In this document: positions 1 through 64,000 of the stretch, in pieces
Layout of the letters: the number at the start of each line of letters is the position of its first letter
Numbering within the stretch: position 1 is the stretch's first letter
IMG/VR virus record: IMGVR_UViG_3300022848_000005
DNA length: 64,000 nucleotides
Reading direction: 5' to 3' (one strand)
Origin: a virus
Lineage: Duplodnaviria; Caudoviricetes
Translations under genes and position numbers: made by a program
The notes under the pieces: generated by a model
What the model was told of the DNA's origin: nothing
The model's database searches: none
The model's input: only the letters and a program-made list of their open reading frames with translations

Positions 1-89
1 CTGATGTAACGGCCTGGGTAAGCAAATTGGTGCGTATACTTGAAGAAGACCAAGTTGGCATGGAAATATACGACATTAGTCTAGCATAA
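1..89 (+). CDS. 3' end of a hypothetical protein (partial)
   Basis: Open frame from position 3 (DVTAWVSKLVRILEEDQVGMEIYDISLA*) ending TAA at 87-89, overlapping the next ATG (TAATG). Confidence 0.6.
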   Translation, partial: DVTAWVSKLVRILEEDQVGMEIYDISLA

Positions 90-1243
90 TGGACCCTAAA
101 GAATACGTAACAAACAAAGTTAGGTGCCCGATCCCCTGGACCGGCATAATGATCAACCATGACGGACAAGTTAAGAATTGTATTAGAGCATACGAGGATA
201 TAGGTGATTTAAAGACAACTCCCATTCGTGATATTGTATTAGGTAGTAAAAATATAGAGATACAACAGGCACATCAAAACAATAACAAGCACAATAGTTG
301 CCAGGGGTGTCATAAGCTAGAAGAACAAAAAACAGACTTTAATATCATTAGCGACCGCAAGTATTACATTAAAGAAATGCGTAATGTAGACAAAGGCATA
401 TACGATCATAATACACATGAACTACATCAGATAGATGTACGCTGGCAAAATACCTGTAACTTTGCTTGTATATATTGTGGTCCTGAATTTAGTAGTAAGT
501 GGGCACAAGAGGTTAATATACACTTACCAACACCCAGCAAAGAAAACTATGACGACTTGCGTAACTATGTTTTTGACAATGTTAAAAACTTAAAGAACGT
601 ATATCTAGCTGGTGGTGAGCCCATGCTAATGACAGAGAACGAAGAACTGTTAGAGCTACTGCTTAAACACAATCCCGACGTAAATCTACGCATTAACACT
701 AACCTAAGTCATACTAACACACGAGTGTTTGATTTGGTATGTAAGTTTAAAAACGTACACTGGATTGTGAGTGCAGAGACCATGGGAGATGACTATGAGT
801 ACATACGTTATGGTGGTCAATGGGCAACATTCTGTCATAACCTACGTTGGATCAAGGACTTAGACCATAAGATAACATTTAACATGTTGTACTTTGCTCT
901 TAATGCATTTACCGTCTTTTATTTTATTGAAAAGTTTAAAAATGACTGGAACTTTCATCCAAATGCATTTGTAATTGGGCCCGTTTTACAACCTGAAGCA
1001 CTTAACGTTCGGCATCTTCCTAAATTGACATTAGATAGGATTGGTGTTATACTACAAGAGAAGATTAACGAACACCCTGGATATCTATTAGAAGATAGTT
1101 ATAGGAATTTATTGAGGTATATACAAGAGCCGTTTAAAAAAGATCCAAACAGCACTGTAGATTTTTTAAAGGAAATAGACGCTCGTAGAGGCACAGACAG
1201 CGAGCAGGCATTCCCTTACATATATAAACTAATGAGGCAATAA
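89..1243 (+). CDS. Radical SAM protein with N-terminal twitch/SPASM-like module
   Basis: CNFACIYC (CxxxCxxC), GGEP motif, N-terminal CPIPW...DGQVKNC...CQGC. Confidence 0.9.
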   Translation: MDPKEYVTNKVRCPIPWTGIMINHDGQVKNCIRAYEDIGDLKTTPIRDIVLGSKNIEIQQAHQNNNKHNSCQGCHKLEEQKTDFNIISDRKYYIKEMRNVDKGIYDHNTHELHQIDVRWQNTCNFACIYCGPEFSSKWAQEVNIHLPTPSKENYDDLRNYVFDNVKNLKNVYLAGGEPMLMTENEELLELLLKHNPDVNLRINTNLSHTNTRVFDLVCKFKNVHWIVSAETMGDDYEYIRYGGQWATFCHNLRWIKDLDHKITFNMLYFALNAFTVFYFIEKFKNDWNFHPNAFVIGPVLQPEALNVRHLPKLTLDRIGVILQEKINEHPGYLLEDSYRNLLRYIQEPFKKDPNSTVDFLKEIDARRGTDSEQAFPYIYKLMRQ

Positions 1244-1244
1244 C

Positions 1245-2342
1245 ATGGCACAAAAACCCTTTGATGTATCAAAATTTAGAAAAGGCTTAACCAAAAGTAT
1301 TGAAGGTATCAGTTTTGGATTTAATGATCCAACAGATTGGATCAGCACAGGCAACTATGCACTAAACTATCTTATCAGTGGCGACTTTAACAAAGGTGTG
1401 CCACTAGGTAAAGTTACAGTGTTTGCCGGGGAGTCTGGCGCAGGTAAAAGTTATATTTGCGCAGGTAATATTGTAAAAGAAGCACAAGCACAGGGTATCT
1501 TTGTTATCTTAATCGACACTGAAAACGCACTTGATGAGAATTGGTTAAAAGCACTTGACGTTGACACCAGCGCCGACAAACTGCTAAAACTTAACATGGC
1601 CATGGTTGATGATGTTGCTAAAACAGTAAGTGACTTTATGATAGAGTATAAAACACTACCGTCAGATGACAGGCCTAAAGTATTGTTTGTTATTGACAGT
1701 TTGGGTATGTTGTTAACACCTACAGATGTTGACCAGTTTAACAAAGGTGATATGAAGGGTGACATGGGTCGTAAGCCCAAGGCACTAACATCACTAGTAC
1801 GTAACTGTGTAAACATGTTTGGTAACGCTAACGTAGGGCTTGTAGCAACCAACCATACATATGCAAGTCAGGACATGTTTGACCCTGATGACAAAATATC
1901 AGGTGGACAAGGCTTTATCTATGCAAGCAGTATTGTTGTTGCAATGAAGAAGATGAAACTTAAAGAAGACGAAGACGGTAACAAGATATCAGAAGTAAAA
2001 GGTATTAGAGCAGGCTGTAAGATAATGAAGACTCGTTACGCAAAACCATTTGAAGGCATACAAGTTAAAATACCGTATGAAACCGGTATGAATCCATATA
2101 GTGGACTGGTGGACCTGTGTGAGAAAAAGAGTTTATTGGTGAGAGAAGGCAACAGCCTTAAATACACAACTTCAGCAGGTGATGAAATCAAACAGTTCCG
2201 CAAGGCTTGGGAACGCAATGAAGGCGGATGTTTAGATACAATCATGAATGATTGGGACACTAAGGCCCTGGCCCTCACGCACAAAACAACTGATAACGAT
2301 CCGGAAGTAGCAGATGCAAATTCTATTGCAGAAGAAGTATAG
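1245..2342 (+). CDS. uvsX: RecA/UvsX-like recombinase
   Basis: Walker A GESGAGKS, IDTENALD, Walker B VIDSLG, KISGGQG; phage UvsX-type N-terminus. Confidence 0.95.
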   Translation: MAQKPFDVSKFRKGLTKSIEGISFGFNDPTDWISTGNYALNYLISGDFNKGVPLGKVTVFAGESGAGKSYICAGNIVKEAQAQGIFVILIDTENALDENWLKALDVDTSADKLLKLNMAMVDDVAKTVSDFMIEYKTLPSDDRPKVLFVIDSLGMLLTPTDVDQFNKGDMKGDMGRKPKALTSLVRNCVNMFGNANVGLVATNHTYASQDMFDPDDKISGGQGFIYASSIVVAMKKMKLKEDEDGNKISEVKGIRAGCKIMKTRYAKPFEGIQVKIPYETGMNPYSGLVDLCEKKSLLVREGNSLKYTTSAGDEIKQFRKAWERNEGGCLDTIMNDWDTKALALTHKTTDNDPEVADANSIAEEV

Positions 2343-3690
2343 TGAGCTACTAACCCAACCTGTTAATCAAATATACAGAGAACTTAAATCTGTTTACAAG
2401 CATGCGTTTGCAGACAACGAACGCATTCTTTTTATTGATGATGTAGAGGGTACAGATGCTAAGTCTAATTTAGAGTTTTATTTAGATAAACTTCTAGATC
2501 ACCTAGACATTGACAGGTTCTTTATACAAACGGTTAACAGAGGTAGCCAAACTATAGCTAACCCTACTAACTATCACATACCGGACTCAGTGTGCATAAC
2601 ACCCTGGTTAAGTCTGGAAGTGGATGTTGATAGTAAACTGCACCGTTGTTGCTTGTGGGACAGAGAAAAAGGCACTACTTCAGACAGTCTTGTGGAATAT
2701 TTTAAAAGCACAGAACAGGTCCAGTTGAAGCAGGACTTCTTACAGGGTAAACGCCCTGACGCATGCAATAAGTGTTGGCAACTAGAATCAGCAGGTGGTA
2801 CAAGTAAACGGTTAGCAGACAACTATGTGTTTAGGGATCACAAATTTGATATAGACTACAACGACACAACATCTAGTCGGATAGTTAACTTAGACATTAA
2901 GTTAGGTAACAAGTGTAATCTGGCATGCAGGATATGTGGCCCAAGATGCAGTAGTACTTGGTCACGGTTTGCTGATGCCGTTACTGTGGAGTTTAATTGG
3001 TTAGAAAACGAGTCCAGTGCGTTTTGGTCAGACATAATAGATATCAGTGAAGACGTTAAGTACATTACCTTTGCAGGTGGTGAACCGCTACTAGACAAGA
3101 CACATAGAAAACTGTTACAATACTTTATTGACACAGGGTTAAGCGAAGACATTGCACTTCATTACAACACTAACGGTACAGTATTTGCAGATTTTCTCTT
3201 TGATTATTGGGACCAGTTTAAGTCTGTTGAGTTAAGTTTTAGTATAGACGCAGTCGGTAAAAGATTTGAGTATGAACGTTTTGGTATGATCTGGGATAAG
3301 GTACATGCTAATTTACAGCGTTACAGTAAAACGGATTATACATGTAACCTTTACGCTACACTAACAGCTCTTAATGTTATGTACAGTGATGAGATATACG
3401 AATACTCTGAACAGTTAGGTTGTGGTATTACCTATAATTTATTAACAGATCCAGAGGATCTTGCAGTAACAAACTTGCCCGTTAAGACAAAGTTACATAT
3501 TAAAAATAAATTACTAGCGTTAGACATAAATGGATTTAAAGAAAAAATAATACCTGTAATTAGTATGATGGAAACAAAAAGTAGTATAAGTAGTTTACAA
3601 GAATTTTTGTTGCCTCAAGACTTTAAACGAGCTCAGCGTTTTGAGGACTATTACCCTGAGCTACACTCGGAGATAACTAAATGTCAATAG
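2314..3690 (+). CDS. Radical SAM protein with twitch/SPASM-like module preceding the core
   Basis: CNLACRIC, GGEP, CITPW...HRCC...CNKCW. Confidence 0.9.
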   Translation: MQILLQKKYSELLTQPVNQIYRELKSVYKHAFADNERILFIDDVEGTDAKSNLEFYLDKLLDHLDIDRFFIQTVNRGSQTIANPTNYHIPDSVCITPWLSLEVDVDSKLHRCCLWDREKGTTSDSLVEYFKSTEQVQLKQDFLQGKRPDACNKCWQLESAGGTSKRLADNYVFRDHKFDIDYNDTTSSRIVNLDIKLGNKCNLACRICGPRCSSTWSRFADAVTVEFNWLENESSAFWSDIIDISEDVKYITFAGGEPLLDKTHRKLLQYFIDTGLSEDIALHYNTNGTVFADFLFDYWDQFKSVELSFSIDAVGKRFEYERFGMIWDKVHANLQRYSKTDYTCNLYATLTALNVMYSDEIYEYSEQLGCGITYNLLTDPEDLAVTNLPVKTKLHIKNKLLALDINGFKEKIIPVISMMETKSSISSLQEFLLPQDFKRAQRFEDYYPELHSEITKCQ

Positions 3691-3929
3691 AATTAGACGT
3701 ATTAACAGAAACATATTTGATCCTTAAAGAATATGTGCCTGCTAAGGATAGACAAGCGGCGGCAGATCAATTGTTAGGTAACTTAGTGGATATGGAAATG
3801 GCAGACGAAGAATTTGAAAAATTTTGTGGTACTGATTCTTATTTAAAAAATGCATCGGAGGATTATCTTAATGATGATACAGACGACGACGACGACAACA
3901 ATTTTGACGAATCTGACTCTGACACATAA
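3681..3929 (+). CDS. Small acidic hypothetical protein
   Basis: 82-aa ORF coupled to both neighbours; Asp-rich tail. Confidence 0.7.
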   Translation: MSIELDVLTETYLILKEYVPAKDRQAAADQLLGNLVDMEMADEEFEKFCGTDSYLKNASEDYLNDDTDDDDDNNFDESDSDT

Positions 3930-4381
3930 TGTGGTATAATAAAGTAGTACAGGATCTTTCCTTTATTCCAGACTGTATCAACCACTACTACACTGAGCTG
4001 GAGGATGCCAAGAAAGAAGTTAGAATATGGGGCAATATTGAAAAGTCCTTGACCAACTTACCTGGTATTACTGAGCATAGATTTAATCAACTGCAGGAAA
4101 TAGAAGCAGTATTAAACTATCTAAACATACAACTTCGTAAGATTCGACGTAAATGGTTTAAGAAATATCTAGAAGGATATCAGCGAGCACTTAGTGCTAG
4201 AGATGCAGAAAAGTATGTTGATGGCGAAGACGAAGTCATTGACTTTGAAACCTTAATTAACGAAGTAGCATTGTTGCGCAACAAGTGGTTGGGTATTATG
4301 AAAGGTTTAGAAACCAAGCAATGGCAACTAGGTCATATAACTAGACTGAGAACAGCAGGAATGGAGGACGTATCATTATGA
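3929..4381 (+). CDS. uvsY: UvsY-like recombination mediator
   Basis: Helical 150-aa protein with SARDAEKYVDGEDEV and KGLETKQWQLGHI resembling UvsY; close to uvsX. Confidence 0.8.
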   Translation: MWYNKVVQDLSFIPDCINHYYTELEDAKKEVRIWGNIEKSLTNLPGITEHRFNQLQEIEAVLNYLNIQLRKIRRKWFKKYLEGYQRALSARDAEKYVDGEDEVIDFETLINEVALLRNKWLGIMKGLETKQWQLGHITRLRTAGMEDVSL

Positions 4382-5133
4382 ACCAGTTCACTCCAGAAGA
4401 GAGTCACCAACAAAGTTTATTCACGCTACACGAACTACAACAACACGACGATTTATTGGACAGTATTAAGAGTATTGCAGACGTTGGATGTGGCACTGGG
4501 TTAGATATCAAGTGGTGGGCAGAGAATCATAACCGTGAAGAGGACCAAACGCCACGAAATATCAAGTGTTATGCTGTAGATCTAGCACCCAAACTTAACT
4601 ACGATATTCCCAAGAACTTACATGTTATAGAAAACGATTTTACTAAGGAACCATTCTTGCCTGTAAAGGTGGATATGATATGGAGTCATAACAGTTTAGG
4701 ACATGCCATTAATCCATACGAAACACTAGCAGTCTGGAATAGACAAATGAATGCAGGCGGTATAATCTGTGTTATCCTACCGCAAATGCACAACGTCGAA
4801 TATAACAGAGTACACTGCCACCACTTTCCAGGATATTTTTACAATTTTAATATAATTAATTTAGTTTATATGCTGGCATGTGCTGGATTCGACTGTAAGG
4901 ATGGATTGTTCTATAAAGCAAAAAATGACCCCTGGTTACACGCTATTGCATACAAGTCTAAATACACGCCTATGGATCCACTTACTACCTCTTGGCATGA
5001 TTTAAGCGAACGGGAGTTACTGCCAGACAGTTTTAACGAGAGTTTACAGCGTACCAATACCATTACAAATCAGCCGCATCTAATACTACGATGGGCTAAT
5101 GGTTCAAAATTTGATTTAGCAAATACTGCCTAA
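4378..5133 (+). CDS. Class I SAM-dependent methyltransferase
   Basis: IADVGCGTGLD motif I; VDMIWSHNSL. Confidence 0.8.
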   Translation: MNQFTPEESHQQSLFTLHELQQHDDLLDSIKSIADVGCGTGLDIKWWAENHNREEDQTPRNIKCYAVDLAPKLNYDIPKNLHVIENDFTKEPFLPVKVDMIWSHNSLGHAINPYETLAVWNRQMNAGGIICVILPQMHNVEYNRVHCHHFPGYFYNFNIINLVYMLACAGFDCKDGLFYKAKNDPWLHAIAYKSKYTPMDPLTTSWHDLSERELLPDSFNESLQRTNTITNQPHLILRWANGSKFDLANTA

Positions 5134-5962
5134 TCCTACACCAAGGTTCTCCCTCGTGTATTTCATCAATAAACCATTCTGTGTTTAGTATTCTATTAAA
5201 CCAGTCTTGTCTGACAGAATCCAACGGCGTAACTAGACTATAGTCTGTACTGGCAACTGTACTGGCAAGGCTCTCAGGTTCTACCATAGCAGGAACCCCA
5301 TTGATAATTGCTTCCACTGCTGACCCACCGGTTGGACTAATAACACAGTAAGCATCATCTAATATATCTAAAAAATCAGTATCGTCCGATGTGCCTTTTT
5401 TATTTGCGACACCTACTTCATACTTGCTGTGTATGCTTCTGTGAATAGTATACCTTGGGTGTGGTCTGACAACAATTTGCTTGCCAGGACACGACAACTT
5501 TATTTTATCGACAATCTGTTCTAACCAGACCTCAGTAACAGGCATGTTTCTCCACAACTGGCTATATTGATTTTGACAGCACACAACAACTTTGTTTCCT
5601 TGACCTTGGAAATCTTTTAGAACTAGATTAAATCGTTCTGATCTGCCTGGAATAATGTCATGATCCAAGTGACCATAGTAGCCTGTATTATCGATGTGGT
5701 TAACACTGATTCGCCAGGATTGATTACGTCGAAGTACACCTACTTCTATGATAACAACTGGTTTGTTCTGTTTCCTATAATGGTCATATACTTTTTGATT
5801 TGCTCGCATACGTCCGTCCCAGAGCACACTCCATATTACGGCGGCATCAGCGTCCATGTCATCATGTGTTACTTGGTCCGTTTTTAATACGGTGTGCTCG
5901 AATGCCTTATAAATATCTTGACCAGCAAGCGCAACATTGTTGTGCCAAAAACTAATTTTCAT
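5096..5962 (-). CDS. GT-B/KpsS-like capsule polysaccharide biosynthesis family protein
   Basis: IVVRPHP and GGSAVEAIINGVP motifs shared with the ORFs at 7449 and 8233. Confidence 0.6.
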   Translation of the reverse strand: MKISFWHNNVALAGQDIYKAFEHTVLKTDQVTHDDMDADAAVIWSVLWDGRMRANQKVYDHYRKQNKPVVIIEVGVLRRNQSWRISVNHIDNTGYYGHLDHDIIPGRSERFNLVLKDFQGQGNKVVVCCQNQYSQLWRNMPVTEVWLEQIVDKIKLSCPGKQIVVRPHPRYTIHRSIHSKYEVGVANKKGTSDDTDFLDILDDAYCVISPTGGSAVEAIINGVPAMVEPESLASTVASTDYSLVTPLDSVRQDWFNRILNTEWFIDEIHEGEPWCRIRQYLLNQILNH

Positions 5963-5968
5963 AACACA

Positions 5969-5974
5969 TATTTA
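5969..5974 (-). promoter_or_regulatory. T4-type late promoter core TAAATA, 6 nt upstream of ATG (leaderless)
   Basis: TATTTA on + strand; ATG of the minus-strand gene at 5962. Confidence 0.5.
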
Positions 5975-5976
5975 AT

Positions 5977-7452
5977 ATGATACTAGGCGTAAGTTACGGT
6001 TTCCACGATGCAGGAGTAACACTAATCGACGGAAACGAAATTCTATTTGCAGGACATGCAGAGCGTTACAGCAAGAATAAGCACGACGCCAAGCTCAACA
6101 AAGCAATATTTCAGGAAGCCTTTCGGTATGGTGAACCTAATAGAATTATCTATTACGAAAACCCCTGGAATAAAAAACTACGACAAGCATTTGCAGGACA
6201 ATGGCAGGATGCTTTACAGTGGCCCAGTGTAAAGAAAGAACTACAACACCTAACAGGACTTAACAACTGCCCTATATACTATGCTGATCATCATGAAGCA
6301 CACGCCGCCGCAGGCTTCGCTACAAGCCCATTTGAGAGTGCCGCAGTTGTGGTAGTAGATGCTATTGGTGAGTGGGACACAATGAGTATATGGCAGGCTT
6401 ATATGGAAGGAGACTCAGTTCAATATGAAAAACTTTGGTCAAACACATATCCGCACAGTATTGGGCTTATGTACTCTGCATTTACACAACGTCTGGGCCT
6501 TAGACCTCTAGATGAGGAATATATCCTAATGGGTATGAGTGCGTATGGTGACGGATCGTTATTAAGTAGTACTATCAAGAGTGACCTAATAAGTGACCTT
6601 AGGCAGTTAAAATTTAGCAAAAACTTGCACTTGGGTATAGAAAAAGACTACTTAAAAGACTCTAAAGACGTCGATATTGCCGCAGGTGTACAAATAGTAA
6701 CGGAACAACTGTTAGATACTATATTTCATAAAGCATGGGATATAACTGGTGAACGCAATGTTGTGTTTATGGGCGGAGTGGCACTTAATTGTGTAGCCAA
6801 CCGAAACATTGGCAAATATTTTGAAAACATTTGGGTTATGCCTAATCCTGGAGATGCTGGTAGTAGTTTAGGAGCCGCCGCAGTATTAGATGGTGGTAAA
6901 TTAAACTGGAAGCATTCTTATTTAGGCACTGATATACCTGGTGAGTACCCTGTACGGCGTCTAGTAAACTATCTTAAAAAGAATAAGATTGCAGGCGTAG
7001 CAAGTGGTAGAGCAGAGTTTGGTCCTAGAGCATTAGGTCACCGCAGTTTATTAGCAGACCCACGTGGTGCAGAAATTAAAGATGCTGTAAACAAGATTAA
7101 AAAGCGACAACTATTCAGACCATTCGCTCCTGCCATACTTGCTGAACACGTTAACGACTATTTTAAAATGCCCATGTCATGGCATGATAGTCCCTACATG
7201 CAAGTAGTTGCTCGGTGTAAAAAGCCCACAGAGTTTCCTGCTATTGTGCATGTAGACGGAACTAGTCGTGTGCAAACAGTTAGCAAAGATGATAGTCCAG
7301 GATTTAGACAACTACTTGAGACATGGTATAAAGAAACAGGTTGCCCTATGTTGTTAAACACCAGTTTAAACATTAGGGGAGAGCCTATGGTAGATGATCG
7401 TAAAGATGCAGATAGGTTTGAGGAGAAGTACGGAGTTAAAGTCTTCTCATGA
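5977..7452 (+). CDS. Carbamoyltransferase (NodU/CmcH/TobZ family)
   Basis: GFHDAG, HHEAHAAAGF, DAIGEWDT, GGVALNCVAN, EFGPRALGHRS, RPFAP, LLNTSLN. Confidence 0.95.
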   Translation: MILGVSYGFHDAGVTLIDGNEILFAGHAERYSKNKHDAKLNKAIFQEAFRYGEPNRIIYYENPWNKKLRQAFAGQWQDALQWPSVKKELQHLTGLNNCPIYYADHHEAHAAAGFATSPFESAAVVVVDAIGEWDTMSIWQAYMEGDSVQYEKLWSNTYPHSIGLMYSAFTQRLGLRPLDEEYILMGMSAYGDGSLLSSTIKSDLISDLRQLKFSKNLHLGIEKDYLKDSKDVDIAAGVQIVTEQLLDTIFHKAWDITGERNVVFMGGVALNCVANRNIGKYFENIWVMPNPGDAGSSLGAAAVLDGGKLNWKHSYLGTDIPGEYPVRRLVNYLKKNKIAGVASGRAEFGPRALGHRSLLADPRGAEIKDAVNKIKKRQLFRPFAPAILAEHVNDYFKMPMSWHDSPYMQVVARCKKPTEFPAIVHVDGTSRVQTVSKDDSPGFRQLLETWYKETGCPMLLNTSLNIRGEPMVDDRKDADRFEEKYGVKVFS

Positions 7453-8261
7453 ACTTGTATTGCCCAGGGCATAAGGTAGACAGCAAAGCCTACAGTGTAA
7501 TGAATCCACTACATGAATGTTACGGCTTTAGAAAAATTTTAGACCACACATGGGATCAAACAGGTCCCAGTTTCTTTTGGGGGTTTGTGGGCAAGAACTT
7601 TCAATTGGTTAAAGACCATCAGCAACTTGGTATAGACTGGTACTTTACAGACATGCCCTATTGGGGTAGATGGAACGGATTAAAAGAAGCACTTGACCCC
7701 TCACAGGATTTTTACTGGCGTGTTGTGCCCAACGCAACACATTGTAATTGGATAGGTGACTATCCCAATGATAGGTTTAAACGATTAGGAGTAACAGTAT
7801 ATGATTGGCAAACTAGTGGTGATCACATTTTGGTGTGTCCTAGCAGTTCTACTATGGAACGTTTTGTAGACCAAACAGGTTGGTTAGAACGCACAATACA
7901 AACTCTTCGTAAGTTTACAGATAGACCAATAAAAGTAAGACACAAGCCCAGAGGTAAAGGCACAAGCGGACCAGCCGCCGCTTTAATACCGTTTGCAGAA
8001 GAAGCACGTAATGCTCACGCTGTTGTAACAACTTTAAGTATGGCTGCCGTAGAAGCCGCCTGTTTAGGTATACCTGTATTCTGTCACGAACAAGGTCCTG
8101 CAAAACCAATAGCATTAACAGACTTAAGTAAAATAGAATCTCCCGTCAGACCTGATCGCACACCCTGGTTAAATACACTAAGCTATTTTCAATTTACAGA
8201 ACAAGAGTTACGTCAAGGCATAGACAAGATCAATGATAATATCGTTTTTACCAAAAAATAA
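7449..8261 (+). CDS. GT-B/KpsS-like family protein
   Basis: IKVRHKP and SMAAVEAACLGIP motifs. Confidence 0.6.
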   Translation: MNLYCPGHKVDSKAYSVMNPLHECYGFRKILDHTWDQTGPSFFWGFVGKNFQLVKDHQQLGIDWYFTDMPYWGRWNGLKEALDPSQDFYWRVVPNATHCNWIGDYPNDRFKRLGVTVYDWQTSGDHILVCPSSSTMERFVDQTGWLERTIQTLRKFTDRPIKVRHKPRGKGTSGPAAALIPFAEEARNAHAVVTTLSMAAVEAACLGIPVFCHEQGPAKPIALTDLSKIESPVRPDRTPWLNTLSYFQFTEQELRQGIDKINDNIVFTKK

Positions 8262-9090
8262 ACCTAGCAGCCTGGAGCTCATAGTACATGATTTTACCAA
8301 AGGGACACAGGGTAAAGTATTGCCTATATCTTGGTGGATTACAAACAAACGATTTCCTAGTGATACAACTAGAGTAGTCACAGCAGGTATACTAAGAGGT
8401 GGCGGAGACCTACTTAAAAAATTAAACACAACAAATATGCCGTACTATTATATAGATCATGCATATTTTAAGGCAGAGAGAGGTAGACCACCTGGGTGGA
8501 TGAAATGGATGCGAGTAACTGCAAATGGTTTTAACTGTACTAAGATAACAGATACAGATAGTACAAAATTTAATAAACTTTTTGATAGCACGTTTCAACT
8601 TAGTCCCTGGCGTAAAGATGGACAAACAATATTAATATTACCTCCGACTGATCCTGTAAAGTATGTGTTTGGATGCCATGGCTGGTTAGACAGTGTATTG
8701 ACAGCATTGCAAGGTAAAACATCTAGACAAATTGTAATAAGAACAAAGCCTGGCGAAGTATTGGTTGACGACACCGGAAAAGAAACAGGACGCACACCTT
8801 TCGATCCTGCACAACTTCCTTTAGATGCAGAACTAAGCAGAGCTCATTGTGTCATAGCCTATAATAGCTCAGTAACAATACAAGCCGCTATAAAGGGTAT
8901 ACCAGTAATATGTAGCGAACAGTGTTCAGCATACCCTATCAGTAATAACATGTCAGACATAGAGGATCTATTAGAATTTGATCGTTTGCCTTGGCTATAT
9001 AATCTATGCAACCACCAATTTGAAACACAAGAACTGCTAAGTGGTGACGCATATAGATACTTAGAAGCAGAAGAGGAACACAATGTATAA
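8233..9090 (+). CDS. GT-B/KpsS-like family protein
   Basis: YYYIDHAYF, IVIRTKP, NSSVTIQAAIKGIP motifs. Confidence 0.6.
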   Translation: MIISFLPKNKPSSLELIVHDFTKGTQGKVLPISWWITNKRFPSDTTRVVTAGILRGGGDLLKKLNTTNMPYYYIDHAYFKAERGRPPGWMKWMRVTANGFNCTKITDTDSTKFNKLFDSTFQLSPWRKDGQTILILPPTDPVKYVFGCHGWLDSVLTALQGKTSRQIVIRTKPGEVLVDDTGKETGRTPFDPAQLPLDAELSRAHCVIAYNSSVTIQAAIKGIPVICSEQCSAYPISNNMSDIEDLLEFDRLPWLYNLCNHQFETQELLSGDAYRYLEAEEEHNV

Positions 9091-9128
9091 TTATAAAGAT
9101 AACGGATTAGTACTTAAACGGAGATAAT

Positions 9129-10286
9129 ATGAGATATCCATTAGCTTGTAGTACTTGGGATAATAAAGAACTAGAAGCAATTCAAGAAGTAATTAATACG
9201 GGTCGTTATACTATGGGTGCTCGTGTTAAACAATTTGAAAAAGAGTTTTGCGACTACTTTAAATGTGCCGACGCCGTGATGGTAAACAGCGGATCAACAG
9301 CAAATCTATTAATGTTGGCGTTATTGGCATTAAAGTACAATTTAAAAGGTGATATAATTGTGCCTGTGGTTAGTTGGTCAACAACATATTATCCATTACA
9401 ACAATATGGTTTCAAATTAAATTTTGTAGATATTGATAAAGATACGTTAAACATTGATCCTAGTAAAATAGAAAAAGCGATAACTAAAGATACTTGTGCT
9501 ATTTTTGCTGTTAATCTGTTAGGCAATTCTTGTGAGTATAAAAAACTTAATGAACTTGCAGAAAAACATAATTTATTATTGATAGAAGATAACTGTGAAA
9601 GTTTAGGTGCAATATCAGATACAGACGCTTACACCGGTACGATTGGTCTTATGGGCAGTTTTTCATTTTTCTTTAGTCATCATTTGCAAACTATGGAAGG
9701 TGGTATGATTGCTTGTCAAAGTAAAGATGACGCAGATTTCATTAGATCATTGAGAGCGCACGGCTGGTGTAGAGATTTACCAGACGATAGTAATATTTAC
9801 AAAAAAACAGGTGACAACTTTAAAGATAGTTTTACTTTTATTACACCAGGGTATAGTGTTAGACCATTAGAGATGAGTGGGGCAATAGGTAGTGTACAAC
9901 TTAAAAAATGGCCTGATATGAGAGAACAACGAGTTAAGAATGCAGATTACTTTAAAGAGAAGTTTAACGATTTTAAAGACGTTCAAATACAAAAAGAAGT
10001 AGGTAATTCTAGTTGGTTTGGATTCTCTATGGTGTTCAATGGAAATTTAACAGGTAAAAGAGATATCATTGTACAAAAATTCAAAGAAAACGAAATAGAG
10101 AGTAGACCAATTGTTGCAGGTAACTTTATGAAAAATCCTGTAATAGAATACCTTAACTATATAGATAATAAAGATTACACCGTTGCTGATTATATACACG
10201 ATAATGGATTGTTTATAGGTAATGATGTGAGAGATTTAACAGAAAATATTGATTTAGTTTACAATATAATAAAGGATATAAAATGA
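9129..10286 (+). CDS. colD: DegT/DnrJ-fold enzyme of ColD type (GDP-4-keto-6-deoxymannose 3-dehydratase)
   Basis: MVNSGSTANL, IEDNCESLG, and SFFFSHHLQTMEGG with His at the usual Schiff-base Lys position; adjacent to gmd. Confidence 0.8.
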   Translation: MRYPLACSTWDNKELEAIQEVINTGRYTMGARVKQFEKEFCDYFKCADAVMVNSGSTANLLMLALLALKYNLKGDIIVPVVSWSTTYYPLQQYGFKLNFVDIDKDTLNIDPSKIEKAITKDTCAIFAVNLLGNSCEYKKLNELAEKHNLLLIEDNCESLGAISDTDAYTGTIGLMGSFSFFFSHHLQTMEGGMIACQSKDDADFIRSLRAHGWCRDLPDDSNIYKKTGDNFKDSFTFITPGYSVRPLEMSGAIGSVQLKKWPDMREQRVKNADYFKEKFNDFKDVQIQKEVGNSSWFGFSMVFNGNLTGKRDIIVQKFKENEIESRPIVAGNFMKNPVIEYLNYIDNKDYTVADYIHDNGLFIGNDVRDLTENIDLVYNIIKDIK

Positions 10287-11287
10287 AGACAGCATTGATA
10301 ACAGGTATAACAGGTCAAGACGGAAGTTATCTAGCAAAATCTTTATTGAATAAAGGTTATAAAGTATATGGTGGGCAGAGAAGAAGTACCACAAACAAAT
10401 ACTGGCGCTTAGATGAAATGGGTATTACAGATAATATTGAATTTGTAGAATTAGATTTAATAGATCAAGCAAACATTAGAAGAGCAATAGATGATACGAA
10501 ACCAGATGTAATTTACAATTTGGCGGCTCAATCATTTGTTGGATTATCTTTTGAACAACCTGAACTAGCTACCTTAGTTGATGGAGTGGGTGTACTGAGA
10601 ATGATAGAAAGTGTAAGACAAGTTAATCCTGATATTAAATTTTATCAAGCTTCTACTAGTGAGTTATATGGTAAAGTATTTGAAACGCCTCAAAAAGAAA
10701 CAACAAAGTTTTGGCCTAGATCACCTTATGGTGTAGCAAAGTTATTTGGTCACCACATAACAATTAACTATAGAGAAGCATATAACATATTTGCGTCAAC
10801 AGGTATTTTGTTTAACCACGAAAGTCCCATGAGGGGTGAAGATTTTGTTACAAGAAAAATATCTAAAGGTATTGCTCTATGGAAGAAAGAACAACGACCA
10901 ATTGTTTTAGGGAACATTTATGCTAAAAGAGATTGGGGCCACGCTGAAGATTTTGTTGAAGGTATGCAACTTATTATGAATCACACTAAAGCAGATGACT
11001 TTATTTTAGCAACAGGTGTGGTTAATACTGTAAAAGACTTTTTAGAAATGACACTAACGTATTTAAATATACAATATTACTGGAAAAATGATGAATGTTA
11101 TGAGAAAGATACAAATATACAAATATCTAAAACTGATAAAAAATATTTCAGACCTGCCGAAGTAGATATATTACAAGGTGATGCAACTAAAGCAAGAACT
11201 GAATTGGGTTGGACACATAAACACACAGCTCATAGTTTAATGATAGATATGGTTGATGCCGATATGAGAAGATATTGTGGAAAATAA
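10283..11287 (+). CDS. gmd: GDP-mannose 4,6-dehydratase
   Basis: ALITGITGQDGSYLA, YNLAAQSFV, YQASTSELYG, PRSPYGVAK, FNHESP, RDWGHAEDFV. Confidence 0.97.
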   Translation: MKTALITGITGQDGSYLAKSLLNKGYKVYGGQRRSTTNKYWRLDEMGITDNIEFVELDLIDQANIRRAIDDTKPDVIYNLAAQSFVGLSFEQPELATLVDGVGVLRMIESVRQVNPDIKFYQASTSELYGKVFETPQKETTKFWPRSPYGVAKLFGHHITINYREAYNIFASTGILFNHESPMRGEDFVTRKISKGIALWKKEQRPIVLGNIYAKRDWGHAEDFVEGMQLIMNHTKADDFILATGVVNTVKDFLEMTLTYLNIQYYWKNDECYEKDTNIQISKTDKKYFRPAEVDILQGDATKARTELGWTHKHTAHSLMIDMVDADMRRYCGK

Positions 11288-12002
11288 AATATTTGTAACA
11301 ACTTTTAATAGAAGACTTTTTGATCAATATGCTCATCAACTGATTAGTAGCTATGTAGCAACTGAACAAAAGATACCTCTTTATGTTTTTGTTGAAGATG
11401 ATATTACCTATTATACTAATTTAGACAATGTACGTTATATTAAATTATTGGAAGAAGAACCTGATTTAAAAGATTTTACAGAAAGAAATAAAAGTAAAGA
11501 AGCTAATTCATTTACTTTTGATGCAGTAAGATTTTCATACAAAGTATATGCTCAAAACGCAGGAAGAAAATATGGAAATAAGATTTATTATGTGGATAGT
11601 GATTGTGTGTTCACAAAACAAATACCAGATGAATGGTTTGATGAGTGTTTGCCAGATGATAAATTTATTTCTTTTTACGATAGACCACATCAATATACTG
11701 AAACAGGATTTGTGGCATTCAATGAACGTAAAAAAGAAATCTCTAACGACTTCTTCAATCAATATACTAACTATTACAAAACAGATGAAGTGTATAAGTT
11801 AACAGCTTATACAGATTGTCATACACTAGACGCAACAAGAAATCATTTTAAAGATAATTTAAACTACTCAGAAAATATATTAGGCGATGGTAAAAACGGA
11901 CATATTATGGCTAGAGATAAGTTTCTTAATCCTTACATAGATCATAGAAAAGGTCCTAGAAAACAACAAGAGCATAGTCTAGAATGGATTCAGAATCAAT
12001 GA
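11277..12002 (+). CDS. Putative GT-A glycosyltransferase
   Basis: YYVDSDCVF DxD motif, ETGF, C-terminal DHRKG. Confidence 0.6.
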   Translation: MENKIFVTTFNRRLFDQYAHQLISSYVATEQKIPLYVFVEDDITYYTNLDNVRYIKLLEEEPDLKDFTERNKSKEANSFTFDAVRFSYKVYAQNAGRKYGNKIYYVDSDCVFTKQIPDEWFDECLPDDKFISFYDRPHQYTETGFVAFNERKKEISNDFFNQYTNYYKTDEVYKLTAYTDCHTLDATRNHFKDNLNYSENILGDGKNGHIMARDKFLNPYIDHRKGPRKQQEHSLEWIQNQ

Positions 12003-12025
12003 AAGCAGGAAAAAGGTAAAAAAGT

Positions 12026-12688
12026 ATGATTAATGTTTTTATAGGATACGACTCAAAGGAAAAGGCAGCGTTCAATGTCCTCAACTACAGTATACTTAAG
12101 AACAGTACCAAGCCTGTAAGTCTTACCCCGGTGTATCTGGAAAACATTAAAGATGACTTTGTAAGAGAACGCAATAACTTAAGCTCAACAGAATTCAGCG
12201 TAAGTAGATTTATTGTGCCACACTTAATGAACTACCAGGGCTGGGCACTGTTTATGGATTGCGACATGCTGATGACAGCAGACATTAATGAACTGTGGCG
12301 TCTGCGTGATGACCGTTATGCTGTACAAGTATGCAAACACGATTACGAGCCTAAACATAATAAAAAGTTTCTAGGACAAGTACAGACAACGTATGCAAAG
12401 AAAAACTGGTCAAGTTTTATGCTGTTAAACTGTAAGAAATGTCAAACTCTCACACCTGATTATGTTAATAAAGCAAGCGGGCTGGAACTTCACCAGTTTA
12501 AGTGGCTAGAGTCAGACGACTTAATAGGTGAGTTGCCTTTAGAATGGAACTGGTTATCGGACGAGTACGAACATAAAGATGCTGTTAAGTGTGTACACTA
12601 CACAGACGGCGGTCCCTGGTTTGAAGAATACAGACATTGTGATTATGGCGATGTTTGGTTTGACTACTACAGGGAAATTAGTCTATGA
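12026..12688 (+). CDS. GT8-like glycosyltransferase
   Basis: VFIGYD, STEFSVSRF, FMDCDML, KNWSSFML, EWNWL, VHYTDGGPW. Confidence 0.8.
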   Translation: MINVFIGYDSKEKAAFNVLNYSILKNSTKPVSLTPVYLENIKDDFVRERNNLSSTEFSVSRFIVPHLMNYQGWALFMDCDMLMTADINELWRLRDDRYAVQVCKHDYEPKHNKKFLGQVQTTYAKKNWSSFMLLNCKKCQTLTPDYVNKASGLELHQFKWLESDDLIGELPLEWNWLSDEYEHKDAVKCVHYTDGGPWFEEYRHCDYGDVWFDYYREISL

Positions 12689-13530
12689 TTAGCACAGTTA
12701 CAGTAGTCTACGAACCTGAACTAGAATTACTGAAAACACAAGCACGGAGTTTTGACAACTATCTAGAAGACGTAGAAGATATTTTAGTAATAGAAAATGA
12801 CGATTGTCATTTAGGCATAGATCCGCAGTGGTGGGGTAGACACAGCGACCGAGTTAGAATTTTACGTAGAGAAGACATAGGCTACAAAGCACATGTTTCT
12901 ATTAACGGCAGAGAATCACAGCAGTTGTGTAAACTATTAGCACCAATGCAATCAACAGCAGAATGGTCAATATGGTTTGATGCTAAAACATTTTTAGTAA
13001 AACCCCTCAAGCCTAGCAGTTTATTCCGGGACAACAAATTTAGATCAAATCAAATGCCAGTGTTCGAACAGTTTAGTGAAGGTTTCGAAGTGTGTCAAAA
13101 ATTGTTAGGCTTTGCTCAAAAAGATCTGATATGGGTAGCACCAGGCGGCATGCCTTACCCAGTGAATAAAAAAGTTTTGCAAACACTAATAAGGTATGTT
13201 AAAATAACATCTAAAATGTCGTTTGTTGATTGGTTCGAAAAGTACAGTCAGTATCCGCACTTTGTGACAGAGATGATACTTTATAGTCAGTTTGTTAGAC
13301 CCGTGTTTACCTTGTATTACACTGACACTGAACCTACTTACAGGTGTGCAAATTTATCAGACTGGCAAATACCAGACATAGAGGACTTTTGGCAGAAACT
13401 TAACGATCCAAAAGTACTAACAGCAAGTATTAAAGCAGATGCTTATGATATTTTAGATATCGATCAACGTAAACAATGGCATACATATTTAGACTCAAAA
13501 GGATTACACTATGACCACAAAAGCTGGTAA
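12685..13530 (+). CDS. DUF6492-like hypothetical protein (possible GT)
   Basis: QQLCKL and WFDAKT resemble QQALKL/IQDPDT in the paralog at 56900. Confidence 0.5.
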   Translation: MISTVTVVYEPELELLKTQARSFDNYLEDVEDILVIENDDCHLGIDPQWWGRHSDRVRILRREDIGYKAHVSINGRESQQLCKLLAPMQSTAEWSIWFDAKTFLVKPLKPSSLFRDNKFRSNQMPVFEQFSEGFEVCQKLLGFAQKDLIWVAPGGMPYPVNKKVLQTLIRYVKITSKMSFVDWFEKYSQYPHFVTEMILYSQFVRPVFTLYYTDTEPTYRCANLSDWQIPDIEDFWQKLNDPKVLTASIKADAYDILDIDQRKQWHTYLDSKGLHYDHKSW

Positions 13531-13864
13531 GGTTTGGGGAGTGTCAGAACTTATCCATGCAAATGGAGTTTTAGAATTCCATAGAATAGAAGCAAATGCA
13601 GGCAAGTTCTGTAGCAAACATCTACATAAAACAAAATGGAACGGCTTCTTTGTGGAAAGTGGCCGGTTATTAATTAGAGTATGGAAAAATAACTACGATT
13701 TAATAGACGAAACTGTGTTAGAAGTAGGAGACTTTACAGCAGTTAGTCCTGGAGAGTACCATCAATTTGAGGCATTAGAGGATACAGTAGCGTTTGAGTT
13801 ATATTGGGCTGAGTTCTCACATGGCGATATCGAAAGGGAAACTGTTGGCGGCTCAAAAGTTTAA
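13511..13864 (+). CDS. Cupin-domain protein
   Basis: CSKHLHKTKWNGF and PGEYHQF cupin motifs. Confidence 0.8.
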   Translation: MTTKAGKVWGVSELIHANGVLEFHRIEANAGKFCSKHLHKTKWNGFFVESGRLLIRVWKNNYDLIDETVLEVGDFTAVSPGEYHQFEALEDTVAFELYWAEFSHGDIERETVGGSKV

Positions 13865-14501
13865 CATAGTATGTGTTAGAGTAGGCGAAGCATATTCCTC
13901 AGAGTATGTGGATAGACTCTACGACATGATTAAGGCAAACTGCACCAAAGACTTTGACTTTTGGTGTATTACTGATTCGCCACACGATAACCCTAATATC
14001 AAGTTTTCAAAAATACAACCGTTAACCCCAAAGCCACGTTATATGTGGTGGTATAAGATGTATATGTTTAAATCGGATATCGGTTACACAGGTCCCACTT
14101 TTTACATAGACTTGGATGTTGTTATTGACAACTCTATAGACAAATTTTTAGAATCCTGGGACGACAGTTTTTGGATCTGTCAAGACTACAACAGGAGAGT
14201 AAAACCAGATTACCATGTTAGCAACAGTTCTGTAATGATGTTCGATCATGCCAAGTATACAAAGTACTGGGCTGAGTTTTATCAGAATCAAAAAGAAATA
14301 ATGCAGAAGTTTAGGGGAGATCAAGACTATCTCTCAGTTAAACTGAGAGAAGAAAATAAAAAGTGGTGGCCCTGGCACTGGACAATAAGCTATCGTTGGG
14401 AATACCTAGAAGGCAAAGCGCATCCTGACAATGCTATTGTGGTATTCCATGGCAATCCTAAGCCACACGAAGTTAACTGGGAGTTGGCAGATGTTAGCTA
14501 A
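13794..14501 (+). CDS. GT-A glycosyltransferase (start probably TTG at 13845)
   Basis: WWYKMYMF, YIDLDVVI, NSSVMMF, GDQDYL, VFHGNPKP. Confidence 0.75.
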   Translation: MSYIGLSSHMAISKGKLLAAQKFNIVCVRVGEAYSSEYVDRLYDMIKANCTKDFDFWCITDSPHDNPNIKFSKIQPLTPKPRYMWWYKMYMFKSDIGYTGPTFYIDLDVVIDNSIDKFLESWDDSFWICQDYNRRVKPDYHVSNSSVMMFDHAKYTKYWAEFYQNQKEIMQKFRGDQDYLSVKLREENKKWWPWHWTISYRWEYLEGKAHPDNAIVVFHGNPKPHEVNWELADVS

Positions 14502-15339
14502 AGCAGACACCAAGTATGGTGAAATGCACTATTATAAAAATGATAAATTTATTGGTGCTAGTTTAGAGTTGTATGGTGAATACACAGGTTTAGAAATAGA
14601 TTACATTAAGCCTTACATACATGAAGACGATATTATCTTAGACGTCGGTGCAAACATAGGCACACATACAGTTGCGTATAGTAGTCTAGTGCCTGATGGT
14701 CAGGTAATAGCATTTGAACCTAATCAGAAAAATTACAACCTTTTAGTGCGCAACATTACGCACAACAACCTCACAAATGTACATGCTTTTCTAGGAGGTC
14801 TTTCTAATAGAGTAGGTCTAAGCACAGTTACCGACTTTGATCCCAACGAACCTGGAAATTACGGAACAATGACTGTGGGAAGTGGCACACAAGTTTGTTT
14901 TCTTAATAAATTAGATAATGTGTGCAACTTTAACAGACCCGTAAGGTTTATAAAAATAGATGTTGAAGGGGTAGAACCTAAGATTCTATTAGGAGGCAGG
15001 GATTTTATTGCACAGCACAAACCGGTAATACAATACGAGTGCATGACTAAAGAGGTTGCCCAGCCAATCGAACGTATATTTAAGAACTATTACCCTGGTT
15101 ACAACCTATACTGGATGCCAATCTTTAATTACAATGACACCAACCACAACAAAAATTCCAAGAACATATTTCTTAATAGTGGAGTTATGAATGTGTTAGC
15201 GGTACACACCCGTGACAAACAGCCTGACAACCTACAGCGTTACGACAGCTGGGAGGATAACATAGAAGTACGTAGTGAAGGCCTGCGCTTAAGTCAAAAC
15301 AAACTTATAATGAAAAAAACATATAACAAGTTTAAGTAG
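14491..15339 (+). CDS. FkbM-family methyltransferase
   Basis: LDVGANIGTHT, IAFEP, IKIDVEGVE; start reassigned to ATG 14491. Confidence 0.9.
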   Translation: MLAKADTKYGEMHYYKNDKFIGASLELYGEYTGLEIDYIKPYIHEDDIILDVGANIGTHTVAYSSLVPDGQVIAFEPNQKNYNLLVRNITHNNLTNVHAFLGGLSNRVGLSTVTDFDPNEPGNYGTMTVGSGTQVCFLNKLDNVCNFNRPVRFIKIDVEGVEPKILLGGRDFIAQHKPVIQYECMTKEVAQPIERIFKNYYPGYNLYWMPIFNYNDTNHNKNSKNIFLNSGVMNVLAVHTRDKQPDNLQRYDSWEDNIEVRSEGLRLSQNKLIMKKTYNKFK

Positions 15340-15342
15340 TAA

Positions 15343-16320
15343 CTAGCGTAAGTTACTGAGTTGTTGTTTAAACATTGTAATCAAGTAGTCTGAATACCCA
15401 TGTAAGAACCAATGGTAATTCCAAACACAAACCTCATGAGAGGTATAATACAATCCTTCAGCCTGACGTAAAGTCACAGGCAGATATGTCATAGCGGCTT
15501 GTCGCCGTCGAGAGTCAGGTAGCTCATCAAATAATAGTCCACCAAAACTGGTATAGGTTTTAAACCCTTGCGCTTCTAGATAACTCAATAGTTTCTGACT
15601 GCCTATCATAATAAAAGGTGTCATTGTAACAATAGCGTTATACGTTTTTTCAGTAATTATTCCTCGGTGTTCGTAATACTGGCTCTCACAGACAACGGCT
15701 ATCCAGGCATCCTGGTAGTTCTTGGCAATGCTTAACAAGTTTTCTGCATTATTGTAGTCGTAGTCTTGAAATGTTTTTCCAGGATACTTTAGTTCGATAC
15801 CACGTTGTTGTAGGCTAACATTCATCAGAGGGTTATTTTTAAGTTCATTAAATGTGTCTACCCTATGACGTTTAGCGATACGATTAGGAACCACAGCAAC
15901 AAAGTTGGGATTGTCTTTGGTAGCAACTTTTTGCATACGAGCCCAACAGTTTTTATAGTCCATAACAGTGTTATACTGCCAAGGACTAAACTCCACAACC
16001 TGTATACTGTCAGGGTGTGTGTCGTGCCATATACCAGCAACACCGTGATTCCACACCATAGCAACTACCTGTTTCATGTCGATTCCACGACCCTTGTAGT
16101 AATTGTGTATGGTGATTAATTCGTTAGGTATTACTGATCTGGACTTGAATGTTAGCATGTCCTGTAGTACAATAAACAGTCTAAAGTCAGGGTCAGCGAA
16201 GTCTATCTCTGGACGCTCTGGGAAGTCAACTGCCCAGCCGTCATCAGTAATGGGACCATATAGGGCACCACCGTGTACCCAGGTATGATCGACATAGGGT
16301 TTTATAATTTGATGTAACAC
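15343..16320 (-). CDS. GT10 (alpha-1,3-fucosyltransferase)-like protein
   Basis: VVCESQYYEHRGIITEKTYNAIVTMTPFIMIG resembles the GT10 motif FEN...YITEK..NAL....VP...G. Confidence 0.5.
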   Translation of the reverse strand: MLHQIIKPYVDHTWVHGGALYGPITDDGWAVDFPERPEIDFADPDFRLFIVLQDMLTFKSRSVIPNELITIHNYYKGRGIDMKQVVAMVWNHGVAGIWHDTHPDSIQVVEFSPWQYNTVMDYKNCWARMQKVATKDNPNFVAVVPNRIAKRHRVDTFNELKNNPLMNVSLQQRGIELKYPGKTFQDYDYNNAENLLSIAKNYQDAWIAVVCESQYYEHRGIITEKTYNAIVTMTPFIMIGSQKLLSYLEAQGFKTYTSFGGLLFDELPDSRRRQAAMTYLPVTLRQAEGLYYTSHEVCVWNYHWFLHGYSDYLITMFKQQLSNLR

Positions 16321-16326
16321 AACTAT

Positions 16327-16341
16327 TATTTAATATAAATA
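16327..16341. promoter_or_regulatory. Back-to-back late promoter cores
   Basis: TATTTA 16327-16332 (minus, 6 nt before GTG 16320) and TATAAATA 16334-16341 (plus, 5 nt before ATG 16347). Confidence 0.6.
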
Positions 16342-16346
16342 CTATA

Positions 16347-17093
16347 ATGAGAGCATATCAATTTTTAACAGAAGGTCAAGGTGGATTAGCATACGAGGCG
16401 ACCGTATATGCCGCAATGCGAGCCGCTAAGATTAACGGTTTAGATTTAGGTGACAAGCCCACAGCAGGCTTTAGTAATCAAGGTTATGGTGATATCGAAG
16501 CAACATATAACGGTAAGCCTTTTAACATTGAAATCAAAGCCAGTGCATTCGATCAGATGGGAGGAACAAGTTTCCATTACAACATGGCTGGACAACAGTT
16601 AATTCCTGTAGGTCAGATAGAGCCTGATGAATTAGATATGTTGTTACAAGCCGCACAGACAAAAGCAGGCGATATAGATAACTTTCTTAAAGCCGCACAA
16701 GAATATGAAAATAATCCTAATATAACGGGGTTTCCTATTAGGGTCACTAAAGATACTAGAGAGAAACTAATAGCAGATGGCTTGCAAAAAGCAATAGCCA
16801 GTAATATTAGTGCTAAGTCTAGTTTTATTATAAAGCACTACAATAAAAAACAAGTGTATTATATACAAGTTGGTGGTTCTGGGCTATTTTACATGGGCAA
16901 GAATCCCCTTAAGTTGCCAGTACCAGAGCTACAAGGCGACATTAATATCGAATTAAGAGTAGGCTACGGTGGGTCAGGTGGTAAGCCCACAGTAACTGCT
17001 GGTATTAGACTGCAGGGTAGACTAAGAACTGAAAACGTTTCTAGTTTTACATTAGACGATCCAGGCAGTATCCAAGCATTATTCATGCAATAA
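16347..17093 (+). CDS. PD-(D/E)XK restriction-endonuclease-like protein with capsid-targeting-like N-terminus
   Basis: GLAYEATV, GYGDIEA, NIEIKAS; N-terminus MRAYQFLTE. Confidence 0.55.
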   Translation: MRAYQFLTEGQGGLAYEATVYAAMRAAKINGLDLGDKPTAGFSNQGYGDIEATYNGKPFNIEIKASAFDQMGGTSFHYNMAGQQLIPVGQIEPDELDMLLQAAQTKAGDIDNFLKAAQEYENNPNITGFPIRVTKDTREKLIADGLQKAIASNISAKSSFIIKHYNKKQVYYIQVGGSGLFYMGKNPLKLPVPELQGDINIELRVGYGGSGGKPTVTAGIRLQGRLRTENVSSFTLDDPGSIQALFMQ

Positions 17094-17115
17094 AATCAAC
17101 AACTTACAAACTGTG

Positions 17116-17144
17116 TTGACAACTTAACCGAGTGGCCTTATACT
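17116..17144 (+). promoter_or_regulatory. Sigma70-type early promoter with CCGAGTG spacer element
   Basis: TTGACA-17 nt-TATACT. Confidence 0.85.
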
Positions 17145-17174
17145 TATAACTGTGTCCAATAACAGGAGCAAGTT

Positions 17175-17558
17175 ATGAAAATTAGATTTATAGTAGGATT
17201 AACTCTGTTAACATTGCTGTTAACAGCAATGTATGCACATATGGCTCAAAGTGAAGAACCTTGGTGGATGTCATTTAGTCAGGAGTATAAACCTAACATT
17301 TTGTATCCGAAAATAGACCTAGAGGTTAAGGTTGTTGAAAATGCTGATGCAGAATGTAGTAAGTATGCTAAGGACATTAATTACGAGATAGAACATTGTG
17401 CCCTACAGTGGGAACCTCAAAACGGTGTACGTAAATGTACGTTAATAATGCAACGAGACAAAATTACTATGGGTGACTTCGGTCACGAATTAAGGCATTG
17501 TTTAGAAGGTGATTGGCACGATGCTAGACCCACAGAACGAATAAAACTAAAACGGTAA
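17175..17558 (+). CDS. Exported/membrane-anchored protein with HExxH zinc-peptidase motif
   Basis: Hydrophobic N-terminus; GHELRHCLEG; AGGAG RBS. Confidence 0.55.
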   Translation: MKIRFIVGLTLLTLLLTAMYAHMAQSEEPWWMSFSQEYKPNILYPKIDLEVKVVENADAECSKYAKDINYEIEHCALQWEPQNGVRKCTLIMQRDKITMGDFGHELRHCLEGDWHDARPTERIKLKR

Positions 17559-17567
17559 AATAAAATT

Positions 17568-17596
17568 TTGACATTACTAGCAAGTGATGTTAATGT
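17568..17596 (+). promoter_or_regulatory. Sigma70-type promoter
   Basis: TTGACA-17 nt-TAATGT; spacer CAAGTG at the motif position. Confidence 0.5.
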
Positions 17597-17621
17597 AGCA
17601 GTGTAGTACACACTTTTAATT

Positions 17622-17831
17622 ATGGCACCTTTATTATGGTATGGCAAATTTATTATGGAAAACTTAAATTTTAATTTTGAAAGCATTGAAATAAGGCGAG
17701 TAGCTAATGGCTACGTTATTCAGGTGAACGGAGAAGACAATGCACAGGAGTTTGTTTACGACACAAGTCGTAAAACTCTAAAGTTTGTTCGAACTTTCTT
17801 AGAACATTCCAAGGCACAGGTGGCTGAGTAA
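17622..17831 (+). CDS. Hypothetical protein
   Basis: ORF track; true start may be the downstream ATG (MENLNF). Confidence 0.55.
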   Translation: MAPLLWYGKFIMENLNFNFESIEIRRVANGYVIQVNGEDNAQEFVYDTSRKTLKFVRTFLEHSKAQVAE

Positions 17832-19190
17832 TTGCCAGCGAAACCCGCTGAACTATTAACTCCCAGCCCTGTCCCTACACAGAATGTAAGTAATGGAGAA
17901 TATCCTCCATTAGCTCAGACGCCACAACAGCGCCTAGTACAGAGTAAGATAAACGCAGACAGTACGTTTGACGAATCTTTTAACGCTATGAACACAGTTT
18001 ATGGCCCGGGCTTCGTATACTCTAATTATGGTGACTTAAGTAAACAGTTTGTCTTTGATGTGCAGACACACTTACTTAAGGATGGGTATAAAAACCCACA
18101 GCAACTTGCACACAGGCAGTATGCACACAACTATCTAAATTCAGACGTGGAGCGTTACCCCACGTTTGATGCACAGAAGTTTGATAATTACATTAAAGAA
18201 ATATACCTAGACAGTGATACCAAACTGGCACTAATAAGTGGAACACCTGGCGATTCTGCTGATGAGGACCTGATAGATAATGATAGTATTAAGTGGGCAA
18301 GTACAGTTATTAACAATGTCTGTGGTAGTAAGCGAAGTTTTAGTCACAGCATAATACAACCTAAAGTACCTGGTTACCTAGATGAAGTGGACTACGCTAT
18401 AGAAGTCCTACAGCCAGATAGCTGGAAGTGTTATACAATAGGAACCTTTGCATACCCGACTCGACGGAATAAACAGTTTAGATTAGATGATGAAAAACTG
18501 GTCTATCCCTGGTTCGAACGAGCAGAGCGAGCAGGTATTAAAAACATCTGTGTACACAAAGGACTATTACCACCAGATTATCGAGAGTCCTGGCGAGACT
18601 TGTGGGAATACAGTACTGTTCAAGACCTCGCAAAAGCCGCTCGAGACTGGCCGAACTTAAACTTTATAATCTATCACAGTGCATTGCGTATAAGTCACGA
18701 AAACCCAGAGGATATCCTCAAGAACTTCGTTAAAACTGGTCGGATTGAATGGACAACCGACTTGTGTGATATAGTACACAAGTATGGACTTAAAAATGTT
18801 TATGCAGAACTAGGTACAAGTTTTGGTAGCATGGTTGTGCTTAATCCCCTGGTAGCAAGTGCATGGTTAGGGCAGATGCTAAACATGATGGGTGAGGATA
18901 GAATATTATGGGGTACTGACTCTGTGTGGTATGGATCACCACAGTGGCAGATAGAAGCACTACGTAGACTGGAAGTACCTGATCACATTATGCATCGTAT
19001 GGGCTGGGACAAAAACTTAGGAGAACCCGACGGCACTGTAAAGCAAAAAATATTTGGACTTAACGCCGCTAGACTGTATAATGTAGATGTTGCAAGTGCA
19101 ATAAATGATATAGATTCTAGTAAAATAGAAAAAATGCGTTTGGGGCATAGCGAACCTAGAAATAATAGATACTATGGTTATATAGCATAA
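17832..19190 (+). CDS. Amidohydrolase (TIM-barrel metal-dependent hydrolase, amidohydro_2-like)
   Basis: DVQTH, CVHKG, IIYHSA, WGTDSVWYGSPQWQIEA. Confidence 0.85.
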   Translation: MPAKPAELLTPSPVPTQNVSNGEYPPLAQTPQQRLVQSKINADSTFDESFNAMNTVYGPGFVYSNYGDLSKQFVFDVQTHLLKDGYKNPQQLAHRQYAHNYLNSDVERYPTFDAQKFDNYIKEIYLDSDTKLALISGTPGDSADEDLIDNDSIKWASTVINNVCGSKRSFSHSIIQPKVPGYLDEVDYAIEVLQPDSWKCYTIGTFAYPTRRNKQFRLDDEKLVYPWFERAERAGIKNICVHKGLLPPDYRESWRDLWEYSTVQDLAKAARDWPNLNFIIYHSALRISHENPEDILKNFVKTGRIEWTTDLCDIVHKYGLKNVYAELGTSFGSMVVLNPLVASAWLGQMLNMMGEDRILWGTDSVWYGSPQWQIEALRRLEVPDHIMHRMGWDKNLGEPDGTVKQKIFGLNAARLYNVDVASAINDIDSSKIEKMRLGHSEPRNNRYYGYIA

Positions 19191-19303
19191 GTGATATGCT
19201 CTAAGAGCATAGAAAATGTTGTATCGCAAAACTAAATACAGGTGCACAGCAATCCTGTGCATTTATAACATTTTCAAACACACTTATAAGGAAAGACACA
19301 CAA

Positions 19304-19420
19304 ATGATACAGATAGTTATAGAAAAACTCAAAAGGTTTTATAATATATTAATAACAGCGCAAATAAAATCAGCAGAACGTCGAATTAAGGGGTATAAGT
19401 CTTTAGGTTATGTTGCATGA
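19304..19420 (+). CDS. 38-aa small protein
   Basis: ATG 19304 after AAGGAAAG; stop overlaps the next start (ATGA). Confidence 0.5.
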   Translation: MIQIVIEKLKRFYNILITAQIKSAERRIKGYKSLGYVA

Positions 19421-19560
19421 TGAAACTTATAATTAAACTACTCGACAATCTGTCAGAGTGGGCAAGTCGGCAAGAACGTATGGATTTAGACCAATATCTA
19501 AGTCAGTCACAGACGATCGGTGAGTTAGAAGATCGTATGCGTAAATGGCAAGTTAAGTAG
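19417..19560 (+). CDS. 47-aa DUF3563-like small protein
   Basis: DQYLSQSQTIGELEDRMRKW resembles the YL...DLE.RM pattern of DUF3563. Confidence 0.55.
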   Translation: MMKLIIKLLDNLSEWASRQERMDLDQYLSQSQTIGELEDRMRKWQVK

Positions 19561-19573
19561 TAACAGCTAACCC

Positions 19574-19599
19574 AGGCGGATAATTTATCCGCCTTTTTT
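19574..19599 (+). terminator. Rho-independent terminator
   Basis: AGGCGGATA-ATT-TATCCGCCT followed by a T run. Confidence 0.85.
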
Positions 19600-19600
19600 A

Positions 19601-19629
19601 TTGACATCTTGTTAATAAACATATAAACT
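19601..19629 (+). promoter_or_regulatory. Sigma70-type promoter, leaderless
   Basis: TTGACA-17 nt-TAAACT; ATG 5 nt downstream at 19635. Confidence 0.7.
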
Positions 19630-19634
19630 TAAGC

Positions 19635-19934
19635 ATGGCAAAAATTATCAAAGATTCAAAAAAGCGTCGAAACATTCGACGTTCAATACGCACATTAACG
19701 GAGGCAGCCTTGGAAACTATATCATATATACGAGATACAATTTTAGGTTATATCTGCGAAGGTATTGGATTTTTGCAGTGCATTGCAGATAAAATTGCGG
19801 GTAAAGAACTTAGTAGCCAATTTTGGACAGGGATTTTTATTATTGTCGCCTTTAGTCTAATGTACTTTGATATGATACTGGCATTTTTTATACTGGGGTG
19901 CAGGATACTTTGGTTACTGGAGAGATCATTGTGA
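19635..19934 (+). CDS. Hypothetical membrane protein
   Basis: Basic N-terminus, hydrophobic C-terminal segment. Confidence 0.6.
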   Translation: MAKIIKDSKKRRNIRRSIRTLTEAALETISYIRDTILGYICEGIGFLQCIADKIAGKELSSQFWTGIFIIVAFSLMYFDMILAFFILGCRILWLLERSL

Positions 19935-20185
19935 CCGATGAAGCGGAACTTAGAACTAGACCCAAATACCTTAAACACGATGTTGTGTGGAGTATAGACA
20001 AACTCTACAGAATGGCAACAGATCCATATGCAACAGGATACGAAACTTGGTCATATAAACAAGACTTACTGTTATTAAAGTGGTGGTTAGATGACCTGGT
20101 AGATCAATGTGGGACCTATGCAGACGAAGAAGAATTTAAAAAAGCACATGAAAAACGTAAAATGTGGGATACACTTAAAAAATGA
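19931..20185 (+). CDS. Hypothetical protein
   Basis: GTG 19931 overlapping the upstream stop. Confidence 0.55.
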   Translation: MTDEAELRTRPKYLKHDVVWSIDKLYRMATDPYATGYETWSYKQDLLLLKWWLDDLVDQCGTYADEEEFKKAHEKRKMWDTLKK

Positions 20186-20514
20186 AGTATCTATGCATCG
20201 GTAATCCCACAAGTGCTACTGATGACATAACCACACGTCTGGCTGTTACTAAAAAAACCATTAACCACGGGCTTGCGATTAACATAGAGCAGGCGGGGTT
20301 TTATCACATAAGTTTAGCAGACATCAGTATATTGGAAGCAGAAACATTCGTCGAACAGTTTGATGAGTTATACTTCTTAGAACAAGCACGAGAAACATAC
20401 AGCAGTGAATCAGTATACAATAACACAAGAGCATTGCTGTTATATATAAAAAACTGGAATGTAAAACCTTTTAAGATTGTTAAAGAGTCCTGGATAAAAT
20501 GTCTGACGTATTAA
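20182..20514 (+). CDS. Hypothetical protein
   Basis: ATGA-coupled ORF. Confidence 0.55.
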   Translation: MKYLCIGNPTSATDDITTRLAVTKKTINHGLAINIEQAGFYHISLADISILEAETFVEQFDELYFLEQARETYSSESVYNNTRALLLYIKNWNVKPFKIVKESWIKCLTY

Positions 20515-21803
20515 AATACAAAGCACGGGTACTGGACACAAAGTCCCAGTCTTTCTGTGGTGCAAAGTGGTACGAGGCTGTGATATTTTTAGGGTCTGGC
20601 AAGACAATGAGTTGCCATCATAATCCTTATCACGAAGTAAGTGACACAGCAGTACTTGAAAACTACAAGGCAATACACAATACTTCTGAGAAGAAACAAC
20701 AACGAGCAGAGATGTTACGTGGCGAACGTCCAGAAGGCTGTAATTACTGCTGGCGTCTTGAGGATAATAACTCCGTTAGTGATCGGGTATATAAAAGTCA
20801 GAAGTTTACTGATGCTGACAATCAGTTAGCATTTGACTCAGACCCCAATGCTGACGTTGACTTACAGTCACTGGAGTTGCACTTTGACAAAGTATGTCAG
20901 ATGGCATGTAGTTACTGCCATGCAGGTTACAGTACTACCTGGGCACAGGATATAAAGCAAAATGGTGCATACGAAAATGTAGAGTCTGACAAACAGCAAC
21001 ACTACAAGTATCAGAGAAAAATAGATCAACTGTTTAAGCCTACCCAGGAAAACTTATATGTAGAAGCATTTTATAAATGGTGGGACGCAGACTTACATCG
21101 GACACTTAAAGAGTTACGCATACTAGGTGGGGAACCCTTATTGAGTCCACACATATGGCGTTTTATTGAATGGTTTAAAAGCAAAGACACTAAATGTAGT
21201 CTGGAGTTTGTAACTAACCTAGGACCCAAAGTTGATGTGCCCAGGTTCCTTAATGCTGTAGACGGCAAACAGGTTGTGGTAATGACCAGTATGGAAACTG
21301 TGGGAGAACATGCTGAGTACACCAGAGACGGGGTAGATTACGAGCTTTGGTGTAAAAATGTCGAACTCTGTCTGCAGAGCAAAACGGTGTCACGTATGTC
21401 AGTGCTGTTTACCGTAAATGCCTTAAGTGTGTTTAATATGTGCGATCTTATGGCAAAGATTATACACTGGAGGTCAGTGTACGGCAAAGACAGGATAAAC
21501 ATGAGTATTAATATCTTACGTTATCCAGTATTTCAAAACATAACAGTTTTATCTGACACTGCAAGACAACAAGTAGCCACTACTCTGGAACAATGGTTAG
21601 AACTACACGACAACTATATTACTGACTACGAGTATCAACAACTTGAGAGACTCGTAAATTATGTTAGAGTTGTTGACGCACCCGACAATTTACAAGATGT
21701 ACGCAAAGACTTTAAATCGTTCTTTACACAATATGATAAACGCAGAGGAAAAAGTTTTAAGGAAACCTTTCCTGAATTAACAGACTGGTACGGAGAGATA
21801 TAA
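20499..21803 (+). CDS. Radical SAM protein with N-terminal twitch-like module
   Basis: CQMACSYC, GGEP, FCGAKW...SCHH...CNYCW. Confidence 0.9.
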   Translation: MSDVLKYKARVLDTKSQSFCGAKWYEAVIFLGSGKTMSCHHNPYHEVSDTAVLENYKAIHNTSEKKQQRAEMLRGERPEGCNYCWRLEDNNSVSDRVYKSQKFTDADNQLAFDSDPNADVDLQSLELHFDKVCQMACSYCHAGYSTTWAQDIKQNGAYENVESDKQQHYKYQRKIDQLFKPTQENLYVEAFYKWWDADLHRTLKELRILGGEPLLSPHIWRFIEWFKSKDTKCSLEFVTNLGPKVDVPRFLNAVDGKQVVVMTSMETVGEHAEYTRDGVDYELWCKNVELCLQSKTVSRMSVLFTVNALSVFNMCDLMAKIIHWRSVYGKDRINMSINILRYPVFQNITVLSDTARQQVATTLEQWLELHDNYITDYEYQQLERLVNYVRVVDAPDNLQDVRKDFKSFFTQYDKRRGKSFKETFPELTDWYGEI

Positions 21804-22081
21804 TGGAAGAGAAAATACGAGAAGACTTGTTCACAGACATTAGTAGATATACATTGCAGGGCATAGAACCTACAGGTTTAGTCAGAGCAATAATTTGCAA
21901 CGACTTATATCAACTAGTACTGCAAGCACAAGGTACAGATGCCTGGGCAGAAACAAAAAAAATAGTTAAGTGGTTGCAAAAAAACGGGGTAGTTGATGGT
22001 CTACGTTGTTGGGGCAGTCATTCAATAATGATTAGGTACTTGGACTTAACAAATGCACCGCTTACAGGTAACACGAAATAA
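21803..22081 (+). CDS. Hypothetical protein
   Basis: TAATG-coupled ORF. Confidence 0.55.
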   Translation: MEEKIREDLFTDISRYTLQGIEPTGLVRAIICNDLYQLVLQAQGTDAWAETKKIVKWLQKNGVVDGLRCWGSHSIMIRYLDLTNAPLTGNTK

Positions 22082-22103
22082 TAATACTAAGTGATATAGA
22101 GAA

Positions 22104-22823
22104 CTAGCCTTCTTCGGAGGGCTTTTTCACGGTTGCAAGTCCTACAGTTTCCAACGCCTCTATCCAGGCCCAACCTATATCAAACTCCATAGCGGTACGT
22201 TCAAACTTAGCACTTGCTGGAAACTTATGGTGGTTATTGTGCAATTCTTCACCACCTATCAGTATCCCCCAAGGTATAATGTTATGACTGTTTTCTTTGG
22301 TGTTGTAGTTTCTATAACCTACGTAGTGAGCAACTCCATTAATTACTCCCGCCGCCCAGAAAGGTATCCATAACATCTGAATACCCCATATTAATATGCC
22401 CCACCAACTGAAGATGGCAACATTTGTCAGTAACAGTAATAGTATCCCTGAGTTCTTAAACCTGGTATATACGTTACGTTCTACCCAGTCATCTGGCGTA
22501 CCCACACCAAACTGTTCAACCATCCGTTGGTCGTTGGCGGCATCTGTATATAACAGAGCTCCTCCAAACAACACTCTTTTAATACCATAGACCACAGGGC
22601 TGTGTGGATCGCCCTCTTTATCACTAAATGCGTGATGTTTACGGTGTACCGCTACCCATTCTTTGGTGACCATACTGGTAGTTAGCCAGAGCCAAAATCG
22701 CATAAAGTGGGTTATGTATCTATGAAATTCAACGGCTTTATGGGCTTGGCAACGATGCAAGAACAGAGTTACGCATAGGATTGTTATATGAGTTGCTACT
22801 AATGTATAGATTATCTCAGTCAT
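22104..22823 (-). CDS. Delta-9 type membrane fatty-acid desaturase
   Basis: His boxes LHRCQAH, VHRKHH, LHNNHH; start reassigned to ATG 22823. Confidence 0.92.
   Translation of the reverse strand: MTEIIYTLVATHITILCVTLFLHRCQAHKAVEFHRYITHFMRFWLWLTTSMVTKEWVAVHRKHHAFSDKEGDPHSPVVYGIKRVLFGGALLYTDAANDQRMVEQFGVGTPDDWVERNVYTRFKNSGILLLLLTNVAIFSWWGILIWGIQMLWIPFWAAGVINGVAHYVGYRNYNTKENSHNIIPWGILIGGEELHNNHHKFPASAKFERTAMEFDIGWAWIEALETVGLATVKKPSEEG
22106..22127 (+). terminator. Terminator hairpin with cUUCGg loop between convergent genes
   Basis: AGCCTTC-TTCG-GAGGGCT-TTTT. Confidence 0.75.
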
Positions 22824-22870
22824 GTTGTACTTATCGTTGTAAATCAATAACTTACGTGGTTATATTTTGG

Positions 22871-22899
22871 TTGACGTTTGGTCCGAGTGAACCTATAAT
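22871..22899 (+). promoter_or_regulatory. Sigma70-type early promoter with CCGAGTG spacer element
   Basis: TTGACG-17 nt-TATAAT. Confidence 0.85.
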
Positions 22900-22935
22900 A
22901 TAGTTATACTGTTAATAAAGAAGAGGGGAAACAAG

Positions 22936-23166
22936 ATGTCACAGACACTAACACAATTTGTAAATTACTGCAACGACTTTTACGGTATGGGTGGCTTATA
23001 CGACATGGCCTTTACTAAAAAAGAAATAGCCCATGCAGTAGACATTTACTTTAGTCGCATGTCAGACCAAGTAAATTGGGGCGGTGGTGATACTGTAGAC
23101 CGTGAACGTGTTTACGAGATTATGCGTGAAATTTATACTTTTGAATACAAAGTGGAGGTAGCGTAA
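22936..23166 (+). CDS. Hypothetical early protein
   Basis: GAGGGG RBS downstream of the promoter. Confidence 0.7.
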   Translation: MSQTLTQFVNYCNDFYGMGGLYDMAFTKKEIAHAVDIYFSRMSDQVNWGGGDTVDRERVYEIMREIYTFEYKVEVA

Positions 23167-23345
23167 TGAAAAAATCAATTACTATGGAAGAACTTACGAT
23201 GGCACAGGCCACGTACAAAAAACTACAATTTCTTCAAGAAGAGAATGCTGAACGTATTGAAAAACTAGAGCAACTCTTTGAGGATTTAGACTTAGGTGTG
23301 GTTGCAATTAGAATACCAGAATCAGATAGACTATCTAACGGTTGA
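23166..23345 (+). CDS. 59-aa hypothetical protein
   Basis: TAATG-coupled with GGAGG RBS; MKKSITMEEL...SNG* (not in ORF track). Confidence 0.6.
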   Translation: MKKSITMEELTMAQATYKKLQFLQEENAERIEKLEQLFEDLDLGVVAIRIPESDRLSNG

Positions 23346-23370
23346 CATCTAAATCGAGTGACGCTATACT
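23342..23370 (+). promoter_or_regulatory. Sigma70-type early promoter with TCGAGTG spacer element
   Basis: TTGACA-17 nt-TATACT. Confidence 0.85.
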
Positions 23371-23406
23371 ATTAAAACTAGGGAAACAGACAGGGGGAAG
23401 TAATAC

Positions 23407-24222
23407 ATGACGACATTGCTTAAAGTTGACAGGGTAGAAAAAGATTTATCAAAAGAAACGGACGCTCAGATCATGGAGCGCATTGGAGAGCGTTTTAACA
23501 TCCTAACTGAAATGACCAAAGCGGTTATTACCAATGACGTTAGGGCAATGATTGTTTCCGGACCTCCAGGAGTAGGCAAGAGTTATGGCGTAGAGTCACT
23601 GCTCGAAAAAGAAAATCTGTTTGATCAGATACAAAATCGTAAACCCAAATATGAACTTGTAAAAGGCACAGCATCAGCACTAGGCTTGTATTGCACATTG
23701 TTCGAACATTCGGATCGAGGACACGTTATTGTATTTGACGATTGTGACTCAATCTTAATGGACGAGCTCAGTCTAAACATCCTTAAAGGTGCATTAGACT
23801 CTGGCAAATCTAGACGTATTAGTTGGAAAGCAGATTCACACAAACTTCGTAACGAAGGTGTGCCTAACTCGTTTACATTTAACGGTAGTGTTATCTTTAT
23901 CACTAACCTTAAGTTTGATCGAGTGCGTGGTAAGATCAGACAACACTTAGAGGCGATACAATCACGTTGCCACTACTTGGATCTTACACTTGATACTGAC
24001 CGTGAGAAGATGCTACGTATTAAACAGATTGCCAAAACTGGTGAATTATTCGAGCGTTATCACTTTACAAAGGAGCTCGAATCAACTATACTAAGTTTTA
24101 TGGATGATAACAAAGATAGTTTACGTGAACTTAGTTTAAGGATGGCAATTAAGATTGCGGATCTTGTTAAAATTAATCCAAATACCTGGCAGAAACTTGC
24201 AAGGTGTACAGTAATGAGGTAA
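23407..24222 (+). CDS. AAA+ ATPase
   Basis: Walker A GPPGVGKS, Walker B IVFDDCD, FITN, AIQSRC. Confidence 0.85.
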   Translation: MTTLLKVDRVEKDLSKETDAQIMERIGERFNILTEMTKAVITNDVRAMIVSGPPGVGKSYGVESLLEKENLFDQIQNRKPKYELVKGTASALGLYCTLFEHSDRGHVIVFDDCDSILMDELSLNILKGALDSGKSRRISWKADSHKLRNEGVPNSFTFNGSVIFITNLKFDRVRGKIRQHLEAIQSRCHYLDLTLDTDREKMLRIKQIAKTGELFERYHFTKELESTILSFMDDNKDSLRELSLRMAIKIADLVKINPNTWQKLARCTVMR

Positions 24223-24235
24223 TAGCAGTTTTCCC

Positions 24236-24320
24236 ATGTTCGCCCATCTCCCTCAAATATGCTCCCTTGGGCGAACATTTTCGAATCCCCCGGCCCCCTC
24301 GCTGGGGGGTTCACCCTTTT
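24236..24320 (+). terminator. Tandem GC-rich hairpins, the second followed by CCCTTTT
   Basis: Stem 24236-24246/24268-24278; stem 24283-24294/24301-24312. Confidence 0.5.
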
Positions 24321-24335
24321 AAAGTATCGGTCGGC

Positions 24336-25520
24336 ATGAAAACATTTAACTATGTAGAAGACTATATTATTGAATTGTATGAAGGCAGTTATAGGTTTAA
24401 TGCTAATAGTCAAGACATCGACTATCGTCTAGCCAGTTACGACATTAGAATAGTTCAAAGCATTCACAACCAGGTAACTTTCCAGAGCGTAGCACTGACA
24501 GATAAACAAGCAGAGCTCTGCGTTAAATTAGTAGAAAAATACACACGCCAATTTAAACGGGCAGGCATTGACAACTTTGCAATGCTAGAGTCAAGTACTC
24601 GGAAGTTTAAACTTGGCATACGCAAGGTTAATAGGGATTATAAGATCCATATCAAAGACGACCTGATACATGCTACGTTTCCCTATAACCTAAGGCTTAT
24701 TTCAGAAATAAGAAAGCGTTCAGAAAAGTCTGGGGGTGTTAGAGCCATTTGGAGTCGAACTGACAAAGTCTGGAAGTTTGGGTTTACAGAACCTAATGTA
24801 AAGTTTACTATTAGTTTTGGTCAAGATTATGATTTTGATATAGATCCTAAATTGTTAGAGATAGCCGGTAAGCTAGCCAAGCAGGACTGGGAACACTATA
24901 ATATCAAACTTGTGGAACATGATGGCAAGTACACTATACAAAACTGTCCAGTCAGTCTAAGCGAGTACGTTGACAAACACGCAGGCACTGATCTATTGAG
25001 TTTGGTAGACTACAGTGGTATCTGTGCCTACCAGGTTGACAATAACATTGCCAATCAGATTAAACAGGCTCATACTGAAACAGTAAGTGCATGTCTATTA
25101 GGCAAGCATATCTGGTTAGATCCAAAGAAACATTCGTTTAACGATATTATAAAGTATGCAGAGTTAACCGATAGATTTCCAGTAACTGTATACGACACAC
25201 TAGGAAATTTTGGACCTTTCCTAAATCAAAATATAGAAAAAACAGACAGTAACTTTAAATATCTATATAGTCGCTTTTTAAATTTGTCTGAACGTGTTGG
25301 TCCTATATACCATCATGACACGGTACTACCTGATAACTGGCCGTACAAAAACGCAGATCCTAAAACTGCTAGAATAAAAATTTATTCATCAGCATCAAAG
25401 GATATGTTTATTGACGACATACCTTTATTAGTATGTAGCCAAAATTTTAATTATGGAAGTTTGCGCATACAGATGCTTGCAAAATCTGAAAAAATAGTGT
25501 ATCATTGTGTTAAATTATGA
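24336..25520 (+). CDS. Hypothetical protein upstream of uvsW
   Basis: Long ORF; start reassigned to ATG 24336 after the hairpins. Confidence 0.7.
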   Translation: MKTFNYVEDYIIELYEGSYRFNANSQDIDYRLASYDIRIVQSIHNQVTFQSVALTDKQAELCVKLVEKYTRQFKRAGIDNFAMLESSTRKFKLGIRKVNRDYKIHIKDDLIHATFPYNLRLISEIRKRSEKSGGVRAIWSRTDKVWKFGFTEPNVKFTISFGQDYDFDIDPKLLEIAGKLAKQDWEHYNIKLVEHDGKYTIQNCPVSLSEYVDKHAGTDLLSLVDYSGICAYQVDNNIANQIKQAHTETVSACLLGKHIWLDPKKHSFNDIIKYAELTDRFPVTVYDTLGNFGPFLNQNIEKTDSNFKYLYSRFLNLSERVGPIYHHDTVLPDNWPYKNADPKTARIKIYSSASKDMFIDDIPLLVCSQNFNYGSLRIQMLAKSEKIVYHCVKL

Positions 25521-26974
25521 CAACAGCCATACTACATATCAAGGACGAAGTTAATTGCAAGATCGAAGGATTAGATTTAACAACTAGAAAAAACCTAGTA
25601 AACAAATTTAAATTTGAGATCCCCTATGCACGTTACTTACCAGCAGTCAGACTAGGTCGCTGGGATGGTAAGATCAGTTTCTTTCAGCTGAGTGGTAGCA
25701 CCTTTGTAAACTTATTGCCAGAGATTATTCCTGAACTGGAATCTGCAGGTTACGATCTAGAACTAAATGACCTGCGTGAATACAATACTAATTTTGATTT
25801 TGAGGAAGTTACTGAGGACAGTTATGCAAATATATCCTGGCCCAAGAGACATCCTGCAGAAGGTCAACCAATTAAATTACGTGACTATCAGGTTGACACT
25901 ATCAATAACTTTTTGCGCAACCCGCAATGCTTACAAGAGATAGCAACTGGTGCAGGTAAGACACTAATGACTGCTGTGCTCAGTAGTAAGTGCGAACAGT
26001 ACGGCAGAACAGTAGTTATTGTGCCTAATAAGAGTCTAGTAACACAAACAGAAGAAGACTATGTTAACATGGGCATGGATGTTGGCGTGTTTTACGGTGA
26101 TCGCAAGGAGTATACCAAGACGCATACTATATGCACCTGGCAGAGTCTAAACAGTCTGCTAAAGCGAACTAAAAACCAAGAAGCAGATATCGGTATAGGC
26201 GAGTTCTTGGAAGGTGTCGTTGGTGTTATTGTTGATGAAGTACACGGTGCTAAAGCAGACGCACTTAGAACATTACTAACAGGTGTAATGAGTCATGTAC
26301 CAATACGTTGGGGGCTAACAGGCACTATACCCAAAGAAGATTTTGAGTTTATGAGTATACGATGTAGTTTAGGTGATGTTATTAATCGTATCAGCGCAAG
26401 CGAGTTACAGGACAAAGGAGTACTGGCTAATTGTAATGTAAATATATTACAGTTAGTTGAACATACAGAATATTCAAATTATCAAAGCGAACAGAAGTAC
26501 TTGTTAGATAATACAGAAAGACTGGACTATATTGCAAGTGTAATCGAAAATATAAGACTAAGCGGTAACACACTTATACTAGTAGATAGAATTTCAGCTG
26601 GCACACGACTGTCAGAAAAGATTAAAGACGCAGTGTTTGTGCAAGGGGCAACTAAGTCGGCAGACCGCAAAGAGCAGTATGATGAAGTTGCCACCACCAC
26701 TGATAAAGTTATTGTGGCAACGTATGGCGTTGCTGGTGTTGGCATTAACATTCCCCGTATTTTTAATCTGGTTCTCATTGAGCCTGGTAAAAGTTTTGTA
26801 CGGGTTATCCAGTCTATTGGTAGGGGTATTCGTAAAGCCCAAGACAAAGACTTTGTACAGATATGGGACGTAACTTCAACATGTAAATTTAGTAAAAGAC
26901 ATTTAACAAAACGGAAGCAGTTCTATAAAGATGCTAATTATCCGTTTCAGATAGAGAAGATTACATGGCAATGA
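25517..26974 (+). CDS. uvsW: UvsW-like SF2 helicase
   Basis: ATGAGKT, VDEVH, GLTGT, QSIGRGIR; N-terminal GRWDGKI. Confidence 0.92.
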   Translation: MTTAILHIKDEVNCKIEGLDLTTRKNLVNKFKFEIPYARYLPAVRLGRWDGKISFFQLSGSTFVNLLPEIIPELESAGYDLELNDLREYNTNFDFEEVTEDSYANISWPKRHPAEGQPIKLRDYQVDTINNFLRNPQCLQEIATGAGKTLMTAVLSSKCEQYGRTVVIVPNKSLVTQTEEDYVNMGMDVGVFYGDRKEYTKTHTICTWQSLNSLLKRTKNQEADIGIGEFLEGVVGVIVDEVHGAKADALRTLLTGVMSHVPIRWGLTGTIPKEDFEFMSIRCSLGDVINRISASELQDKGVLANCNVNILQLVEHTEYSNYQSEQKYLLDNTERLDYIASVIENIRLSGNTLILVDRISAGTRLSEKIKDAVFVQGATKSADRKEQYDEVATTTDKVIVATYGVAGVGINIPRIFNLVLIEPGKSFVRVIQSIGRGIRKAQDKDFVQIWDVTSTCKFSKRHLTKRKQFYKDANYPFQIEKITWQ

Positions 26975-27765
26975 AAAAATTAGCAGTATGTGGGTGTAGT
27001 TTTTCAGCACCCAGTAACGACCCTAAACTCAAAGGAACAAGTTGGGGAGAGCAACTGGCAGATATGTTAGGCTGGGATCTATTGCATTATGCACGTCAGG
27101 GTGTTAGTAATGGCGGCATACGTGTAATGATAGACCAGTGTATTAAAGACAAAGTAGACTTTGCAGTAATAGCGCCAACGTTTCATGACAGAATGGAGAT
27201 ACCTGCCACAGCGGCTCCTTTTGATTGGAACAAGTCAACAGATGGTTGGAACCCACTAATACAACAGCACTTGCAAGACGTCGATATTAAAAACGGTTAC
27301 CAAGAAGACTTGGGTGTACAGAATATTAATTACGGCAGTAACAACTACACACTGATTAGTGAAACAATCTACACACTGGCAGAAAACTTTGATCATCCTT
27401 ATCGTAGTCAGAAACTAGATAAAATGACAGCCAGTGCAGTTAAACAGTATATTAACTTCATGTACGACAGCAATTGGAAACTTCAACAAGATCGCTGGAT
27501 CATACGTGATGGCATCATGCAGTTACACTATCACAAGATACCTTTCTTACTGGTAGCCTGTAACATATGGACAAGCGACATGGTGAGAGATCACTTTCCA
27601 GATGCAATACCTGATCATTGTTTAACATTAGATTACAAAGATACTCCTGCATACTCAACCAATGAGTGGCCTTTTGAGGGGGAGGACCCAGGCTATCACG
27701 GTGCAGTAGAAAGCCAAACTTACCTAGCAAAAAGATACAAGGAAATTATTGAATGTCATTCATAA
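26965..27765 (+). CDS. SGNH-hydrolase-like protein
   Basis: VCGCSFS block I, GVSN, C-terminal GYH. Confidence 0.5.
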   Translation: MAMKKLAVCGCSFSAPSNDPKLKGTSWGEQLADMLGWDLLHYARQGVSNGGIRVMIDQCIKDKVDFAVIAPTFHDRMEIPATAAPFDWNKSTDGWNPLIQQHLQDVDIKNGYQEDLGVQNINYGSNNYTLISETIYTLAENFDHPYRSQKLDKMTASAVKQYINFMYDSNWKLQQDRWIIRDGIMQLHYHKIPFLLVACNIWTSDMVRDHFPDAIPDHCLTLDYKDTPAYSTNEWPFEGEDPGYHGAVESQTYLAKRYKEIIECHS

Positions 27766-28694
27766 ATCACAAAGAAGAATCATCAGACATTAGTTGGTTT
27801 GAGGATGATGGCACAAATATCGGCATGCTTAATGACAATGGTCGTAATAGATTCTACGACCAGGCATTAAAAAGCATTTGCCAGAATAAAACGGTTGTTG
27901 ACATTGGTGCAGGCACGGGATACTTAACAGCATTAGCAATCAAGCACGGCGCAAAACATGTCACAGCAGTAGAAGCCAGTAGTAAACGTTGTGCATTCCT
28001 TAAAAACATGATAGAGAAACTGGGGTACCAAGACCGAGTTACCATTGTAAACAAAAATTATTTTGACACAGACTTACACAGCGACATAGTCGTAAGTGAA
28101 ACAATAGGTGCGCATATCTATAATGAAAACTGGTTGCGACTTGCTGACCATGCAAGAATTCGTTGTCAATATATGATACCAGAGAAGTTTTCAATTAACA
28201 TTGACTTGTACGAAAATCATCCTATCTGGACTACATGTATGCAGGAAAGCATGGCATTTAACTACAATGAGAACAATCATCCTGAGTTTGCAGATGTTCT
28301 GAATAAAGAGATGCAATTAGAAGACCGTGGAGAACAGGCAAATACCATACCTAATCTATTTTCACACCTACACAACTTTGAGGACATAAGATTAAACAAG
28401 ATCTGGCAGAGTGCCCCAATAGTTATAGACCACATGGAGTCAATGGTTGTTCCTGAAATAATTATACCTAGACATGTATTTTCTGCGTTAGGTCAAAAAC
28501 TACAAAGGCTAGGTCCCAATGATTGGGTATTTTTAAATATAAACTGGCATGCAACATTCCAAACAACAAGTATGTGGGTGTCAGATACTATTTGGCAAAA
28601 TGTGTGTAAGTGTATAGCAATACCTAAATCTGATTTACGTATTTATTTTAGCGAACAAAAAAACAAATGGATGTTTCAAAAATTACAGGATTAG
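27753..28694 (+). CDS. PRMT-like SAM-dependent methyltransferase
   Basis: MLNDNGRNRFY, VDIGAGTG, AVEAS, VSETIGAHIYNE. Confidence 0.75.
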   Translation: MSFINHKEESSDISWFEDDGTNIGMLNDNGRNRFYDQALKSICQNKTVVDIGAGTGYLTALAIKHGAKHVTAVEASSKRCAFLKNMIEKLGYQDRVTIVNKNYFDTDLHSDIVVSETIGAHIYNENWLRLADHARIRCQYMIPEKFSINIDLYENHPIWTTCMQESMAFNYNENNHPEFADVLNKEMQLEDRGEQANTIPNLFSHLHNFEDIRLNKIWQSAPIVIDHMESMVVPEIIIPRHVFSALGQKLQRLGPNDWVFLNINWHATFQTTSMWVSDTIWQNVCKCIAIPKSDLRIYFSEQKNKWMFQKLQD

Positions 28695-29272
28695 TTATAG
28701 TAGCACACCCAGATGACTGTGCTATACTTGCTGGAGGATTTATACAACGATATAAATCCAAGATCAACTTTGATATATGCTATCTAACATATCGACACCA
28801 GGACAGCAGAGCTCGGGAACTTGCCAAATTTTGGTTAGCAAGAAATATCGATACACAGTTTTTAGGCTATGTAGATGACTACCGTGACATGGAACACGGT
28901 ATAAGTTTTGATACTGCACAGGCAGAATTAGATATAATAAGAGTAGTTAAGAAGACACAGGCAGAATTAGATATAATAAGAAAGAAGAACTATGACCTAG
29001 TAGTTACGCATGCCAAGGACGGAGACTATGGACACATACACCACAAGTTTGTACATGAGTGTGTAACAAAGATTGATGTACCCAAGGTTTACTTTGCTAA
29101 CACAGAAGTGTATAATAATAAAATAGTGGAAAAGTCATGGTATACTCTTGATGAGTTACCTCTACATAGTGCTGTTATAAAAGACGAGTGGAGTTATCTA
29201 ACAGGCGAATACTACTATAACATAACAGAGGACGCACACCAAATAATATATGAGAATACTAACACTCAATGA
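28667..29272 (+). CDS. PIG-L/LmbE-family de-N-acetylase
   Basis: VAHPDD and THAKDGDYGHIHH. Confidence 0.8.
   Translation: MDVSKITGLVIVAHPDDCAILAGGFIQRYKSKINFDICYLTYRHQDSRARELAKFWLARNIDTQFLGYVDDYRDMEHGISFDTAQAELDIIRVVKKTQAELDIIRKKNYDLVVTHAKDGDYGHIHHKFVHECVTKIDVPKVYFANTEVYNNKIVEKSWYTLDELPLHSAVIKDEWSYLTGEYYYNITEDAHQIIYENTNTQ
28917..28981 (+). repeat. 26-nt exact direct repeat, 39-nt period, in frame
   Basis: CACAGGCAGAATTAGATATAATAAGA at 28917 and 28956. Confidence 0.9.
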
Positions 29273-29815
29273 CTGACAACACAAAAACAAGCAGTGAAGA
29301 AGACTTTGACTGGTTCAGTAACAATGGTATTTTTATGCCAATGATCAACGACACTGGTAGGAACATTGCATATAAAAAAGCAATTGAGAAAATAGCGCCT
29401 GGCAGTATCATGTGTGACATAGGCACAGGTACAGGATTGTTAAGTATATTAGCCGCCAAAGCTGGAGCCAAAAAAGTCTACAGTATCGAAATGGACAAGG
29501 GCAGGGCTGAGTTTGCAATAAAAATAATTCAAAAACTTGGTCTTGACGATACTATACAAGTCATTAACAAAAATTTTTACAATTGCGACAGAAATGATAT
29601 CCCAGACGATGTGGATTATTTTGTTTCTGAAACAATTGGATCACAAATATTCGACGAAGAAATAATACAAATAGCCAACAAGTCAAAAGAGTAATGTAGA
29701 ACATACCATATGGGGTAGTCCTGCAAAAACAATTTTAGCCAGAGTAAGAAACACAAACGCCGATATAAAAATATGGTACGATCATAAAATAGAAAACTGG
29801 AGACTGAATTACTAA
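29269..29815 (+). pseudogene. Internally deleted, frameshifted PRMT-like paralog
   Basis: The N-terminal half stops at 29694; the +1 frame 29675-29815 resembles the C-terminus of the 27753 paralog and ends at TAATG with the next gene. Confidence 0.7.
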
Positions 29816-30315
29816 TGCGAATTTTAACACTTGAGAATAAATCTTTTGAAATGAACGCAATACCTGATGACGTAGGTGATTTGCGTTTCTGCGTACTAGA
29901 CAACTCAGATGCCAAGGATCCAGATTATTTCTTTATCCCATTAATCTTTATGGAATCATTTAATAGTCCTGCACTTGTGTTAAACATTGGCAATAATATT
30001 ATCAAGATGCCGGTAGACTGGCAAATTCTAATTGGTGAGCCTGATTTAGGTGACCTAGAAGTACTTCCTCTCACAAGTGTTAATGACAGAGGGTTTAGTG
30101 CGTTTGCGTTTAATCCTCGTAGCAGTTATCGACCTGAGTTTTACCCAATAGAAATAGTTGACATATACCAAGATGTAAAGTGGTACTTTCCTAAACTTAA
30201 ACCTGGACAGCTATTGGCAGTGCCACTGACTAAGGGCGATAAACCACTGTGTGCATATTTCGTTAAAGATATAAGCAGACAAAGTGAAGTTGTAGATTAC
30301 AGCAAAGTATGGTAG
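29815..30315 (+). CDS. Hypothetical protein in replication module
   Basis: ORF track; coupled upstream of the gp62-like gene. Confidence 0.7.
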   Translation: MRILTLENKSFEMNAIPDDVGDLRFCVLDNSDAKDPDYFFIPLIFMESFNSPALVLNIGNNIIKMPVDWQILIGEPDLGDLEVLPLTSVNDRGFSAFAFNPRSSYRPEFYPIEIVDIYQDVKWYFPKLKPGQLLAVPLTKGDKPLCAYFVKDISRQSEVVDYSKVW

Positions 30316-30776
30316 ATAAGTTATCAATTAAAAACGAAATGGCCATGGTTGATGGCAAGGTGCGTGATTTCTACGACGACCTTACTGAAGATGAACGTAA
30401 GAAGTTTAGTCCTTATGTACTAATGAAGTTTTCAGCAAACGTGTCTGGCAACCTGGACCTTGCTGAGTATTACTTGCGTAGGTGCAATGACACAACAAAT
30501 AAAGACTTCTTTAACATTAACAAACACCCCAAACTTCAGTGGTTATGCACAACAACCATAAGTCCTAAGATGGGAAACACATACCATTATTGGTTAACAA
30601 CTCCTAAGAACGGCAGTACCAGTAACAAGGAGCGCAAGTTCTTGCAACAGATATACCCCAATGCCAAGGAAGATGAGTTGGAGTTATTGGTGAAAATTAA
30701 CACCAAAGCCGACCTTAAGGAACACGCTCGACAACTAGGTTGGTCTGACAAAGAGATTAAAGATGCCTTTAAATAA
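30309..30776 (+). CDS. gp62-like clamp-loader small subunit
   Basis: FSPYVLMKF, HPKLQW and C-terminal YPNAKEDELELL resemble T4-like gp62. Confidence 0.6.
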   Translation: MVDKLSIKNEMAMVDGKVRDFYDDLTEDERKKFSPYVLMKFSANVSGNLDLAEYYLRRCNDTTNKDFFNINKHPKLQWLCTTTISPKMGNTYHYWLTTPKNGSTSNKERKFLQQIYPNAKEDELELLVKINTKADLKEHARQLGWSDKEIKDAFK

Positions 30777-31341
30777 ATTTCTTGGCTACAACACAAGTCA
30801 CACTGTGATTAATGGTGAACATTTTTATCAGATAAAAGACTTCCTTGATGACAGTACTCAACTGCAAATGGTTGCAGATATTGATCGCTTTAAAAGAGAA
30901 CATCAGGGAATTCATCCACATGTAGCTGGAAACTCAGTAACTGATATGCATACTCGTGAACAGTTTCAAACTACATTGTGGCGGACATTTTACGATACTA
31001 TTGTTAAGATTGTGTCAGAAATTGAGGGGCAGGAGTTGCACATAATTAACGCATGGTCAGCAACAGCACATGCAAACAATGTCGATGACTCCTACTGGCA
31101 TCAACACTTAACTGCTTATTCATTGGTGTACTATCTACGTAATTTTGATCCTGCTCATGGCACACACTGGAAACCAGCTGACGATGAGGAGTTTATGATA
31201 TTTGGTTATGAGAACAGCATATCATTTTTTACTGCCAACTGGTCACATGATGGCGTAATGCCTCGCTGGAGACGAGAGCAGTATCTAACTGAACATCCAA
31301 GGCATGTACTAGCGGCAGAGATAGCCTGGGGGCCTGGATGA
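30763..31341 (+). CDS. 2OG-Fe(II) oxygenase-like protein
   Basis: WHQH...SLVYYL...ISFF...SHDG...R pattern. Confidence 0.55.
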   Translation: MPLNKFLGYNTSHTVINGEHFYQIKDFLDDSTQLQMVADIDRFKREHQGIHPHVAGNSVTDMHTREQFQTTLWRTFYDTIVKIVSEIEGQELHIINAWSATAHANNVDDSYWHQHLTAYSLVYYLRNFDPAHGTHWKPADDEEFMIFGYENSISFFTANWSHDGVMPRWRREQYLTEHPRHVLAAEIAWGPG

Positions 31342-32072
31342 TATCACATGTTGTAGCCAACGGGTGCAGTTACATGGACACGTATACTAGAGGCCGAGGT
31401 CATGACGACCTAGCATTAAATCTGCAAATGCAAAGTGAAGACATCAGTATTACAGGCAGTGCGAACAGTAGAATTATAAGAACAACACTCAAACATAGTT
31501 ACGAGTCAGAATACAAGTCACTGTATGTTATTGGACTTACCTTTATCAGCAGAGAAGAATTACCTATTTGCCGTTACGATGAGTACTCTTTTCCTAAGGA
31601 ACAAGACATATGGGAAGGGGCGTGGTCTAATCCACAAAATCAACAATTTGGTAAGAATAGATGGATACCCCAATGGACTGATGCTGATACAAAACAATGG
31701 AAACTGTTTAGAGAAAAGTACGAAGTAGGCACCATGGTGGATAGACTAGAAAACCTTATGTACCAAATGTTGTCATTGATTGATAGTTTGACACAACGTG
31801 GACATAGCTGTATAATATATCAACAAGCAGACCATTGGTGGGACGGTATGTTGCCTGAAGAGTTCAACAGGATACGGCTATTAGCAGGACATAAAAATAT
31901 CATAGGTGATTTTAAGTGGTGTGCAATACGAGAACAACACCGAGCAGGAGTGGCATGTGTGCCTGGCGAAGAACACATTGAGGCTGAAATTCGACACAGA
32001 CAACCTGGCGAACACAAGTGGTTGAATGATTATTTGGAAACGCATATAAGAAAACATGAGTTACACCTGTAA
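31338..32072 (+). CDS. SGNH-hydrolase-like protein
   Basis: ANGCSY, TGSANSRI, C-terminal RH. Confidence 0.5.
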   Translation: MISHVVANGCSYMDTYTRGRGHDDLALNLQMQSEDISITGSANSRIIRTTLKHSYESEYKSLYVIGLTFISREELPICRYDEYSFPKEQDIWEGAWSNPQNQQFGKNRWIPQWTDADTKQWKLFREKYEVGTMVDRLENLMYQMLSLIDSLTQRGHSCIIYQQADHWWDGMLPEEFNRIRLLAGHKNIIGDFKWCAIREQHRAGVACVPGEEHIEAEIRHRQPGEHKWLNDYLETHIRKHELHL

Positions 32073-32739
32073 GTATTGTACCAAGAGCTATCGCAAGGAA
32101 TCAACACTTGCGGTACATCTTTGCGAGCCCAAACGTAGAGTACAACAAGAGTCTGAAACAGGTGTGCAGTTTGGACTCAGGGCATATAAGCGTTTTTATG
32201 AGATAACTCAAGGGTCAGCACGTACTAAAGACTACGAGGACTTTGCTAAGAGCCCATACTATATTGCATTTGTAAAGTTTGGACGTTATTGTGTAGACAT
32301 ACGTGCCATAAACTTTGTGAACTTTTGTGAATGGTTACTGAAAAACAATAAAAAGATTGACCACTGGACAAAAGACAAGTTGTACCAAGAATGGATGTTG
32401 CCCTACATAAAACGTGAACAGTCACAAGACGCACTTGAACGTGGTGTTAAAGAAATGTTGGACTATTGCGAGGAACATCCTGAACTTAAGAATGGTATTA
32501 CGGATTACTTTAGATATGCTAACAGCAATCGTATATGTCATCACATCAGCACAGGCAGAGTAAGCGCATGGCTAGTGTTTAATAGCGACAGCGGACGAGA
32601 GTTTTTAGATACATTGAATGAAGAACAACTTGCTATTGTGTATCCTTACATTGACCCAGAGTACTGGCAACGTAGGTTTATAGATTTTGTAGCAGACACA
32701 GAGTGGGTTACACAGGCACTTAAGGACATTAGGCTATGA
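32056..32739 (+). CDS. Hypothetical protein with N-terminal Zn-finger
   Basis: CKYC...HLC. Confidence 0.65.
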   Translation: MSYTCKYCTKSYRKESTLAVHLCEPKRRVQQESETGVQFGLRAYKRFYEITQGSARTKDYEDFAKSPYYIAFVKFGRYCVDIRAINFVNFCEWLLKNNKKIDHWTKDKLYQEWMLPYIKREQSQDALERGVKEMLDYCEEHPELKNGITDYFRYANSNRICHHISTGRVSAWLVFNSDSGREFLDTLNEEQLAIVYPYIDPEYWQRRFIDFVADTEWVTQALKDIRL

Positions 32740-33305
32740 AGTTTCAAGCAGATATTGACATAGACTTTGGTGCCAGAGATCGAATACTCGAACACATTAA
32801 ACATATTCCTGCCAGCATATATCGCAATGAAGAGTTTGTGCCGCATAACACAGGCGTGTATGTAAATAATATACCACAACACCCAATAACTAAGTTAGCA
32901 AGCATTGACCATAAAGAAGCAGAACAGCGTGGTTATGTTAAACTAGACTTTCTAAATGTTAGTGTGTATCAGCAGATTCAGTCAGAAGAAGAGCTTGATG
33001 TGTTAATGGCCACAGAGCCTCCCTGGGCTAGATTACAAGACCCAGAGTTTGTAAAGAACATCATACATATCAGCAACCATTATGATATTGTTCAAAAACT
33101 AAAACCTCAGACTGTTGATGAGATGGCGGCTGTACTAGCAATCATACGTCCCAGTAAACGGTATTTGTTAAACAAAGACTGGGCGACTATTAATCAGGAA
33201 GTATGGACTACACCCAGAGATGGCAGTTACTACTTCAAGAAAAGTCATGCAACTAGTTATGCATATCTTGTAATAGTGCATATGAACTTGTTAAATATGA
33301 TATGA
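32736..33305 (+). CDS. Miniature DnaE (family C polymerase) palm-like protein
   Basis: ADIDIDF, HNTGVY, KLDFLN, FKKSHATSYA match DnaE PDxDxDF, HAAGV, KxDFLG, FNKSH motifs. Confidence 0.8.
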   Translation: MKFQADIDIDFGARDRILEHIKHIPASIYRNEEFVPHNTGVYVNNIPQHPITKLASIDHKEAEQRGYVKLDFLNVSVYQQIQSEEELDVLMATEPPWARLQDPEFVKNIIHISNHYDIVQKLKPQTVDEMAAVLAIIRPSKRYLLNKDWATINQEVWTTPRDGSYYFKKSHATSYAYLVIVHMNLLNMI

Positions 33306-34237
33306 AAATCTATATTGATCACGTAGCTGAGTGTATGCAAGATTTTGTTGAGTATACTCTAAACACTGTTTTTGTTACCGGAAATTTTAGTATCACTTTG
33401 GCGCAGACGAGGTCAATGCAAGAACGTATCTTTTCAGTTAACAATGCCACACTAAACAATCTGGATGGTGATAACAGAATCTATATCGAGTTTACTCAGG
33501 AAGACCTTTTACATATATCACAGATATCGTTAAATCTGCCTAAAAGAATAAGATTAGGATCGGAAGGGGATCTGTCTGTAGATACAATCAGTAAGTTATC
33601 CAACAATTATTATCAACAAGCTCTAGACGATATTATAAAACTAACTGACGTTATACCAGACTTCTACAATGAAGTAAAAGGATCTGATTGGCCCAATATT
33701 AAGACTATTACAGAATTTTACGAACTACCAGTTCACATTGTTGACGAATGTGCTAAACAATTTGGGTTCTCTCCTAAGTTGTTAACCAAGGAATATCCCG
33801 ACGCCAGTGGACCTCTACTGCGTAAGTACTTTACTAACTGGTTCTCCGGAGTTAACCCATTTATGCAAAAACAAGATGAGGTTGTGTACACAAGCAATCA
33901 AAACGTTTACAAGTTACCGTTTTTAGATATCTTTAATACTGATAACATGTTGCAACACATAGATGATATTGCAAAACAGTTTGGGTTAACATTGGTGGAT
34001 AAGAAAGAACTGTCTAGGAATCTCAAGGATTCACGACACTTTCACGAAACTTTTGTGAAAAGACAGCAGTGTGTGGGATTAAAGAAAGAGGTAGACGACA
34101 TATTAGAACAGTCTAGGGGTGTGCGTATTGATTTAACAATAATGCAGGAATCTTACTTAAATGCAAAATTAGGAGGAGTACTGACAGATTTGCCCCGTAT
34201 AGACAACACATCTATAATTTTTGATGCTATTGGGTAG
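33302..34237 (+). CDS. Hypothetical protein
   Basis: ORF track; KGSDWP motif. Confidence 0.6.
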   Translation: MKIYIDHVAECMQDFVEYTLNTVFVTGNFSITLAQTRSMQERIFSVNNATLNNLDGDNRIYIEFTQEDLLHISQISLNLPKRIRLGSEGDLSVDTISKLSNNYYQQALDDIIKLTDVIPDFYNEVKGSDWPNIKTITEFYELPVHIVDECAKQFGFSPKLLTKEYPDASGPLLRKYFTNWFSGVNPFMQKQDEVVYTSNQNVYKLPFLDIFNTDNMLQHIDDIAKQFGLTLVDKKELSRNLKDSRHFHETFVKRQQCVGLKKEVDDILEQSRGVRIDLTIMQESYLNAKLGGVLTDLPRIDNTSIIFDAIG

Positions 34238-34607
34238 GTTTTCGTACTAGTGTTATTGCCCTACGTTTTGTTCGTTTTAAACTTAGGTTTTTAAGACTCA
34301 ACTGAGGACCATACTTAATAACAACGTCTTTGCTGTTAAACGTTTTAAGGAATACCTTAAATACTTTCCAGTCGTTTTTTAAAAACACATTAATAGGCAT
34401 TAATCTATTAGATTCCCACCACCAGGAATCTGCCAGTTCTAAGAATTGTAGACGTTCTTCAGGGGACTTTAACGCAGAATAATCATATAGCGTGGTAATA
34501 ATTTCATCGTAATTTTGTATTATGCCGATGTAATCGTTGCCTCCATAGACAACATAACTCAAAAAAGGATATTTGTCTAAGAGTTGATGGAATTTGTTGT
34601 CTGTCAC
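34227..34607 (-). CDS. Hypothetical protein
   Basis: ORF track (to 34637); GTG 34607 is the likelier start. Confidence 0.65.
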   Translation of the reverse strand: MTDNKFHQLLDKYPFLSYVVYGGNDYIGIIQNYDEIITTLYDYSALKSPEERLQFLELADSWWWESNRLMPINVFLKNDWKVFKVFLKTFNSKDVVIKYGPQLSLKNLSLKRTKRRAITLVRKPTQ

Positions 34608-34609
34608 AA

Positions 34610-34615
34610 TAAATA
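34610..34615 (+). promoter_or_regulatory. Late promoter core TAAATA, leaderless
   Basis: 4 nt upstream of ATG 34620. Confidence 0.55.
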
Positions 34616-34619
34616 CAAT

Positions 34620-35378
34620 ATGCAATTCATTACTCAATATTTATATAGGCAAAAGATACCTTGCCAAATAGTAGAACTTTTGGACACCAACAGAAGGACA
34701 GTCAGTGTGTATAATAGAGACATAAAAGCCTACCGTGGGGTAGCAAATAAATTCTTAATCGAAATTAAAAACCAAGATCAGAAACCCATTAATATCAGCG
34801 ATCGTACAATTAAGTTAAATGTGCTAAATCCAGAGACTAATTCGGTTTATAGCACAACCACTGCCATTATTCATAGTGCCAGTAAAGGTCAGGCACTAGT
34901 GACACTAGATGACAATAACTTACTGGACTTACCTGCTACCTATTACAATTACACCGTGGCAGTAACAAGTGGTGAGGGTAATGACGAGATTGCATATGCT
35001 GACGACAACTATGGGGTGCGTGGCACACTGCAAGTATTAGATGGTCACTATCCAACGTTTACAGCCTCAACTGAGCTCACTGTTAATGCTGATAGTAATG
35101 TAACAAGTTATGTTATCAGTGACAAGAGTTCCAACCAGGGTAGTAAGTTGCATACTGCGGCATTTTACCTAAGCAACTATACAGGTAATATCCTTATTGA
35201 AGGCACACTGGACGATACTCCAAACTACGCTAGTGCAAATTACTTTACCGTACAGACAAAAACATATGCCAGTGCAACAGGTACGTACTATGCAACCTGG
35301 ACAGGTAACTATAGAGCTGTAAGGTTCACTCAAGTAAAAACTTCAGGGAGTATAACCAAAATACTATATCGTGGCTAA
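34620..35378 (+). CDS. Putative beta-rich virion structural protein (BppU N-terminal-like)
   Basis: Thr/Ser/Asn-rich beta-strand pattern; late promoter. Confidence 0.5.
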   Translation: MQFITQYLYRQKIPCQIVELLDTNRRTVSVYNRDIKAYRGVANKFLIEIKNQDQKPINISDRTIKLNVLNPETNSVYSTTTAIIHSASKGQALVTLDDNNLLDLPATYYNYTVAVTSGEGNDEIAYADDNYGVRGTLQVLDGHYPTFTASTELTVNADSNVTSYVISDKSSNQGSKLHTAAFYLSNYTGNILIEGTLDDTPNYASANYFTVQTKTYASATGTYYATWTGNYRAVRFTQVKTSGSITKILYRG

Positions 35379-36093
35379 ACGTATAGTATGTTTTGGCGAC
35401 AGTTGGACTTACGGATCAGATTTAGTTGATCCTGCACTTGTTCCTAAATTAGAAAGTGAAGGTTACGGCGTTGACGACGCTGAATACAAATACTTTCACG
35501 AAAATCTTCCTTACAGAGAAGAACATAGATATTCCAGTCTACTCGAAAAAGCATTAGGTACTCCTGTTTTAAATTTATCTAAACCTGCCGATAGTTTAAT
35601 AGGTATGCGTGTTAAATTTATAGAATGGGTGCACCAGCAACCCAAAGATTGTTCAGACAGTCTAATAATATTTGCCACAACCTCACATGAGAGATACAGT
35701 TTTTACTCAGCAAAGGACAAGCAATGGCTAAGCAGTGGCTACTTGCAATACGGTGATCAGCACCAGCCTTTAGTTGAACACTGGAAAAGACATTTGGTGC
35801 ATAGCAGTGGTCCAGAACTGCATGATTATACGTTATTGGATTTTGTTATGTCATCAAGAGCACTTTGTAAAGAACGTAATATGAAATGGGTGTATGCTCC
35901 TGTTTTTCCAAAACGCACTCAAGGCAACATCGACGACAAGTTTGTTACAGAATGGAGTATGATGGATGTATGCACACACCGAGCAATGGAAGGACATAAA
36001 GTCTGGGCATGGGGAGAACATCCCAACGAGCTTGGTCACCAATTTATAGCAAAATACTTGATAAGTTTTATGAAAGAGTGTAAACTTATATAG
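35371..36093 (+). CDS. SGNH-hydrolase-like protein
   Basis: CFGDSWTYG block I; C-terminal EHPNELGH. Confidence 0.6.
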   Translation: MAKRIVCFGDSWTYGSDLVDPALVPKLESEGYGVDDAEYKYFHENLPYREEHRYSSLLEKALGTPVLNLSKPADSLIGMRVKFIEWVHQQPKDCSDSLIIFATTSHERYSFYSAKDKQWLSSGYLQYGDQHQPLVEHWKRHLVHSSGPELHDYTLLDFVMSSRALCKERNMKWVYAPVFPKRTQGNIDDKFVTEWSMMDVCTHRAMEGHKVWAWGEHPNELGHQFIAKYLISFMKECKLI

Positions 36094-37118
36094 TGAATAT
36101 TATACAGCAAACAGTCTTAGATAAATTGCCCTCAAAACGCAAGACAGCACCAAGTGGCTGGACTAGCTTTAATGCACAGTGCTGTACACATTTAGGCCAT
36201 AGTCAAGACACCAGAGGTAGGGGCGGTATTATAACTGCACCAGACGGTTCGATATCCTACCACTGTTTTAACTGTAATTTTAAAAGCACCTGGCGTCCAG
36301 GGTGGCATTTTAACTTCAAGTTTCGTAGACTGTTATCCTGGTTTGGGGTAGCACAGAATGATGTACAACGTTTGGTGTTTGAAGCCATGCGTATCAGAGA
36401 AGAGCTTGTTGATGTTGTTGAAGAGATTGACAAACAGCAGGAAAAAATAGAGTTCGACCCAAGGCCACTGCCTGAAGAAAGTGCAGATATTAGACAAGTT
36501 GCCACAATGATGGCATTAGATCCCAATTACGAAATAACTCAGAACTTCAGAGATGTTGTCGGCTATGCAGTTGAGCGAAAGATTAACACACAACGCTATC
36601 CTATATTTTATAGCACCAGCAGTAATGTTAATATGGATAGGCGAGTTATTATACCGTTTACCTGGCAGGACAAGATAATAGGATATACTGCAAGAGCAAT
36701 GGATCCCAGCATAAAGCCCAAGTACTTTAACAGTTATGATAGCAATTATGTATTCAATACAGATGCACAAACCAAGGACACCAAGTTTGTTATTGTGTGT
36801 GAAGGTCCTTTTGATGCAATGGCAGTTGATGGAGTTGCTATATTAAGTAATAACATAAACGACACACAGGCTGAAATAATTGATAGGTTGGGTAAACGAG
36901 TAATTGTGGTACCAGACTTTGATCGAGCAGGACAGCGTATGATACAAGACGCAATAGAATATGACTGGGAAGTTAGTTTCCCTACATGGTCAGAAACCTG
37001 TAAAGATGTTGGAGAAGCGGTACAACGATATGGTAAATTATTTGTAGTAAAAAACATCTTAGATAACGCACAGGCAAGTAAACTAAAGATTAATTTAATG
37101 CGTAAAGCAATAAAATAA
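36093..37118 (+). CDS. DNA primase (DnaG-like, Zn finger plus TOPRIM)
   Basis: CC..H...HCFNC; VCEGPFDAM; VPDFD. Confidence 0.88.
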   Translation: MNIIQQTVLDKLPSKRKTAPSGWTSFNAQCCTHLGHSQDTRGRGGIITAPDGSISYHCFNCNFKSTWRPGWHFNFKFRRLLSWFGVAQNDVQRLVFEAMRIREELVDVVEEIDKQQEKIEFDPRPLPEESADIRQVATMMALDPNYEITQNFRDVVGYAVERKINTQRYPIFYSTSSNVNMDRRVIIPFTWQDKIIGYTARAMDPSIKPKYFNSYDSNYVFNTDAQTKDTKFVIVCEGPFDAMAVDGVAILSNNINDTQAEIIDRLGKRVIVVPDFDRAGQRMIQDAIEYDWEVSFPTWSETCKDVGEAVQRYGKLFVVKNILDNAQASKLKINLMRKAIK

Positions 37119-38236
37119 TGGACCCAAAACAAAAGTTTTTTCTTTTTAAACAGTCACGCAATTTTTGTGCGGTGCCCTGGAACCACTTCAAAGTTGAAAT
37201 GGATGGCACAGTAAAAACCTGCGTACATGGTATGGATACGTTGGGCAACTTATCCACCGACAACATTGATAGCATTTTACATAGCCCTGTAGTAAAGGAT
37301 ATAAGACAAACTCTGTATCAGGATAAGCCGCATAAAAATTGCACACATTGCACCAGACACGAGGACGAAAGTGATCACAAGTACCTAAGAGATCTTTACA
37401 ATCCCATGTTTAAGTTTGAGGACATAGATTACAGTGACGATTCTGCATTCCAACTAAGAGCAGTTGATCTACATTGGAGTTCTACCTGTAACTTAAAGTG
37501 TATTACGTGTTGGGCAAATCAGAGTAGCAGTATTGCACAGGAACAGGGCAAACCAGTCTTACATACACCCAATGACCAAGCAGACAAGATAATAGACATA
37601 ATTGTCGACAACCAGCACAACCTTAAAGAAATATACCTGAGTGGCGGTGAGCCTACCCTCATTAAGCATAATCAAAGACTGTTAAAGCGTTTGGACAAGA
37701 ATATAGATTGTCAGTTTAGAATTAACACTAACATGATGTTCGAACAAGACAATGCCATAATAAACGAAATATTAAAGTTTAAAAATGTATTGTTTACAAT
37801 AAGTGCTGACTCTACAGCAGATAGGTTTAATTATATTAGACGTGGGGCAGACTGGCAGAAGTTCCTAACAAATCTAACATGGTTACAGCAGAGTCACGCT
37901 AAGTTTAGGTTAAACAGTGTGTTCTTCATAGCAAGTGCGTTGTATCTGACAGACTGTCAGAAGTTTTTCCACAATAATTTTGGTATAACAGATTTTACAA
38001 TTAACCAAGTCCTCATGGACCATACTGTTATTAAGTGTCGCAACCTATCACACTCCCTTAAAGAAGATTGTAAAACTAAAATACTTGCACATAAACAGGA
38101 GTTTGCTGATAATGCAAACTTATGTAATGAGTTAGATGCTTGCCTACAAGAATTAAATTGTGATAAGGCAGATGACTATACATCTTTCTTTACACAGTTT
38201 CCAGGCAACTGGCAAGAGGTATTTCCTGAACTATGA
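37118..38236 (+). CDS. Radical SAM protein with N-terminal twitch-like module
   Basis: CNLKCITC, GGEP, FCAVPW...DGTVKTC...CTHC. Confidence 0.9.
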   Translation: MDPKQKFFLFKQSRNFCAVPWNHFKVEMDGTVKTCVHGMDTLGNLSTDNIDSILHSPVVKDIRQTLYQDKPHKNCTHCTRHEDESDHKYLRDLYNPMFKFEDIDYSDDSAFQLRAVDLHWSSTCNLKCITCWANQSSSIAQEQGKPVLHTPNDQADKIIDIIVDNQHNLKEIYLSGGEPTLIKHNQRLLKRLDKNIDCQFRINTNMMFEQDNAIINEILKFKNVLFTISADSTADRFNYIRRGADWQKFLTNLTWLQQSHAKFRLNSVFFIASALYLTDCQKFFHNNFGITDFTINQVLMDHTVIKCRNLSHSLKEDCKTKILAHKQEFADNANLCNELDACLQELNCDKADDYTSFFTQFPGNWQEVFPEL

Positions 38237-38871
38237 ACATTTTGCTAGTAGGTTGTGGTAAAAAGTTTGGTAGAACTATATTAGATAGTTTAGTGCAACG
38301 TGGACATAGTGTACACAGTATTAGCAGTGTGGACGTAGATGGTGTTAATAATATATTATTAGACTGGGATACTCTTAATCCTGCTGTAATAGAACGACAG
38401 TTACAACAGTTGCCCAGAATAGATTTTGTATTTTTTAACCACAATGGAAGTGCATTAAGTACTCAGAGCTTTGGCAAACTAAGCACACTGGAGTTATGGA
38501 AGTTGGGTAAGCGATGGAATCAGCAATACTACAATAGTGTTATATTTCCATTTCATCTTATACAGTCAATTACGTTAGATTTAAATGCAGTAGTAGCCTG
38601 GATGACAAGTTCTTATGTTTACAACCATGCAGATATCACACATAATGACTACATAGGGAATAAGTATCAGAGCTACCTTATAATGAAACAGTTTGGCAAC
38701 ACTGATCGAGCATGTTTTTGCGGCGTAAATCCTGACAGTCTTTATGATGCCAGTGTACAACCAGGTGAGTTTATTGAGGGCATGTACAAGTTAGATAGGC
38801 ACGAGTTAAACGGTTCTGTCATCGGTTTTGACTACACAAAAGATACACATTTTAACAAATTTAATGTATAA
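38233..38871 (+). CDS. SDR/Rossmann-like protein
   Basis: ILLVGCGKKFG; possible YxxxK (YIGNK). Confidence 0.5.
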   Translation: MNILLVGCGKKFGRTILDSLVQRGHSVHSISSVDVDGVNNILLDWDTLNPAVIERQLQQLPRIDFVFFNHNGSALSTQSFGKLSTLELWKLGKRWNQQYYNSVIFPFHLIQSITLDLNAVVAWMTSSYVYNHADITHNDYIGNKYQSYLIMKQFGNTDRACFCGVNPDSLYDASVQPGEFIEGMYKLDRHELNGSVIGFDYTKDTHFNKFNV

Positions 38872-38879
38872 TAATTAAT

Positions 38880-40250
38880 ATGAAGAATTACAGTGCAGAT
38901 TTACAAAAACTATTTTTAGAAATGATGATGGCAGACGCTCAAATGTTTGTGCGTGTTGGAAACATCTTTAACCCTGCTAACTTTGATAGAAGTCTACAGG
39001 ACACAGCCAGGTTTATACAAGAGTACACAGACAAACACAAGTCTCTGCCTAATAAAGATCAGGTAAAAGCAACATCTGGTGTAGAGCTTAAAGACGTTGG
39101 TGAAGTGCAGGAAGCACAACATGACTGGTTTCTAGAAGAATTTGAAGGATTTAGTCGCAGACAAGAACTTGAACGTGCCATACTGAAGGCGGCTGACTAC
39201 TTGGAAAAAGGTGACTATGATCCTGTTGAGAAATTAATTAAAGACGCAGTACAAATTAGTTTAACAAAAGATCTAGGCATAGACTATTTTGAGGATCCTA
39301 AGGCTAGACTTAGTTTACTAAGGGACAACAACGGACAAGTAAGTACAGGCTGGCCCACACTGGATAAGAAACTGTTTGGTGGCTTTAACAAAGGCGAGTT
39401 AAACATCTTTGCTGGTGGCAGTGGTAGTGGTAAGAGTTTGTTTATGCAAAACCTTGCTATTAACTGGATTATACAAGGACTTAACGGGGTATTCCTAACA
39501 CTAGAACTTAGTGAAGGCTTGTGTGCTATGCGTATAGACAGCATGTTGTCTAATGTCAGCACACGTGAAATATTTAAAGAGATCGATACTGTGGAGATGA
39601 AGATCAAAATGGTTGGTAAGAAGTCAGGTAGCCTACGCATCAAGTACATGCCGGCACAGAGCAACGTTAATCAAATTAGAGCGTACTTGAAAGAACTGGA
39701 AGTACAGACAGGACAAAAAGCAGACTTTATCATGGTAGACTATTTGGACTTGGTTATGCCAGTTAGTGCAAAGGTAAGTCCAAGTGACTTGTTTGTTAAA
39801 GACAAGTATGTGAGTGAAGAACTACGTAATCTAGCAAAAGAATTTAACATACTGATGGTAACCGCATCACAATTAAATCGCAGTGCGGTTGAAGAAATAG
39901 AATTTGATCATAGCCACATATCTGGTGGGTTAAGCAAAATAAATACTGCTGACAACGTGTTTGGTATATTTACGTCAAGAGCAATGCGTGAACGTGGACG
40001 ATATCAGATACAGTTAATGAAGACTCGTAGTTCTAGTGGTGTTGGACAAAAGATTGATTTAGAGTACAACATGGAGACGCTGAGAATTATCGACGCAGGT
40101 GAAGAAGAGCAGACTAACCAACGACAATCGGGTATTATGAATCAAATAAAAACAAAATCATCAACAACTACAGAAGCACCCAAGGTCACAGCTCAAGTCG
40201 ATAGTTCTAAGCTCAAGTCTATGTTGGCTGGGCTGAGGAAAGTTGAATAA
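38880..40250 (+). CDS. Replicative helicase (DnaB/gp41-like)
   Basis: GGSGSGKS, LELSE, VDYLDL, TASQLNR, MKTRSS. Confidence 0.93.
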   Translation: MKNYSADLQKLFLEMMMADAQMFVRVGNIFNPANFDRSLQDTARFIQEYTDKHKSLPNKDQVKATSGVELKDVGEVQEAQHDWFLEEFEGFSRRQELERAILKAADYLEKGDYDPVEKLIKDAVQISLTKDLGIDYFEDPKARLSLLRDNNGQVSTGWPTLDKKLFGGFNKGELNIFAGGSGSGKSLFMQNLAINWIIQGLNGVFLTLELSEGLCAMRIDSMLSNVSTREIFKEIDTVEMKIKMVGKKSGSLRIKYMPAQSNVNQIRAYLKELEVQTGQKADFIMVDYLDLVMPVSAKVSPSDLFVKDKYVSEELRNLAKEFNILMVTASQLNRSAVEEIEFDHSHISGGLSKINTADNVFGIFTSRAMRERGRYQIQLMKTRSSSGVGQKIDLEYNMETLRIIDAGEEEQTNQRQSGIMNQIKTKSSTTTEAPKVTAQVDSSKLKSMLAGLRKVE

Positions 40251-40503
40251 CGATAGTTTTGAGATAATATATAGAGAATTAGTGATATTTGAATCTCCAG
40301 ATGGCGGACAAACGGTCTACGAACGTAGTCCAGGTCAAATTGCACGTACTCTTGTGGGTAGACGAGACACAATACCATCATGGTATATAGATGTACGAGG
40401 GTTTAATCAGCTAATGCACGAGGCAAAGGATAATGTTACCTTACAGGATGCTCTATTGCAATTAAAAACATTGTGGGAATTAACAAAGAAAGACGACAGT
40501 TAA
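40243..40503 (+). CDS. Hypothetical protein
   Basis: FESPDGGQTVYER; coupled ORF. Confidence 0.6.
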   Translation: MNNDSFEIIYRELVIFESPDGGQTVYERSPGQIARTLVGRRDTIPSWYIDVRGFNQLMHEAKDNVTLQDALLQLKTLWELTKKDDS

Positions 40504-41081
40504 TGCATTTATTAGAAAACTTTAATTACATTCAAAGAACAGCAAAACATGCCGCTGAATCGATCGCAAACAGAACTCGTATTGCATCGTGGGCATGGCG
40601 TATAGAAAACGTGTTGCCAGATGATATTATAGTTGACATAAGAGACTTTATGGCGGCAAATCAGAAGTGGGAGACTGAGCAATTAGAATTTGATATACCA
40701 AGACGTGCAGTACACTGGGATCAGGTATCAACTAGTCCATATAGACGTATGCATTATGCTTTTCAACAACTAAGCCCAGTAATATCGGAAGCAATAGGAC
40801 ACCAGGTAGACTTTCAACATTGTAACATGTGGGAGGATGGTACAGAATATATAATTCCACCACATGTAGACAATGATAGTATTAGGGTAGCCATACAAGT
40901 TTATCTTAACGATGCAGATGAGGATTGTGGTACTTCAATATATTCTAGTCAAAACACAGAAATATATAAGTTTCCTTTCATTTCGAACACAGGATACATC
41001 ATGCACAATACTCCAACTAGTTGGCACGGTATGATGACGCCAGGAAATGTTAGGCGTAGTTTATACGCAAACTATCGATAA
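40503..41081 (+). CDS. 2OG-Fe(II) oxygenase
   Basis: PHVDND (HxD), QVYLN, WHG, RRSL. Confidence 0.8.
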   Translation: MHLLENFNYIQRTAKHAAESIANRTRIASWAWRIENVLPDDIIVDIRDFMAANQKWETEQLEFDIPRRAVHWDQVSTSPYRRMHYAFQQLSPVISEAIGHQVDFQHCNMWEDGTEYIIPPHVDNDSIRVAIQVYLNDADEDCGTSIYSSQNTEIYKFPFISNTGYIMHNTPTSWHGMMTPGNVRRSLYANYR

Positions 41082-41940
41082 AAGTATAGTTAGACAAGTA
41101 CTCTTTCTCAAAAATCTTTTTATCACAATCACTGGGAAAACTTAGTTGCCCAACCTGAATAGACCCCAATGCAAATTTAGGCGCAGTATACCCTAACTTT
41201 ATAAACTTTTCTTTATGCTTGTGGTAATAATTTAACACATTGCGTTCTAACTCCGCATACTCTTCCTCAGTGTGATGAGTAAACTTTGCGTTAAAGTCGC
41301 TTTTGAAATATTGTTGAGGTATAAATGCTTCGTCACCGATATGCTGATCATCGTCCCTATACATATCAACCAATGTCTTGCCTATTTCGCAATAGTTTAT
41401 ATACAATCCTCCCCATTGTTCCTGCAGACTAAAGTGTTCGTAATCTTCTGGGGCAAACGGTATCCGTGGTCTCTGATCACTGCTAAACGTACACACAAAC
41501 CTTGCGTACCCGCTACTGCTCTCTAGTCTATGTATGTATATGTTAAGTTGTCCTAGTGCATGTTGTACAGCCTTGGGTGCCTTAGAGTACCAGTCACTGC
41601 TGTCTTGAGCATCATAGAGCCCATGATAGCGTTCAAATATATTATGTAAGTAGTTGAGGTCGTCCTGTGTGTAATTGTAGTTAATATAACGTTCGCATAC
41701 AGGCTTATATGCGTTTATTGTGTCCACAAACCCATTTATTGTGTCCACACAGTATTCCAGTGTATACTTAGATCCAGTAAAGCCATAGAGTCTCTCAGGG
41801 TCGTCTAAATGGGTACCCAAATCTAGTGTTTTTTGCAATTCGGACAACCATTTACTTGCTATTTCGGTGCGAAATATGCTATAATAGAGTGTATATTGAG
41901 AACCATGTATATTGGATAGTGTTATTTCTAATCTTGTCAT
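41050..41940 (-). CDS. Hypothetical protein
   Basis: ORF track; start reassigned to ATG 41940 (MTRLEI). Confidence 0.65.
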   Translation of the reverse strand: MTRLEITLSNIHGSQYTLYYSIFRTEIASKWLSELQKTLDLGTHLDDPERLYGFTGSKYTLEYCVDTINGFVDTINAYKPVCERYINYNYTQDDLNYLHNIFERYHGLYDAQDSSDWYSKAPKAVQHALGQLNIYIHRLESSSGYARFVCTFSSDQRPRIPFAPEDYEHFSLQEQWGGLYINYCEIGKTLVDMYRDDDQHIGDEAFIPQQYFKSDFNAKFTHHTEEEYAELERNVLNYYHKHKEKFIKLGYTAPKFALGSIQVGQLSFPSDCDKKIFEKEYLSNYTFIDSLRINYA

Positions 41941-41955
41941 AATGTTTATAGATAC

Positions 41956-41963
41956 TATAAATA
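41956..41963 (+). promoter_or_regulatory. T4-type late promoter TATAAATA heading the 42-46 kb block
   Basis: Exact TATAAATA followed by a GGAG RBS. Confidence 0.7.
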
Positions 41964-41984
41964 TACTTAATCCTGGAGCGTGTA

Positions 41985-42233
41985 GTGCAAAAGAAAACAA
42001 GAAGCCTATTAGATGAATTAGATATCTTTGTTTCACAAAGAGATAATAATGTTCTAATAGAGAACAGAGCCCACAATGTTATTCTAAGTGCGATAAACTT
42101 GCTACAGCACATAAAAGAAACTTATGACTCAGAGACTGCCGCAAACTTAGAAAAACGTTTGCTAAACAGCATACGCACCGGGGAACCAGAAAAGTTTACC
42201 AGGGGTATAAGGAGAGCCAAACGTGAAGGTTAA
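41985..42233 (+). CDS. Hypothetical late protein
   Basis: GTG start after GGAG. Confidence 0.7.
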   Translation: MQKKTRSLLDELDIFVSQRDNNVLIENRAHNVILSAINLLQHIKETYDSETAANLEKRLLNSIRTGEPEKFTRGIRRAKREG

Positions 42234-42492
42234 CGAGGTTGTTACAGAAGGCTGGAAAGATCTAGCATCACAGTTTGCTGGCGGACTTGCTGGAAAATCC
42301 GCTGACACTGTTAATTATGAAAAACAGAAAGCAGGAACAGAAAATGCAGAAAAAGAAAGAATACAAAAAGCGGCTAGAGAAAAAGGCATGTCAGTGCCAC
42401 AATACCTAGATTGGCTTAAAAAACAAGCAACAGCACAGGGTAGTAGTATTAGTCTTGACACTAATATTTCTGCCGCAAAAAAGGCGCATTAA
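42223..42492 (+). CDS. Putative internal head protein
   Basis: N-terminus MKVNEVVTE; AGGLAGKSA shared with the next ORF. Confidence 0.55.
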   Translation: MKVNEVVTEGWKDLASQFAGGLAGKSADTVNYEKQKAGTENAEKERIQKAAREKGMSVPQYLDWLKKQATAQGSSISLDTNISAAKKAH

Positions 42493-43082
42493 TGAAAGTT
42501 AAAGAATTATTTGAGGCAGGGTTGTGGGCACAAATCGCAGGTGGTTTGGCAGGCAAAAGTGCTGGGCAAATTGATCGTGAAGAGCGATCCTATACAAAAC
42601 AACAAAAAGCAAACCAAACTGCACAACAGTCAGTAACTAATACGCCTGTACAACAAAAAGCAAACCAAACTGCACAACAGTCTCCTGCACAACTTAATGC
42701 AAATTTAGATGCTAAAATAGCGTATGCAAAGTCTAGAGGCTGGATTGGATCGAGGCCTACTAATCAGGATAAAGCATATCTTGACAGTGTGGATGTTGAT
42801 ATAGATCCAAACAGATTTAACAACGTTGATCCTAAAACATTTTTTATACCACACCAACCTCTTCATGTAAAATCCGCCCTGGACGAATTTTCTGTATCAA
42901 CAGTTGAACTTAACAGGGCGTTGGGATTTAAGCATCAAGAAGAATTTAAAGGATACTCTACTATAACACTTACACCAGCAGGTTGGTACTCTGTAAACAG
43001 ACAAGCATATATTAACCCTAACAGTAAAGCACAGACTGTGATTGACATGTTCTATAATAGAAGCAAGGGCGGAACACGATGA
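42492..43082 (+). CDS. Putative internal head protein
   Basis: N-terminus MKVKELFE; AGGLAGKSA. Confidence 0.55.
   Translation: MKVKELFEAGLWAQIAGGLAGKSAGQIDREERSYTKQQKANQTAQQSVTNTPVQQKANQTAQQSPAQLNANLDAKIAYAKSRGWIGSRPTNQDKAYLDSVDVDIDPNRFNNVDPKTFFIPHQPLHVKSALDEFSVSTVELNRALGFKHQEEFKGYSTITLTPAGWYSVNRQAYINPNSKAQTVIDMFYNRSKGGTR
42599..42682 (+). repeat. 33-nt exact direct repeat, 51-nt period (QQKANQTAQQS x2)
   Basis: Copies at 42599 and 42650. Confidence 0.9.
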
Positions 43083-43777
43083 TATCAGAAGGTGGTAAAG
43101 CAATTCCTTCAGCACTGCCAGTTACACTTAAGAACTTTGATGCTGTTAAGAAGAACTTACAAAAGGCGTTACCACTTGGTATAGACATGTACGCTATTGG
43201 TTCAGCAGGCAAGAAAGAAGTTAGCAGTGACGTTGATGTTCTTATTGATGCCGAACAGTTACTAGACATATTTCCGTTAGATGACTTAAAACTAGCTAGA
43301 CAAGCATTGGAAAAACATTTCCAAAACATGGGGCTAGAAGCAAAACGCACTGGTGTTAGTATACACGTTGGCGTACCTAACGGTGAAGGCGGTGTGGCAC
43401 AAGTAGACTTAATGGCAGTTAATAATGCACAAGCGGCACAGCCATTGCATACACATGATTATACTGATCCCAACATGAAAGGTGGGACACTACATGCTAT
43501 GTGGGCAGACCTAGCAAACATGAGTGCGACACCTGAAGCAGAAAGTTTAATGATGAGTCCATACAAAGGACTAGTTAACAGGGAAACTAAGGAATTGGTC
43601 TCCAACAACAAAGATGAAATAGCAAAGATTATTATTGGTCCCAGTGCCACAGCAGACGACATGGGCAATCCCACAAAGTTACTAAAGGCATTGGAGCCCT
43701 ATCCTAAAAAGTACGACGCAATTAAAAACAAATACATGGCAACAGAGTGGAATCAAAAATGGCAGAACCTACAGTAG
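43079..43777 (+). CDS. Pol-beta superfamily nucleotidyltransferase
   Basis: IGSAGKKEVSSDVDV (GS...DxD) plus a third Asp in QVDLM. Confidence 0.75.
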   Translation: MISEGGKAIPSALPVTLKNFDAVKKNLQKALPLGIDMYAIGSAGKKEVSSDVDVLIDAEQLLDIFPLDDLKLARQALEKHFQNMGLEAKRTGVSIHVGVPNGEGGVAQVDLMAVNNAQAAQPLHTHDYTDPNMKGGTLHAMWADLANMSATPEAESLMMSPYKGLVNRETKELVSNNKDEIAKIIIGPSATADDMGNPTKLLKALEPYPKKYDAIKNKYMATEWNQKWQNLQ

Positions 43778-44874
43778 GCAGAAAGTATCAACACATTGAA
43801 GATCTGGTATTCACTAACGGCAGTCGTGGTGGACTACATGCTGTTGGGCGTCTTAAAGACATGCAAGAGTCCGGCGGTATAGAAATAAAGTGGGACGGAA
43901 TGCCTGTAGTGTACTGGGGAGAAGTTCACGGTAAGTTTACGGTTCTGATGAAGAATGCTCTTGCATACCTTAAGCGTGGTGTGAGAGAGGTTGGTGCAGG
44001 TATCCCTACACTGGCAACAGGACCGCAGGATGTAACAGACTTCGTAGCAGGTACAGGTAAGATTAAACCAGAACAACAAGATGCTAGACAGGCACTTGCT
44101 AAAGACATGGGTGCATTATGGCCTTACTTACGTAACGCAAGTCCTAAAAAGGGACTAGTGGAAGGTGGGTTATTGTTCCATCCAGGAAAGCCTGCTGTGT
44201 TAAACAAAGCAACAAACGAATACGAGTTCCAACCTAATGTAACAAAGTTTCATATTCCAGCAGACAGCAATTTAGGCAAGCGTATTGCTACTGCAACAAT
44301 CATGGTAGCGATTACTGGATACCAAGAAGACATAATGTCGCCTGAAGGTCGTCTGGATAATGTAGAGAAGTTAAGCACACCGGATGTCATTGTACAAGGC
44401 ACAGCGTATACTGAAGAAAAACCTAAACTTGACGACAAAGGGTTAGGTATTGTGGAACGTTATATTAGCAGTAATGCCAGTAAAATAGATGACTTTATTG
44501 GTGGCCAGTCAGGATTAAAAAGACCAGGCGATGTGTTATATAAGTTCTACAATCAGTCGCTTAGAATACCAGGTGCAAAGAAAGGTTTTACAGACTGGGT
44601 ACAAAATAACTTAAGTGCTGAGCAAGCACAAAAAGTTTTAAACCATCCTGGATTAGACGCTACGCTTAACGCAGTTGAAATGATAACAGGACAAAAGAAT
44701 CTGGTATTACAGCAGTTAGGGTCAGCAACACACGGTGATATCAGACAGACTAAACCAGAAGGTTATGTGCAAGCTCATCCAGGTAAAGAGTTTAAGGCTG
44801 ACTTACCGGGACAGTTTATTAAAATGATTGATCAACCGACTTGGACGCCTAACAGAGGCTTTAAAGATAAGTAG
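43759..44874 (+). CDS. Ligase/capping-enzyme-like covalent NTase (DUF6267-like)
   Basis: Motif I IKWDG; QHIEDL; C-terminal FIKMID. Confidence 0.6.
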   Translation: MAEPTVGRKYQHIEDLVFTNGSRGGLHAVGRLKDMQESGGIEIKWDGMPVVYWGEVHGKFTVLMKNALAYLKRGVREVGAGIPTLATGPQDVTDFVAGTGKIKPEQQDARQALAKDMGALWPYLRNASPKKGLVEGGLLFHPGKPAVLNKATNEYEFQPNVTKFHIPADSNLGKRIATATIMVAITGYQEDIMSPEGRLDNVEKLSTPDVIVQGTAYTEEKPKLDDKGLGIVERYISSNASKIDDFIGGQSGLKRPGDVLYKFYNQSLRIPGAKKGFTDWVQNNLSAEQAQKVLNHPGLDATLNAVEMITGQKNLVLQQLGSATHGDIRQTKPEGYVQAHPGKEFKADLPGQFIKMIDQPTWTPNRGFKDK

Positions 44875-44878
44875 TACT

Positions 44879-45469
44879 ATGAGAGCAAAAGAAATATTAA
44901 GAGAAGCACCAGAACAACGTGTAGCCTTTAGTTGGGGTAGGTTTCAGCCACCACACTTAGGACACGCAGAGGTGTTTAAGAAACTGGAGTCAGTAGGAAA
45001 CTATGGTTTCTGGATAGGCACGGGACAAACAACCGATCCTAAAAAGAATCCATTGCAGTATGCAGACAAAGTTGCTATACTGAAACAGATGTTTCCTGGG
45101 CACAGCGACAACATATTATCTGACCCCAGTATTAAGACAGTATACAATGCTATTGTAGCAATATATAACAAATACGATCCCAAAGAAGCAGAGAACATTA
45201 CTTTAGTTTTTGTTGGTGATCCAGAAAGAATTAACGACTTCGTTGGTAGTTTTAAAAAGTTTAATGGTGTTGAAGCACGTCATGGTTATTACAAGTTTAA
45301 AGATGTAACCGGATTTGCTAACACCGATAAAGGTGATGTGAGAGCAACAGATGTTCGAGGTGCAGTGCAGGCTAAGGACATGACAAAATTTCAACAACTT
45401 ACTGGTTTAACTGGTGAGTTGGCTCAGACAGTTTTTAACAAGGTAGCAAAGGGAATGGGCGTTGTTTGA
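44879..45469 (+). CDS. HxGH nucleotidyltransferase (cytidylyl/NMN-adenylyltransferase-like)
   Basis: GRFQPPHLGH; C-terminal RATDVR; start reassigned to ATG 44879 (MRAKEILRE), 5 nt after TAAGTA. Confidence 0.85.
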   Translation: MRAKEILREAPEQRVAFSWGRFQPPHLGHAEVFKKLESVGNYGFWIGTGQTTDPKKNPLQYADKVAILKQMFPGHSDNILSDPSIKTVYNAIVAIYNKYDPKEAENITLVFVGDPERINDFVGSFKKFNGVEARHGYYKFKDVTGFANTDKGDVRATDVRGAVQAKDMTKFQQLTGLTGELAQTVFNKVAKGMGVV

Positions 45470-46019
45470 CTTTATTCAAGAATTAAATGAAAGCAGGATT
45501 TTTAGGTACGAACACGACTTCGAGGGGATGTCTGCTCGTGACCTAGGTCATCTACTGTATCAAATTGTTATGATGTTGGAAATTATTAGACATTATGACA
45601 AAAACTGGGTTAAACAGTATGCTAAGAAGACATATCAGTTTGGGGGGTTTCCAGGAATGAAGGCTGCCCAAACTGATATGTACAATCTTATAAGTGTTGT
45701 TAATAACCAAGACAAATATGACACGTATTTAAAGACTGACAAGTCAGTGTATGTTCCTGACTTTGGCATCAAACGTTATTTGTTAGACATTATTAACGAT
45801 AATAGACACATCACCAGAGACAGAGCACTATTCACTAAACTAGAAGACACATTAAAAGTACAGGATAGTGCTCTTAAAAACATCAGACGCTTAGTAAGTT
45901 ACTGGGACAACTACAGTGACGCACAAAAGAAAACAACAGTAGTAAATCTTAGACAGAACGTTCGTTCTGACACTCCTTATATTGACGTATACTGGTCAAA
46001 ATTTAAAGAACTAGCATAA
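45462..46019 (+). CDS. Hypothetical, putative head-associated protein
   Basis: N-terminus MFDFIQELNE. Confidence 0.6.
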   Translation: MFDFIQELNESRIFRYEHDFEGMSARDLGHLLYQIVMMLEIIRHYDKNWVKQYAKKTYQFGGFPGMKAAQTDMYNLISVVNNQDKYDTYLKTDKSVYVPDFGIKRYLLDIINDNRHITRDRALFTKLEDTLKVQDSALKNIRRLVSYWDNYSDAQKKTTVVNLRQNVRSDTPYIDVYWSKFKELA

Positions 46020-46070
46020 ATAATAGTAAGTTAGCGAACAGGCTAATAATAAAATTTAAGGAGTTTTAAA

Positions 46071-46529
46071 ATGGCAGACGTAACAAGAGTACATGGTAAC
46101 GCACATGGTGTGGTTCATCAGGACAGAGGCCTCTCTGGTAGTGGAGCATTAAGTGGTGACGAGTTAGTAGTTAACATTGGTAGAAGTGCTAAGTTCTTTG
46201 GAATCGTTATTTACAACGCATCTGGATCAGGCGGCGCAGGTAATGTCGATCTACAAAACGAATTAGACGCTGGCGAATCAGTTGAAGCAATTCTTAAAGC
46301 AGTTGCGGCATCTACCGTTTCTAGCGTACAATACGGTGGTGAGATTTTAGCATATCAGGTACAAGACGATGCTAACGGTCAAATCAGCGTTATGGTTGCT
46401 GGTTCAAATTGGACAGGCGCAACATTGCAAACAGCAATTCGTGCATTAGGCGCAACAGTTGGTGGCAATTCAAAAGACGTAACAGGCACACTCGTAACAG
46501 ATACAGGCATGAAGTTAGCACTATCATAA
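46071..46529 (+). CDS. Putative abundant virion protein, paralog A
   Basis: TAAATA 46017-46022, AAGGAG RBS, Gly/Ala-rich; MADVTRVHG. Confidence 0.6.
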   Translation: MADVTRVHGNAHGVVHQDRGLSGSGALSGDELVVNIGRSAKFFGIVIYNASGSGGAGNVDLQNELDAGESVEAILKAVAASTVSSVQYGGEILAYQVQDDANGQISVMVAGSNWTGATLQTAIRALGATVGGNSKDVTGTLVTDTGMKLALS

Positions 46530-46548
46530 TTTAGAGTTTTAGTAACTT

Positions 46549-46582
46549 AAAAAAGGGCGCATATTATTTGCGCCTTTTTTTT
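46549..46582. terminator. Bidirectional-type intrinsic terminator
   Basis: A run-GGGCGCA-loop-TGCGCC-T run. Confidence 0.8.
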
Positions 46583-46590
46583 ATAACCAG

Positions 46591-46598
46591 TATAAATA
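46591..46598 (+). promoter_or_regulatory. T4-type late promoter TATAAATA
   Basis: Exact motif upstream of AAGGAG and ATG 46629. Confidence 0.75.
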
Positions 46599-46628
46599 CT
46601 ACAAATACATTTAATTAAGGAGTGACAA

Positions 46629-47060
46629 ATGGCAGATTTAACAAGAGTACACGGTAGCCCATCAGGTAACGTGTCATATGACAGATCAGTAGCAAACGTT
46701 GGTAACATCTCAGCAGACGAACTAGTAGATGTTGTAGGTCGTAAGTTAGACTTTTTCAAAATTGTTATTCAAAACGGTTCTAGTACTAACCAAGACTTGC
46801 GTTCAGAAATGGGACCTAACGAGTGTGTAGAAAAAGTTTTACAAATTATCCAAAACTACACAGACGGTACTAACGAAGGAACTGCAACTCTCGTAGCATA
46901 TCAGGTAGAAGGCGACGACACAGGACAAATCAGTGTTGCAGTTGAAGGTTCTAGCTGGACAGCGTCAGCATTGCAGGCGTCCATTCGTGCTACTACAACA
47001 TTGAACTCAATCAATGTTACAGGTACAGACGTTACAGCACCTGGGTTAGATTTAGCATAA
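46629..47060 (+). CDS. Putative abundant virion protein, paralog B
   Basis: MADLTRVHG; shares DLxxE, AYQV..DD.GQISV.V.GS.WT with paralog A. Confidence 0.6.
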   Translation: MADLTRVHGSPSGNVSYDRSVANVGNISADELVDVVGRKLDFFKIVIQNGSSTNQDLRSEMGPNECVEKVLQIIQNYTDGTNEGTATLVAYQVEGDDTGQISVAVEGSSWTASALQASIRATTTLNSINVTGTDVTAPGLDLA

Positions 47061-47081
47061 TACTAAATTAACACTATAAAT

Positions 47082-47112
47082 AAAAAGGCATACATTTTGT
47101 GTGCCTTTTTTT
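47082..47112 (+). terminator. Intrinsic terminator overlapping a TATAAATA (47075-47082)
   Basis: AAAAAGGCATAC-ATTTT-GTGTGCCTTTTT. Confidence 0.75.
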
Positions 47113-47529
47113 ATGCACTGTCAAAGTTTACATAGAGATTTAAGAATACAGCAAGTGCCCTTAACACAATTAAGTTCACTTTTTATACACCCCAACGAAC
47201 GTTTTAAATGGAAGGTTCTCCCAACGATGCGGGATCAAGGTATGTATTACCCATTAGCAGTGTGTAAGATAACAACGGAGTTGTTTAGTAAACAATTCTG
47301 GGGTAAACTTAAAGTAGATCCTGTAGTAAACGAGGATAATTTAGTCTGGGCAATTAAAATGGGAGCTAATAGATATGATGCCGCCCTTCATCTTGGATAT
47401 ACATCTATAGATGTAATTATACATCCCAATCTAAATGATTGTATTACCTGGGACCGTTACTTTAAGTATGTTAATCCTTTATTCAATAAAGATCCTGAGC
47501 CTTACCAGGCAAAGTTTACATATGAGTAA
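47113..47529 (+). CDS. ParB/Srx-like domain protein
   Basis: YPLAV...GANRYDAALHLGYTSIDV resembles ParB G.HR..AA..LG...I.V. Confidence 0.45.
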   Translation: MHCQSLHRDLRIQQVPLTQLSSLFIHPNERFKWKVLPTMRDQGMYYPLAVCKITTELFSKQFWGKLKVDPVVNEDNLVWAIKMGANRYDAALHLGYTSIDVIIHPNLNDCITWDRYFKYVNPLFNKDPEPYQAKFTYE

Positions 47530-48028
47530 AATACACGGTCATAGTGCAGGCAGTGTGGAAGGCAGAGGCAGTTGTGTAATTGATTGTTATACACTAGTGG
47601 ATATGACTAGAACAGGCGTAGTAGCATACTACAAAGAAGGCATGCCTATGTTCAATGATGATGCAGATCAACTAATTAATGACGAGAAGTCCTGGATTAG
47701 AAGCCGTAATCAACAACGTAACTACGAAACCTGCATACAAGTAATTAGTTTAAGGGCCCAACCTGTGTATCTGGAAGATCCTAAACGATTGCGTAAACAG
47801 GACATGTCGCTCTATAATTTTACTGATATCACAGGCACCCACGACATCTGGCATTTTAGTTTTAGTCCAGAACAGCCGGATGTATACAGAATAGGTGACG
47901 ATCCTGTTGCCGCTCTTAATAATGATACACACAATATACCTATAATAACTGGTTTACACGAAACAGCAGTAGTAGAAATACCCATACTACATATAGGTAT
48001 AAATATATATTACAAACTCAGGTGGTAA
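47522..48028 (+). CDS. Hypothetical protein
   Basis: Start reassigned to ATG 47522. Confidence 0.6.
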   Translation: MSKIHGHSAGSVEGRGSCVIDCYTLVDMTRTGVVAYYKEGMPMFNDDADQLINDEKSWIRSRNQQRNYETCIQVISLRAQPVYLEDPKRLRKQDMSLYNFTDITGTHDIWHFSFSPEQPDVYRIGDDPVAALNNDTHNIPIITGLHETAVVEIPILHIGINIYYKLRW

Positions 48029-48133
48029 AAGGAATAAATACTTGGGTAATAAACGGCACATATACTAGGCACTCACTACTCTGGCACTATCAACAGGCAT
48101 AGCTCTATCAGTTTTAACTTACATAGGAAGAGA

Positions 48134-48424
48134 GTGGTGACAATTAAACAACAAACAATCGAGAAGAAAAATCTTTCCGCCCACGTAGATTTATGTGCCG
48201 AAAGGTACAAAGAATTGAACATTAATTTTAAAATCCTAGAGAACCGATTAGATTCTTTATCTACCCACTTGTTGGGTCTGAAAGAGGACATGAATAAGGT
48301 CACAGCCCGCATTAATAACCGCATCTTAACTATTGCAGGTACTACTATTGCTGTTATGACCACTGCTGTTATAGCCTTAGTGCTGAAACTAATTGATGTT
48401 ATTTCAATCATGCCTGTATCCTAA
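48134..48424 (+). CDS. Coiled-coil protein with C-terminal TM (holin/XhlA-like topology)
   Basis: Heptad region followed by a hydrophobic tail; TAAATA at 48035. Confidence 0.5.
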   Translation: MVTIKQQTIEKKNLSAHVDLCAERYKELNINFKILENRLDSLSTHLLGLKEDMNKVTARINNRILTIAGTTIAVMTTAVIALVLKLIDVISIMPVS

Positions 48425-48426
48425 AT

Positions 48427-48903
48427 GTGAAAACTCAAACAGCAATAAAACTTAAACAGTCAGCAAAAAAACTTAAACAGTTTACTACTAAGCATCTGCC
48501 AGATATATTATTCAATAGCCCTGATATAATTTGGGCCAAGGAAGATAATAGTCTTATGGTAGGAGAACTGCGTGTTTATAAGAATAAACACGGTACCTAC
48601 TCAGTAAATCTAGCTGGTGGCAAGGTATGTAATTTCTATAAACAAAAACATGCGGTATGTTATGCCAGTTATTACCAACTATGCAACCTCAATCGCTGTA
48701 GTAATATTGCTATTTTAGACAGTAAATTAGAAAATTACACACAAGATGTAGAGTACTACAAACAACAACTAACACTACACTACAAAAACAACAATAAGGA
48801 TAAGTTTTTGCTATACTATGCTAGATATAGTCAAGCTCTTCCAATCAAGAAACAAACCGAACAGGAATGTAAGAAAAGTATCTTTCTGGCTAAATATAAT
48901 TAA
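48427..48903 (+). CDS. Hypothetical protein
   Basis: ORF track. Confidence 0.6.
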   Translation: MKTQTAIKLKQSAKKLKQFTTKHLPDILFNSPDIIWAKEDNSLMVGELRVYKNKHGTYSVNLAGGKVCNFYKQKHAVCYASYYQLCNLNRCSNIAILDSKLENYTQDVEYYKQQLTLHYKNNNKDKFLLYYARYSQALPIKKQTEQECKKSIFLAKYN

Positions 48904-48920
48904 ATTTAGGAATTCTTAAT

Positions 48921-49553
48921 ATGCAACTTAACGACTTAAAGAGAAAAAACACAAAAAAAGTAATGGAAAGCAGATTTGGCTTTGCTGTTAACTTTGATAG
49001 AATGACAGTGGAAAAAGCGGAAGGGTTGTTAGAAACAATTTCTTCTGGTATGGAGAACGTCCGTAACAGCAGTTCTTTCCACACAGCCGAAAAGAACCCA
49101 CGTTATATGGAACTTTTAATGGTTAAAGAGAGTCTAACTGACTGGTTAGATGACACAGTTGAAGTAGTGGTAGAAGGTGAAGTACAAACTGCTGAAGTTC
49201 TGTTAGCTGCCAAGGACATTACAGATAGATTACAAGGTATGGTAGAGGATTTGGGAGAAATTCTAAACGAAGATCTTCCACCATTAGGCGATAGCATTAA
49301 TGACCAGATGGGCGGAGGCAAAGGCACACAGTATGTTAATTCAGCAAGCGCCACAATCCAGGGGTTATTAGATGCAATGACGGCCGCACGAATGTCATTA
49401 GACGATGCAAGTAAAATCGTTACTGGTGAAGGTCCTGATCCTGCAATGGCAGGTGAGATGCCCGTAGAAGAGCCTGCAATGGCAGATATGCCAGAAGAAG
49501 AGCCTATGATAGAGCCTGAAGAGGACGAGCCAGTCGGCAGAGAAATGCGCTAA
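48921..49553 (+). CDS. Acidic late protein, possible prohead core/scaffold
   Basis: TAAATA 48891, AGGA RBS; Glu/Pro-rich tail. Confidence 0.5.
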   Translation: MQLNDLKRKNTKKVMESRFGFAVNFDRMTVEKAEGLLETISSGMENVRNSSSFHTAEKNPRYMELLMVKESLTDWLDDTVEVVVEGEVQTAEVLLAAKDITDRLQGMVEDLGEILNEDLPPLGDSINDQMGGGKGTQYVNSASATIQGLLDAMTAARMSLDDASKIVTGEGPDPAMAGEMPVEEPAMADMPEEEPMIEPEEDEPVGREMR

Positions 49554-49900
49554 TGCGTTTTTCAGAGTTACATGAAGATCAACAGGAGCTAGTCTCAAAG
49601 CTGGCTTCTGTCCTTGAGTTCCTTAAAGGTCGATCTCAAGATAGCGGCTTACAGCCAAATATCACTTTAAACAGTCTAGTAAAAATGGTTGGCAATACAG
49701 GAACACAAATTGATCCTAATACAATACAACAGTTGTTTAACGAGCCAACAATACGAAACCTAATTAAAAATATAGACGGTAACATGGTTACTCTTAATTT
49801 AGATGGTGGAATGACCCAATTACAGCCTGGTGGTGGCAACATGCCTCCTGAGGTTAAAGTTAACCAAATGGCAAAAAGAGCATTGAGTCGTAGACAATAA
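49553..49900 (+). CDS. Hypothetical late protein
   Basis: N-terminus MRFSELHE. Confidence 0.6.
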   Translation: MRFSELHEDQQELVSKLASVLEFLKGRSQDSGLQPNITLNSLVKMVGNTGTQIDPNTIQQLFNEPTIRNLIKNIDGNMVTLNLDGGMTQLQPGGGNMPPEVKVNQMAKRALSRRQ

Positions 49901-49911
49901 TCTGTTATAAT
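49883..49911 (+). promoter_or_regulatory. Sigma70 extended -10 promoter, leaderless
   Basis: TTGAGT-17 nt-TATAAT with TGn; ATG 6 nt downstream. Confidence 0.7.
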
Positions 49912-49917
49912 ACACAC

Positions 49918-50232
49918 ATGATTACATTTACCCCCCGAGCATACGATCACTTTTACAAGTACGTAAGTGATAATAAAACCCTACGAATAAGTTTTAAACA
50001 ACAAGGCTGTACTGGTTATAGTTATCAACTTGACTGGCTCGATCACATACCAGAAGGCTTCAAGGTTAGTAAGCAAGGTGATGTAACTTATACATGGGAC
50101 CCTGTGCATGAAGACTGGCTTACCGGCACAACTGTAGACATGCAAGTTAAAGGTCTTAATAATTTATTAGTATTCCTAAACCCTAACGAAATAGCTAGTT
50201 GTGGGTGCGGGGAAAGTGTTACTTTTAAATAA
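49918..50232 (+). CDS. iscA: IscA/HesB Fe-S cluster assembly protein
   Basis: GCTGYSY and CGCGES. Confidence 0.9.
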   Translation: MITFTPRAYDHFYKYVSDNKTLRISFKQQGCTGYSYQLDWLDHIPEGFKVSKQGDVTYTWDPVHEDWLTGTTVDMQVKGLNNLLVFLNPNEIASCGCGESVTFK

Positions 50233-50252
50233 ATACACTAAAGGATACTAGC

Positions 50253-50612
50253 ATGGCATTTTTACCAACATCAGCAAACGCAAGAGAACAATCGCAAGGC
50301 AACGCCGTAGTTGCTGGCGAGATTGCAATCTTAACACAGCGTGTACTAATCGCAATTAGTTCGGGTGTGTTTACTATTACTGCCACAAGTGCAACCACTA
50401 TTACTATTAACGGTACCACTATTACTGGCAGTGTAATGACCAACGCTGATGCAACAGGTAGAGAATATTACACAGCCTGGCAAGGCACAACGACAGATGC
50501 AGTAAAAACCGAGCAGATGACAGAAGTTATCTCGCATTTTCAAAAACTAGGATATGCTATTGTCCGCAAATCAACAACAGGTACTGAGCTATATTGGCAA
50601 ATGTCCTGGTAA
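50253..50612 (+). CDS. Putative structural protein
   Basis: TAAATA x2 at 50226-50235; Thr-rich. Confidence 0.5.
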   Translation: MAFLPTSANAREQSQGNAVVAGEIAILTQRVLIAISSGVFTITATSATTITINGTTITGSVMTNADATGREYYTAWQGTTTDAVKTEQMTEVISHFQKLGYAIVRKSTTGTELYWQMSW

Positions 50613-50615
50613 TCG

Positions 50616-51290
50616 ATGATCACAGACCGATACGAATACGTAAGAATCAATAGAAAAAACATAGACGGAAAAAGACATTACCTCACACCAGAGGGAGATG
50701 CTGTTCCATCTGTAACTACTGTTCTTGATAAAACTAAACCTGCTGAAAAAATGCAGGCACTAATGAACTGGCGAAAGCGTGTAGGTGAAACCAAAGCACA
50801 ACAGATAGTAACTGAAGCCGCCAACGTTGGTACAGTTCTACACAAAAAACTAGAAGAATACTGTTTAGGTACACTGGAAGCACCAGGTAGTAACCTTATA
50901 CAACAACAAGCAGACAAGATGGCTCGTGTGGTTATTGACACTGGGCTAACGGATATGAATGAGTGTTGGGGGGTAGAGGTTCCTTTGTACTACTCGGGGC
51001 TATATGCTGGCACAACAGACTGTGTGTGCATGTTTAAAGGTGAGCCTGCTGTCTTAGACTTTAAACAAACGAACAAGCCTAAAAAACGTGAATGGATTGA
51101 GGATTACTTCCTGCAATTAAGTGCGTATATTTTAGCACACGACAAAACACACAACACCGAGATTAAACGTGGTGTGATTTTAATGTGTTCAAGAGATTTA
51201 ACCTACCAACAGTTTGAGATCGAAGGTGACGAACTAGAGTTCTGGAAACAGAAATGGTGGGATAGAGTAGAGCAATATTATAATAAATAA
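50616..51290 (+). CDS. PD-(D/E)XK exonuclease
   Basis: PSVTTVL, GTVLH, YAGTTDC, LDFKQT, QLSAY. Confidence 0.88.
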   Translation: MITDRYEYVRINRKNIDGKRHYLTPEGDAVPSVTTVLDKTKPAEKMQALMNWRKRVGETKAQQIVTEAANVGTVLHKKLEEYCLGTLEAPGSNLIQQQADKMARVVIDTGLTDMNECWGVEVPLYYSGLYAGTTDCVCMFKGEPAVLDFKQTNKPKKREWIEDYFLQLSAYILAHDKTHNTEIKRGVILMCSRDLTYQQFEIEGDELEFWKQKWWDRVEQYYNK

Positions 51291-51318
51291 GTAAAATACA
51301 TTAGTAAGGACTCCTAAC

Positions 51319-52902
51319 GTGGCAATTTTACAAATATCTCGAATACAACACAGACGTGGAACATCAGATAACCTACCGCAGTTATCAGCGGCAGAACTTG
51401 GCTGGTCGGTAGACAACAGAAGGTTATACATTGGTAACGGCACACTTGAAGAGGGTGCGCCTGCACTAGGCAACACACAGATCCTGACAGAGTTTAGTGA
51501 TTTACTAAACACGAGCCAAGTGTACACTTATGTGGGCGAACAGTCTGGTTACGTAGTAACAACAGGCACAAGTTCAAGCACCCCTGTTGAGAGATCACTA
51601 CAGAAAAAGTTTGATGACTTTATAAATGTTAGAGACTTTGGCGCAGTGGGTGATGGTGAGTCAGACGACACAGCCGCTATTAATAGAGCACTCTTTCAGT
51701 TGTATTGTAGAGAAGTTAACGAAGAAATCCGCAGATCTCTTTACTTTCCAGCAGGGATTTATAAAATTACAGGCGATGTAATTAAGATTCCTACTTACGC
51801 TAAACTAATCGGCGAAGGCGCAGAAAGCACAATCTTTAAGCAAACAGATTCAGGACAATCTTATGTGTTTAAGACGGCAGATAGTTTACAACAAATAGAT
51901 GCCAGTATTGCAACTAATGCAGCCACAAGACCAGAATTTATTGAAGTGTCTGGGTGTACATTCTGGAACAGCACAACTGAACACGTTGGTTTAGTTTCCT
52001 CTGCCCAGCACATACATTTTGATGATGTTAAATTTAAAGGCAATCTAACGTTGCCAATATCAGTTAGTGACGCAAAGGCATGCCTTCAGATAGAATCAAC
52101 AGCAGTATTAGTTACAGAGCACGTTACATTTGATAATTGCTACTTTACAAACAACACATTTGGTATTGAGGTAGACTACAATTGTAGAAACGTTGTTGTG
52201 CAGAATAGTTACTTCGACGAACTCTATAAAGGAGTTAAGTTGGGCGAAAGTCTAACAGGATCTTCTCCCCAGGACGAAGGACCACGTGGTTTTAAAGTAA
52301 CAGGTAGTTACTTTGATAGAATTGCTAACATGGGTATTCACACATATTCCTCTATTAAACACGTAGTGTCTGCTTACAACTATTTTTACGAGGTAGGTAA
52401 CAACTTTAACGGTGCTGGTAACCAGGCTGCTCCAGTAATATTCTTTGCAAGCGGTGGTAACTTTAGTATAGGTGATGCATTCGAACGTAACGACACAGAC
52501 GATTTAGATCAGCCTAGAATTAGTATAGCCAATGTTTCTAATTATGGCCAGGTTGCTGGCAATAGCATCCAATATGGTGCGCATAGACAGGAAGCAGGTC
52601 TGTCAGTAACTCTTAATGATAATCAGTCAACAACGTTAACAGGCATTACACTTGCAGACAACAAATATACACACGGTGCTATTATTGACTACAGCATTGT
52701 TCGTGCAACAACTTTTAGAACAGGAACATTACACATAGCCCATGGCACAACTGTTGGTTACAGCGAGGATTTTTCAGAAGATTCTGCAACTGGTGTAACA
52801 CTCACTGTTACATTTGCTACCAACACAAGTACCATTAACTATGCAACAACATCAACCGGCAGTAACGCCACAATGAAATATTCAATTAGATACCTATATT
52901 AA
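51319..52902 (+). CDS. Tail fibre/tailspike with pectate-lyase-like beta-helix
   Basis: N-terminal RIQHRRG...ELGW...RLYIG; NVRDFGAVGDGESDDTAAINRA. Confidence 0.85.
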   Translation: MAILQISRIQHRRGTSDNLPQLSAAELGWSVDNRRLYIGNGTLEEGAPALGNTQILTEFSDLLNTSQVYTYVGEQSGYVVTTGTSSSTPVERSLQKKFDDFINVRDFGAVGDGESDDTAAINRALFQLYCREVNEEIRRSLYFPAGIYKITGDVIKIPTYAKLIGEGAESTIFKQTDSGQSYVFKTADSLQQIDASIATNAATRPEFIEVSGCTFWNSTTEHVGLVSSAQHIHFDDVKFKGNLTLPISVSDAKACLQIESTAVLVTEHVTFDNCYFTNNTFGIEVDYNCRNVVVQNSYFDELYKGVKLGESLTGSSPQDEGPRGFKVTGSYFDRIANMGIHTYSSIKHVVSAYNYFYEVGNNFNGAGNQAAPVIFFASGGNFSIGDAFERNDTDDLDQPRISIANVSNYGQVAGNSIQYGAHRQEAGLSVTLNDNQSTTLTGITLADNKYTHGAIIDYSIVRATTFRTGTLHIAHGTTVGYSEDFSEDSATGVTLTVTFATNTSTINYATTSTGSNATMKYSIRYLY

Positions 52903-52911
52903 TAGATCAAA

Positions 52912-53457
52912 ATGATCTGGCAGCACCAAAAAATTTCAGAGTGCGTGAGTGATCTTCCTTTAGGCGCAAGATTCAAAAGAAAACATTTGATGATGCACTA
53001 CGGAAAACAGTCAGCCTATGGTCATATGCTCCTATAATAAACACCTGTATGGACTTTACGGGTCATAAGTCCTGGCCTGATCCCTGGGAACTATTAGAGG
53101 ACTCTGGCTATGATGAATTTGCTAAAGCTCTTGGTATGCTGTATACTTTGTTTTTAAGTGGACACGATGATCATAGCAGCTATGTTATAATAATATTACT
53201 TAATTGGGTTATAGTAACATTTAAGCCGCATCTTTTGGATAGTATCCAAAAAAACTTGTATATAACCCACTATGTATTATTAATAGGGTTAAACAGGGAC
53301 CAGGGAAAATATTACTATATAGTATCTGTCAGACGATGGAAAATATATACTTAATTATGAGTGGGACAGTGTAGTAAATACTCAACAAATAGATCCAGGG
53401 GTTAAAATAATGTACCAATACACTCCTCAAGATTTACATTTAGACCAATATATGTGA
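52912..53457 (+). pseudogene. Disrupted gene upstream of nrdA
   Basis: MIWQHQK, then a frame change, an in-frame TGA at 52950, a long frame through WPDPWELL, an AT-rich palindromic segment, and a second frame change to DDGKYILNY...LDQYM*. Confidence 0.6.
53205..53269. repeat. Nested inverted repeats
   Basis: TGGGTTATA/TATAACCCA (53205, 53261) enclosing TTTTGGATA-G-TATCCAAAA (53233-53251). Confidence 0.85.
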
Positions 53458-53464
53458 GGCATCA

Positions 53465-55759
53465 ATGAGCAAAATTTTAGTAACGAAACGAGAAGGTCAC
53501 AAAGAACCTCTAAACATAGAAAAAATGCATAAAGTTGTCATGTGGGCAACCGACGGAATTACAGGCGTAAGTGCCAGCGAAGTGGAAATAAAATCAAGCC
53601 TACAGTTTTATGATGGTATTAAGACATCAGATGTCCAGGAAACACTTATTAAAAGTGCCGCTGATCTTATTTCAGAGGAGAACCCTAACTACCAGTATGT
53701 TGCTGGTAGGCTAATAAACTATCATATCAGAAAACAAGTTTATAACGATTACGATCCCTGGGACCTAAAGCGTATTGTGGAAGCAAACGTGAAACGTGGC
53801 TATTATGATAGTGAATTGTTAGAGGTATACTCAACTGAAGAATGGAAAAAGTTAAACAGTTACATTAATCACGAGCGAGATGAAAACTTTACCTATGTTG
53901 CTATGGAACAGTTTAGGGGAAAATATCTTGTACAGAATCGTGTAACTAAAGATTTGTACGAAACTCCACAAGTGTGTTACATGTTAATTGCGGCAACCCT
54001 GTTCCAAAACTATCCTAAAGAAACAAGATTACAATGGGTACATGATTATTACGATGCTATTAGTACCCACTTGATTAGTTTACCAACTCCTGTTATGGCA
54101 GGTGTACGCACACCGCAAAAACAATTCAGCAGTTGTGTATTAATCGAAACAGATGACAGTCTAGATAGTATTAATGCAACAGCGAGTGCTATTGTAAAAT
54201 ATGTTTCGCAAAAGGCAGGTATTGGCATCGGCGCAGGTCGCATCCGTGCTATTAACTCACCAGTGCGTAATGGTGATGCGTCCCACACAGGTGTTATCCC
54301 GTTTCTTAAATTATTCCAGAGTGCAGTGAAGTCATGTAGTCAGGGCGGGGTTCGTGGTGGAGCGGCAACAATATACTATCCATTATGGCACCTAGAAGTA
54401 GAAGATTTGTTAGTATTAAAGAACAACAAAGGCACAGAAGATAACAGAGTACGCCACATGGATTATGGGGTTCAATTTAACAAATTAATGTACGAAAGAC
54501 TTATCCAAGGGGGAGATATTACCCTGTTTTCGCCCAACGATGTACCGGAATTGTACGAAGCATTCTATGTTAACGCCGACAAGTTTAAAGAGTTGTATGA
54601 GCAAGCAGAGCGTAAAACAAGTATACGCAAAAAGAAAGTTAAAGCAATTGATCTGTTTACTGCCTTTATGCAAGAACGCAAGGATACAGGGCGTGTCTAC
54701 TTAATGAACGTTGACCATGCTAATACACACTCACCGTTTAAACCAGATGTAGCACCTATTAGGCAGAGTAACTTATGTTGCGAAATTGACTTGCCTACTA
54801 AACCTCTTAAAAGTTTTGAGGATCCAGACGGTAGAATAGCATTATGTACACTAAGTGCAATTAACTGGGGTGCTATTAAGACACCTGAAGATTTTGAGAA
54901 ACCCTGTAGGTTAGCAGTACGTGGATTAGATGCCTTACTGAGCTATCAGGGATATCCAGTAAAGGCGGCAGAAGAAGCAACCCGAGAATACAGACCACTA
55001 GGTGTGGGTATTATTAATCTTGCTTACTGGTTAGCAAAGAACGACACGAGCTACAGTGATCCTCGAGCATTGGAATTAGTAGATCAATATGCAGAAGCAT
55101 GGAGTTACTATTTAATTAGAGCAAGCATGGAACTTGCTAAAGAATTTGGTCGATGTGATGGGTTCCAAAACTTAAAGTATGCAGATGGCATACTACCAAT
55201 CGATACTTACAAACGTGATGTGGATGAACTTGTTAAGCCCAAAAAACGACAGTTTGATTGGGACTACTTGCGCAAAGAGATTAAAGAACATGGTATACGT
55301 AATGCAACCCTAATGGCATTGATGCCTGCAGAAACGAGTGCTCAGATTAGTAATGCTACTAATGGTATTGAGCCACCACGTAGTTTTGTTAGCGTTAAGC
55401 AGAGCAAGGACGGGGTACTTAAGCAGGTAGTGCCTGAGTATCGTCGACTTAAGAATAAATATGAATTGCTGTGGGATCAAAGAGATCCAACTGGTTACAT
55501 AAAAATCATGGCAGTATTACAGAAGTACATCGATCAAGGTATTAGTGTTAACACCAGTTACAATCCACAGTGGTATGAAGATGAAAAGATACCAATGAGT
55601 GATATGCTAAAACATCTTATGATGTTTTATAAGTACGGTGGCAAGCAGTTGTATTACTTCAACACCTATGATGGTCAAGGTGAAATAGATGTTAATAAAC
55701 TAGAAGAACTACAACCTGGTGAGTTAGATGACGAAGCCTGCGAAAGTTGCGTAATATAA
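53465..55759 (+). CDS. nrdA: Class Ia ribonucleotide reductase alpha subunit
   Basis: ATP cone VTKREG, QFSSC, SQGGVRGG, SNLCCEI, C-terminal CESC. Confidence 0.97.
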   Translation: MSKILVTKREGHKEPLNIEKMHKVVMWATDGITGVSASEVEIKSSLQFYDGIKTSDVQETLIKSAADLISEENPNYQYVAGRLINYHIRKQVYNDYDPWDLKRIVEANVKRGYYDSELLEVYSTEEWKKLNSYINHERDENFTYVAMEQFRGKYLVQNRVTKDLYETPQVCYMLIAATLFQNYPKETRLQWVHDYYDAISTHLISLPTPVMAGVRTPQKQFSSCVLIETDDSLDSINATASAIVKYVSQKAGIGIGAGRIRAINSPVRNGDASHTGVIPFLKLFQSAVKSCSQGGVRGGAATIYYPLWHLEVEDLLVLKNNKGTEDNRVRHMDYGVQFNKLMYERLIQGGDITLFSPNDVPELYEAFYVNADKFKELYEQAERKTSIRKKKVKAIDLFTAFMQERKDTGRVYLMNVDHANTHSPFKPDVAPIRQSNLCCEIDLPTKPLKSFEDPDGRIALCTLSAINWGAIKTPEDFEKPCRLAVRGLDALLSYQGYPVKAAEEATREYRPLGVGIINLAYWLAKNDTSYSDPRALELVDQYAEAWSYYLIRASMELAKEFGRCDGFQNLKYADGILPIDTYKRDVDELVKPKKRQFDWDYLRKEIKEHGIRNATLMALMPAETSAQISNATNGIEPPRSFVSVKQSKDGVLKQVVPEYRRLKNKYELLWDQRDPTGYIKIMAVLQKYIDQGISVNTSYNPQWYEDEKIPMSDMLKHLMMFYKYGGKQLYYFNTYDGQGEIDVNKLEELQPGELDDEACESCVI

Positions 55760-55772
55760 CCCGAGTGTAATT

Positions 55773-56903
55773 ATGAGCGTTTTTAATATACAGAAAAAAG
55801 ATAACCACCTTAAGGCTTTGGCATTCTTAGACCCCAACGGTGGCAGTAGTGTGCAACGATATGACACCGTAAAATATAGACAGTTTGAAAAGTTAACTGA
55901 TAAGCAGTTAGGGTTCTTCTGGCGCCCAGAAGAAGTTGATGTAATGCGTGACTCCAAAGACTTTAAAGACTTAACATCACACGAGCAACACATCTTTACC
56001 AGTAATCTTAAGAGGCAAATTTTATTAGACAGTGTTCAAGGACGCTCTCCTAATTTAGCATTCCTGCCACTATGCACAATTCCAGAACTTGAAACCTGGA
56101 TCCAGACATGGGCGTTTAACGAAACAATTCACAGCCGTAGTTACACACATATTATTCGCAATGTGTACAGCGATCCTGCGAAAGTGTTTGATAGTATAAC
56201 TGACATTAAGGAGATTGTGACCTGCGCAGAAGCAATTACAGGTTACTACGATGACCTTATTAACTACTCACAGTTTTATGGTTTACTGGGAGAAGGAAAC
56301 CATATTGTTAATGGTAAGAAATATGACATTAACAAGTATGAACTTAAGAAGAAACTATGGTTAGCCATTAACAGTGTTAATGCGCTGGAAGGCATACGCT
56401 TCTATGTATCGTTTGCATGCAGTTGGGCATTTGCTGAACTTAAAAAGATGGAAGGTAATGCTAAAATTATTAAGTTTATCGCCCGTGATGAGAATGTCCA
56501 CTTGGCAAGTACACAGACTTTACTTAAGATATTGCCTACAGATGACAAAGACTTTGCTAAAATTAAAAAAGAGTGTGAGCATCTAGTAACAGATATTTTT
56601 GTTAGTGCAGTGGAACAAGAGACTTCCTGGGCAGAATATTTGTTTAAAGACGGATCAATGATAGGTCTTAATAAACAACTACTAACAGAATATGTTGAGT
56701 GGTTGGCAAACAAACGCATGACTTCTATTGGTGTATATTCACCATACAAAGTAGGACAAAGTAATCCTTTACCTTGGACACAAAAATGGATTGCAGGAGC
56801 AGAAGTACAAGTAGCACCGCAAGAAGTTGAACTGAGTAGTTATGTTATTGGTGGTACTAAACAAGACGTTGACGAAGATACCTTTAAGGGCATAACTCTG
56901 TGA
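55773..56903 (+). CDS. nrdB: Class Ia ribonucleotide reductase beta subunit
   Basis: FFWRPEE, LDSVQGR, ETIHSRSY, LEGIRFY, DENVH. Confidence 0.97.
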   Translation: MSVFNIQKKDNHLKALAFLDPNGGSSVQRYDTVKYRQFEKLTDKQLGFFWRPEEVDVMRDSKDFKDLTSHEQHIFTSNLKRQILLDSVQGRSPNLAFLPLCTIPELETWIQTWAFNETIHSRSYTHIIRNVYSDPAKVFDSITDIKEIVTCAEAITGYYDDLINYSQFYGLLGEGNHIVNGKKYDINKYELKKKLWLAINSVNALEGIRFYVSFACSWAFAELKKMEGNAKIIKFIARDENVHLASTQTLLKILPTDDKDFAKIKKECEHLVTDIFVSAVEQETSWAEYLFKDGSMIGLNKQLLTEYVEWLANKRMTSIGVYSPYKVGQSNPLPWTQKWIAGAEVQVAPQEVELSSYVIGGTKQDVDEDTFKGITL

Positions 56904-57766
56904 AGGTTGCTCGAGCGTTATTTGTTGCGTGGTATAGGATACCACACGCTTGTCTAAGTCTACAGTTTGATCACTATATCAAAGGTATAGATGAAACATA
57001 CATATTCACAAATTGTGAAAATACTGAGGCTAACCCATTCTTAGATAGAGTTTTATCCAAGTATCTAGACACATCAAAATTTAAATATGTGTTTGATGGC
57101 GAAATGGATAGTCTATATCCCAGTGTGCGTAACTGGTGGATACCTGGTGATTATAGGAACAGTTGGTTGTACCAACAAGCATTAAAACTTGCCAGTTTAG
57201 ATTACATAGATGCAGACGTAATCCTTATACAAGATCCAGATACATTCTGTATTAATCCATATAACTTGTGGGAAGGTGACCTACTTAAGTATTTTATACT
57301 ACCCAACGAGACTCACAGTCTTGCTTACTACCAAACACTGCAAAATGCATTAGGTATTGAGAGACAAGTGCCACACAGTTTTGTTACAGAATTCATGCCA
57401 GTATATAAAGAGGACTGGCTAAGTCTCAAGCATGAGCTCATAGCAAGAAATAACTGCGATCCGTTTGATGCGATAATTAATAATGTTCCTGAGGATCCAC
57501 TCAGTGTTCCTACTCCAAACATAAAATGGTTTAGTGAGTATGAGCTACTGGGTAACTGGATTATGACACAACGTGAAGTTGCTCTAATGGAACAAAAACG
57601 TTATAGTTACACACATATAGACGATATTGCTAACACAACAGCGGAAGATCACAATTGTATATGTGATGCTTGTCCAAATTTAGAAGACAGTATCGTATTT
57701 GACAATAACGAAGAAATAGTCATAAATTTTGATGAAATATTTGGAAAGGTTAAAAAATTCTTATGA
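56900..57766 (+). CDS. DUF6492-like hypothetical protein
   Basis: QQALKL, QDPDT, SEYELLG; paralog of 12685. Confidence 0.5.
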   Translation: MKVARALFVAWYRIPHACLSLQFDHYIKGIDETYIFTNCENTEANPFLDRVLSKYLDTSKFKYVFDGEMDSLYPSVRNWWIPGDYRNSWLYQQALKLASLDYIDADVILIQDPDTFCINPYNLWEGDLLKYFILPNETHSLAYYQTLQNALGIERQVPHSFVTEFMPVYKEDWLSLKHELIARNNCDPFDAIINNVPEDPLSVPTPNIKWFSEYELLGNWIMTQREVALMEQKRYSYTHIDDIANTTAEDHNCICDACPNLEDSIVFDNNEEIVINFDEIFGKVKKFL

Positions 57767-58023
57767 TAACAATGTACACAAAAGATCATTGCCCTTTTTG
57801 TCAGTATGCGAAAGCCTGGCTAGAGAAGGCAGATATCACATTCGAAGAGAAAAATATTAGTCATAGTCAAGAACTAAGTTCTTGGTTAAAGGAACAGGGC
57901 CATAGAACAGTGCCACAACTATACGTAAAAGATACATTGCTGGTAGAAGGTGGTTACCAAGGACTAGCAAAGTTAGATGAAAACACAGTTAAACAGAAAA
58001 TTAAGGAAATAAATGCTAATTAA
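57763..58023 (+). CDS. Glutaredoxin
   Basis: CPFC, TVPQL, GGY. Confidence 0.92.
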   Translation: MITMYTKDHCPFCQYAKAWLEKADITFEEKNISHSQELSSWLKEQGHRTVPQLYVKDTLLVEGGYQGLAKLDENTVKQKIKEINAN

Positions 58024-58312
58024 TACGCCAGAATATAACAAAGGTGACATCGCTACATTTATGTTAGTTACCGGTCAGGAATGCATCGCACGAGTAGAAG
58101 AGTGCCAGGACGACGGATTTTTAGTAGCAAAACCACTGACCTTAATGCCTAGCGGGCAAGGGATGGCTATGGTACAATTGGGTATGACAGCGCAAATAAA
58201 TACAGTAGTGCTAAAGAATCAGCATATTGTGTTTCATGGACCAACAGCCAAAGAAGCCGCTGACGGATATTTACAAAGCACCTCGGGTATACAAATAGTT
58301 AAAGGAGTATAG
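58013..58312 (+). CDS. Hypothetical protein
   Basis: Coupled ORF. Confidence 0.65.
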   Translation: MLINTPEYNKGDIATFMLVTGQECIARVEECQDDGFLVAKPLTLMPSGQGMAMVQLGMTAQINTVVLKNQHIVFHGPTAKEAADGYLQSTSGIQIVKGV

Positions 58313-58600
58313 ATGCCAGCAACATCTAGAAGGTCAGATGTTAATTCACACGGCGGCACAATTGTGGGTGTAGTGGTTGAATCTGTAATTGTTGAAGGAC
58401 AAGCCTGTGCAGTTATAGGATCTACATTAACACCTGATTCTCTATGCCCACCAGTCGGTGGCGCCCATTGTGGTCCTGTGGTTGTATCAGGTAGTGGCAC
58501 AGTAAATGCAGGCGGCCGACCGGTAACAAGAATAGGTGATTCGAATAACTGTGGTGCATCAAATGCAAGTGGTGCGGGCTCAGTAATTACAGGCGGATAA
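58313..58600 (+). CDS. PAAR-repeat spike tip protein
   Basis: MPATSRRSD, SHGG, GRPVTRIGD. Confidence 0.85.
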   Translation: MPATSRRSDVNSHGGTIVGVVVESVIVEGQACAVIGSTLTPDSLCPPVGGAHCGPVVVSGSGTVNAGGRPVTRIGDSNNCGASNASGAGSVITGG

Positions 58601-60259
58601 ATGACACAACCAAGCACATTAACAGCAACGCAAGGATTGTTAGCCGATGGCGGCTTAGACAATGCTTTTGTGAATACGCTGTTTGCTGCCATGTACAGTA
58701 CTGATATTATATCTAAAGCACAGGCGGCTATAACAGATGCTAATGCAGTGAGCGTAGATATAAGTGACCTAGGCAATAATATTATGCCAGGGCTAGTGGG
58801 AAATATACCAAGTGCATACACTACCGTAACACCCACAGGTAGTTTACGTACGGCATATTATAACCATGCTACAACACTATTTGCTTCAGGTGACATCTCA
58901 GGCTTTGGACAGTTTTTTATGCAAGCGTCTGGGTATGCAACTCAGTGCTTTCGCATAATCAAGGACGCAACAAAAAAGAATACAACTGATTTGTCTGACT
59001 ACGGCGCCAAGGTTTCAAAGCAAAGTGACATCAGTACAGGTGGATTAACTGGGTTTTTAACTGTGAACTCGCAAGAAAACTTAACAAAACTAGGCAATGA
59101 TTTTATTGCTATGGGAACTGTATTTGATTACAAGGATTTGGAGTTATACGGCACAGCAAGAGGATTAGCAAAACAATTAATAGACGCAGAATTGCCTCTG
59201 TCAGACCCAATTAAAACCTGGATATCTGGTCTTAATCTAGTTGATGAAATAGATTATTATGATGAACAATATGAAGACATACTCTATGATGTACTATCTC
59301 TGATAGCAATAGACTCCTCTTTTTATCAGACATTTCAGTACACTCCCAACGAACGATTGGAAAACGTAGTTGATGTATTGTTGCCTTCGACGGCTCTACG
59401 TACATCTTCAGATTTAGTAACATTTAGTAGTTTTACCGAAGTGGCACAAGCATTAAACACATTTACATTTTTAAAACTTCAAGATAATATTGCATTTGGA
59501 AACACCATTAGGCAAGTTACCACTTCAGGACCACTTGCTAATTTAGATGTTGTTACTACTCCTATACAAACAACAACTTTTACTGCCCTGTTAGCACAAC
59601 TAGGAACAGGTAGTGGGCTGTATGGACAACCAACTTTAAGAGATATTATAGGTCCTGTATCAGGCTGGCTACTTGAAGCACGTTTAACTCGTATTGCCAC
59701 CGCCTTAACTGTTATAAGTGCAAGCTCAGATGGACTTAATCTAATATCAGGATATGAGCGCATCACTAATGTAGCAACAGATGTATATGGGGAACCAGAC
59801 GGGTCAACACTGTCAGTAATAGTACCAGCAGGTGTTGGTGCAGGATCATATGGCTCTTATTCGGATGCTATAAGTGCTATCGAAACAGGGCTAGACGCCT
59901 ACTACAACAACTTGCGTTCTTTTCTTGCGATTGGCAGTCTGGAACTCAGAGAAGCCTGCGAAACTGTACACACAGATTACGATGCTATAGCAAAACAAGT
60001 TTCAGACTCAAAGTCATTATTGTCTAAAGCTGGTATAGATACAGCACAATTCTCATCAAATAAAAACACTATTCTTGCGTTTGCCGGGTCACTTGAATCT
60101 TTCGGTGTTGATCTTGATGATCTGGGAACTAGGGATATATTGTTAGGCATGGTCGAATCAAACATAACAGGTGATGCAATCAAATCAAGTGTATACTCTG
60201 GACAAAATCAGACAGTTCTGACGACTGCGGGCATAATACCAAACGCAATGCAAGGTTGA
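58601..60259 (+). CDS. Putative baseplate/virion structural protein
   Basis: 552 aa, Thr/Ser/Ala-rich, directly after PAAR. Confidence 0.5.
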   Translation: MTQPSTLTATQGLLADGGLDNAFVNTLFAAMYSTDIISKAQAAITDANAVSVDISDLGNNIMPGLVGNIPSAYTTVTPTGSLRTAYYNHATTLFASGDISGFGQFFMQASGYATQCFRIIKDATKKNTTDLSDYGAKVSKQSDISTGGLTGFLTVNSQENLTKLGNDFIAMGTVFDYKDLELYGTARGLAKQLIDAELPLSDPIKTWISGLNLVDEIDYYDEQYEDILYDVLSLIAIDSSFYQTFQYTPNERLENVVDVLLPSTALRTSSDLVTFSSFTEVAQALNTFTFLKLQDNIAFGNTIRQVTTSGPLANLDVVTTPIQTTTFTALLAQLGTGSGLYGQPTLRDIIGPVSGWLLEARLTRIATALTVISASSDGLNLISGYERITNVATDVYGEPDGSTLSVIVPAGVGAGSYGSYSDAISAIETGLDAYYNNLRSFLAIGSLELREACETVHTDYDAIAKQVSDSKSLLSKAGIDTAQFSSNKNTILAFAGSLESFGVDLDDLGTRDILLGMVESNITGDAIKSSVYSGQNQTVLTTAGIIPNAMQG

Positions 60260-60284
60260 CAAGCTAGCCGAGCGGTTATATAAT
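60256..60284 (+). promoter_or_regulatory. Sigma70-type promoter with CCGAGCG spacer element
   Basis: TTGACA-17 nt-TATAAT. Confidence 0.85.
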
Positions 60285-60314
60285 TACACTATATACTTAC
60301 AAAAGGATGCGGAG

Positions 60315-60875
60315 ATGAGGGTTTACGCTACACTTAGTGCAGGAATATTGAGTTTACTGGCTTTCTTAGTAGTAGTACAACAACAACAAGTACAGCATGT
60401 GGTATCACATGTACCGGTAGTCGACTTAAAGTATTATAACAAAGAGCAATTAGGGTGCCTCTACCAAAACATATACCACGAAGCACGTAATCAACCCAGA
60501 GCAGGGCAGTTGGCAGTAATGTATGTAACACTTAACCGTGTTACTGACCATCGGTATCCTAACACAATATGTGAAGTAGTGATGCAAGGTCCTCATCAAC
60601 CTAGTTGGAAAAGCATAAAAAAACTAGTACCCGTCAAACATCAGTGCCAATTTAGTTGGTACTGTGATGGCAAGTCAGATACATTAATTAATTCTGCATC
60701 ATTTGGTGCTATTAAGATGTTAGTGGGCGACGTATTATTGGGTAAAACACAGATGATAGACATAACTGACGGTGCAACCCATTACCATGCTACCTATGTG
60801 AGTCCATCGTGGGCCCGTACTATAACAAAGACGGTAGCAATCGAGGATCATATTTTTTACCGTTGGGAAAACTAG
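60315..60875 (+). CDS. SleB-like cell wall hydrolase (Hydrolase_2)
   Basis: NIYHEAR, CQFSWYCDG, ATHYHATYVSPSW, HIFY; N-terminal hydrophobic anchor. Confidence 0.92.
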   Translation: MRVYATLSAGILSLLAFLVVVQQQQVQHVVSHVPVVDLKYYNKEQLGCLYQNIYHEARNQPRAGQLAVMYVTLNRVTDHRYPNTICEVVMQGPHQPSWKSIKKLVPVKHQCQFSWYCDGKSDTLINSASFGAIKMLVGDVLLGKTQMIDITDGATHYHATYVSPSWARTITKTVAIEDHIFYRWEN

Positions 60876-61138
60876 TACGTCAAAGTAAAGTACAAGATGT
60901 CGTCCTCATCATCTAAAAATATCAGGTATTCGCCCTGGGATCGCCAGGGAGTGTGTTGCCATGCCCAACGACCGTTGGCATGTTCCATAAACCATTTAAA
61001 GCACTTTATGGATTTTTCTTCGCCTTGTATTAAACGACAGAATCGGTAACCACCTTCGCTTGTTCTAATTCGGTGGTCTGCGAGATGCCCGGCACGTAAT
61101 GTGTTAAGTATTGACATATGAATAGAATGACTGTACAC
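60872..61138 (-). CDS. Hypothetical protein
   Basis: ORF track; start uncertain. Confidence 0.45.
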   Translation of the reverse strand: MYSHSIHMSILNTLRAGHLADHRIRTSEGGYRFCRLIQGEEKSIKCFKWFMEHANGRWAWQHTPWRSQGEYLIFLDDEDDILYFTLTY

Positions 61139-61139
61139 T
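61111..61139 (+). promoter_or_regulatory. Sigma70-type promoter
   Basis: TTGACA-17 nt-TACACT. Confidence 0.65.
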
Positions 61140-61170
61140 ATTTACATATAAAAACTATTAGAGGGGAAAA

Positions 61171-61314
61171 ATGACTTCAGTAATTAACAGGCTAAAAAAA
61201 CGTAATCCGTATGCAAAAGAATTGCTAAATCGGCAGGGTCCTTACAAGGCTAAAGTAGAGCAAGATCGTACCAAGCATACTCGTAAAACTAAGCATAAGA
61301 ACCAGGAGCTCTAA
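61171..61314 (+). CDS. 47-aa basic protein, ArfA-like
   Basis: GAGGGG RBS; KRNPYAKELL...YKAKVEQDRTKHTRKTKH. Confidence 0.55.
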   Translation: MTSVINRLKKRNPYAKELLNRQGPYKAKVEQDRTKHTRKTKHKNQEL

Positions 61315-61421
61315 TGTCAGATCAATGGGCATGTAGTGGTGGCAAAGAATCATGGGATGGACATCCATTGGTGTATATACCAAATGGTGAGTCTTGTCCT
61401 TACTGTGGAGAGAAAAAATGA
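61314..61421 (+). CDS. 35-aa zf-CHCC-like zinc-finger protein
   Basis: CSGG...GHPLVYI...CPYCG; AGGAG RBS, TAATG-coupled. Confidence 0.75.
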   Translation: MSDQWACSGGKESWDGHPLVYIPNGESCPYCGEKK

Positions 61422-61624
61422 CTGATAAAAAACTAGATGAAGATTGGGACGATGAAGAACTTGTAGACTTTGACGAAGAACTATTGCCAGGACTACAGGA
61501 CATGCTTGCCAGCATTGCGGCAAACACATACGATACTCACAAGAAGTTTTGGTATGCAGATAATATATCTCAAGAGCAACGAGACCTATACATGTATTTG
61601 CCAAGAAATCGACAAGAACATTAA
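61418..61624 (+). CDS. Small acidic hypothetical protein
   Basis: ATGA-coupled start at 61418. Confidence 0.55.
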   Translation: MTDKKLDEDWDDEELVDFDEELLPGLQDMLASIAANTYDTHKKFWYADNISQEQRDLYMYLPRNRQEH

Positions 61625-61635
61625 ATACTCATACT

Positions 61636-63003
61636 ATGATTTTTGCCGCATTTATATTAACTGTTGCACTTGCTATTAGCGGTATTGCCGCTTTTTATAG
61701 CATTATCGGGCTTATAGCAATATTTGCCGCGGCTGCCGTACCTGTTATTGTTATGGGCGGAGCACTTGAAACTGGTAAGATTGTTGCTACAGTTTGGTTA
61801 CACCAAAATTGGAAACGAATGCCGGTGGCATTCAAACTTTATCTAATACCTGCAATTGCTATATTGATGTTTGTTACCAGTATGGGTATCTTTGGTTTCT
61901 TATCCAAAGCACATATCGAACAGACTGCAATGAGCGATGAGCAACGTGCAGAAGTAACTCAGTTAGCAAGTAAAATAATCAGAAGTGAGGCTAAGATTGC
62001 TAGATGGAACACAGAACTTGGCAGACTCAGTAAAGGTGAAGATCAGCGTGTAGATAATCTGGTAGACCGGAACCAAGACACACTTAACGAAGTACGGGGA
62101 CAGATTACTCAGGAAAAAGCAAATGCTCGTACTGATGCAGAGAAACAAATAGCATTACAGCAAAAGCGTTTAGAGCAAGCCTTAGATCGTAAAGACGCAG
62201 ACATCAAAGCGGCACAGGTCAGAAAGACAGCAGACATTGCGGCCGCACAGGCTAGATATCAAAACTCCTTTAATAAAAAAGGGCTAGACGACGCAATAAA
62301 AGAAGCCCAGACAACTGAACTAGCAACAACAGAAACAGCAAAACGCAACGAACTAAGTGTTGCCAGCGCCGCCCAACGTGAAATTAAAAACATCAACACA
62401 ACACTGAATACTCGTCTTAATACGATCGACCAAAAGTATGCTGATGGTTTAGCATCAACAAATGCTAGAATACAAAATTTGCGTAATGCCGCTACTACTA
62501 AAACAGATGACATAGACGGCAAAATAGATGAATTTGAAAACCTAGTAGATTCTGAACAGTTGGAAATAGACAAACTTAATGAAGAAATTGCTGTCTACGA
62601 AAAGGAATATCGTAAACTAGAAGCAGAAGTAGGTCCAATTAAGTATGTTGCCGCAGTAATTTACGGTGACAATCCTGATGTTAATATGTTGGAACGTGCT
62701 GTTCGTTGGGTAATTTTACTGCTGGTTGTGGTATTTGATCCATTGGCACTTACACTGATACTTGCCGCAACCAAACAATTCCAATGGGCTAGAGAGGAAA
62801 AACAGAGTCCCACACATGCACACAGAGAGTACACTAAAGAAGATGATGATCTTATGAATGAAATGTACCCTCCGAATATAGAACCTGAAGTAAAAATTGA
62901 AAGGGTCTATGTTGAGGCAAACGTAGACACTTCCATGCCTGCAGATGTAGCAGATCTAGAGGGTAACGTTAATGATAAACTAAGGAAAAAGAATAATGGC
63001 TAA
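61636..63003 (+). CDS. Membrane-anchored long coiled-coil protein
   Basis: N-terminal TM helices, heptad-rich middle, TM VVVFDPLA; TAAATA at 61622. Confidence 0.75.
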   Translation: MIFAAFILTVALAISGIAAFYSIIGLIAIFAAAAVPVIVMGGALETGKIVATVWLHQNWKRMPVAFKLYLIPAIAILMFVTSMGIFGFLSKAHIEQTAMSDEQRAEVTQLASKIIRSEAKIARWNTELGRLSKGEDQRVDNLVDRNQDTLNEVRGQITQEKANARTDAEKQIALQQKRLEQALDRKDADIKAAQVRKTADIAAAQARYQNSFNKKGLDDAIKEAQTTELATTETAKRNELSVASAAQREIKNINTTLNTRLNTIDQKYADGLASTNARIQNLRNAATTKTDDIDGKIDEFENLVDSEQLEIDKLNEEIAVYEKEYRKLEAEVGPIKYVAAVIYGDNPDVNMLERAVRWVILLLVVVFDPLALTLILAATKQFQWAREEKQSPTHAHREYTKEDDDLMNEMYPPNIEPEVKIERVYVEANVDTSMPADVADLEGNVNDKLRKKNNG

Positions 63004-63223
63004 GCCACAACAGGAAATTGATGGAATTTGGGCAAAGTATAAGAATACCCTGGCACAACTCAACGAGGTATTGGACGATAATGAAGCACTGAAAAATGAA
63101 CTCAACGAGGCTTTGGACGAGAATGAAGCACTGAAAAGTGAACTTGATCTTGACTTTACAATGCCAGCAGATATTGCAGAACTAGAAGCAAAAATCAATT
63201 CACGTTTAGGAACAGATGCATAA
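62996..63223 (+). CDS. Coiled-coil hypothetical protein with 42-nt internal repeat
   Basis: LNEVLDDNEALKNE/LNEALDENEALKSE (63057-63144). Confidence 0.6.
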   Translation: MAKPQQEIDGIWAKYKNTLAQLNEVLDDNEALKNELNEALDENEALKSELDLDFTMPADIAELEAKINSRLGTDA

Positions 63224-63755
63224 GCATCAAGAAACAGTAGAGAGCATTTGGCGCAAATATCAAATAGCTCTACAGCGATTAGATAAGGCTTTAGACGAAC
63301 TAGAGCGTAAGCCTAAAGAAGTCGTTGTTGAAAAGGTAGTAGAGGTGTTTGTAGAGATCGAAAAGTTTGTTGAGGTAGAAGTAGAAAAAATAAAAGAGGT
63401 TGTTAAACCTGAATACTTTAGACTAGTTAAAGAAGAACTAGGTCTACAAGCAGACAATAACGATGCTCGGTACGCTAGTAAAACAGGCTTTGGTATTAAA
63501 TTTCCAGAGCACCCCAACAAAGGCGACATGTTTTTACGTGTCGACAGTAAACCAACTAAATTATTCAAATACAATGGTAATAAATGGATAGAAGTTGACA
63601 AAGATAACACAGACATTTATACTTACGATGAAGAATATTTAAAGCACTTAATAGATCGTATTAACAAAGGCGATTATACACTAGAAGAACTAACTGTAAC
63701 TGAACAAGAACAACTCAAACGTTATCTAAAAAAGGAGACAGTCCTTGGTAAGTGA
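63216..63755 (+). CDS. Hypothetical protein
   Basis: VEK repeats; GFGIKFPEHPNKGDMFLRVD domain. Confidence 0.65.
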   Translation: MHKHQETVESIWRKYQIALQRLDKALDELERKPKEVVVEKVVEVFVEIEKFVEVEVEKIKEVVKPEYFRLVKEELGLQADNNDARYASKTGFGIKFPEHPNKGDMFLRVDSKPTKLFKYNGNKWIEVDKDNTDIYTYDEEYLKHLIDRINKGDYTLEELTVTEQEQLKRYLKKETVLGK

Positions 63756-64000
63756 AATTAATATTATATCGGCACCAGACAGACTGGACAGAGACAGTAA
63801 AAAGTTTTTGTTGTTTGATATAAACATGGACGAGCTCATGGGAGTTAAGGAAACCTTTACTAACTTCGATATGAATATTGATTTTTATATATACGGAAGT
63901 TATAGCGATGATGTAAAATGGCTAAGTAAAGTTGCTGAGATTGTGGACTACACTATAGTAAACAATACACAGTTAACAGAACATATAGATTTAAAAACAG
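63745..64000 (+). CDS. Hypothetical protein (3' truncated by window end)
   Basis: AAGGAG then TTG 63745; frame open to the end (VSEINIISAPD...). Confidence 0.55.
   Translation, partial: MVSEINIISAPDRLDRDSKKFLLFDINMDELMGVKETFTNFDMNIDFYIYGSYSDDVKWLSKVAEIVDYTIVNNTQLTEHIDLKT

Follow-up and report, generated by a model that had tools for sequence, protein, structure and literature searches.

In a large uncultured phage, an open reading frame of 189 codons carries the motifs of the bacterial replicase DnaE in their usual order. This raises the question of whether such a gene encodes a complete miniature enzyme, one part of a divided enzyme or a remnant. The original prediction described it as a mini-DnaE that retains three catalytic aspartates and left two options, namely a piece of a split polymerase or a stand-alone minimal nucleotidyltransferase. 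The window analysed here is the whole stretch of 64,000 nt and corresponds to positions 197,450-261,449 of a record of 289,070 bp that is ~80% complete. The analysis favours, with a probability of about 85%, the reading that the encoded protein (hereafter the C piece) is the C subunit of a split minimal DNA polymerase III alpha (Pol III alpha) and needs an N subunit (the N piece) encoded elsewhere in the genome.

The idea of such a split polymerase is already known. A two-gene split minimal Pol III alpha was recognized from sequence in the T4-related group 2.2 jumbo phages RaK2, 121Q, PA5oct and Atu_ph07, and a possible part in making one of the strands or in repair was proposed for it (Iyer, Anantharaman, Krishnan, Burroughs and Aravind 2021, Viruses 13:63; PMC7824862), and the present gene is another member. 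Earlier, the genome paper on phage CBB listed a 'truncated' Pol III alpha of 172 aa, which is the N piece. No experimental study of split Pol III alpha was found in the literature searched, and the text of the PA5oct omics paper gives no temporal expression at the level of genes. Besides one more member and neighbourhood statistics, the present analysis adds natural fused forms (375-376 aa) that link the two halves, and shows that the neighbour starting at position 33302 is a local insertion. Coordinates are compiled in Table 1.

Table 1. Genes and sites discussed in the text, in window coordinates unless stated otherwise
Feature	Position	Strand	Remarks
UvsW-like helicase	25517-26974		Upstream of the C piece block
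Extra ORFs, 192 aa and 244 aa	30763-32072		Within the replication block; the latter in 3/86 loci
Sigma-70 consensus site	31788-31816	+	TTGACA, 17 nt, TATAAT; perfect (12/12)
Zinc-finger protein, 227 aa	32056..32739	+	phrog_11058, E 6.8e-54; weak zf-C2H2 match, N-terminal
C piece, 189 aa, ATG start	32736..33305	+	Intact ORF; phrog_11778
311-aa gene	33302..34237	+	Lineage-specific insertion outside the conserved block
Small gene, 136 aa	34227..34637	-	phrog_11637, E 1.6e-31; present in 83/86 loci
264-aa gene	34584..35378	+	phrog_14467, E 2.5e-10; 78/86 loci
GDSL/SGNH-like gene, 240 aa	35371-36093		Extra gene before the primase; 1/86 loci
DnaG/Toprim-type DNA primase	36093..37118	+	phrog_47, E 2.1e-41; Toprim_2; downstream end of the block
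Radical-SAM protein	37118-38236		Extra gene between primase and helicase
DnaB/gp41-like helicase	38880-40250		phrog_19, E 1e-72
N piece, 175 aa, GTG start	G000:C1:9998-10525, outside the window		PF07733, phrog_11127

Homology of the C piece to family C polymerases

The C piece gene sits in a tightly packed string of same-strand genes. Its start overlaps the stop of the zinc-finger gene (ATGA), and the 311-aa gene in turn begins before the C piece gene has ended. All the motifs on which the original prediction was built could be located in DnaE order within the 189 aa, i.e. DIDIDF at residues 6-11, HNTGV at 37-41, KLDFL at 69-73 and FKKSH at 167-171. The N-terminus, MKFQA, extends 5 residues ahead of the DxD motif. 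The protein contains a palm beta-sheet, the three catalytic carboxylates D6, D8 and D71, the lysine K69 and reduced fingers with the motifs IRPxKR and YYFKKSH.

Among PHROG families, the C piece is assigned to phrog_11778 ('DNA polymerase'; E 5.5e-61), with residues 2-187 covering profile positions 4-192 of 197, and it also matches the DnaE family phrog_405 of 1190 positions (E 2.5e-6). Pfam returned nothing significant, the best related match being DNA_pol3_finger (E 0.12). A profile search of PDB sequences gives a weak match (E 0.79), in which four stretches are collinear with E. coli alpha: residues 5-22 with 402-419, 41-77 with 528-561 (placing K69 and D71 on K553 and D555), 114-140 with 615-641 and 163-178 with 752-767. 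In this numbering, DIDIDF corresponds to D401-F-D403-V-D405-F of the E. coli enzyme, IRP to FRPG at ~639 and FKKSH to FNKSH at ~756-760, and the carboxylates D6, D8 and D71 are collinear with D401, D403 and D555. Comparison of the C piece family profile with a full-length bacterial DnaE by hhalign gives E 0.0021. Since similarity to solved or full-length DnaE at the level of sequence is weak, the case for homology is built on the PHROG profile, the collinearity of the motifs and the match in predicted fold.

A structure prediction had been proposed as a check on the original prediction, and its outcome agrees with a polymerase origin. The AlphaFold2 model, computed from an alignment of 34 sequences, has a mean pLDDT of 92.8 and a pTM of 0.82, and it matches only C-family polymerases. 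In a Foldseek search of the PDB, the top 19 matches all belong to family C, namely DnaE of Taq, E. coli and M. tuberculosis together with PolC. Superposition with VIA-align places 184-187 of the 189 residues at Z 9.6-9.9 and rmsd 3.3-3.7; the model spans residues 397-778 of E. coli alpha, 458-835 of Taq alpha and 968-1293 of PolC, and the next unrelated chain after the family C polymerases reaches Z 3.4.

The C piece thus shares with bacterial DnaE (PDB 2HNH, 3E0D) and PolC (3F2B) a Pol-beta-like palm with three carboxylates and the lysine, and it keeps RPG-like and FNKSH-like motifs in the fingers. Unlike these enzymes, it compresses ~380 residues (~397-778) into 189 aa. Residues 23-40, modelled as a tight beta-hairpin (E24-30, E33-42), replace E. 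coli residues 420-527, i.e. ~18 residues stand in place of ~108, and from the alignment and the model the thumb appears to be deleted. Similarly, the fingers are predicted to be shortened, with 22 residues between the RPG and FNKSH motifs instead of ~110 in E. coli.

The family is very abundant, and throughout a large clade of giant phages it has a fixed place in the replication module. Full-length homologues with 31-49% identity were found by tblastn in 96 isolate phage genomes, all of large or jumbo phages, including RaK2, 121Q, PBECO4, GAP32, PA5oct, Atu_ph07, Phosso, XacN1 and SCTP-2. The best isolate match has only 49% identity, and among the family members compared the isolate proteins lie at 36-49%. 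In metagenomic protein collections, the family comprises at least 7,961 clusters when grouped at 90% identity; grouped at 50%, it has 528 representatives, of which the complete ones are nearly all 185-215 aa long, and >568 loci occur in IMG/VR. Given the strong match to phrog_11778, the number of homologue clusters and a fold match restricted to family C, the resemblance of the motifs is not due to chance.

Conservation was assessed on 283 homologues aligned to the family profile, with counts taken among the sequences covering each position. D6 and D8 are present in 260/260 sequences each, D10 in 252/260 and D71 in 271/273, and the lysine K69 has no exception (273/273). In the HNTGV motif, H37 occurs in 264 of 265 and G40 in 263 of 265 sequences; in the fingers, the counts are 248/252 for R138, 250/251 for P139, 238/246 for K168 and 240/246 for H171. 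Judged from this alignment, the catalytic residues are under strong purifying selection, the opposite of the relaxed selection on the aspartates that the original prediction had held up as grounds for abandoning it.

The partner gene and the relation of the two halves

The GS nucleotide-binding motif (GRGSGAGS) of the family is absent from the 189-aa protein. A search of the record for other DnaE parts and for a family B polymerase, also proposed at the outset, recovered both. A search of the whole 289-kb record with PF07733 found the gene of the N piece ~220 kb from that of the C piece on the linear record, and a full family B polymerase (PolB) lies in an open frame of 891 aa. The N piece matches PF07733 above the Pfam cut-off (E 3.6e-11, profile positions 12-94) and phrog_11127 with E 1.5e-39. 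It bears the GS motif as GVGRGSS, and GxGRGSS is invariant across N pieces. The description of the C piece as a mini-DnaE is therefore right as to the carboxylates but not as to a whole enzyme: with the GS motif on a separate gene, the C piece is half of one.

Matches to phrog_405 in the record are confined to the N and C genes and cover profile positions 358-434, 577-678 and 779-809 of 1190. Clamp-binding or other DnaE parts besides these two genes were not found in the ~80%-complete record, which also gave no match to a PHP domain (PF02811), a beta clamp or a DnaQ-type exonuclease.

The division between the halves is clean. When 13 N pieces are combined into a profile, it covers E. coli alpha 320-392 in an ungapped alignment, at a marginal E of 0.012; the single N piece sequence has no match to solved DnaE. 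The C-terminus of the N piece (...HNLDYTEFLR) places EFLR on E. coli residues 388-393, and the same EFL(K/R) end point recurs in all N pieces examined. The N piece thus ends at ~393 and the C piece begins at ~397 in E. coli numbering, with nothing lost or duplicated. Taken at the level of sequence, the whole enzyme would be a minimal core of ~364 aa and not a cut-up full-length dnaE. It differs from DnaE and PolC in that the half of the palm with the GS motif is a separate polypeptide and in that PHP, clamp-binding, OB and tau-binding domains are missing.

The N piece has features of its own. Its residues 1-95 (G000:C1:9998-10282) are without a DnaE counterpart in the profile matches, PF07733 starting at residue 93, and these first ~95 residues are conserved among N pieces (e.g. 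F69, D70, Q74, W77, P80 and Y83). In the region around its gene (G000:C1:9382-11418, L001:606-2642), a 208-aa ORF without a family match lies upstream, its stop overlapping the GTG start of the N piece. Downstream lie a phrog_14844 gene and then a gene for a GroES/gp31-like co-chaperonin (phrog_931, phrog_3188), a setting unlike that of the C piece gene in the replication module.

The two halves occur together across the clade. The three CheckV-complete uncultured relatives tested (354-364 kb) each carry a single N gene and a single C gene, 41-180 kb apart; an N piece but no C piece was found on two partial contigs of 40-46% completeness, as expected of fragments. Counts of isolate genomes with each half are 34/34 for Escherichia, 11/11 for Pseudomonas, 8/8 for Salmonella, 8/8 for Erwinia, 4/4 for Xanthomonas, 4/4 for Yersinia and 11/10 for Klebsiella. 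As in the group 2.2 enzymes (121Q gp16, PA5oct EST35_0220 and Atu_ph07 gp074, all of phrog_11778), the split point is the same, the N subunit gene is far away and the C gene has the same neighbourhood; as in those phages, PolB and T4-like replication genes are present and other Pol III domains are not. The present phage also differs from the group 2.2 isolates and their relatives. It is an uncultured 289-kb phage in which the halves lie ~220 kb apart, instead of 31-43 kb in most enterobacterial relatives, and extra genes are inserted around its C piece (starting at 30763, 31338, 33302 and 35371).

A further link comes from proteins in which both halves are joined. In the fused protein P0173 (375 aa), residues 190-371 match the C piece profile with E 4e-48, and residues 77-180 share 34% identity with the N piece of the present genome (E 1e-20). 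P0272 and P0273 (376 aa) are two more fusions from independent assemblies, with 78-81% identity to P0173. In all three, which come from metagenomic ENA/Logan contigs of 2.4-5.9 kb, the N part ends in ...KEFIK and is followed by a linker of 10 residues and by the C part from D(F/L)D(I/V)D onwards. Fused forms are rare, amounting to three clusters as against thousands of split forms. A word-index search for longer C piece homologues (332-2000 aa) returned none, and it was an exhaustive profile search that led to P0173; none were recovered from IMG/VR, and a scan of JGI metagenomes gave only one C piece of the ordinary kind plus two genes for full-length bacterial DnaE. The AlphaFold2 model of the natural fusion is poor, with a pLDDT of 65 and values <50 in the palm sheet. 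Rare as they are, the fusions constitute sequence-based 'Rosetta stone' evidence for joint action of the halves in a single enzyme. Two other proteins of 540-551 aa, P0285 and P0286, were considered as a second kind of split and rejected, being truncated fragments of ordinary DnaE.

Cyanobacterial DnaE offers a precedent for a family C polymerase made from two distant genes (DnaE-n and DnaE-c), joined there through a split intein. The phage enzyme differs from it in the site of the split and in that its halves contain no intein. Trans-splicing by a split intein was rejected, since neither the EFLR end nor the MKFQA start leaves space for an intein half, and since the fusions P0173, P0272 and P0273 need only the 10-residue linker. 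Without intein halves at the split ends, reassembly of the two chains must be non-covalent.

Proposed assembly and possible activity of the two-chain enzyme

In the proposed mechanism, the C subunit would supply the metal- and template-binding part, i.e. the entire palm beta-sheet with the three carboxylates and the cut-down fingers, and the 175-aa N subunit the nucleotide-binding helical layer with the GS motif. The two proteins would dock non-covalently, without an intein, to form one Pol-beta-like active site in a core of ~364 aa devoid of PHP, thumb, clamp-binding and OB domains. Such a complex would probably polymerise DNA distributively, with no proofreading, thumb or contact to a clamp, and would most likely carry out short, template-directed synthesis beside the main family B replicase. 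As the C gene is fixed beside primase and helicase genes, the enzyme could serve in extending primers, in filling gaps or in repair.

How far this goes is a matter of degree. Templated and processive synthesis is not assured, because the thumb and the clamp-binding regions that hold the duplex in DnaE are missing. On the sequence evidence, template-directed DNA polymerase activity of the complex has a chance at or just under one half. The fuller proposal, in which the heterodimer is a genuine polymerase that works with the zinc-finger protein and the primase/helicase in dedicated primer extension or gap filling beside PolB, is tentative, its odds lying slightly on the unfavourable side.

The same deletions would also suit a two-piece enzyme that puts the Pol-beta-like fold to a new use other than conventional copying of a template, as a template-independent terminal transferase, in the synthesis of RNA or primers, or in making a nucleotide-derived product. 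Of the domains by which DnaE holds its primer-template DNA, namely thumb, clamp-binding and OB, none is present; a full PolB is already available to the phage; and nucleotidyltransferases of the Pol-beta fold are functionally very diverse. Such an activity is nevertheless unlikely, considering that the fingers motifs common to DnaE and PolC (IRPxKR and YYFKKSHAxxYA) are nearly invariant and that the C gene is part of the replication module, with the UvsW-like helicase gene on one side and the primase and helicase genes on the other.

Much less probable is that the C piece works alone, without the N piece, as the minimal nucleotidyltransferase that formed the second option of the original prediction. 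The confident fold of the isolated chain (pLDDT 92.8), the presence of the three carboxylates and K69, and the great distance to the N piece gene speak in its favour; against it stand the lack in the C piece of a GS motif that is invariant in the N piece, the co-occurrence of the two families and their fusion in three natural proteins. The N piece, the co-occurrence and the fusions are likewise what bore out the first option, a piece of a split polymerase, and the missing GS motif is what told against the second.

Hardly credible is a decaying remnant, a fragment of full-length dnaE produced by a sequencing error or an inactive structural relic: the C piece is indeed very short compared with DnaE and only weakly similar to cellular DnaE in sequence, but a length of ~190 aa is kept in thousands of homologues, the catalytic residues are essentially invariant, the surrounding genes are intact and syntenic, and DnaE fragments are found neither in the flanks nor elsewhere in the ~80%-complete record except for the intact N piece. 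An artefactual split of a dnaE gene, which the original prediction had named as a possible source of error, was rejected on that conserved length and on the absence from the record of the PHP and C-terminal parts of DnaE.

Should the N and C subunits of split Pol III alpha rebuild an active enzyme, that enzyme, at ~364 aa, would be smaller than any other family C polymerase and would be a natural case of an active site formed by two separately encoded chains without an intein, with a bearing on the evolution of the bacterial replicase and on polymerase engineering. In that case, the fusions of 375-376 aa would amount to minimal polymerases of family C in finished form, and would serve as a model of the ancestral bacterial replicase.

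Gene neighbourhood of the C piece

The surroundings of the C piece were compared at 86 related loci; IMG/VR supplied 80 of them, isolates three and complete uncultured genomes the other three. The conserved order is homologues of the genes starting at 29815 and 30309, the zinc-finger gene, the C piece, a reverse ORF, a structural gene and the primase. In the annotations of Atu_ph07, PA5oct and 121Q, a UvsW-like helicase lies upstream of the same block and a gp41-like helicase downstream of it, and the window follows this layout with its own UvsW-like helicase, primase and DnaB/gp41-like helicase (Table 1).

In 80 of the 86 loci, a homologue of the zinc-finger gene precedes the C piece, and the product of this gene is a candidate accessory factor for the C piece. 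An Atlas search with this protein yielded only unannotated viral clusters of the C2H2 type. On the other side, the 311-aa gene that follows the C piece in the present genome encodes a protein with no match in Pfam or PHROGs and has a homologue in only one of the 86 loci, at a different position. In the relatives, it is the homologue of the small reverse gene that directly follows the C piece (the arrangement of Atu_ph07, PA5oct and 121Q). Relatives of the 264-aa gene are annotated as virion structural proteins, in PA5oct by ESI-MS/MS and in 121Q. The primase is present in 56/86 loci; many loci of the set end before its position.

The replication block of the present genome also contains extra genes: two ORFs ahead of the zinc-finger gene, the GDSL/SGNH-like gene and the gene of the radical-SAM protein (Table 1). 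Promoter-like sites in the region are not above the number in shuffled sequences (33 versus 30.9). One of perfect sigma-70 consensus (12/12) nevertheless stands out; it lies inside the 244-aa ORF (31338-32072), ~240 nt upstream of the zinc-finger gene, and from its sequence could drive the zinc-finger and C piece genes.

Follow-up and report, generated by a model that had tools for sequence, protein, structure and literature searches.

Several unrelated proteins encoded by an uncultured 289-kb T4-type jumbo myovirus, whose nearest relatives are PA5oct and RaK2, begin with a short common sequence that has a good probability of being an N-terminal propeptide of the T4 capsid-targeting type. Because this T4-like tag ends in the cut site of the phage's own head protease, the tagged proteins are probably loaded into the capsid, by analogy with the T4 internal proteins. 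The tagged set is estimated at about 12-15 proteins. It includes small basic proteins like the T4 internal proteins (42223, 42492, 45462 and 49553; proteins are named by the first position of their genes) and putative enzymes, namely the nuclease 16347, the NMNAT-like protein 44879, the PolX-like protein 43079, with a short tag, and a 914-aa glucosaminidase-LysM wall (peptidoglycan) hydrolase encoded outside the window, the 64,000-nucleotide stretch of the genome that was analysed. According to the mechanism proposed, late proteins would bind the scaffolding core of the assembling prohead through an amphipathic leader of 8-11 residues, the gp21-type prohead protease would then cut after the Glu of a hydrophobic-x-Glu sequence, and the mature proteins would stay in the head with the DNA, at least some of them leaving with it at infection.

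The capsid protein is 64-66% identical to those of PA5oct/RaK2-like phages, the nearest characterised relatives, and a megablast search of positions 42000-50000 against GenBank phages gave 0 matches. A total of 364 genes were called in the record, which is about 80% complete, with start codons assigned by a simple home-made caller. The start codons and N-terminal peptides of the seven proteins listed in the first-pass annotation were all found at their positions (Table 1). Gene 42223 starts with GTG and 45462 with TTG, and 44879 begins at an ATG that lies inside a longer open frame, 5 nt past the previous stop codon. In a relative about 85% identical (L009) all the tags are conserved, as is the TTG start of 45462, with a single gene (MKIKELTEG start) replacing the 42223/42492 pair; the tag of this gene is kept and its next ~70 residues have diverged.

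Table 1. Genes and promoter motifs of the window discussed in the text. A slash marks the predicted cut.
Feature	Coordinates	Strand	Remarks
T4-type late promoter, exact TATAAATA	16334..16341	+	5 nt 5' of nuclease ATG; leaderless or nearly so
Putative nuclease, 248 aa, MRAYQFLTE/G	16347..17093	+	best tag of the window; HhaI-like PD-(D/E)xK fold
Radical-SAM enzyme	37106-38236		
Exact TATAAATA	41956..41963	+	heads block 41985-46019
Untagged protein, 82 aa	41985..42233	+	first gene of the late block; homologue of PA5oct gp225
Basic protein (pI 9.5), 89 aa, MKVNEVVTE/G	42223..42492	+	paralogue of 42492
Basic protein, 196 aa, MKVKELFE/A	42492..43082	+	
PolX-like nucleotidyltransferase, 232 aa, MISE/GG	43079..43777	+	GS...DVD motif
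DUF6267 protein, 375 aa	43747..44874	+	KxDG ligase-like motif; untagged in this lineage
Cytidylyltransferase/NMNAT-like enzyme, 196 aa, MRAKEILRE/A	44879..45469	+	
Basic protein, 185 aa, MFDFIQELNE/S	45462..46019	+	TTG start; weaker 11-residue tag variant
Untagged protein, 210 aa	48921..49553	+	homologue of PA5oct gp237 (virion-detected); anchors synteny
Basic protein, 115 aa, MRFSELHE/D	49553..49900	+	at the position of PA5oct gp238

The rule by which these proteins had been grouped, a hydrophobic-x-E site within the first 10 residues, does not rise above chance, with [ILVMF]-x-E present within the first 11 residues in 65 of the 364 genes (18%). A stricter tag was defined as M-[K/R]-x-x-[E/Q/D]-hydrophobic-hydrophobic-x-E followed by G, A, S or D. 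It was found at 11 of 364 N-termini, whereas internal positions lead one to expect 0.41 and shuffles 0.45, an enrichment of about 25-fold for a regular expression that was written with the data already in view. When residues 2-10 of every protein were compared with those of every other by BLOSUM score, 53 pairs reached at least 18, against 18-29 in four control windows, and the largest cluster of N-termini contained 16347, 42223, 42492, 44879, 49553 and three proteins from outside the window. Proteins 43079 (MISE/G) and 45462 (MFDFIQELNE/S) are weaker variants that fall outside this cluster. The tag ends at residues 8-10 in the proteins of the first-pass annotation, and at residue 4 in 43079, T4-type propeptides being about 10-19 residues long, and all seven N-termini fit the gp21 cleavage context of (L/I/V/F)-x-E followed by a small residue. 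Behind the tags of 44879, 49553 and 34231 there is a P, or a D and then a Q, in positions that may be unfavourable for the protease.

The description of the carriers as otherwise unrelated holds with the exception of the pair 42223 and 42492, whose similarity extends past the tag and marks them as paralogues (E = 3e-4). A repeated DNA cassette was rejected as the origin of the shared N-termini, because over their opening 30 nt the tagged genes agree at no more than 23 of 30 positions. In the AlphaFold models the tags lie outside the folds, with pLDDT values below 50 for residues 1-10 of 16347 and 1-4 of 43079.

The genome encodes a gp21-type prohead protease (Peptidase_S77, PF03420, E = 1.4e-27) and a Gp23 match (E = 1.1e-99). 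The positions of the protease that align with H85 and S140 of T4 gp21, which we take to be the catalytic His and Ser, are invariant in the alignment. The capsid protein is 34% identical to that of T4 over the aligned N-terminal segments, where the cleavage site of T4 gp23 (FLTE/AEIGG) aligns with HLAE42/SATGG. The T4 propeptides (NC_000866) are MKTYQEFIAE/A in ipII and ipIII, MAKINELLRE/S in gp24, MELITELFDE/D in Alt and MLKEQLIAE/A in gp22. When the 364 N-termini were scored for likeness to these propeptides, the highest values corresponded to 185682, 34231, 42223, the prohead protease, 44879 and 188615. Six N-termini reached a score of at least 18, against 1-4 in control windows; this T4-built score is independent of the strict pattern and gives only a 2- to 6-fold excess. 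The T4 tag is sufficient for packaging, with positions 4 and 7 serving for targeting and 8 and 10 for processing (PMC9026906). At the IPIII-type targeting positions 4 and 7, 16347 carries Y4 and F6-L7, and other tags have the hydrophobic 6-7 pair with no aromatic residue at position 4, the register being one residue off that of T4.

Genes carrying the tag are predicted to be late genes, judged only from the promoter motif ATAAATA, which is the proposed late promoter of RaK2-like phages (PMC5259590). Of the 11 tagged genes, 9 belong to units with ATAAATA at their head, compared with 64 of the remaining 353 genes (18%; Fisher p = 1.3e-5). The motif occurs 67 times, in 33 cases 60 nt or less 5' of a start. 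The statement that the tagged genes are mostly behind TAAATA promoters is true of operons but not of single genes, only 16347 having the motif directly upstream. No terminator-like sites were found on the plus strand inside the block 41985-46019, and gene 49553 is preceded by ATAAATA sites at 47999 and 48034.

In 83 related contigs the tag was present on 50 of 1073 genes, against 1.7 expected (29-fold), in 10 unrelated families. The 43079 family comprises 252 homologues, and E4, G5 and G6 are invariant in the 24 members aligned, some members of the family bearing a longer leader such as MRFKEF...LIE/GG. Homologues of the DUF6267 protein are tagged in 20 cases among the relatives (for instance MKIKELLSE/A), or are fused behind the nucleotidyltransferase. 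In one contig (L010) the nucleotidyltransferase, the DUF6267 protein and the HxGH enzyme are separate genes starting with MILHE/GG, MKIKELLSE/A and MLLRNLFE/A, whereas in another (L012) one protein combines leader, nucleotidyltransferase, DUF6267 and HxGH enzyme, and its single leader ends in LVE/GG. These natural split and fused forms agree with the tag being a propeptide.

Detection in PA5oct virions was taken from the 'ESI-MS/MS' notes in the GenBank record MK797984. Six of the eight most T4-like N-termini of PA5oct belong to virion-detected proteins, compared with 20% overall (p about 0.001-0.004), and the tag-like virion proteins include gp150 (gp67 position, MKINDIITE/G) and gp238 (VKIKDILVE/S). 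Only the top ranks are enriched, and over all PA5oct proteins T4-likeness did not differ between detected and undetected ones (Mann-Whitney p = 0.13-0.39). Positions 41985-51300 of the window are syntenic with PA5oct gp225-gp241, and 11 of the 14 genes of gp226-gp239 encode virion-detected proteins. Searches by BLASTP and iterated profiles for PA5oct orthologues of the seven proteins gave none except weak matches for 43079 and 44879, the sole match of the 43079 profile being the virion protein gp231 (E = 0.0015). None of the seven has a clear orthologue in PA5oct virions, and the links consist of gene position or weak profile matches. The PA5oct virion list also includes ribonucleotide reductase and other likely contaminants, and most of its proteins have no tag-like N-terminus. 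The tag thus does not by itself identify the injected cargo, as had been proposed, the DUF6267 protein of the window also being an untagged member of the block.

The presence of several enzymes among the tagged proteins, also claimed in the first-pass annotation, is indicated by 16347, 44879 and 43079, each according to its predicted fold or motifs. Protein 44879 is assigned by sequence to the cytidylyltransferase/NMN adenylyltransferase superfamily, with a predicted activity that follows from its HxGH motif (GRFQPPHLGH) and Rossmann-like fold; it matches PF01467 (E = 3.5e-8), the PHROG 'cytidyltransferase' (E = 3.6e-23) and the archaeal NMNAT 1f9a (E = 8.5e-5), and its tag is an extension of about 10 residues that precedes both the first strand and the HxGH motif. 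Protein 43079 contains the motif GSAGKKEVSSDVDV (palm G-S...D-x-D, family X polymerase-like), and its model (pLDDT 89.4) matches Pol lambda/Pol mu in Foldseek (E = 1.7e-6, TM 0.53); by motif and modelled Pol beta-type fold it is a predicted family X polymerase-like nucleotidyltransferase. Its MISE/G tag is only four residues long, and the E-G-G may be invariant for reasons of the fold and not as a cut site. Sequence searches of the PDB with the DUF6267 protein and the nucleotidyltransferase profile gave no significant match.

The model of 16347 (pLDDT 83.7) has disordered residues 1-10 and a fold that begins at residue 11. Its comparison with HhaI (6uke_X) gave a VIA-align Z of 11.0, with an rmsd of 4.5 over 185 residues; the next VIA-align matches (Z of 6.7 or less) were mostly other PD-(D/E)xK nucleases, and Foldseek gave an E of 2e-3. 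The modelled fold and the D...(D/E)-x-K triad indicate a PD-(D/E)xK restriction-endonuclease-like nuclease, with a predicted activity, and no full-length homologue lacks D49, E51, E62 or K64. In an alignment of 105 sequences, made up of the query and homologues with 43-88% identity to it, 103 of the 104 aligned have the Glu that precedes the cut, and the two residues before this Glu are Y/F/H then L/I/V, the other positions of the tag being variable; the commonest tags begin with MK[T/S]FK and thus have F at residue 4. The late promoter was found upstream of the nuclease gene in 27 of 50 lineages.

The tetranucleotide CGCG is strongly avoided in this genome, with 9 sites observed and 203 expected. 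It is nearly absent from 54 of 62 contigs carrying a nuclease homologue (2 observed and 799 expected), but from only 5 of 68 related contigs chosen via another gene. Contigs whose CGCG counts are normal fall, in the tree of the nuclease, into a single derived clade and one further row, and no other 4-6-mer was clearly depleted when this clade was examined for a change of specificity. No match to m5C or N4/N6 methyltransferases (PF00145, PF01555) was obtained in the roughly 80% of the genome that the record covers, and for this reason 16347 was not filed as a restriction-modification system. The genes for 7-deazaguanine self-protection of DNA (TGT/DpdA or QueC) were not found either, and a search for bacterial nuclease homologues adjoining a methyltransferase gave a single match, in a binned contig. 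We tentatively suggest, as a reading with somewhat less than even chances, that 16347 is a late, tag-packaged and delivered endonuclease that would cut host DNA, or that of rival phages, at CGCG or at a longer site that includes CGCG. Protection of the phage would then come from purging the site instead of from methylation. The avoidance of CGCG may also come from a host restriction system shared by these phages, the nuclease merely travelling with that lineage.

Other explanations of the tags as a whole were considered. The tags could be real propeptides whose carriers are mostly parts of the assembly (core or scaffold, decoration or head-internal structural proteins) that are degraded or retained in the capsid and not delivered as effectors. 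T4 gp22, gp67, gp68, gp21 and gp24 bear similar N-termini and are not effectors, the protein at the gp67 position here (genome position 152393, MLLNEFLKKDE/G) and the prohead protease also score as tag-like, and a number of the tagged proteins are small and basic and match no known family. Some of the small basic ones may belong to the core or scaffold and not be effectors. As an account of the whole set this is nevertheless rather unlikely, because the tag is also found on the nuclease, the NMNAT-like enzyme and the 914-aa hydrolase, all of them enzymes whose catalytic motifs are intact, a late-only nuclease or wall hydrolase has no obvious role in assembly, and in T4 the same tag serves delivered proteins (Alt and the internal proteins).

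An absence of any common function, with the N-termini produced by chance and by N-terminal biases (Lys at position 2, A-rich codons favouring initiation, amphipathic first helices), is very improbable. The frequency of the loose motif, the commonness of M-K/R starts and the A/T-rich codons of the tag would agree with it, but the enrichment of the strict pattern at N-termini, here and in the relatives, argues against it, as does the fact that conservation falls on the Glu and the hydrophobic pair within residues 6-9, and not on position 2. Moreover, the tags are confined to late units and match the cleavage context of the capsid protein itself. There is equally little likelihood that the tag is read by a machine other than the prohead, such as a chaperone or Clp-type adaptor, a radical-SAM modifier or a membrane or secretion route. 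The window does encode a radical-SAM enzyme and PA5oct-type phages encode Clp components; however, the tag resembles the T4 capsid-targeting sequence, ends in a protease motif as the capsid maturation site does and contains no Cys or other typical modification site, and tagged PA5oct proteins occur in virions. The capsid-targeting and protease tag put forward in the first-pass annotation is well supported in its core, though indirectly, by the protease, the capsid site, the likeness to T4, the late genes, the conservation and the PA5oct virions, but some of its members are weak (MISE/G and MFDF...NE/S).

The proposed capsid-targeting propeptide resembles the targeting sequence of T4 IPI, IPII, IPIII and Alt (Mullaney and Black 1996; PMC3012670, PMC9026906) in being an N-terminal leader of 9-11 residues with the form M-K/R-x-aromatic/x-Q/E-hydrophobic-hydrophobic-x-E before a small residue (compare MKTYQEFIAE/A of ipII and ipIII with MRAYQFLTE/G), in its presence on unrelated late proteins and in the gp21-type protease encoded in the genome. 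It differs in that the tags here are mostly one residue shorter and are carried by more and larger proteins, and in that the cargo comprises nuclease-like and nucleotidyl-transfer enzymes and a wall hydrolase, in a phage only distantly T4-like. The propeptides of T4 gp24, gp22, gp21, gp67, gp68 and gp23 also have hydrophobic-x-E before a small residue, with the gp23 site conserved here, and that of gp24 is the T4 sequence most like several of the tags; in T4 these are on structural or scaffold proteins, whereas here they are also on enzymes. PA5oct (PMC7318152; MK797984) and RaK2-like phages (PMC5259590) share the ATAAATA late motif, and PA5oct also has a virion-protein block past the helicase gene and the tag-like N-termini of gp150 and gp238, although most cargo genes are not common to both phages. 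Propeptides or targeting tags are not mentioned in the portions of PMC7318152 and PMC5259590 that were covered.

In phiKZ, 201phi2-1 and SPN3US (PMC5694885, PMC7411985, PMC10052503) many head-internal proteins are likewise cut after Glu, with a diverged gp21-like protease and an ejected bolus, but these phages are of another lineage and have a small-x-E motif and long propeptides, with no short common N-terminal tag. MuF-fused or polyvalent effectors packaged in heads (Iyer, Aravind; PMC9503650) are also enzymes in myovirus heads for early action, loaded by fusion to a structural domain where here a short cleavable tag would be used. The closest analogue for the possible role of 16347 is provided by the packaged restriction endonucleases of chloroviruses (Agarkova et al. 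2006; PMC7019647), which are virus-encoded, are synthesised late, enter the virion and are believed to break down host DNA in the first minutes after entry; chloroviruses, however, are eukaryotic viruses protected by cognate methyltransferases, whereas here none was found and CGCG is nearly absent.

The principle of the tag dates back to T4 in the 1990s, and T4 reviewers already expected it to be general; what is gained is thus scope and the cargo, which is new, and not a new mechanism. If 16347 does cleave at CGCG, it would be a phage counterpart of the chlorovirus packaged restriction enzymes. Should the tag act as it does in T4, sequence alone would reveal which proteins a large group of uncultured aquatic T4-type phages package in their heads. 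The candidate effectors of the first minutes of infection would then include a nuclease, enzymes of the nucleotidyl-transfer and ligase-like kinds, wall hydrolases and also small basic proteins, and short natural tags would be at hand for trying the loading of foreign proteins into non-coli phages.

The seven N-termini that the first-pass annotation had read as T4-like capsid-targeting leaders on otherwise unrelated late proteins (genes starting at window positions 16347, 42223, 42492, 43079, 44879, 45462 and 49553) were all found in the sequence. Their mature parts are unrelated, as proposed, with one exception: 42223 and 42492 are paralogues of each other. The rule applied was too broad, with hydrophobic-x-Glu present in the first 11 residues of 65 of the 364 called genes. 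An unbiased pairwise comparison of residues 2-10 of all proteins, made with no prior pattern, has revealed 53 pairs scoring at least 18 at the N-termini, versus 18-29 in four control windows deeper inside the proteins. The largest N-terminal cluster included 16347, 42223, 42492, 44879, 49553 and the genes at genome positions (on the whole contig) 32529, 34231 and 188615, together with one probable false member, and a second, small cluster consisted of 11-residue variants (genome 185682 and 187243, window 45462). A strict pattern composed only after inspection of these clusters (M, 3-4 residues, E/D/Q, two hydrophobics, an optional residue, E, then G/A/S/D) was found at 11 N-termini among the 364 genes, where internal positions predict 0.41 hits and shuffled N-termini 0.45. 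A scan of all start codons in the window added only the small ORF at 3681. The first 30 nucleotides of the tagged genes showed pairwise identities of at most 23/30, which rules out the copying of a repeated DNA cassette as the source of the shared N-termini. Another shared N-terminus, MA[R/K]Q.[I/L/M]N.G, is found in four or five proteins with lengths of 128-671 residues and may serve as an attachment module common to tail or fibre proteins.

Features of the window and of the whole contig (slash, predicted cut after Glu)
Feature	Position	Remarks
Small ORF, start MSIELDVLTE/T	window 3681-3929	82 residues; relaxed tag pattern
Exact TATAAATA		5 nt upstream of the 16347 ATG
DnaB-type helicase	window 38865-40250	
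Exact TATAAATA	window 41956-41963	heads block 41985-46019
Paralogues, start MAD[V/L]TRVHG	window 46071-46529, 46629-47060	about 150 residues; ATAAATA before each
Exonuclease	window 50616	
Ribonucleotide reductase	window 53444-56903	
MA[R/K]Q.[I/L/M]N.G proteins	genome 2966, 3362, 192077, 265950	outside the window or at its edge
Glucosaminidase-LysM protein, start MNVFDLFKE/S	genome 29491-32235 (L015:3491-6235)	outside the window; 914 aa; own late promoter
Protein in T4 gp67 position, start MLLNEFLKKDE/G	genome 152393-152611 (L017:6393-6611)	72 residues; between portal and protease genes; late promoter ahead; PA5oct counterpart gp150
S77 prohead protease	genome 153408-154031	
Remaining CGCG sites	genome 15407, 18813, 53911, 62018, 91205, 142808, 156165, 177299, 259177	

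The window occupies bases 197450-261449 of a 289,070-bp IMG/VR virus contig (39% G+C, about 80% complete according to CheckV). Among the products of this contig are a prohead protease of the gp21 type (Peptidase_S77, E = 1.4e-27) and a major capsid protein of the Gp23 type (E = 1.1e-99), the latter 64-68% identical to those of PA5oct, GAP32, CBB, related RaK2-like jumbo myoviruses and a Vibrio phage. The residues aligning with T4 gp21 H85 and S140 are invariant, and the T4 gp23 maturation site FLTE/AEIGG aligns with HLAE42/SATGG of the focal capsid protein and FLVE/NASAG of PA5oct. The propeptides taken from T4's own record were MKTYQEFIAE/A (ipII, ipIII), MAKINELLRE/S (gp24), MELITELFDE/D (Alt), MLKEQLIAE/A (gp22) and MNEPQLLIE/T (gp21). 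When the focal N-termini were scored against them, without use of the strict pattern, the top values corresponded to 185682, 34231, 42223, the protease itself, 44879 and 188615, and six N-termini reached at least 18, versus one to four in control windows. According to a review of work from the Black laboratory, the first ten residues of IPIII are enough for packaging (PMC9026906).

The motif ATAAATA, for which passages of PMC5259590 propose a late-promoter role in CBB and GAP32, is less frequent in the window than chance predicts (16 copies versus 25 expected), and 8 of the 16 fall in the stretch 41957-51289. Genome-wide, 33 of 67 copies are followed by a start codon within 60 nt. A same-strand terminator-like site was sought within the block 41985-46019 and none was found. 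A simple operon rule placed 9 of the 11 genes with the strict tag in late units, versus 64 of the 353 others (p = 1.3e-5). Nine ATAAATA motifs end 5 nt before the start codon (window 16335, genome 34219 and 152378, and six more), a spacing that leaves no room for a ribosome-binding site, so that the mRNAs from which these late genes are translated may have no leader or almost none. In a second class the spacing is 20-30 nt and GGAG is present.

Replication and nucleotide genes (primase, helicase, exonuclease and ribonucleotide reductase) flank the tagged block, and the region 41985-51300 between them is syntenic with gp225-gp241 of PA5oct, a relative with a virion proteome described in passages of PMC7318152. 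The PA5oct GenBank record flags 93 proteins as virion-detected by ESI-MS/MS, a list with some probable contaminants, ribonucleotide reductase among them. Six of the eight most T4-like N-termini of PA5oct belong to virion-detected proteins, versus 20% overall (p about 0.001-0.004), and over all ranks T4-likeness did not separate detected from undetected proteins. The six include gp150 (73 residues, T4 gp67 position, start MKINDIITE/G) and gp238 (start VKIKDILVE/S), located in the same place as 49553. Virion proteins are encoded by 11 of the 14 genes gp226-gp239, with homologues at window 48921 and 50253. The nucleotidyltransferase profile matched only gp231 in PA5oct (E = 0.0015; pairwise E = 0.001), a virion protein with the same size and place as 43079. 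The untagged proteins 46071 and 46629 resemble at their N-termini the virion-detected gp233 and gp234 (..KVHG/..KIHG) in the matching place, with no BLASTP match between them, and probably lie on the virion surface, in the capsid or elsewhere.

In a contig about 85% identical (L009) every tag is kept, and a single gene replaces 42223 and 42492; its start MKIKELTEG preserves the tag, and the roughly 70 residues that follow differ. Three distant contigs found via DUF6267 carry many ORFs with tag-like starts (MKIKELLSEA, MKFTDLITES, MRAYEFIIEG, MRSYEFINEG, MKILDLLSEA, MRILDILAED and MRINEIVPEH). The strict tag was present in 50 of the 1073 genes called in 83 related contigs (848 kb), versus 1.7 expected, spread over 10 unrelated families, DUF6267 being the largest with 20 members. 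At least 120 homologues of 16347 (43-88% identical) were found and, among the matches listed, most start with MK[T/S]FKxY[L/I/V]xE[T/S]; an alignment of 105 sequences (16347 itself plus 104 homologues) retains the tag Glu in 103 of 104, and the two positions before it remain aromatic, then aliphatic. In the 43079 family (252 homologues), E4-G5-G6 is invariant after a start of 3-6 residues in 24 aligned members, and some members have a longer leader such as MRFKEF...LIE/GG. The relative L012 encodes at 7194-9920 a 908-residue chain in which a PolX-like nucleotidyltransferase, DUF6267 and an HxGH nucleotidyltransferase are fused behind one 29-residue leader ending LVE/GG, whereas in L010 these are three genes, each separately tagged, as expected if every separate polypeptide needs its own address. 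Given this natural fusion, the corresponding trio of adjacent window genes forms one functional module. The exception is the ligase-like DUF6267 protein of the focal lineage (43747-44874), which starts MESKMAEPTV without a tag and overlaps the end of 43079; in relatives DUF6267 has a full tag (20 proteins) or is fused behind the nucleotidyltransferase.

The cargo candidates include several enzymes. The model of 16347 (pLDDT 83.7) matched the restriction endonuclease HhaI (Z = 11.0 over 185 residues), with further matches at Z 6.7 and below, mostly to other PD-(D/E)xK nucleases, and all full-length homologues retain D49, E51, E62 and K64; the mature nuclease is predicted to span residues 10-248. 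The model of 43079 (pLDDT 89.4) is a family-X-polymerase-like nucleotidyltransferase, 43747 shows a KxDG motif, and 44879 is cytidylyltransferase/NMNAT-like, with the tag ahead of its first strand. The protein at genome 29491 may be a wall hydrolase carried by the head or virion, and tagged VanY-LysM and glycoside-hydrolase-19 proteins are found in L010 and L012. Proteins 42223, 42492, 45462 and 49553 are small and basic (pI 9.3-9.7), like the T4 internal proteins, and belong to no known family.

CGCG is almost absent from the focal genome (9 observed versus 203 expected, ratio 0.044; PA5oct 0.87, T4 1.04), where GCAGC (27 versus 168), AGCGCT, AAGCTT, GTGCAC, GGCC and AGCT are also depleted. 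Across contigs, the avoidance of CGCG goes together with the 16347 nuclease family: among 62 contigs with a homologue, each expecting at least five sites, 54 are almost CGCG-free (2 observed versus 799 expected in all), versus 5 of 68 related contigs chosen via the nucleotidyltransferase, four of these five being close kin of the phage (Fisher p = 7e-22, kinship among contigs ignored). In a tree built from 58 distinct nucleases, the normal-CGCG contigs fall into one supported clade and one further row, with two changes of state versus 9.3 in shuffles; another depleted word was sought in that clade and none was found. The nuclease is absent from five long related records with normal CGCG, a positive control having detected it in 5/5 records. 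A host restriction system common to these phages remains a rival cause of the avoidance. Neither a DNA methyltransferase nor deazaguanine genes were found in the focal genome, about 80% complete. ATAAATA is present in 27 of 50 distinct upstream regions of 16347 homologues, versus 9.4% of genes generally. The nearest precedent is found in chloroviruses, whose virion-packaged restriction enzymes are believed to break down the DNA of the host within five minutes (PMC7019647).

The tags are probably T4-type targeting propeptides: the tagged proteins would be synthesised late, their leaders would bind the prohead core, the S77 protease would cut after the tag Glu, and the mature proteins would be retained in the head. 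Delivery with the phage DNA is likely, at least for the tagged enzymes. Beyond a late gene, a T4-like tag and a T4-like protease in the same phage, we infer each step, from core binding and cleavage to retention and delivery. The packaging-tag principle is already known and its generality has been suggested in the T4 field; the passages searched in the literature on PA5oct and RaK2-like phages contain no description of such tags. The cargo of this phage is unusually informative for a known principle.

Follow-up and report, generated by a model that had tools for sequence, protein, structure and literature searches.

The locus and its gene order

The window, the whole stretch of 64,000 nucleotides that was analysed, belongs to a T4-related jumbo phage whose record is 289 kb long and ~80% complete. 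Three contiguous + strand ORFs (ORF1, ORF2 and ORF3) were found precisely at 43079-45469. They adjoin primase and helicase genes and lie in a + strand run with the following features:

41956..41963, +, late-promoter-like box of the T4 type, TATAAATA, 22 nt 5' of the gene that opens the block (41985)
41985..42233, +, first gene of the run, conserved and small (82 aa; N-terminus MQKKTRSLLDEL), homologous to PA5oct gp259
42223-42492 and 42492-43082, +, two small ORFs with leader-like N-termini, MKVNEVVTEG and MKVKELFEAG
43079..43777, +, ORF1, 232 aa, predicted PolX-like nucleotidyltransferase of family X in minimal form, palm plus thumb (AF2 model and structure searches)
43747..44874, +, ORF2, DUF6267, ligase/capping-type covalent nucleotidyltransferase-like protein (PF19782 and AF2 model)
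44879..45469, +, ORF3, 196 aa, HxGH (cytidylyltransferase-like) nucleotidyltransferase (PF01467, PDB 1f9a)

The first gene matches PA5oct gp259, annotated as 'virion structural protein', with a phmmer E of 3.7e-17, and in distant relatives its homologue lies directly upstream of the PolX-like gene. Family searches with the two small ORFs gave no matches; both contain a GGLAGKSA motif, and the second overlaps the ORF1 start (ATGA). ORF2 could begin at GTG 43747 (375 aa) or at ATG 43759 (371 aa, with a 19-nt overlap with the ORF1 end), the latter being more likely. Judging from the sequence, ORF3 probably starts at ATG 44879 and not at TTG 44828, because the latter would overlap ORF2 by 47 nt; its closest homologue, P0391, is also 196 aa long.

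A sequence-only reading of the window had described these genes as late-promoted. The box 5' of the run, together with a TAAATA located 14-35 nt upstream of the first-gene homologue in 32 of 32 relatives (3% background), makes late promotion of the run plausible. The description finds no backing in the window-wide count of late-type boxes, which is not above chance (7 found vs 7.35 expected).

Among 80 viral contigs, the DUF6267 (LIG) gene is directly preceded by the PolX-like gene in 71 and directly followed by the HxGH (CT) gene in 43. Both neighbours are present in 34 of the 80 loci, with a constant gene order, and all three genes occur in every one of the 33 loci at 45% identity or more. 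In many of the distant loci PolX-LIG occurs with no detectable CT, and none of 50 loci with adequate flanks lacks both partners of DUF6267. Fusions were found in 47 of 150 family representatives; 10 of them are triple, with the domains in either of two orders:

PolX-LIG, 20
LIG-CT, 13
PolX-LIG-CT, 6
LIG-PolX, 4
CT-PolX-LIG, 4

The three-gene linkage, seen in many uncultured phages, is far above chance. Strict synteny and the double and triple fusions support, at the level of sequence, that the PolX-like, DUF6267 and HxGH genes form one functional unit. The sequence-only reading had proposed that a Pol-beta-type NTase, a KWDG ligase/capping-type protein and an HxGH protein with GRFQPPHLGH constitute a system with no established function. 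All three are present and contiguous with conserved motifs, their genes are linked in relatives, and we found no description of the combination in the papers searched; it appears to be undescribed.

Predicted folds and conserved motifs

The motifs that the sequence-only reading had pointed to are conserved in all three proteins. The motifs are:

43199..43243, +, ORF1 hG[GS] motif GSAGKK and first two carboxylates DVDVL (D51, D53), alignment of 32 sequences
43400..43414, +, ORF1 third putative catalytic Asp, D110 in QVDLM, invariant in 32 sequences
43789..43803, +, ORF2 family-specific N-terminal QHIED (H16, E18, D19), upstream of motif I, invariant
43888..43899, +, ORF2 motif I-like KWDG, aa 48-51, with K48 as candidate nucleotidyl-lysine, alignment of 63 sequences
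44758..44832, +, ORF2 motif IV-like EGYV (E338, G339) and motif V-like K359 in FIKMID, invariant columns
44948..44965, +, ORF3 PPHLGH, [H/T]xGH ATP-binding motif, within GRFQPPHLGH, 14 aligned family members
45041-45055, +, ORF3 family-specific KKNPL, alignment
45341..45358, +, ORF3 RATDVR, second nucleotide-binding motif of the ISxTxxR type, 14 aligned family members

ORF1 has no match in Pfam, PHROG or NCBIfam, family-X models included, and a weak PF01909 match was obtained with one fused relative only. Its AF2 model (pLDDT 91) points to family X. Foldseek against the PDB retrieved Pol lambda, mu, beta and TthPolX with E of about 3e-6. The best 8 VIA-align matches all belong to family X, with Z of 9.6-10.3 and 159-177 residues aligned within model residues 1-208; for ASFV PolX, 159 of 176 residues are aligned with Z of 10.0. 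Other Pol-beta NTases align over only ~95 residues in the palm, and CCA-adding enzymes and TUTases likewise match over the palm only. A BFVD search returned giant-virus family-X polymerases. G41, S42, D51, D53 and D110 are invariant across 32 homologues. At 232 aa, ORF1 has no room for 8-kDa or fingers domains, like ASFV Pol X. The model thus suggests that ORF1 folds as a minimal family-X polymerase similar to ASFV Pol X. The earlier view of ORF1 as a generic transferase of NMPs to RNA ends or proteins is ruled against by the match to family-X DNA polymerases over both palm and thumb, which also makes gap filling plus sealing more probable than 3' addition to tRNA or nucleotidylation of proteins.

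The only family to which ORF2 belongs at the sequence level is PF19782 (E 2e-16, 60.6 bits, cut-off 27, mostly over the N-terminal 55 residues); searches with PF01068, PF01653 and PF09414 gave no membership. Cyanophage members of DUF6267 match the A2 profile full-length with E of 1e-42 to 1e-47, and ORF2 has an Atlas structural match to a DUF6267 cluster (TM 0.81). Its AF2 model has a pLDDT of 93.9. The best 27 VIA-align matches are nearly all RNA or DNA ligases, with 147-199 residues aligned and Z of 4.7-6.6, below the tool's confidence zone; the LigD ligase domain (1vs0) has Z of 4.8. In Foldseek searches of the PDB, Rnl3, Trl1 and Rnl1 were the best but weak matches (E at least 0.07), and an AFDB match is named 'RNA ligase domain-containing protein' (E 3.7e-5). 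We find the consistency of the hits from two aligners and AFDB persuasive and the scores not decisive, and assign a ligase-like fold to the ORF2 model with modest confidence.

The conserved residues of ORF2 are consistent with this fold. Across 63 sequences with 24-87% identity, K48, D50 and G51 never vary, and at least 90% of the sequences keep W49. E338-G339 and K359 are also invariant, G136 (in GGLLF) is near-invariant, and they occur in the right order, the motif names being given by eye from order and residue type. We speculate that QHIED could orient the leaving group (PPi or NMN). ORF2 has a helical domain inserted in the interval from motif IIIa to motif IV. Its model stops beyond motif V and lacks an OB domain carrying motif VI. 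The substrate of ORF2 could be RNA, because there is no OB domain and the nearest solved folds are RNA ligases.

An explanation built on that possibility is RNA repair against anticodon nucleases or other RNA-cleaving defences, in which ORF2 would be an RNA ligase, ORF1 a terminal or CCA-type rebuilder of 3' ends and ORF3 an accessory. The best structural neighbours of ORF2 (NgrRnl, REL1, Trl1, T4 Rnl2 and Rnl3), the AFDB name, the lack of an OB domain and PF09414 as the nearest named family in the Atlas (0.78) agree with it. So does a HAD-like phosphatase domain of the end-healing type, with the fold of the T4 Pnkp phosphatase, that is added in one relative. However, the loci show no conserved kinase, CPDase or Pnkp-type partner, the difference in Z between RNA and DNA ligases is within tie range, and ORF1 shares the thumb with family-X DNA polymerases but only the palm with CCA-adding enzymes and TUTases. 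We therefore consider RNA repair improbable.

Transfer of an NMP to a phosphate or hydroxyl end is chemistry common to all three proteins, which could be used to modify genome termini against exonucleases (AppDNA, NppN caps or 3' tails) or to nucleotidylate host proteins. Capping enzymes share the ORF2 fold (vaccinia capping enzyme, VIA-align Z 4.5), family X includes the template-independent TdT, and virion-borne enzymes would sit at the DNA ends on entry. Ligases nevertheless outnumber capping enzymes among the VIA-align matches of ORF2, and pairing of PolX with a ligase has a well-known fill-and-seal logic. End modification gained no specific support, and we regard it as very unlikely.

ORF3 matches PF01467 with E of 4e-8 and 33.9 bits (cut-off 21), as well as phrog_3041 and phrog_395, both 'cytidyltransferase'. 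Its best PDB match is 1f9a, the MJ0541 NMNAT (E 1e-4). TIGR01527/PRK01153 match at ~25 bits over the N-terminal ~57 residues only, compared with cut-offs of 127-181. By sequence, ORF3 is thus nearest to the archaeal/NadM-type NMNATs, of which it is not a member by score, and it may act in an NMNAT-like manner. It shares with these enzymes and with phage NARP2-type NMNAT the GRFQPxHxGH motif, the NP(L/F) loop and SxTxxR; among its aligned relatives the second motif is conserved in the form (S/R)A(S/T)xxR. It differs from them in scoring far under the family cut-offs, in lacking a Nampt partner, in carrying a leader and in the C-terminal extensions of its relatives.

This similarity would fit a reading in which ORF3 would make NAD+ against NAD-depleting defences and the other two proteins would feed or use the pathway. 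Homologues are annotated as NMNAT in cyanophage papers, which proposed NAD control at entry, and pathways by which phages reconstitute NAD+ are known (Osterman 2024, as referred to in PMC12801897). Yet, in addition to the low scores, none of the loci showed a Nampt/NadV, Nudix or Adps/Namat partner, PolX-like and ligase-like folds have no known part in NAD+ pathways, and many loci have PolX-LIG without CT. We judge NAD+ supply or restoration very unlikely. The sequence-only reading had suggested both RNA/tRNA repair and NAD+ restoration; they are possible, and neither gained specific support.

A capsid-targeting-like leader and virion-borne homologues

The N-terminus of ORF3 resembles the capsid-targeting sequences of T4, for which the rules of the leader and its L/I-x-E cleavage site have been described (PMC9026906):

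44879..44908, +, ORF3 leader MRAKEILREA, T4 capsid-targeting-like, with an L-x-E prohead-protease site, strict motif

The strict motif finds the leader on 6 ORFs in the 289-kb genome and, within the three-gene set, on ORF3 only. It is absent from the N-termini of ORF1 (MISEGGK) and ORF2 (MESKMAEPTVGRKYQ, or MAEPTV from ATG 43759), so that the earlier statement that two of the proteins carry the capsid tag has to be corrected to one. In the wider family the leader is common. It is found in 43 of 116 and 25 of 141 members of the DUF6267 family, compared with 4 of 402 genome ORFs and 0.24 of 141 shuffled sequences, a ~100-fold enrichment over shuffles. The consensus among relatives is MKIRELLTEA, and the relatives of ORF1 and ORF2 at the 59-65% level have a leader; the cyanophage DUF6267 proteins have none. 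A gp21-type protease is encoded in the genome (PF03420, 93.8 bits).

The block in the window is syntenic with a virion block of PA5oct, a post-helicase run of structural proteins detected by ESI-MS/MS that comprises gp259 and the PolX-like homologue gp253, the latter found in virions. CT homologues were detected in the virion proteomes of S-SZBM1, S-SCSM1 and S-CREM2, and S-CBWM1 has been cited as a further case. In S-SZBM1, the CT protein, which has a leader, was detected, and the DUF6267 protein, which has none, was not. The authors of the proteome papers caution that non-structural proteins in virions may be carry-over. The relatives of ORF3 continue at the C-terminus in long stretches that are homologous to virion proteins of cyanophages. 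These data agree with the earlier placement of the genes in a block of ejected proteins in so far as the block corresponds to MS-validated virion blocks and homologues of ORF1 and ORF3 occur in virions; the leader itself is limited here to ORF3. Since only ORF3 carries it, we infer that ORF3 may be pre-made and injected, and leave this open for ORF1 and ORF2. Packaging and leader cleavage in the source phage are predictions.

The three proteins could instead act only inside the cell, in replication or maturation. DUF6267 would then supply the DNA ligase that is 'missing' from T4-like marine phages and PolX would fill primer gaps, the virion detections would be carry-over and the leader would have another role. 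Cyanomyoviruses lack the gp30 ligase and mostly RNase H, and distant homologues were held possible (PMC2984593). DUF6267 and CT genes are also adjacent in T4-like cyanophages, where they adjoin uvsX, gp41 and mazG, as the three-gene set adjoins primase and helicase genes in the window. A canonical ligase (PF01068, PF01653 or PF09414) was not found in the 289-kb record, which is ~80% complete, so one could sit in the missing part. The absence of a leader from ORF1, ORF2 and cyanophage DUF6267 also fits an intracellular role. It does not account well for a late-type promoter kept in 32 of 32 relatives, the enrichment of the leader in the family, or the detection of gp253 in PA5oct virions and of CT in four independent virion proteomes, and it leaves the HxGH partner unexplained. 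An exclusively intracellular role is thus, in our view, as improbable as RNA repair.

A proposed fill-and-seal module and its nearest known systems

We tentatively propose that the trio is a late-expressed polynucleotide fill-and-seal module that is partly capsid-borne, with a probability of roughly 45%. In this module, the task of ORF1 would be to fill in short gaps or to lengthen 3' ends. Sealing of the nick would fall to ORF2, by way of a Lys48-NMP intermediate. A dinucleotide cofactor would be provided or renewed by ORF3; NAD+ formed from NMN and ATP is the simplest candidate. In the wider family, the leader would route members into the prohead, where the gp21 protease then removes it. Part of the kit would thereby enter the next cell along with the DNA; for the source phage this would apply to ORF3 only. 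Repair could take place late in infection, on nicks and gaps in the phage genome before or during packaging, or at the start of the next infection, when damage or nuclease cuts would be mended before phage gene expression. Both roles may hold. The evidence for it consists of the predicted folds with their conserved motifs, the linkage and fusions, the late-type box, the enrichment of the leader, the gp21-type protease gene, the synteny with virion blocks and the homologues detected in virions; the failure to find a canonical ligase in the 289-kb record and the HAD-like phosphatase domain of one relative also favour it. We infer the enzymatic activities, DNA as the substrate, the cofactor coupling and the biological role. 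No part for an HxGH enzyme in fill-and-seal repair has been established, which counts against the proposal, as do the modest structural matches of ORF2, the low NMNAT scores of ORF3, the lack of a leader on ORF1 and ORF2 and the distant loci with no detectable CT.

A more ambitious version is that DUF6267 is a new family of polynucleotide ligases which, with PolX and the NMNAT-like enzyme, performs dinucleotide-coupled fill-and-seal, is loaded into the capsids of T4-related marine and jumbo phages via the leader and injected, and mends damage or nuclease cuts before phage gene expression, being also the long-missing ligase of T4-like cyanophages. We consider it unlikely in its entirety.

Parts of the fill-and-seal module have counterparts in known systems. 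The internal proteins and Alt of T4, otherwise unrelated to one another, also begin with a leader some 10 residues long that closes with (L/I)-x-E (presumably MKTYQEFIAE in T4), and the genome likewise encodes a gp21-type protease. Their cargo is different, consisting of small basic anti-restriction proteins and an ADP-ribosyltransferase and not of a polymerase, ligase or adenylyltransferase. Rnl2, Rnl5 and Trl1 are the nearest solved folds of ORF2 and share with it the lack of an OB domain and an extra helical domain. ORF2 is set apart from RNA ligases, including that of the T4 Pnkp-Rnl1 tRNA repair system, by its lack of PF09414 membership, its family-specific H-x-E-D and its helical domain between motifs IIIa and IV. 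The ligase partner in the trio is a PolX-like enzyme, whereas that in Pnkp-Rnl1 is a kinase/phosphatase.

Bacterial LigD, which functions in NHEJ, has a polymerase, a phosphoesterase and a ligase in one polypeptide. It resembles the trio in that a repair polymerase and a ligase are fused, with domain orders that vary, and in combining end healing with sealing. Its polymerase is, however, of the primase (archaeo-eukaryotic) type, its ligase shows the full set of canonical motifs and includes an OB domain, and LigD works with Ku and lacks an HxGH domain.

The ASFV virion carries a minimal Pol X, a ligase and an AP endonuclease (PMC12172490). As in the trio, a Pol X with only palm and thumb (O174L) is paired with a ligase (NP419L) and made late. 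The ASFV set is carried in the virion for pre-replication repair of the genome (PMC12172490); in the source phage, packaging is predicted for ORF3 only. ASFV infects eukaryotes, and its ligase is an ATP-dependent DNA ligase of the canonical type that includes an OB domain. An AP endonuclease (E296R) stands in the place of the HxGH protein. The ASFV genes lie apart and unfused, and their products carry no capsid-targeting leader.

The DNA ligase of phage PhiKMV repairs nuclease-made breaks and thereby mitigates CRISPR and restriction (bioRxiv 10.64898/2026.09.21.753257). This ligase is canonical and intracellular, has neither a polymerase nor an HxGH protein as partner and is not linked to the virion, but the benefit to the phage is of the same kind as that proposed for the trio.

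Predicted folds of the three enzymes

Three nucleotidyl-transfer enzymes had been proposed to lie in tandem, and three ORFs are found on the + strand at exactly 43079-45469: ORF1 (PolX-like), ORF2 (ligase-like) and ORF3 (an NMNAT-like HxGH enzyme). ORF1 has 232 amino acids and 252 homologues, among which G41, S42, D51, D53 and D110 are invariant. Profile searches of Pfam, PHROG and NCBIfam gave no family match for ORF1, tblastn against phages gave no match, and nothing beyond chance level came from searching PDB sequences with ORF1, ORF2 or the A2 profile. The AlphaFold model of ORF1 (pLDDT 91) matched Pol lambda, mu and beta and Thermus PolX in a Foldseek search of the PDB (E about 3e-6). The top eight in an exhaustive VIA-align search belong to family X (Z 9.6-10.3), with 159-177 residues aligned over the palm and thumb; among them is ASFV Pol X, of which 159 of 176 residues were aligned. 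TUTases, CD-NTases, poly(A) polymerases and CCA-adding enzymes aligned over ~95 palm residues. Since family X is matched over palm and thumb and the other nucleotidyltransferases over the palm only, ORF1 is by its modelled fold a minimal PolX-like enzyme. The motifs on which the sequence-only reading had based a generic Pol-beta-type NTase are present; the generic assignment gives way to family X. In a viral library, uncharacterised phage homologues ranked first, followed by giant-virus proteins named 'DNA polymerase family X'. The EGGN at the ORF1 start is part of the domain, because internal, fused copies also have it.

ORF2 matches Pfam DUF6267. It has 375 amino acids from GTG 43747, or more likely 371 from ATG 43759. 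H16, E18, D19, K48, D50, G51, G58, K317, E338, G339 and K359 are invariant across 63 relatives (down to 24% identity). Its model (pLDDT 93.9) has a helical domain inserted before motif IV and no OB domain. Foldseek found no strong match in the PDB, the weak top matches being the Rnl3, Trl1 and Rnl1 ligases. Nearly all of the top 27 rows of the exhaustive VIA-align search are RNA/DNA ligases (147-199 residues, Z 4.7-6.6), and AFDB returned an 'RNA ligase domain-containing protein' (E 3.7e-5). These scores alone are not decisive; because the invariant KxDG, EG and K occur together with ligase-like structural matches, DUF6267 is read as a probable divergent member of the ligase/capping superfamily. 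With RNA ligases among the matches, a role in RNA repair has to be weighed; set beside the family X fold predicted for ORF1, it appears unlikely. End capping, which the superfamily would also allow, or protein nucleotidylation is the least probable role considered, the structural matches being mostly to ligases.

ORF3 matches PF01467 and phage 'cytidyltransferase' PHROGs, and [H/T]xGH, KKNPL and (S/R)A(S/T)xxR are conserved in its family. Its start had been placed at TTG 44828, which would create a 47-nt overlap with ORF2; ATG 44879, directly after the ORF2 stop, is likelier, and the closest homologue has 196 residues. The best named relatives are archaeal and NadM-type NMNATs. They point to NAD+ restoration as a possible function of the module; the matches fall far below the family cut-offs, and we regard this function as very unlikely. 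Two long contigs of close relatives (loci L009 7145-8686 and L011 7857-9140) have downstream HxGH proteins that are longer than ORF3 (427 and 513 residues, against 196). Pfam gave no match for them, but they contain GWGRGMGHKGH and are similar to ORF3 and to the cyanophage enzymes. Their C-terminal extensions match S-SZBM1_139 (E 1e-7) and S-SCSM1_93 (E 0.0045), both cyanophage virion proteins; the extension is either absent from ORF3 or encoded separately in the window.

Linkage and fusion in relatives

The association of the three genes was surveyed in 80 IMG/VR loci holding DUF6267. The gene directly upstream, on the same strand, is PolX-like in 71/80, the one directly downstream encodes an HxGH enzyme in 43/80, and both neighbours are present in 34/80. 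All three genes are present in 33/33 loci at >=45% identity, and every one of the 50 loci with sufficient flanking sequence has at least one partner. The DUF6267 relatives of 617-634 residues are N-terminal fusions with an ORF1-type domain, and fused architectures recur among representatives clustered at 50% identity.

Domain architectures among 150 representatives at 50% identity (LIG, DUF6267; CT, HxGH domain)
LIG alone: 101
PolX-LIG: 20
LIG-CT: 13
PolX-LIG-CT: 6
LIG-PolX: 4
CT-PolX-LIG: 4

T4-like cyanophages keep a DUF6267-CT pair after uvsX, gp41 and mazG. BLAST and profile searches found no PolX-like domain in the genes flanking DUF6267 in S-CAM9, S-SZBM1 and S-SCSM1, so these cyanophages have the LIG and CT pair only. 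In S-SCSM1 the gene upstream of the NMNAT-like gene is not DUF6267. The locus counts, the fusions and the cyanophage pair clearly contradict the possibility, raised with the sequence-only reading, that the genes are unlinked in relatives.

The idea that a programmed -1 frameshift fuses ORF1 and ORF2 was rejected: the overlap contains no X_XXY_YYZ slippery site, and in the closest relatives (84-94% identity) the two genes are separate as well. More in keeping with the overlap of stop and start codons is translational coupling.

In cyanophage S-CRM01 (locus L005, 3971-8117), DUF6267 is followed by a small leader-bearing ORF (MNFSEFLEA), not a cytidylyltransferase, and then by an 821-residue Ser/Thr kinase with the same type of leader (MISFDQFLSE); such kinases are reported in cyanophage virions.

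Probable late expression and the virion connection

The window spans bases 197450-261449 of an IMG/VR record of 289 kb, with an estimated completeness of 80%. Among the genes of the record is one for a T4 gp21-type prohead protease (PF03420, 93.8 bits), and comparison of the helicase places the record nearest, among isolates, to the PA5oct-like jumbo phages (49% identity) and Atu_ph07; no isolated phage matched 42000-47000 at the nucleotide level. The surrounding genes are:

36093, near the trio: primase
37118, near the trio: radical-SAM protein
38880, near the trio: DnaB-like helicase
40473, near the trio: 2OG-Fe(II)-like protein
50616, farther on: exonuclease
53465-56903, farther on: ribonucleotide reductase

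The ORF at 40473-41081 has a weak 2OG-Fe(II) oxygenase Pfam match and a PHROG annotated 'minor coat protein'; cyanophages have 2OG-Fe(II) oxygenase genes in the same position beside gp41.

The sequence TATAAATA at 41956-41963 lies 22 nt before the first gene of the run (41985). This small gene is conserved, and TAAATA occurs 14-35 nt upstream of it in 32/32 homologues of relatives, compared with a 3% background. Over the whole window TATAAATA is not above chance (7 found, 7.35 expected); what bears on a late promoter is the conserved location ahead of the block, not the window-wide count. A sigma70 promoter and terminator scan found nothing above chance. Two adjacent small ORFs (42223-42492 and 42492-43082) have leader-like N-termini (MKVNEVVTEG in one, MKVKELFEAG in the other), and in both a GGLAGKSA motif comes next. 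The end of the second overlaps ORF1 at ATGA, and neither has a family match. Elsewhere, the 248-residue ORF at 16347-17093, one of only six strict-leader ORFs in the 289-kb genome, opens with the capsid-targeting-like MRAYQFLTEG, and TATAAATA at 16334-16341 lies 6 nt before it.

The T4 capsid-targeting sequence is MKTYQEFIAE. In IPIII it makes up residues 1-10, and the cleavage site of gp21 follows L/I-x-E (PMC9026906). Standalone DUF6267 proteins have the N-terminal consensus MKIRELLTEAAA, with (L/I)-x-E within residues 5-14 in 98/124. The strict leader pattern is found in 43/116 and 25/141 family members; the genome's ORFs have it in 4/402 cases, and shuffling yields 0.24/141. Cyanophage CTs and the virion-reported S-CRM01 kinase have the same kind of leader. 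Two of the three proteins had been said to carry the capsid tag; in the window only ORF3 has it (MRAKEILREA), and ORF1 (MISEGGK) and ORF2 do not. Relatives of ORF1 and ORF2 at 84-94% identity also lack a leader; those at 59% have MRIIELITEA before the same APTVGRKYQH.

CT homologues were reported in virions of S-SZBM1 (PMC9146016), S-SCSM1 (PMC9602691) and S-CREM2 (PMC10665884), and S-CBWM1 is cited as a further case; carry-over is a caution raised by the authors. In S-SZBM1 virions the leader-bearing CT was detected, unlike DUF6267, which lacks a leader. In PA5oct, the helicase gene is followed by a run of genes for structural proteins identified by ESI-MS/MS. Among the PA5oct proteins, gp259 is a homologue of window 41985 (E 4e-17), the MS-detected gp253 matches the PolX-like profile (E 3e-6), and gp262 and gp250 match window 34584 and 47435 (47435-48028 to gp250, E 1e-6); the match of gp256 to DUF6267 is weak and partial (E 2e-4 to 1e-3) and was given no weight. 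This synteny supports the proposed 'ejected-protein block' context. The ORFs at 46071-46529 and 46629-47060 are a paralogous pair starting MADVTRVHG and MADLTRVHG, which by eye resembles the MS-detected PA5oct gp251 and gp250; in distant relatives, too, genes of this 'MAD...' kind come after the module.

A possible fill-and-seal module

A PolX and a ligase are the classic combination for gap filling and nick sealing. We propose, with a probability of roughly 0.45, that the three genes encode a late-made, partly capsid-borne module in which the PolX-like enzyme would fill gaps and DUF6267 would seal nicks. Besides this enzymatic logic, precedents favour the proposal. ASFV packages a minimal Pol X, a ligase and an AP endonuclease in its virion (PMC12172490), a parallel to the putative pair of PolX-like enzyme and DUF6267. 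A phage ligase was recently shown to repair nuclease-made breaks as counter-defence (bioRxiv 10.64898/2026.09.21.753257).

The proposal is also favoured by the lack of gp30 in cyanomyoviruses (PMC2984593) and of a canonical ligase in this record. No PF01068, PF01653 or PF09414 ligase is detectable in the 289 kb (~80% complete), nor any canonical ATP- or NAD-dependent DNA ligase or RNA ligase, yet the record has its own primase, helicase and ribonucleotide reductase. The same absence would suit a purely intracellular, replicative ligase; set against the PA5oct synteny and the leaders, such a role seems doubtful. Also in favour of fill-and-seal is a 1144-residue relative (P0293) with the order CT, HAD-like hydrolase (residues 212-345; PF11019 at 28 bits, weak PF00702), PolX, LIG. 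The HAD-like domain, seen once, is possibly an end-healing phosphatase; it is the only match among the extra domains of the long fusion proteins, the rest having no assignment. The fill-and-seal proposal is weakest in the role it gives the HxGH enzyme. Its NMNAT likeness prompts the guess that it might regenerate NAD+ for an NAD-using ligase.

Each part falls in a known superfamily, and cargo targeted to the capsid is also familiar. The PolX-ligase-HxGH combination, conserved and fused as it is, and its virion link were not found in the searchable literature, which returned nothing on DUF6267 or on the cyanophage cytidyltransferase term ('cytitidyltransferase') and one irrelevant item on PolX/bacteriophage/ligase/virion. 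If correct, the proposal would give a function to the widespread DUF6267 and to the unexplained 'cytidylyltransferase' recurring in cyanophage virions, and a candidate answer to a question standing since 2005-2010, namely what makes up for the missing gp30 ligase in T4-like cyanophages (PMC2984593). DNA-repair enzymes would join the known phage capsid cargo, paralleling the packaged Pol X and ligase of ASFV and fitting with phage ligases that blunt CRISPR and restriction. The natural fusions (PolX-LIG-CT and permutations) are ready single-chain constructs for biochemistry, and a compact polymerase-ligase enzyme could be a useful tool. A further fusion is seen in the ESM Atlas, where the 65 viral proteins of one cluster combine DUF6267 with a domain of Cu/Zn superoxide dismutase (PF00080), which would not be expected beside a ligase-like enzyme.
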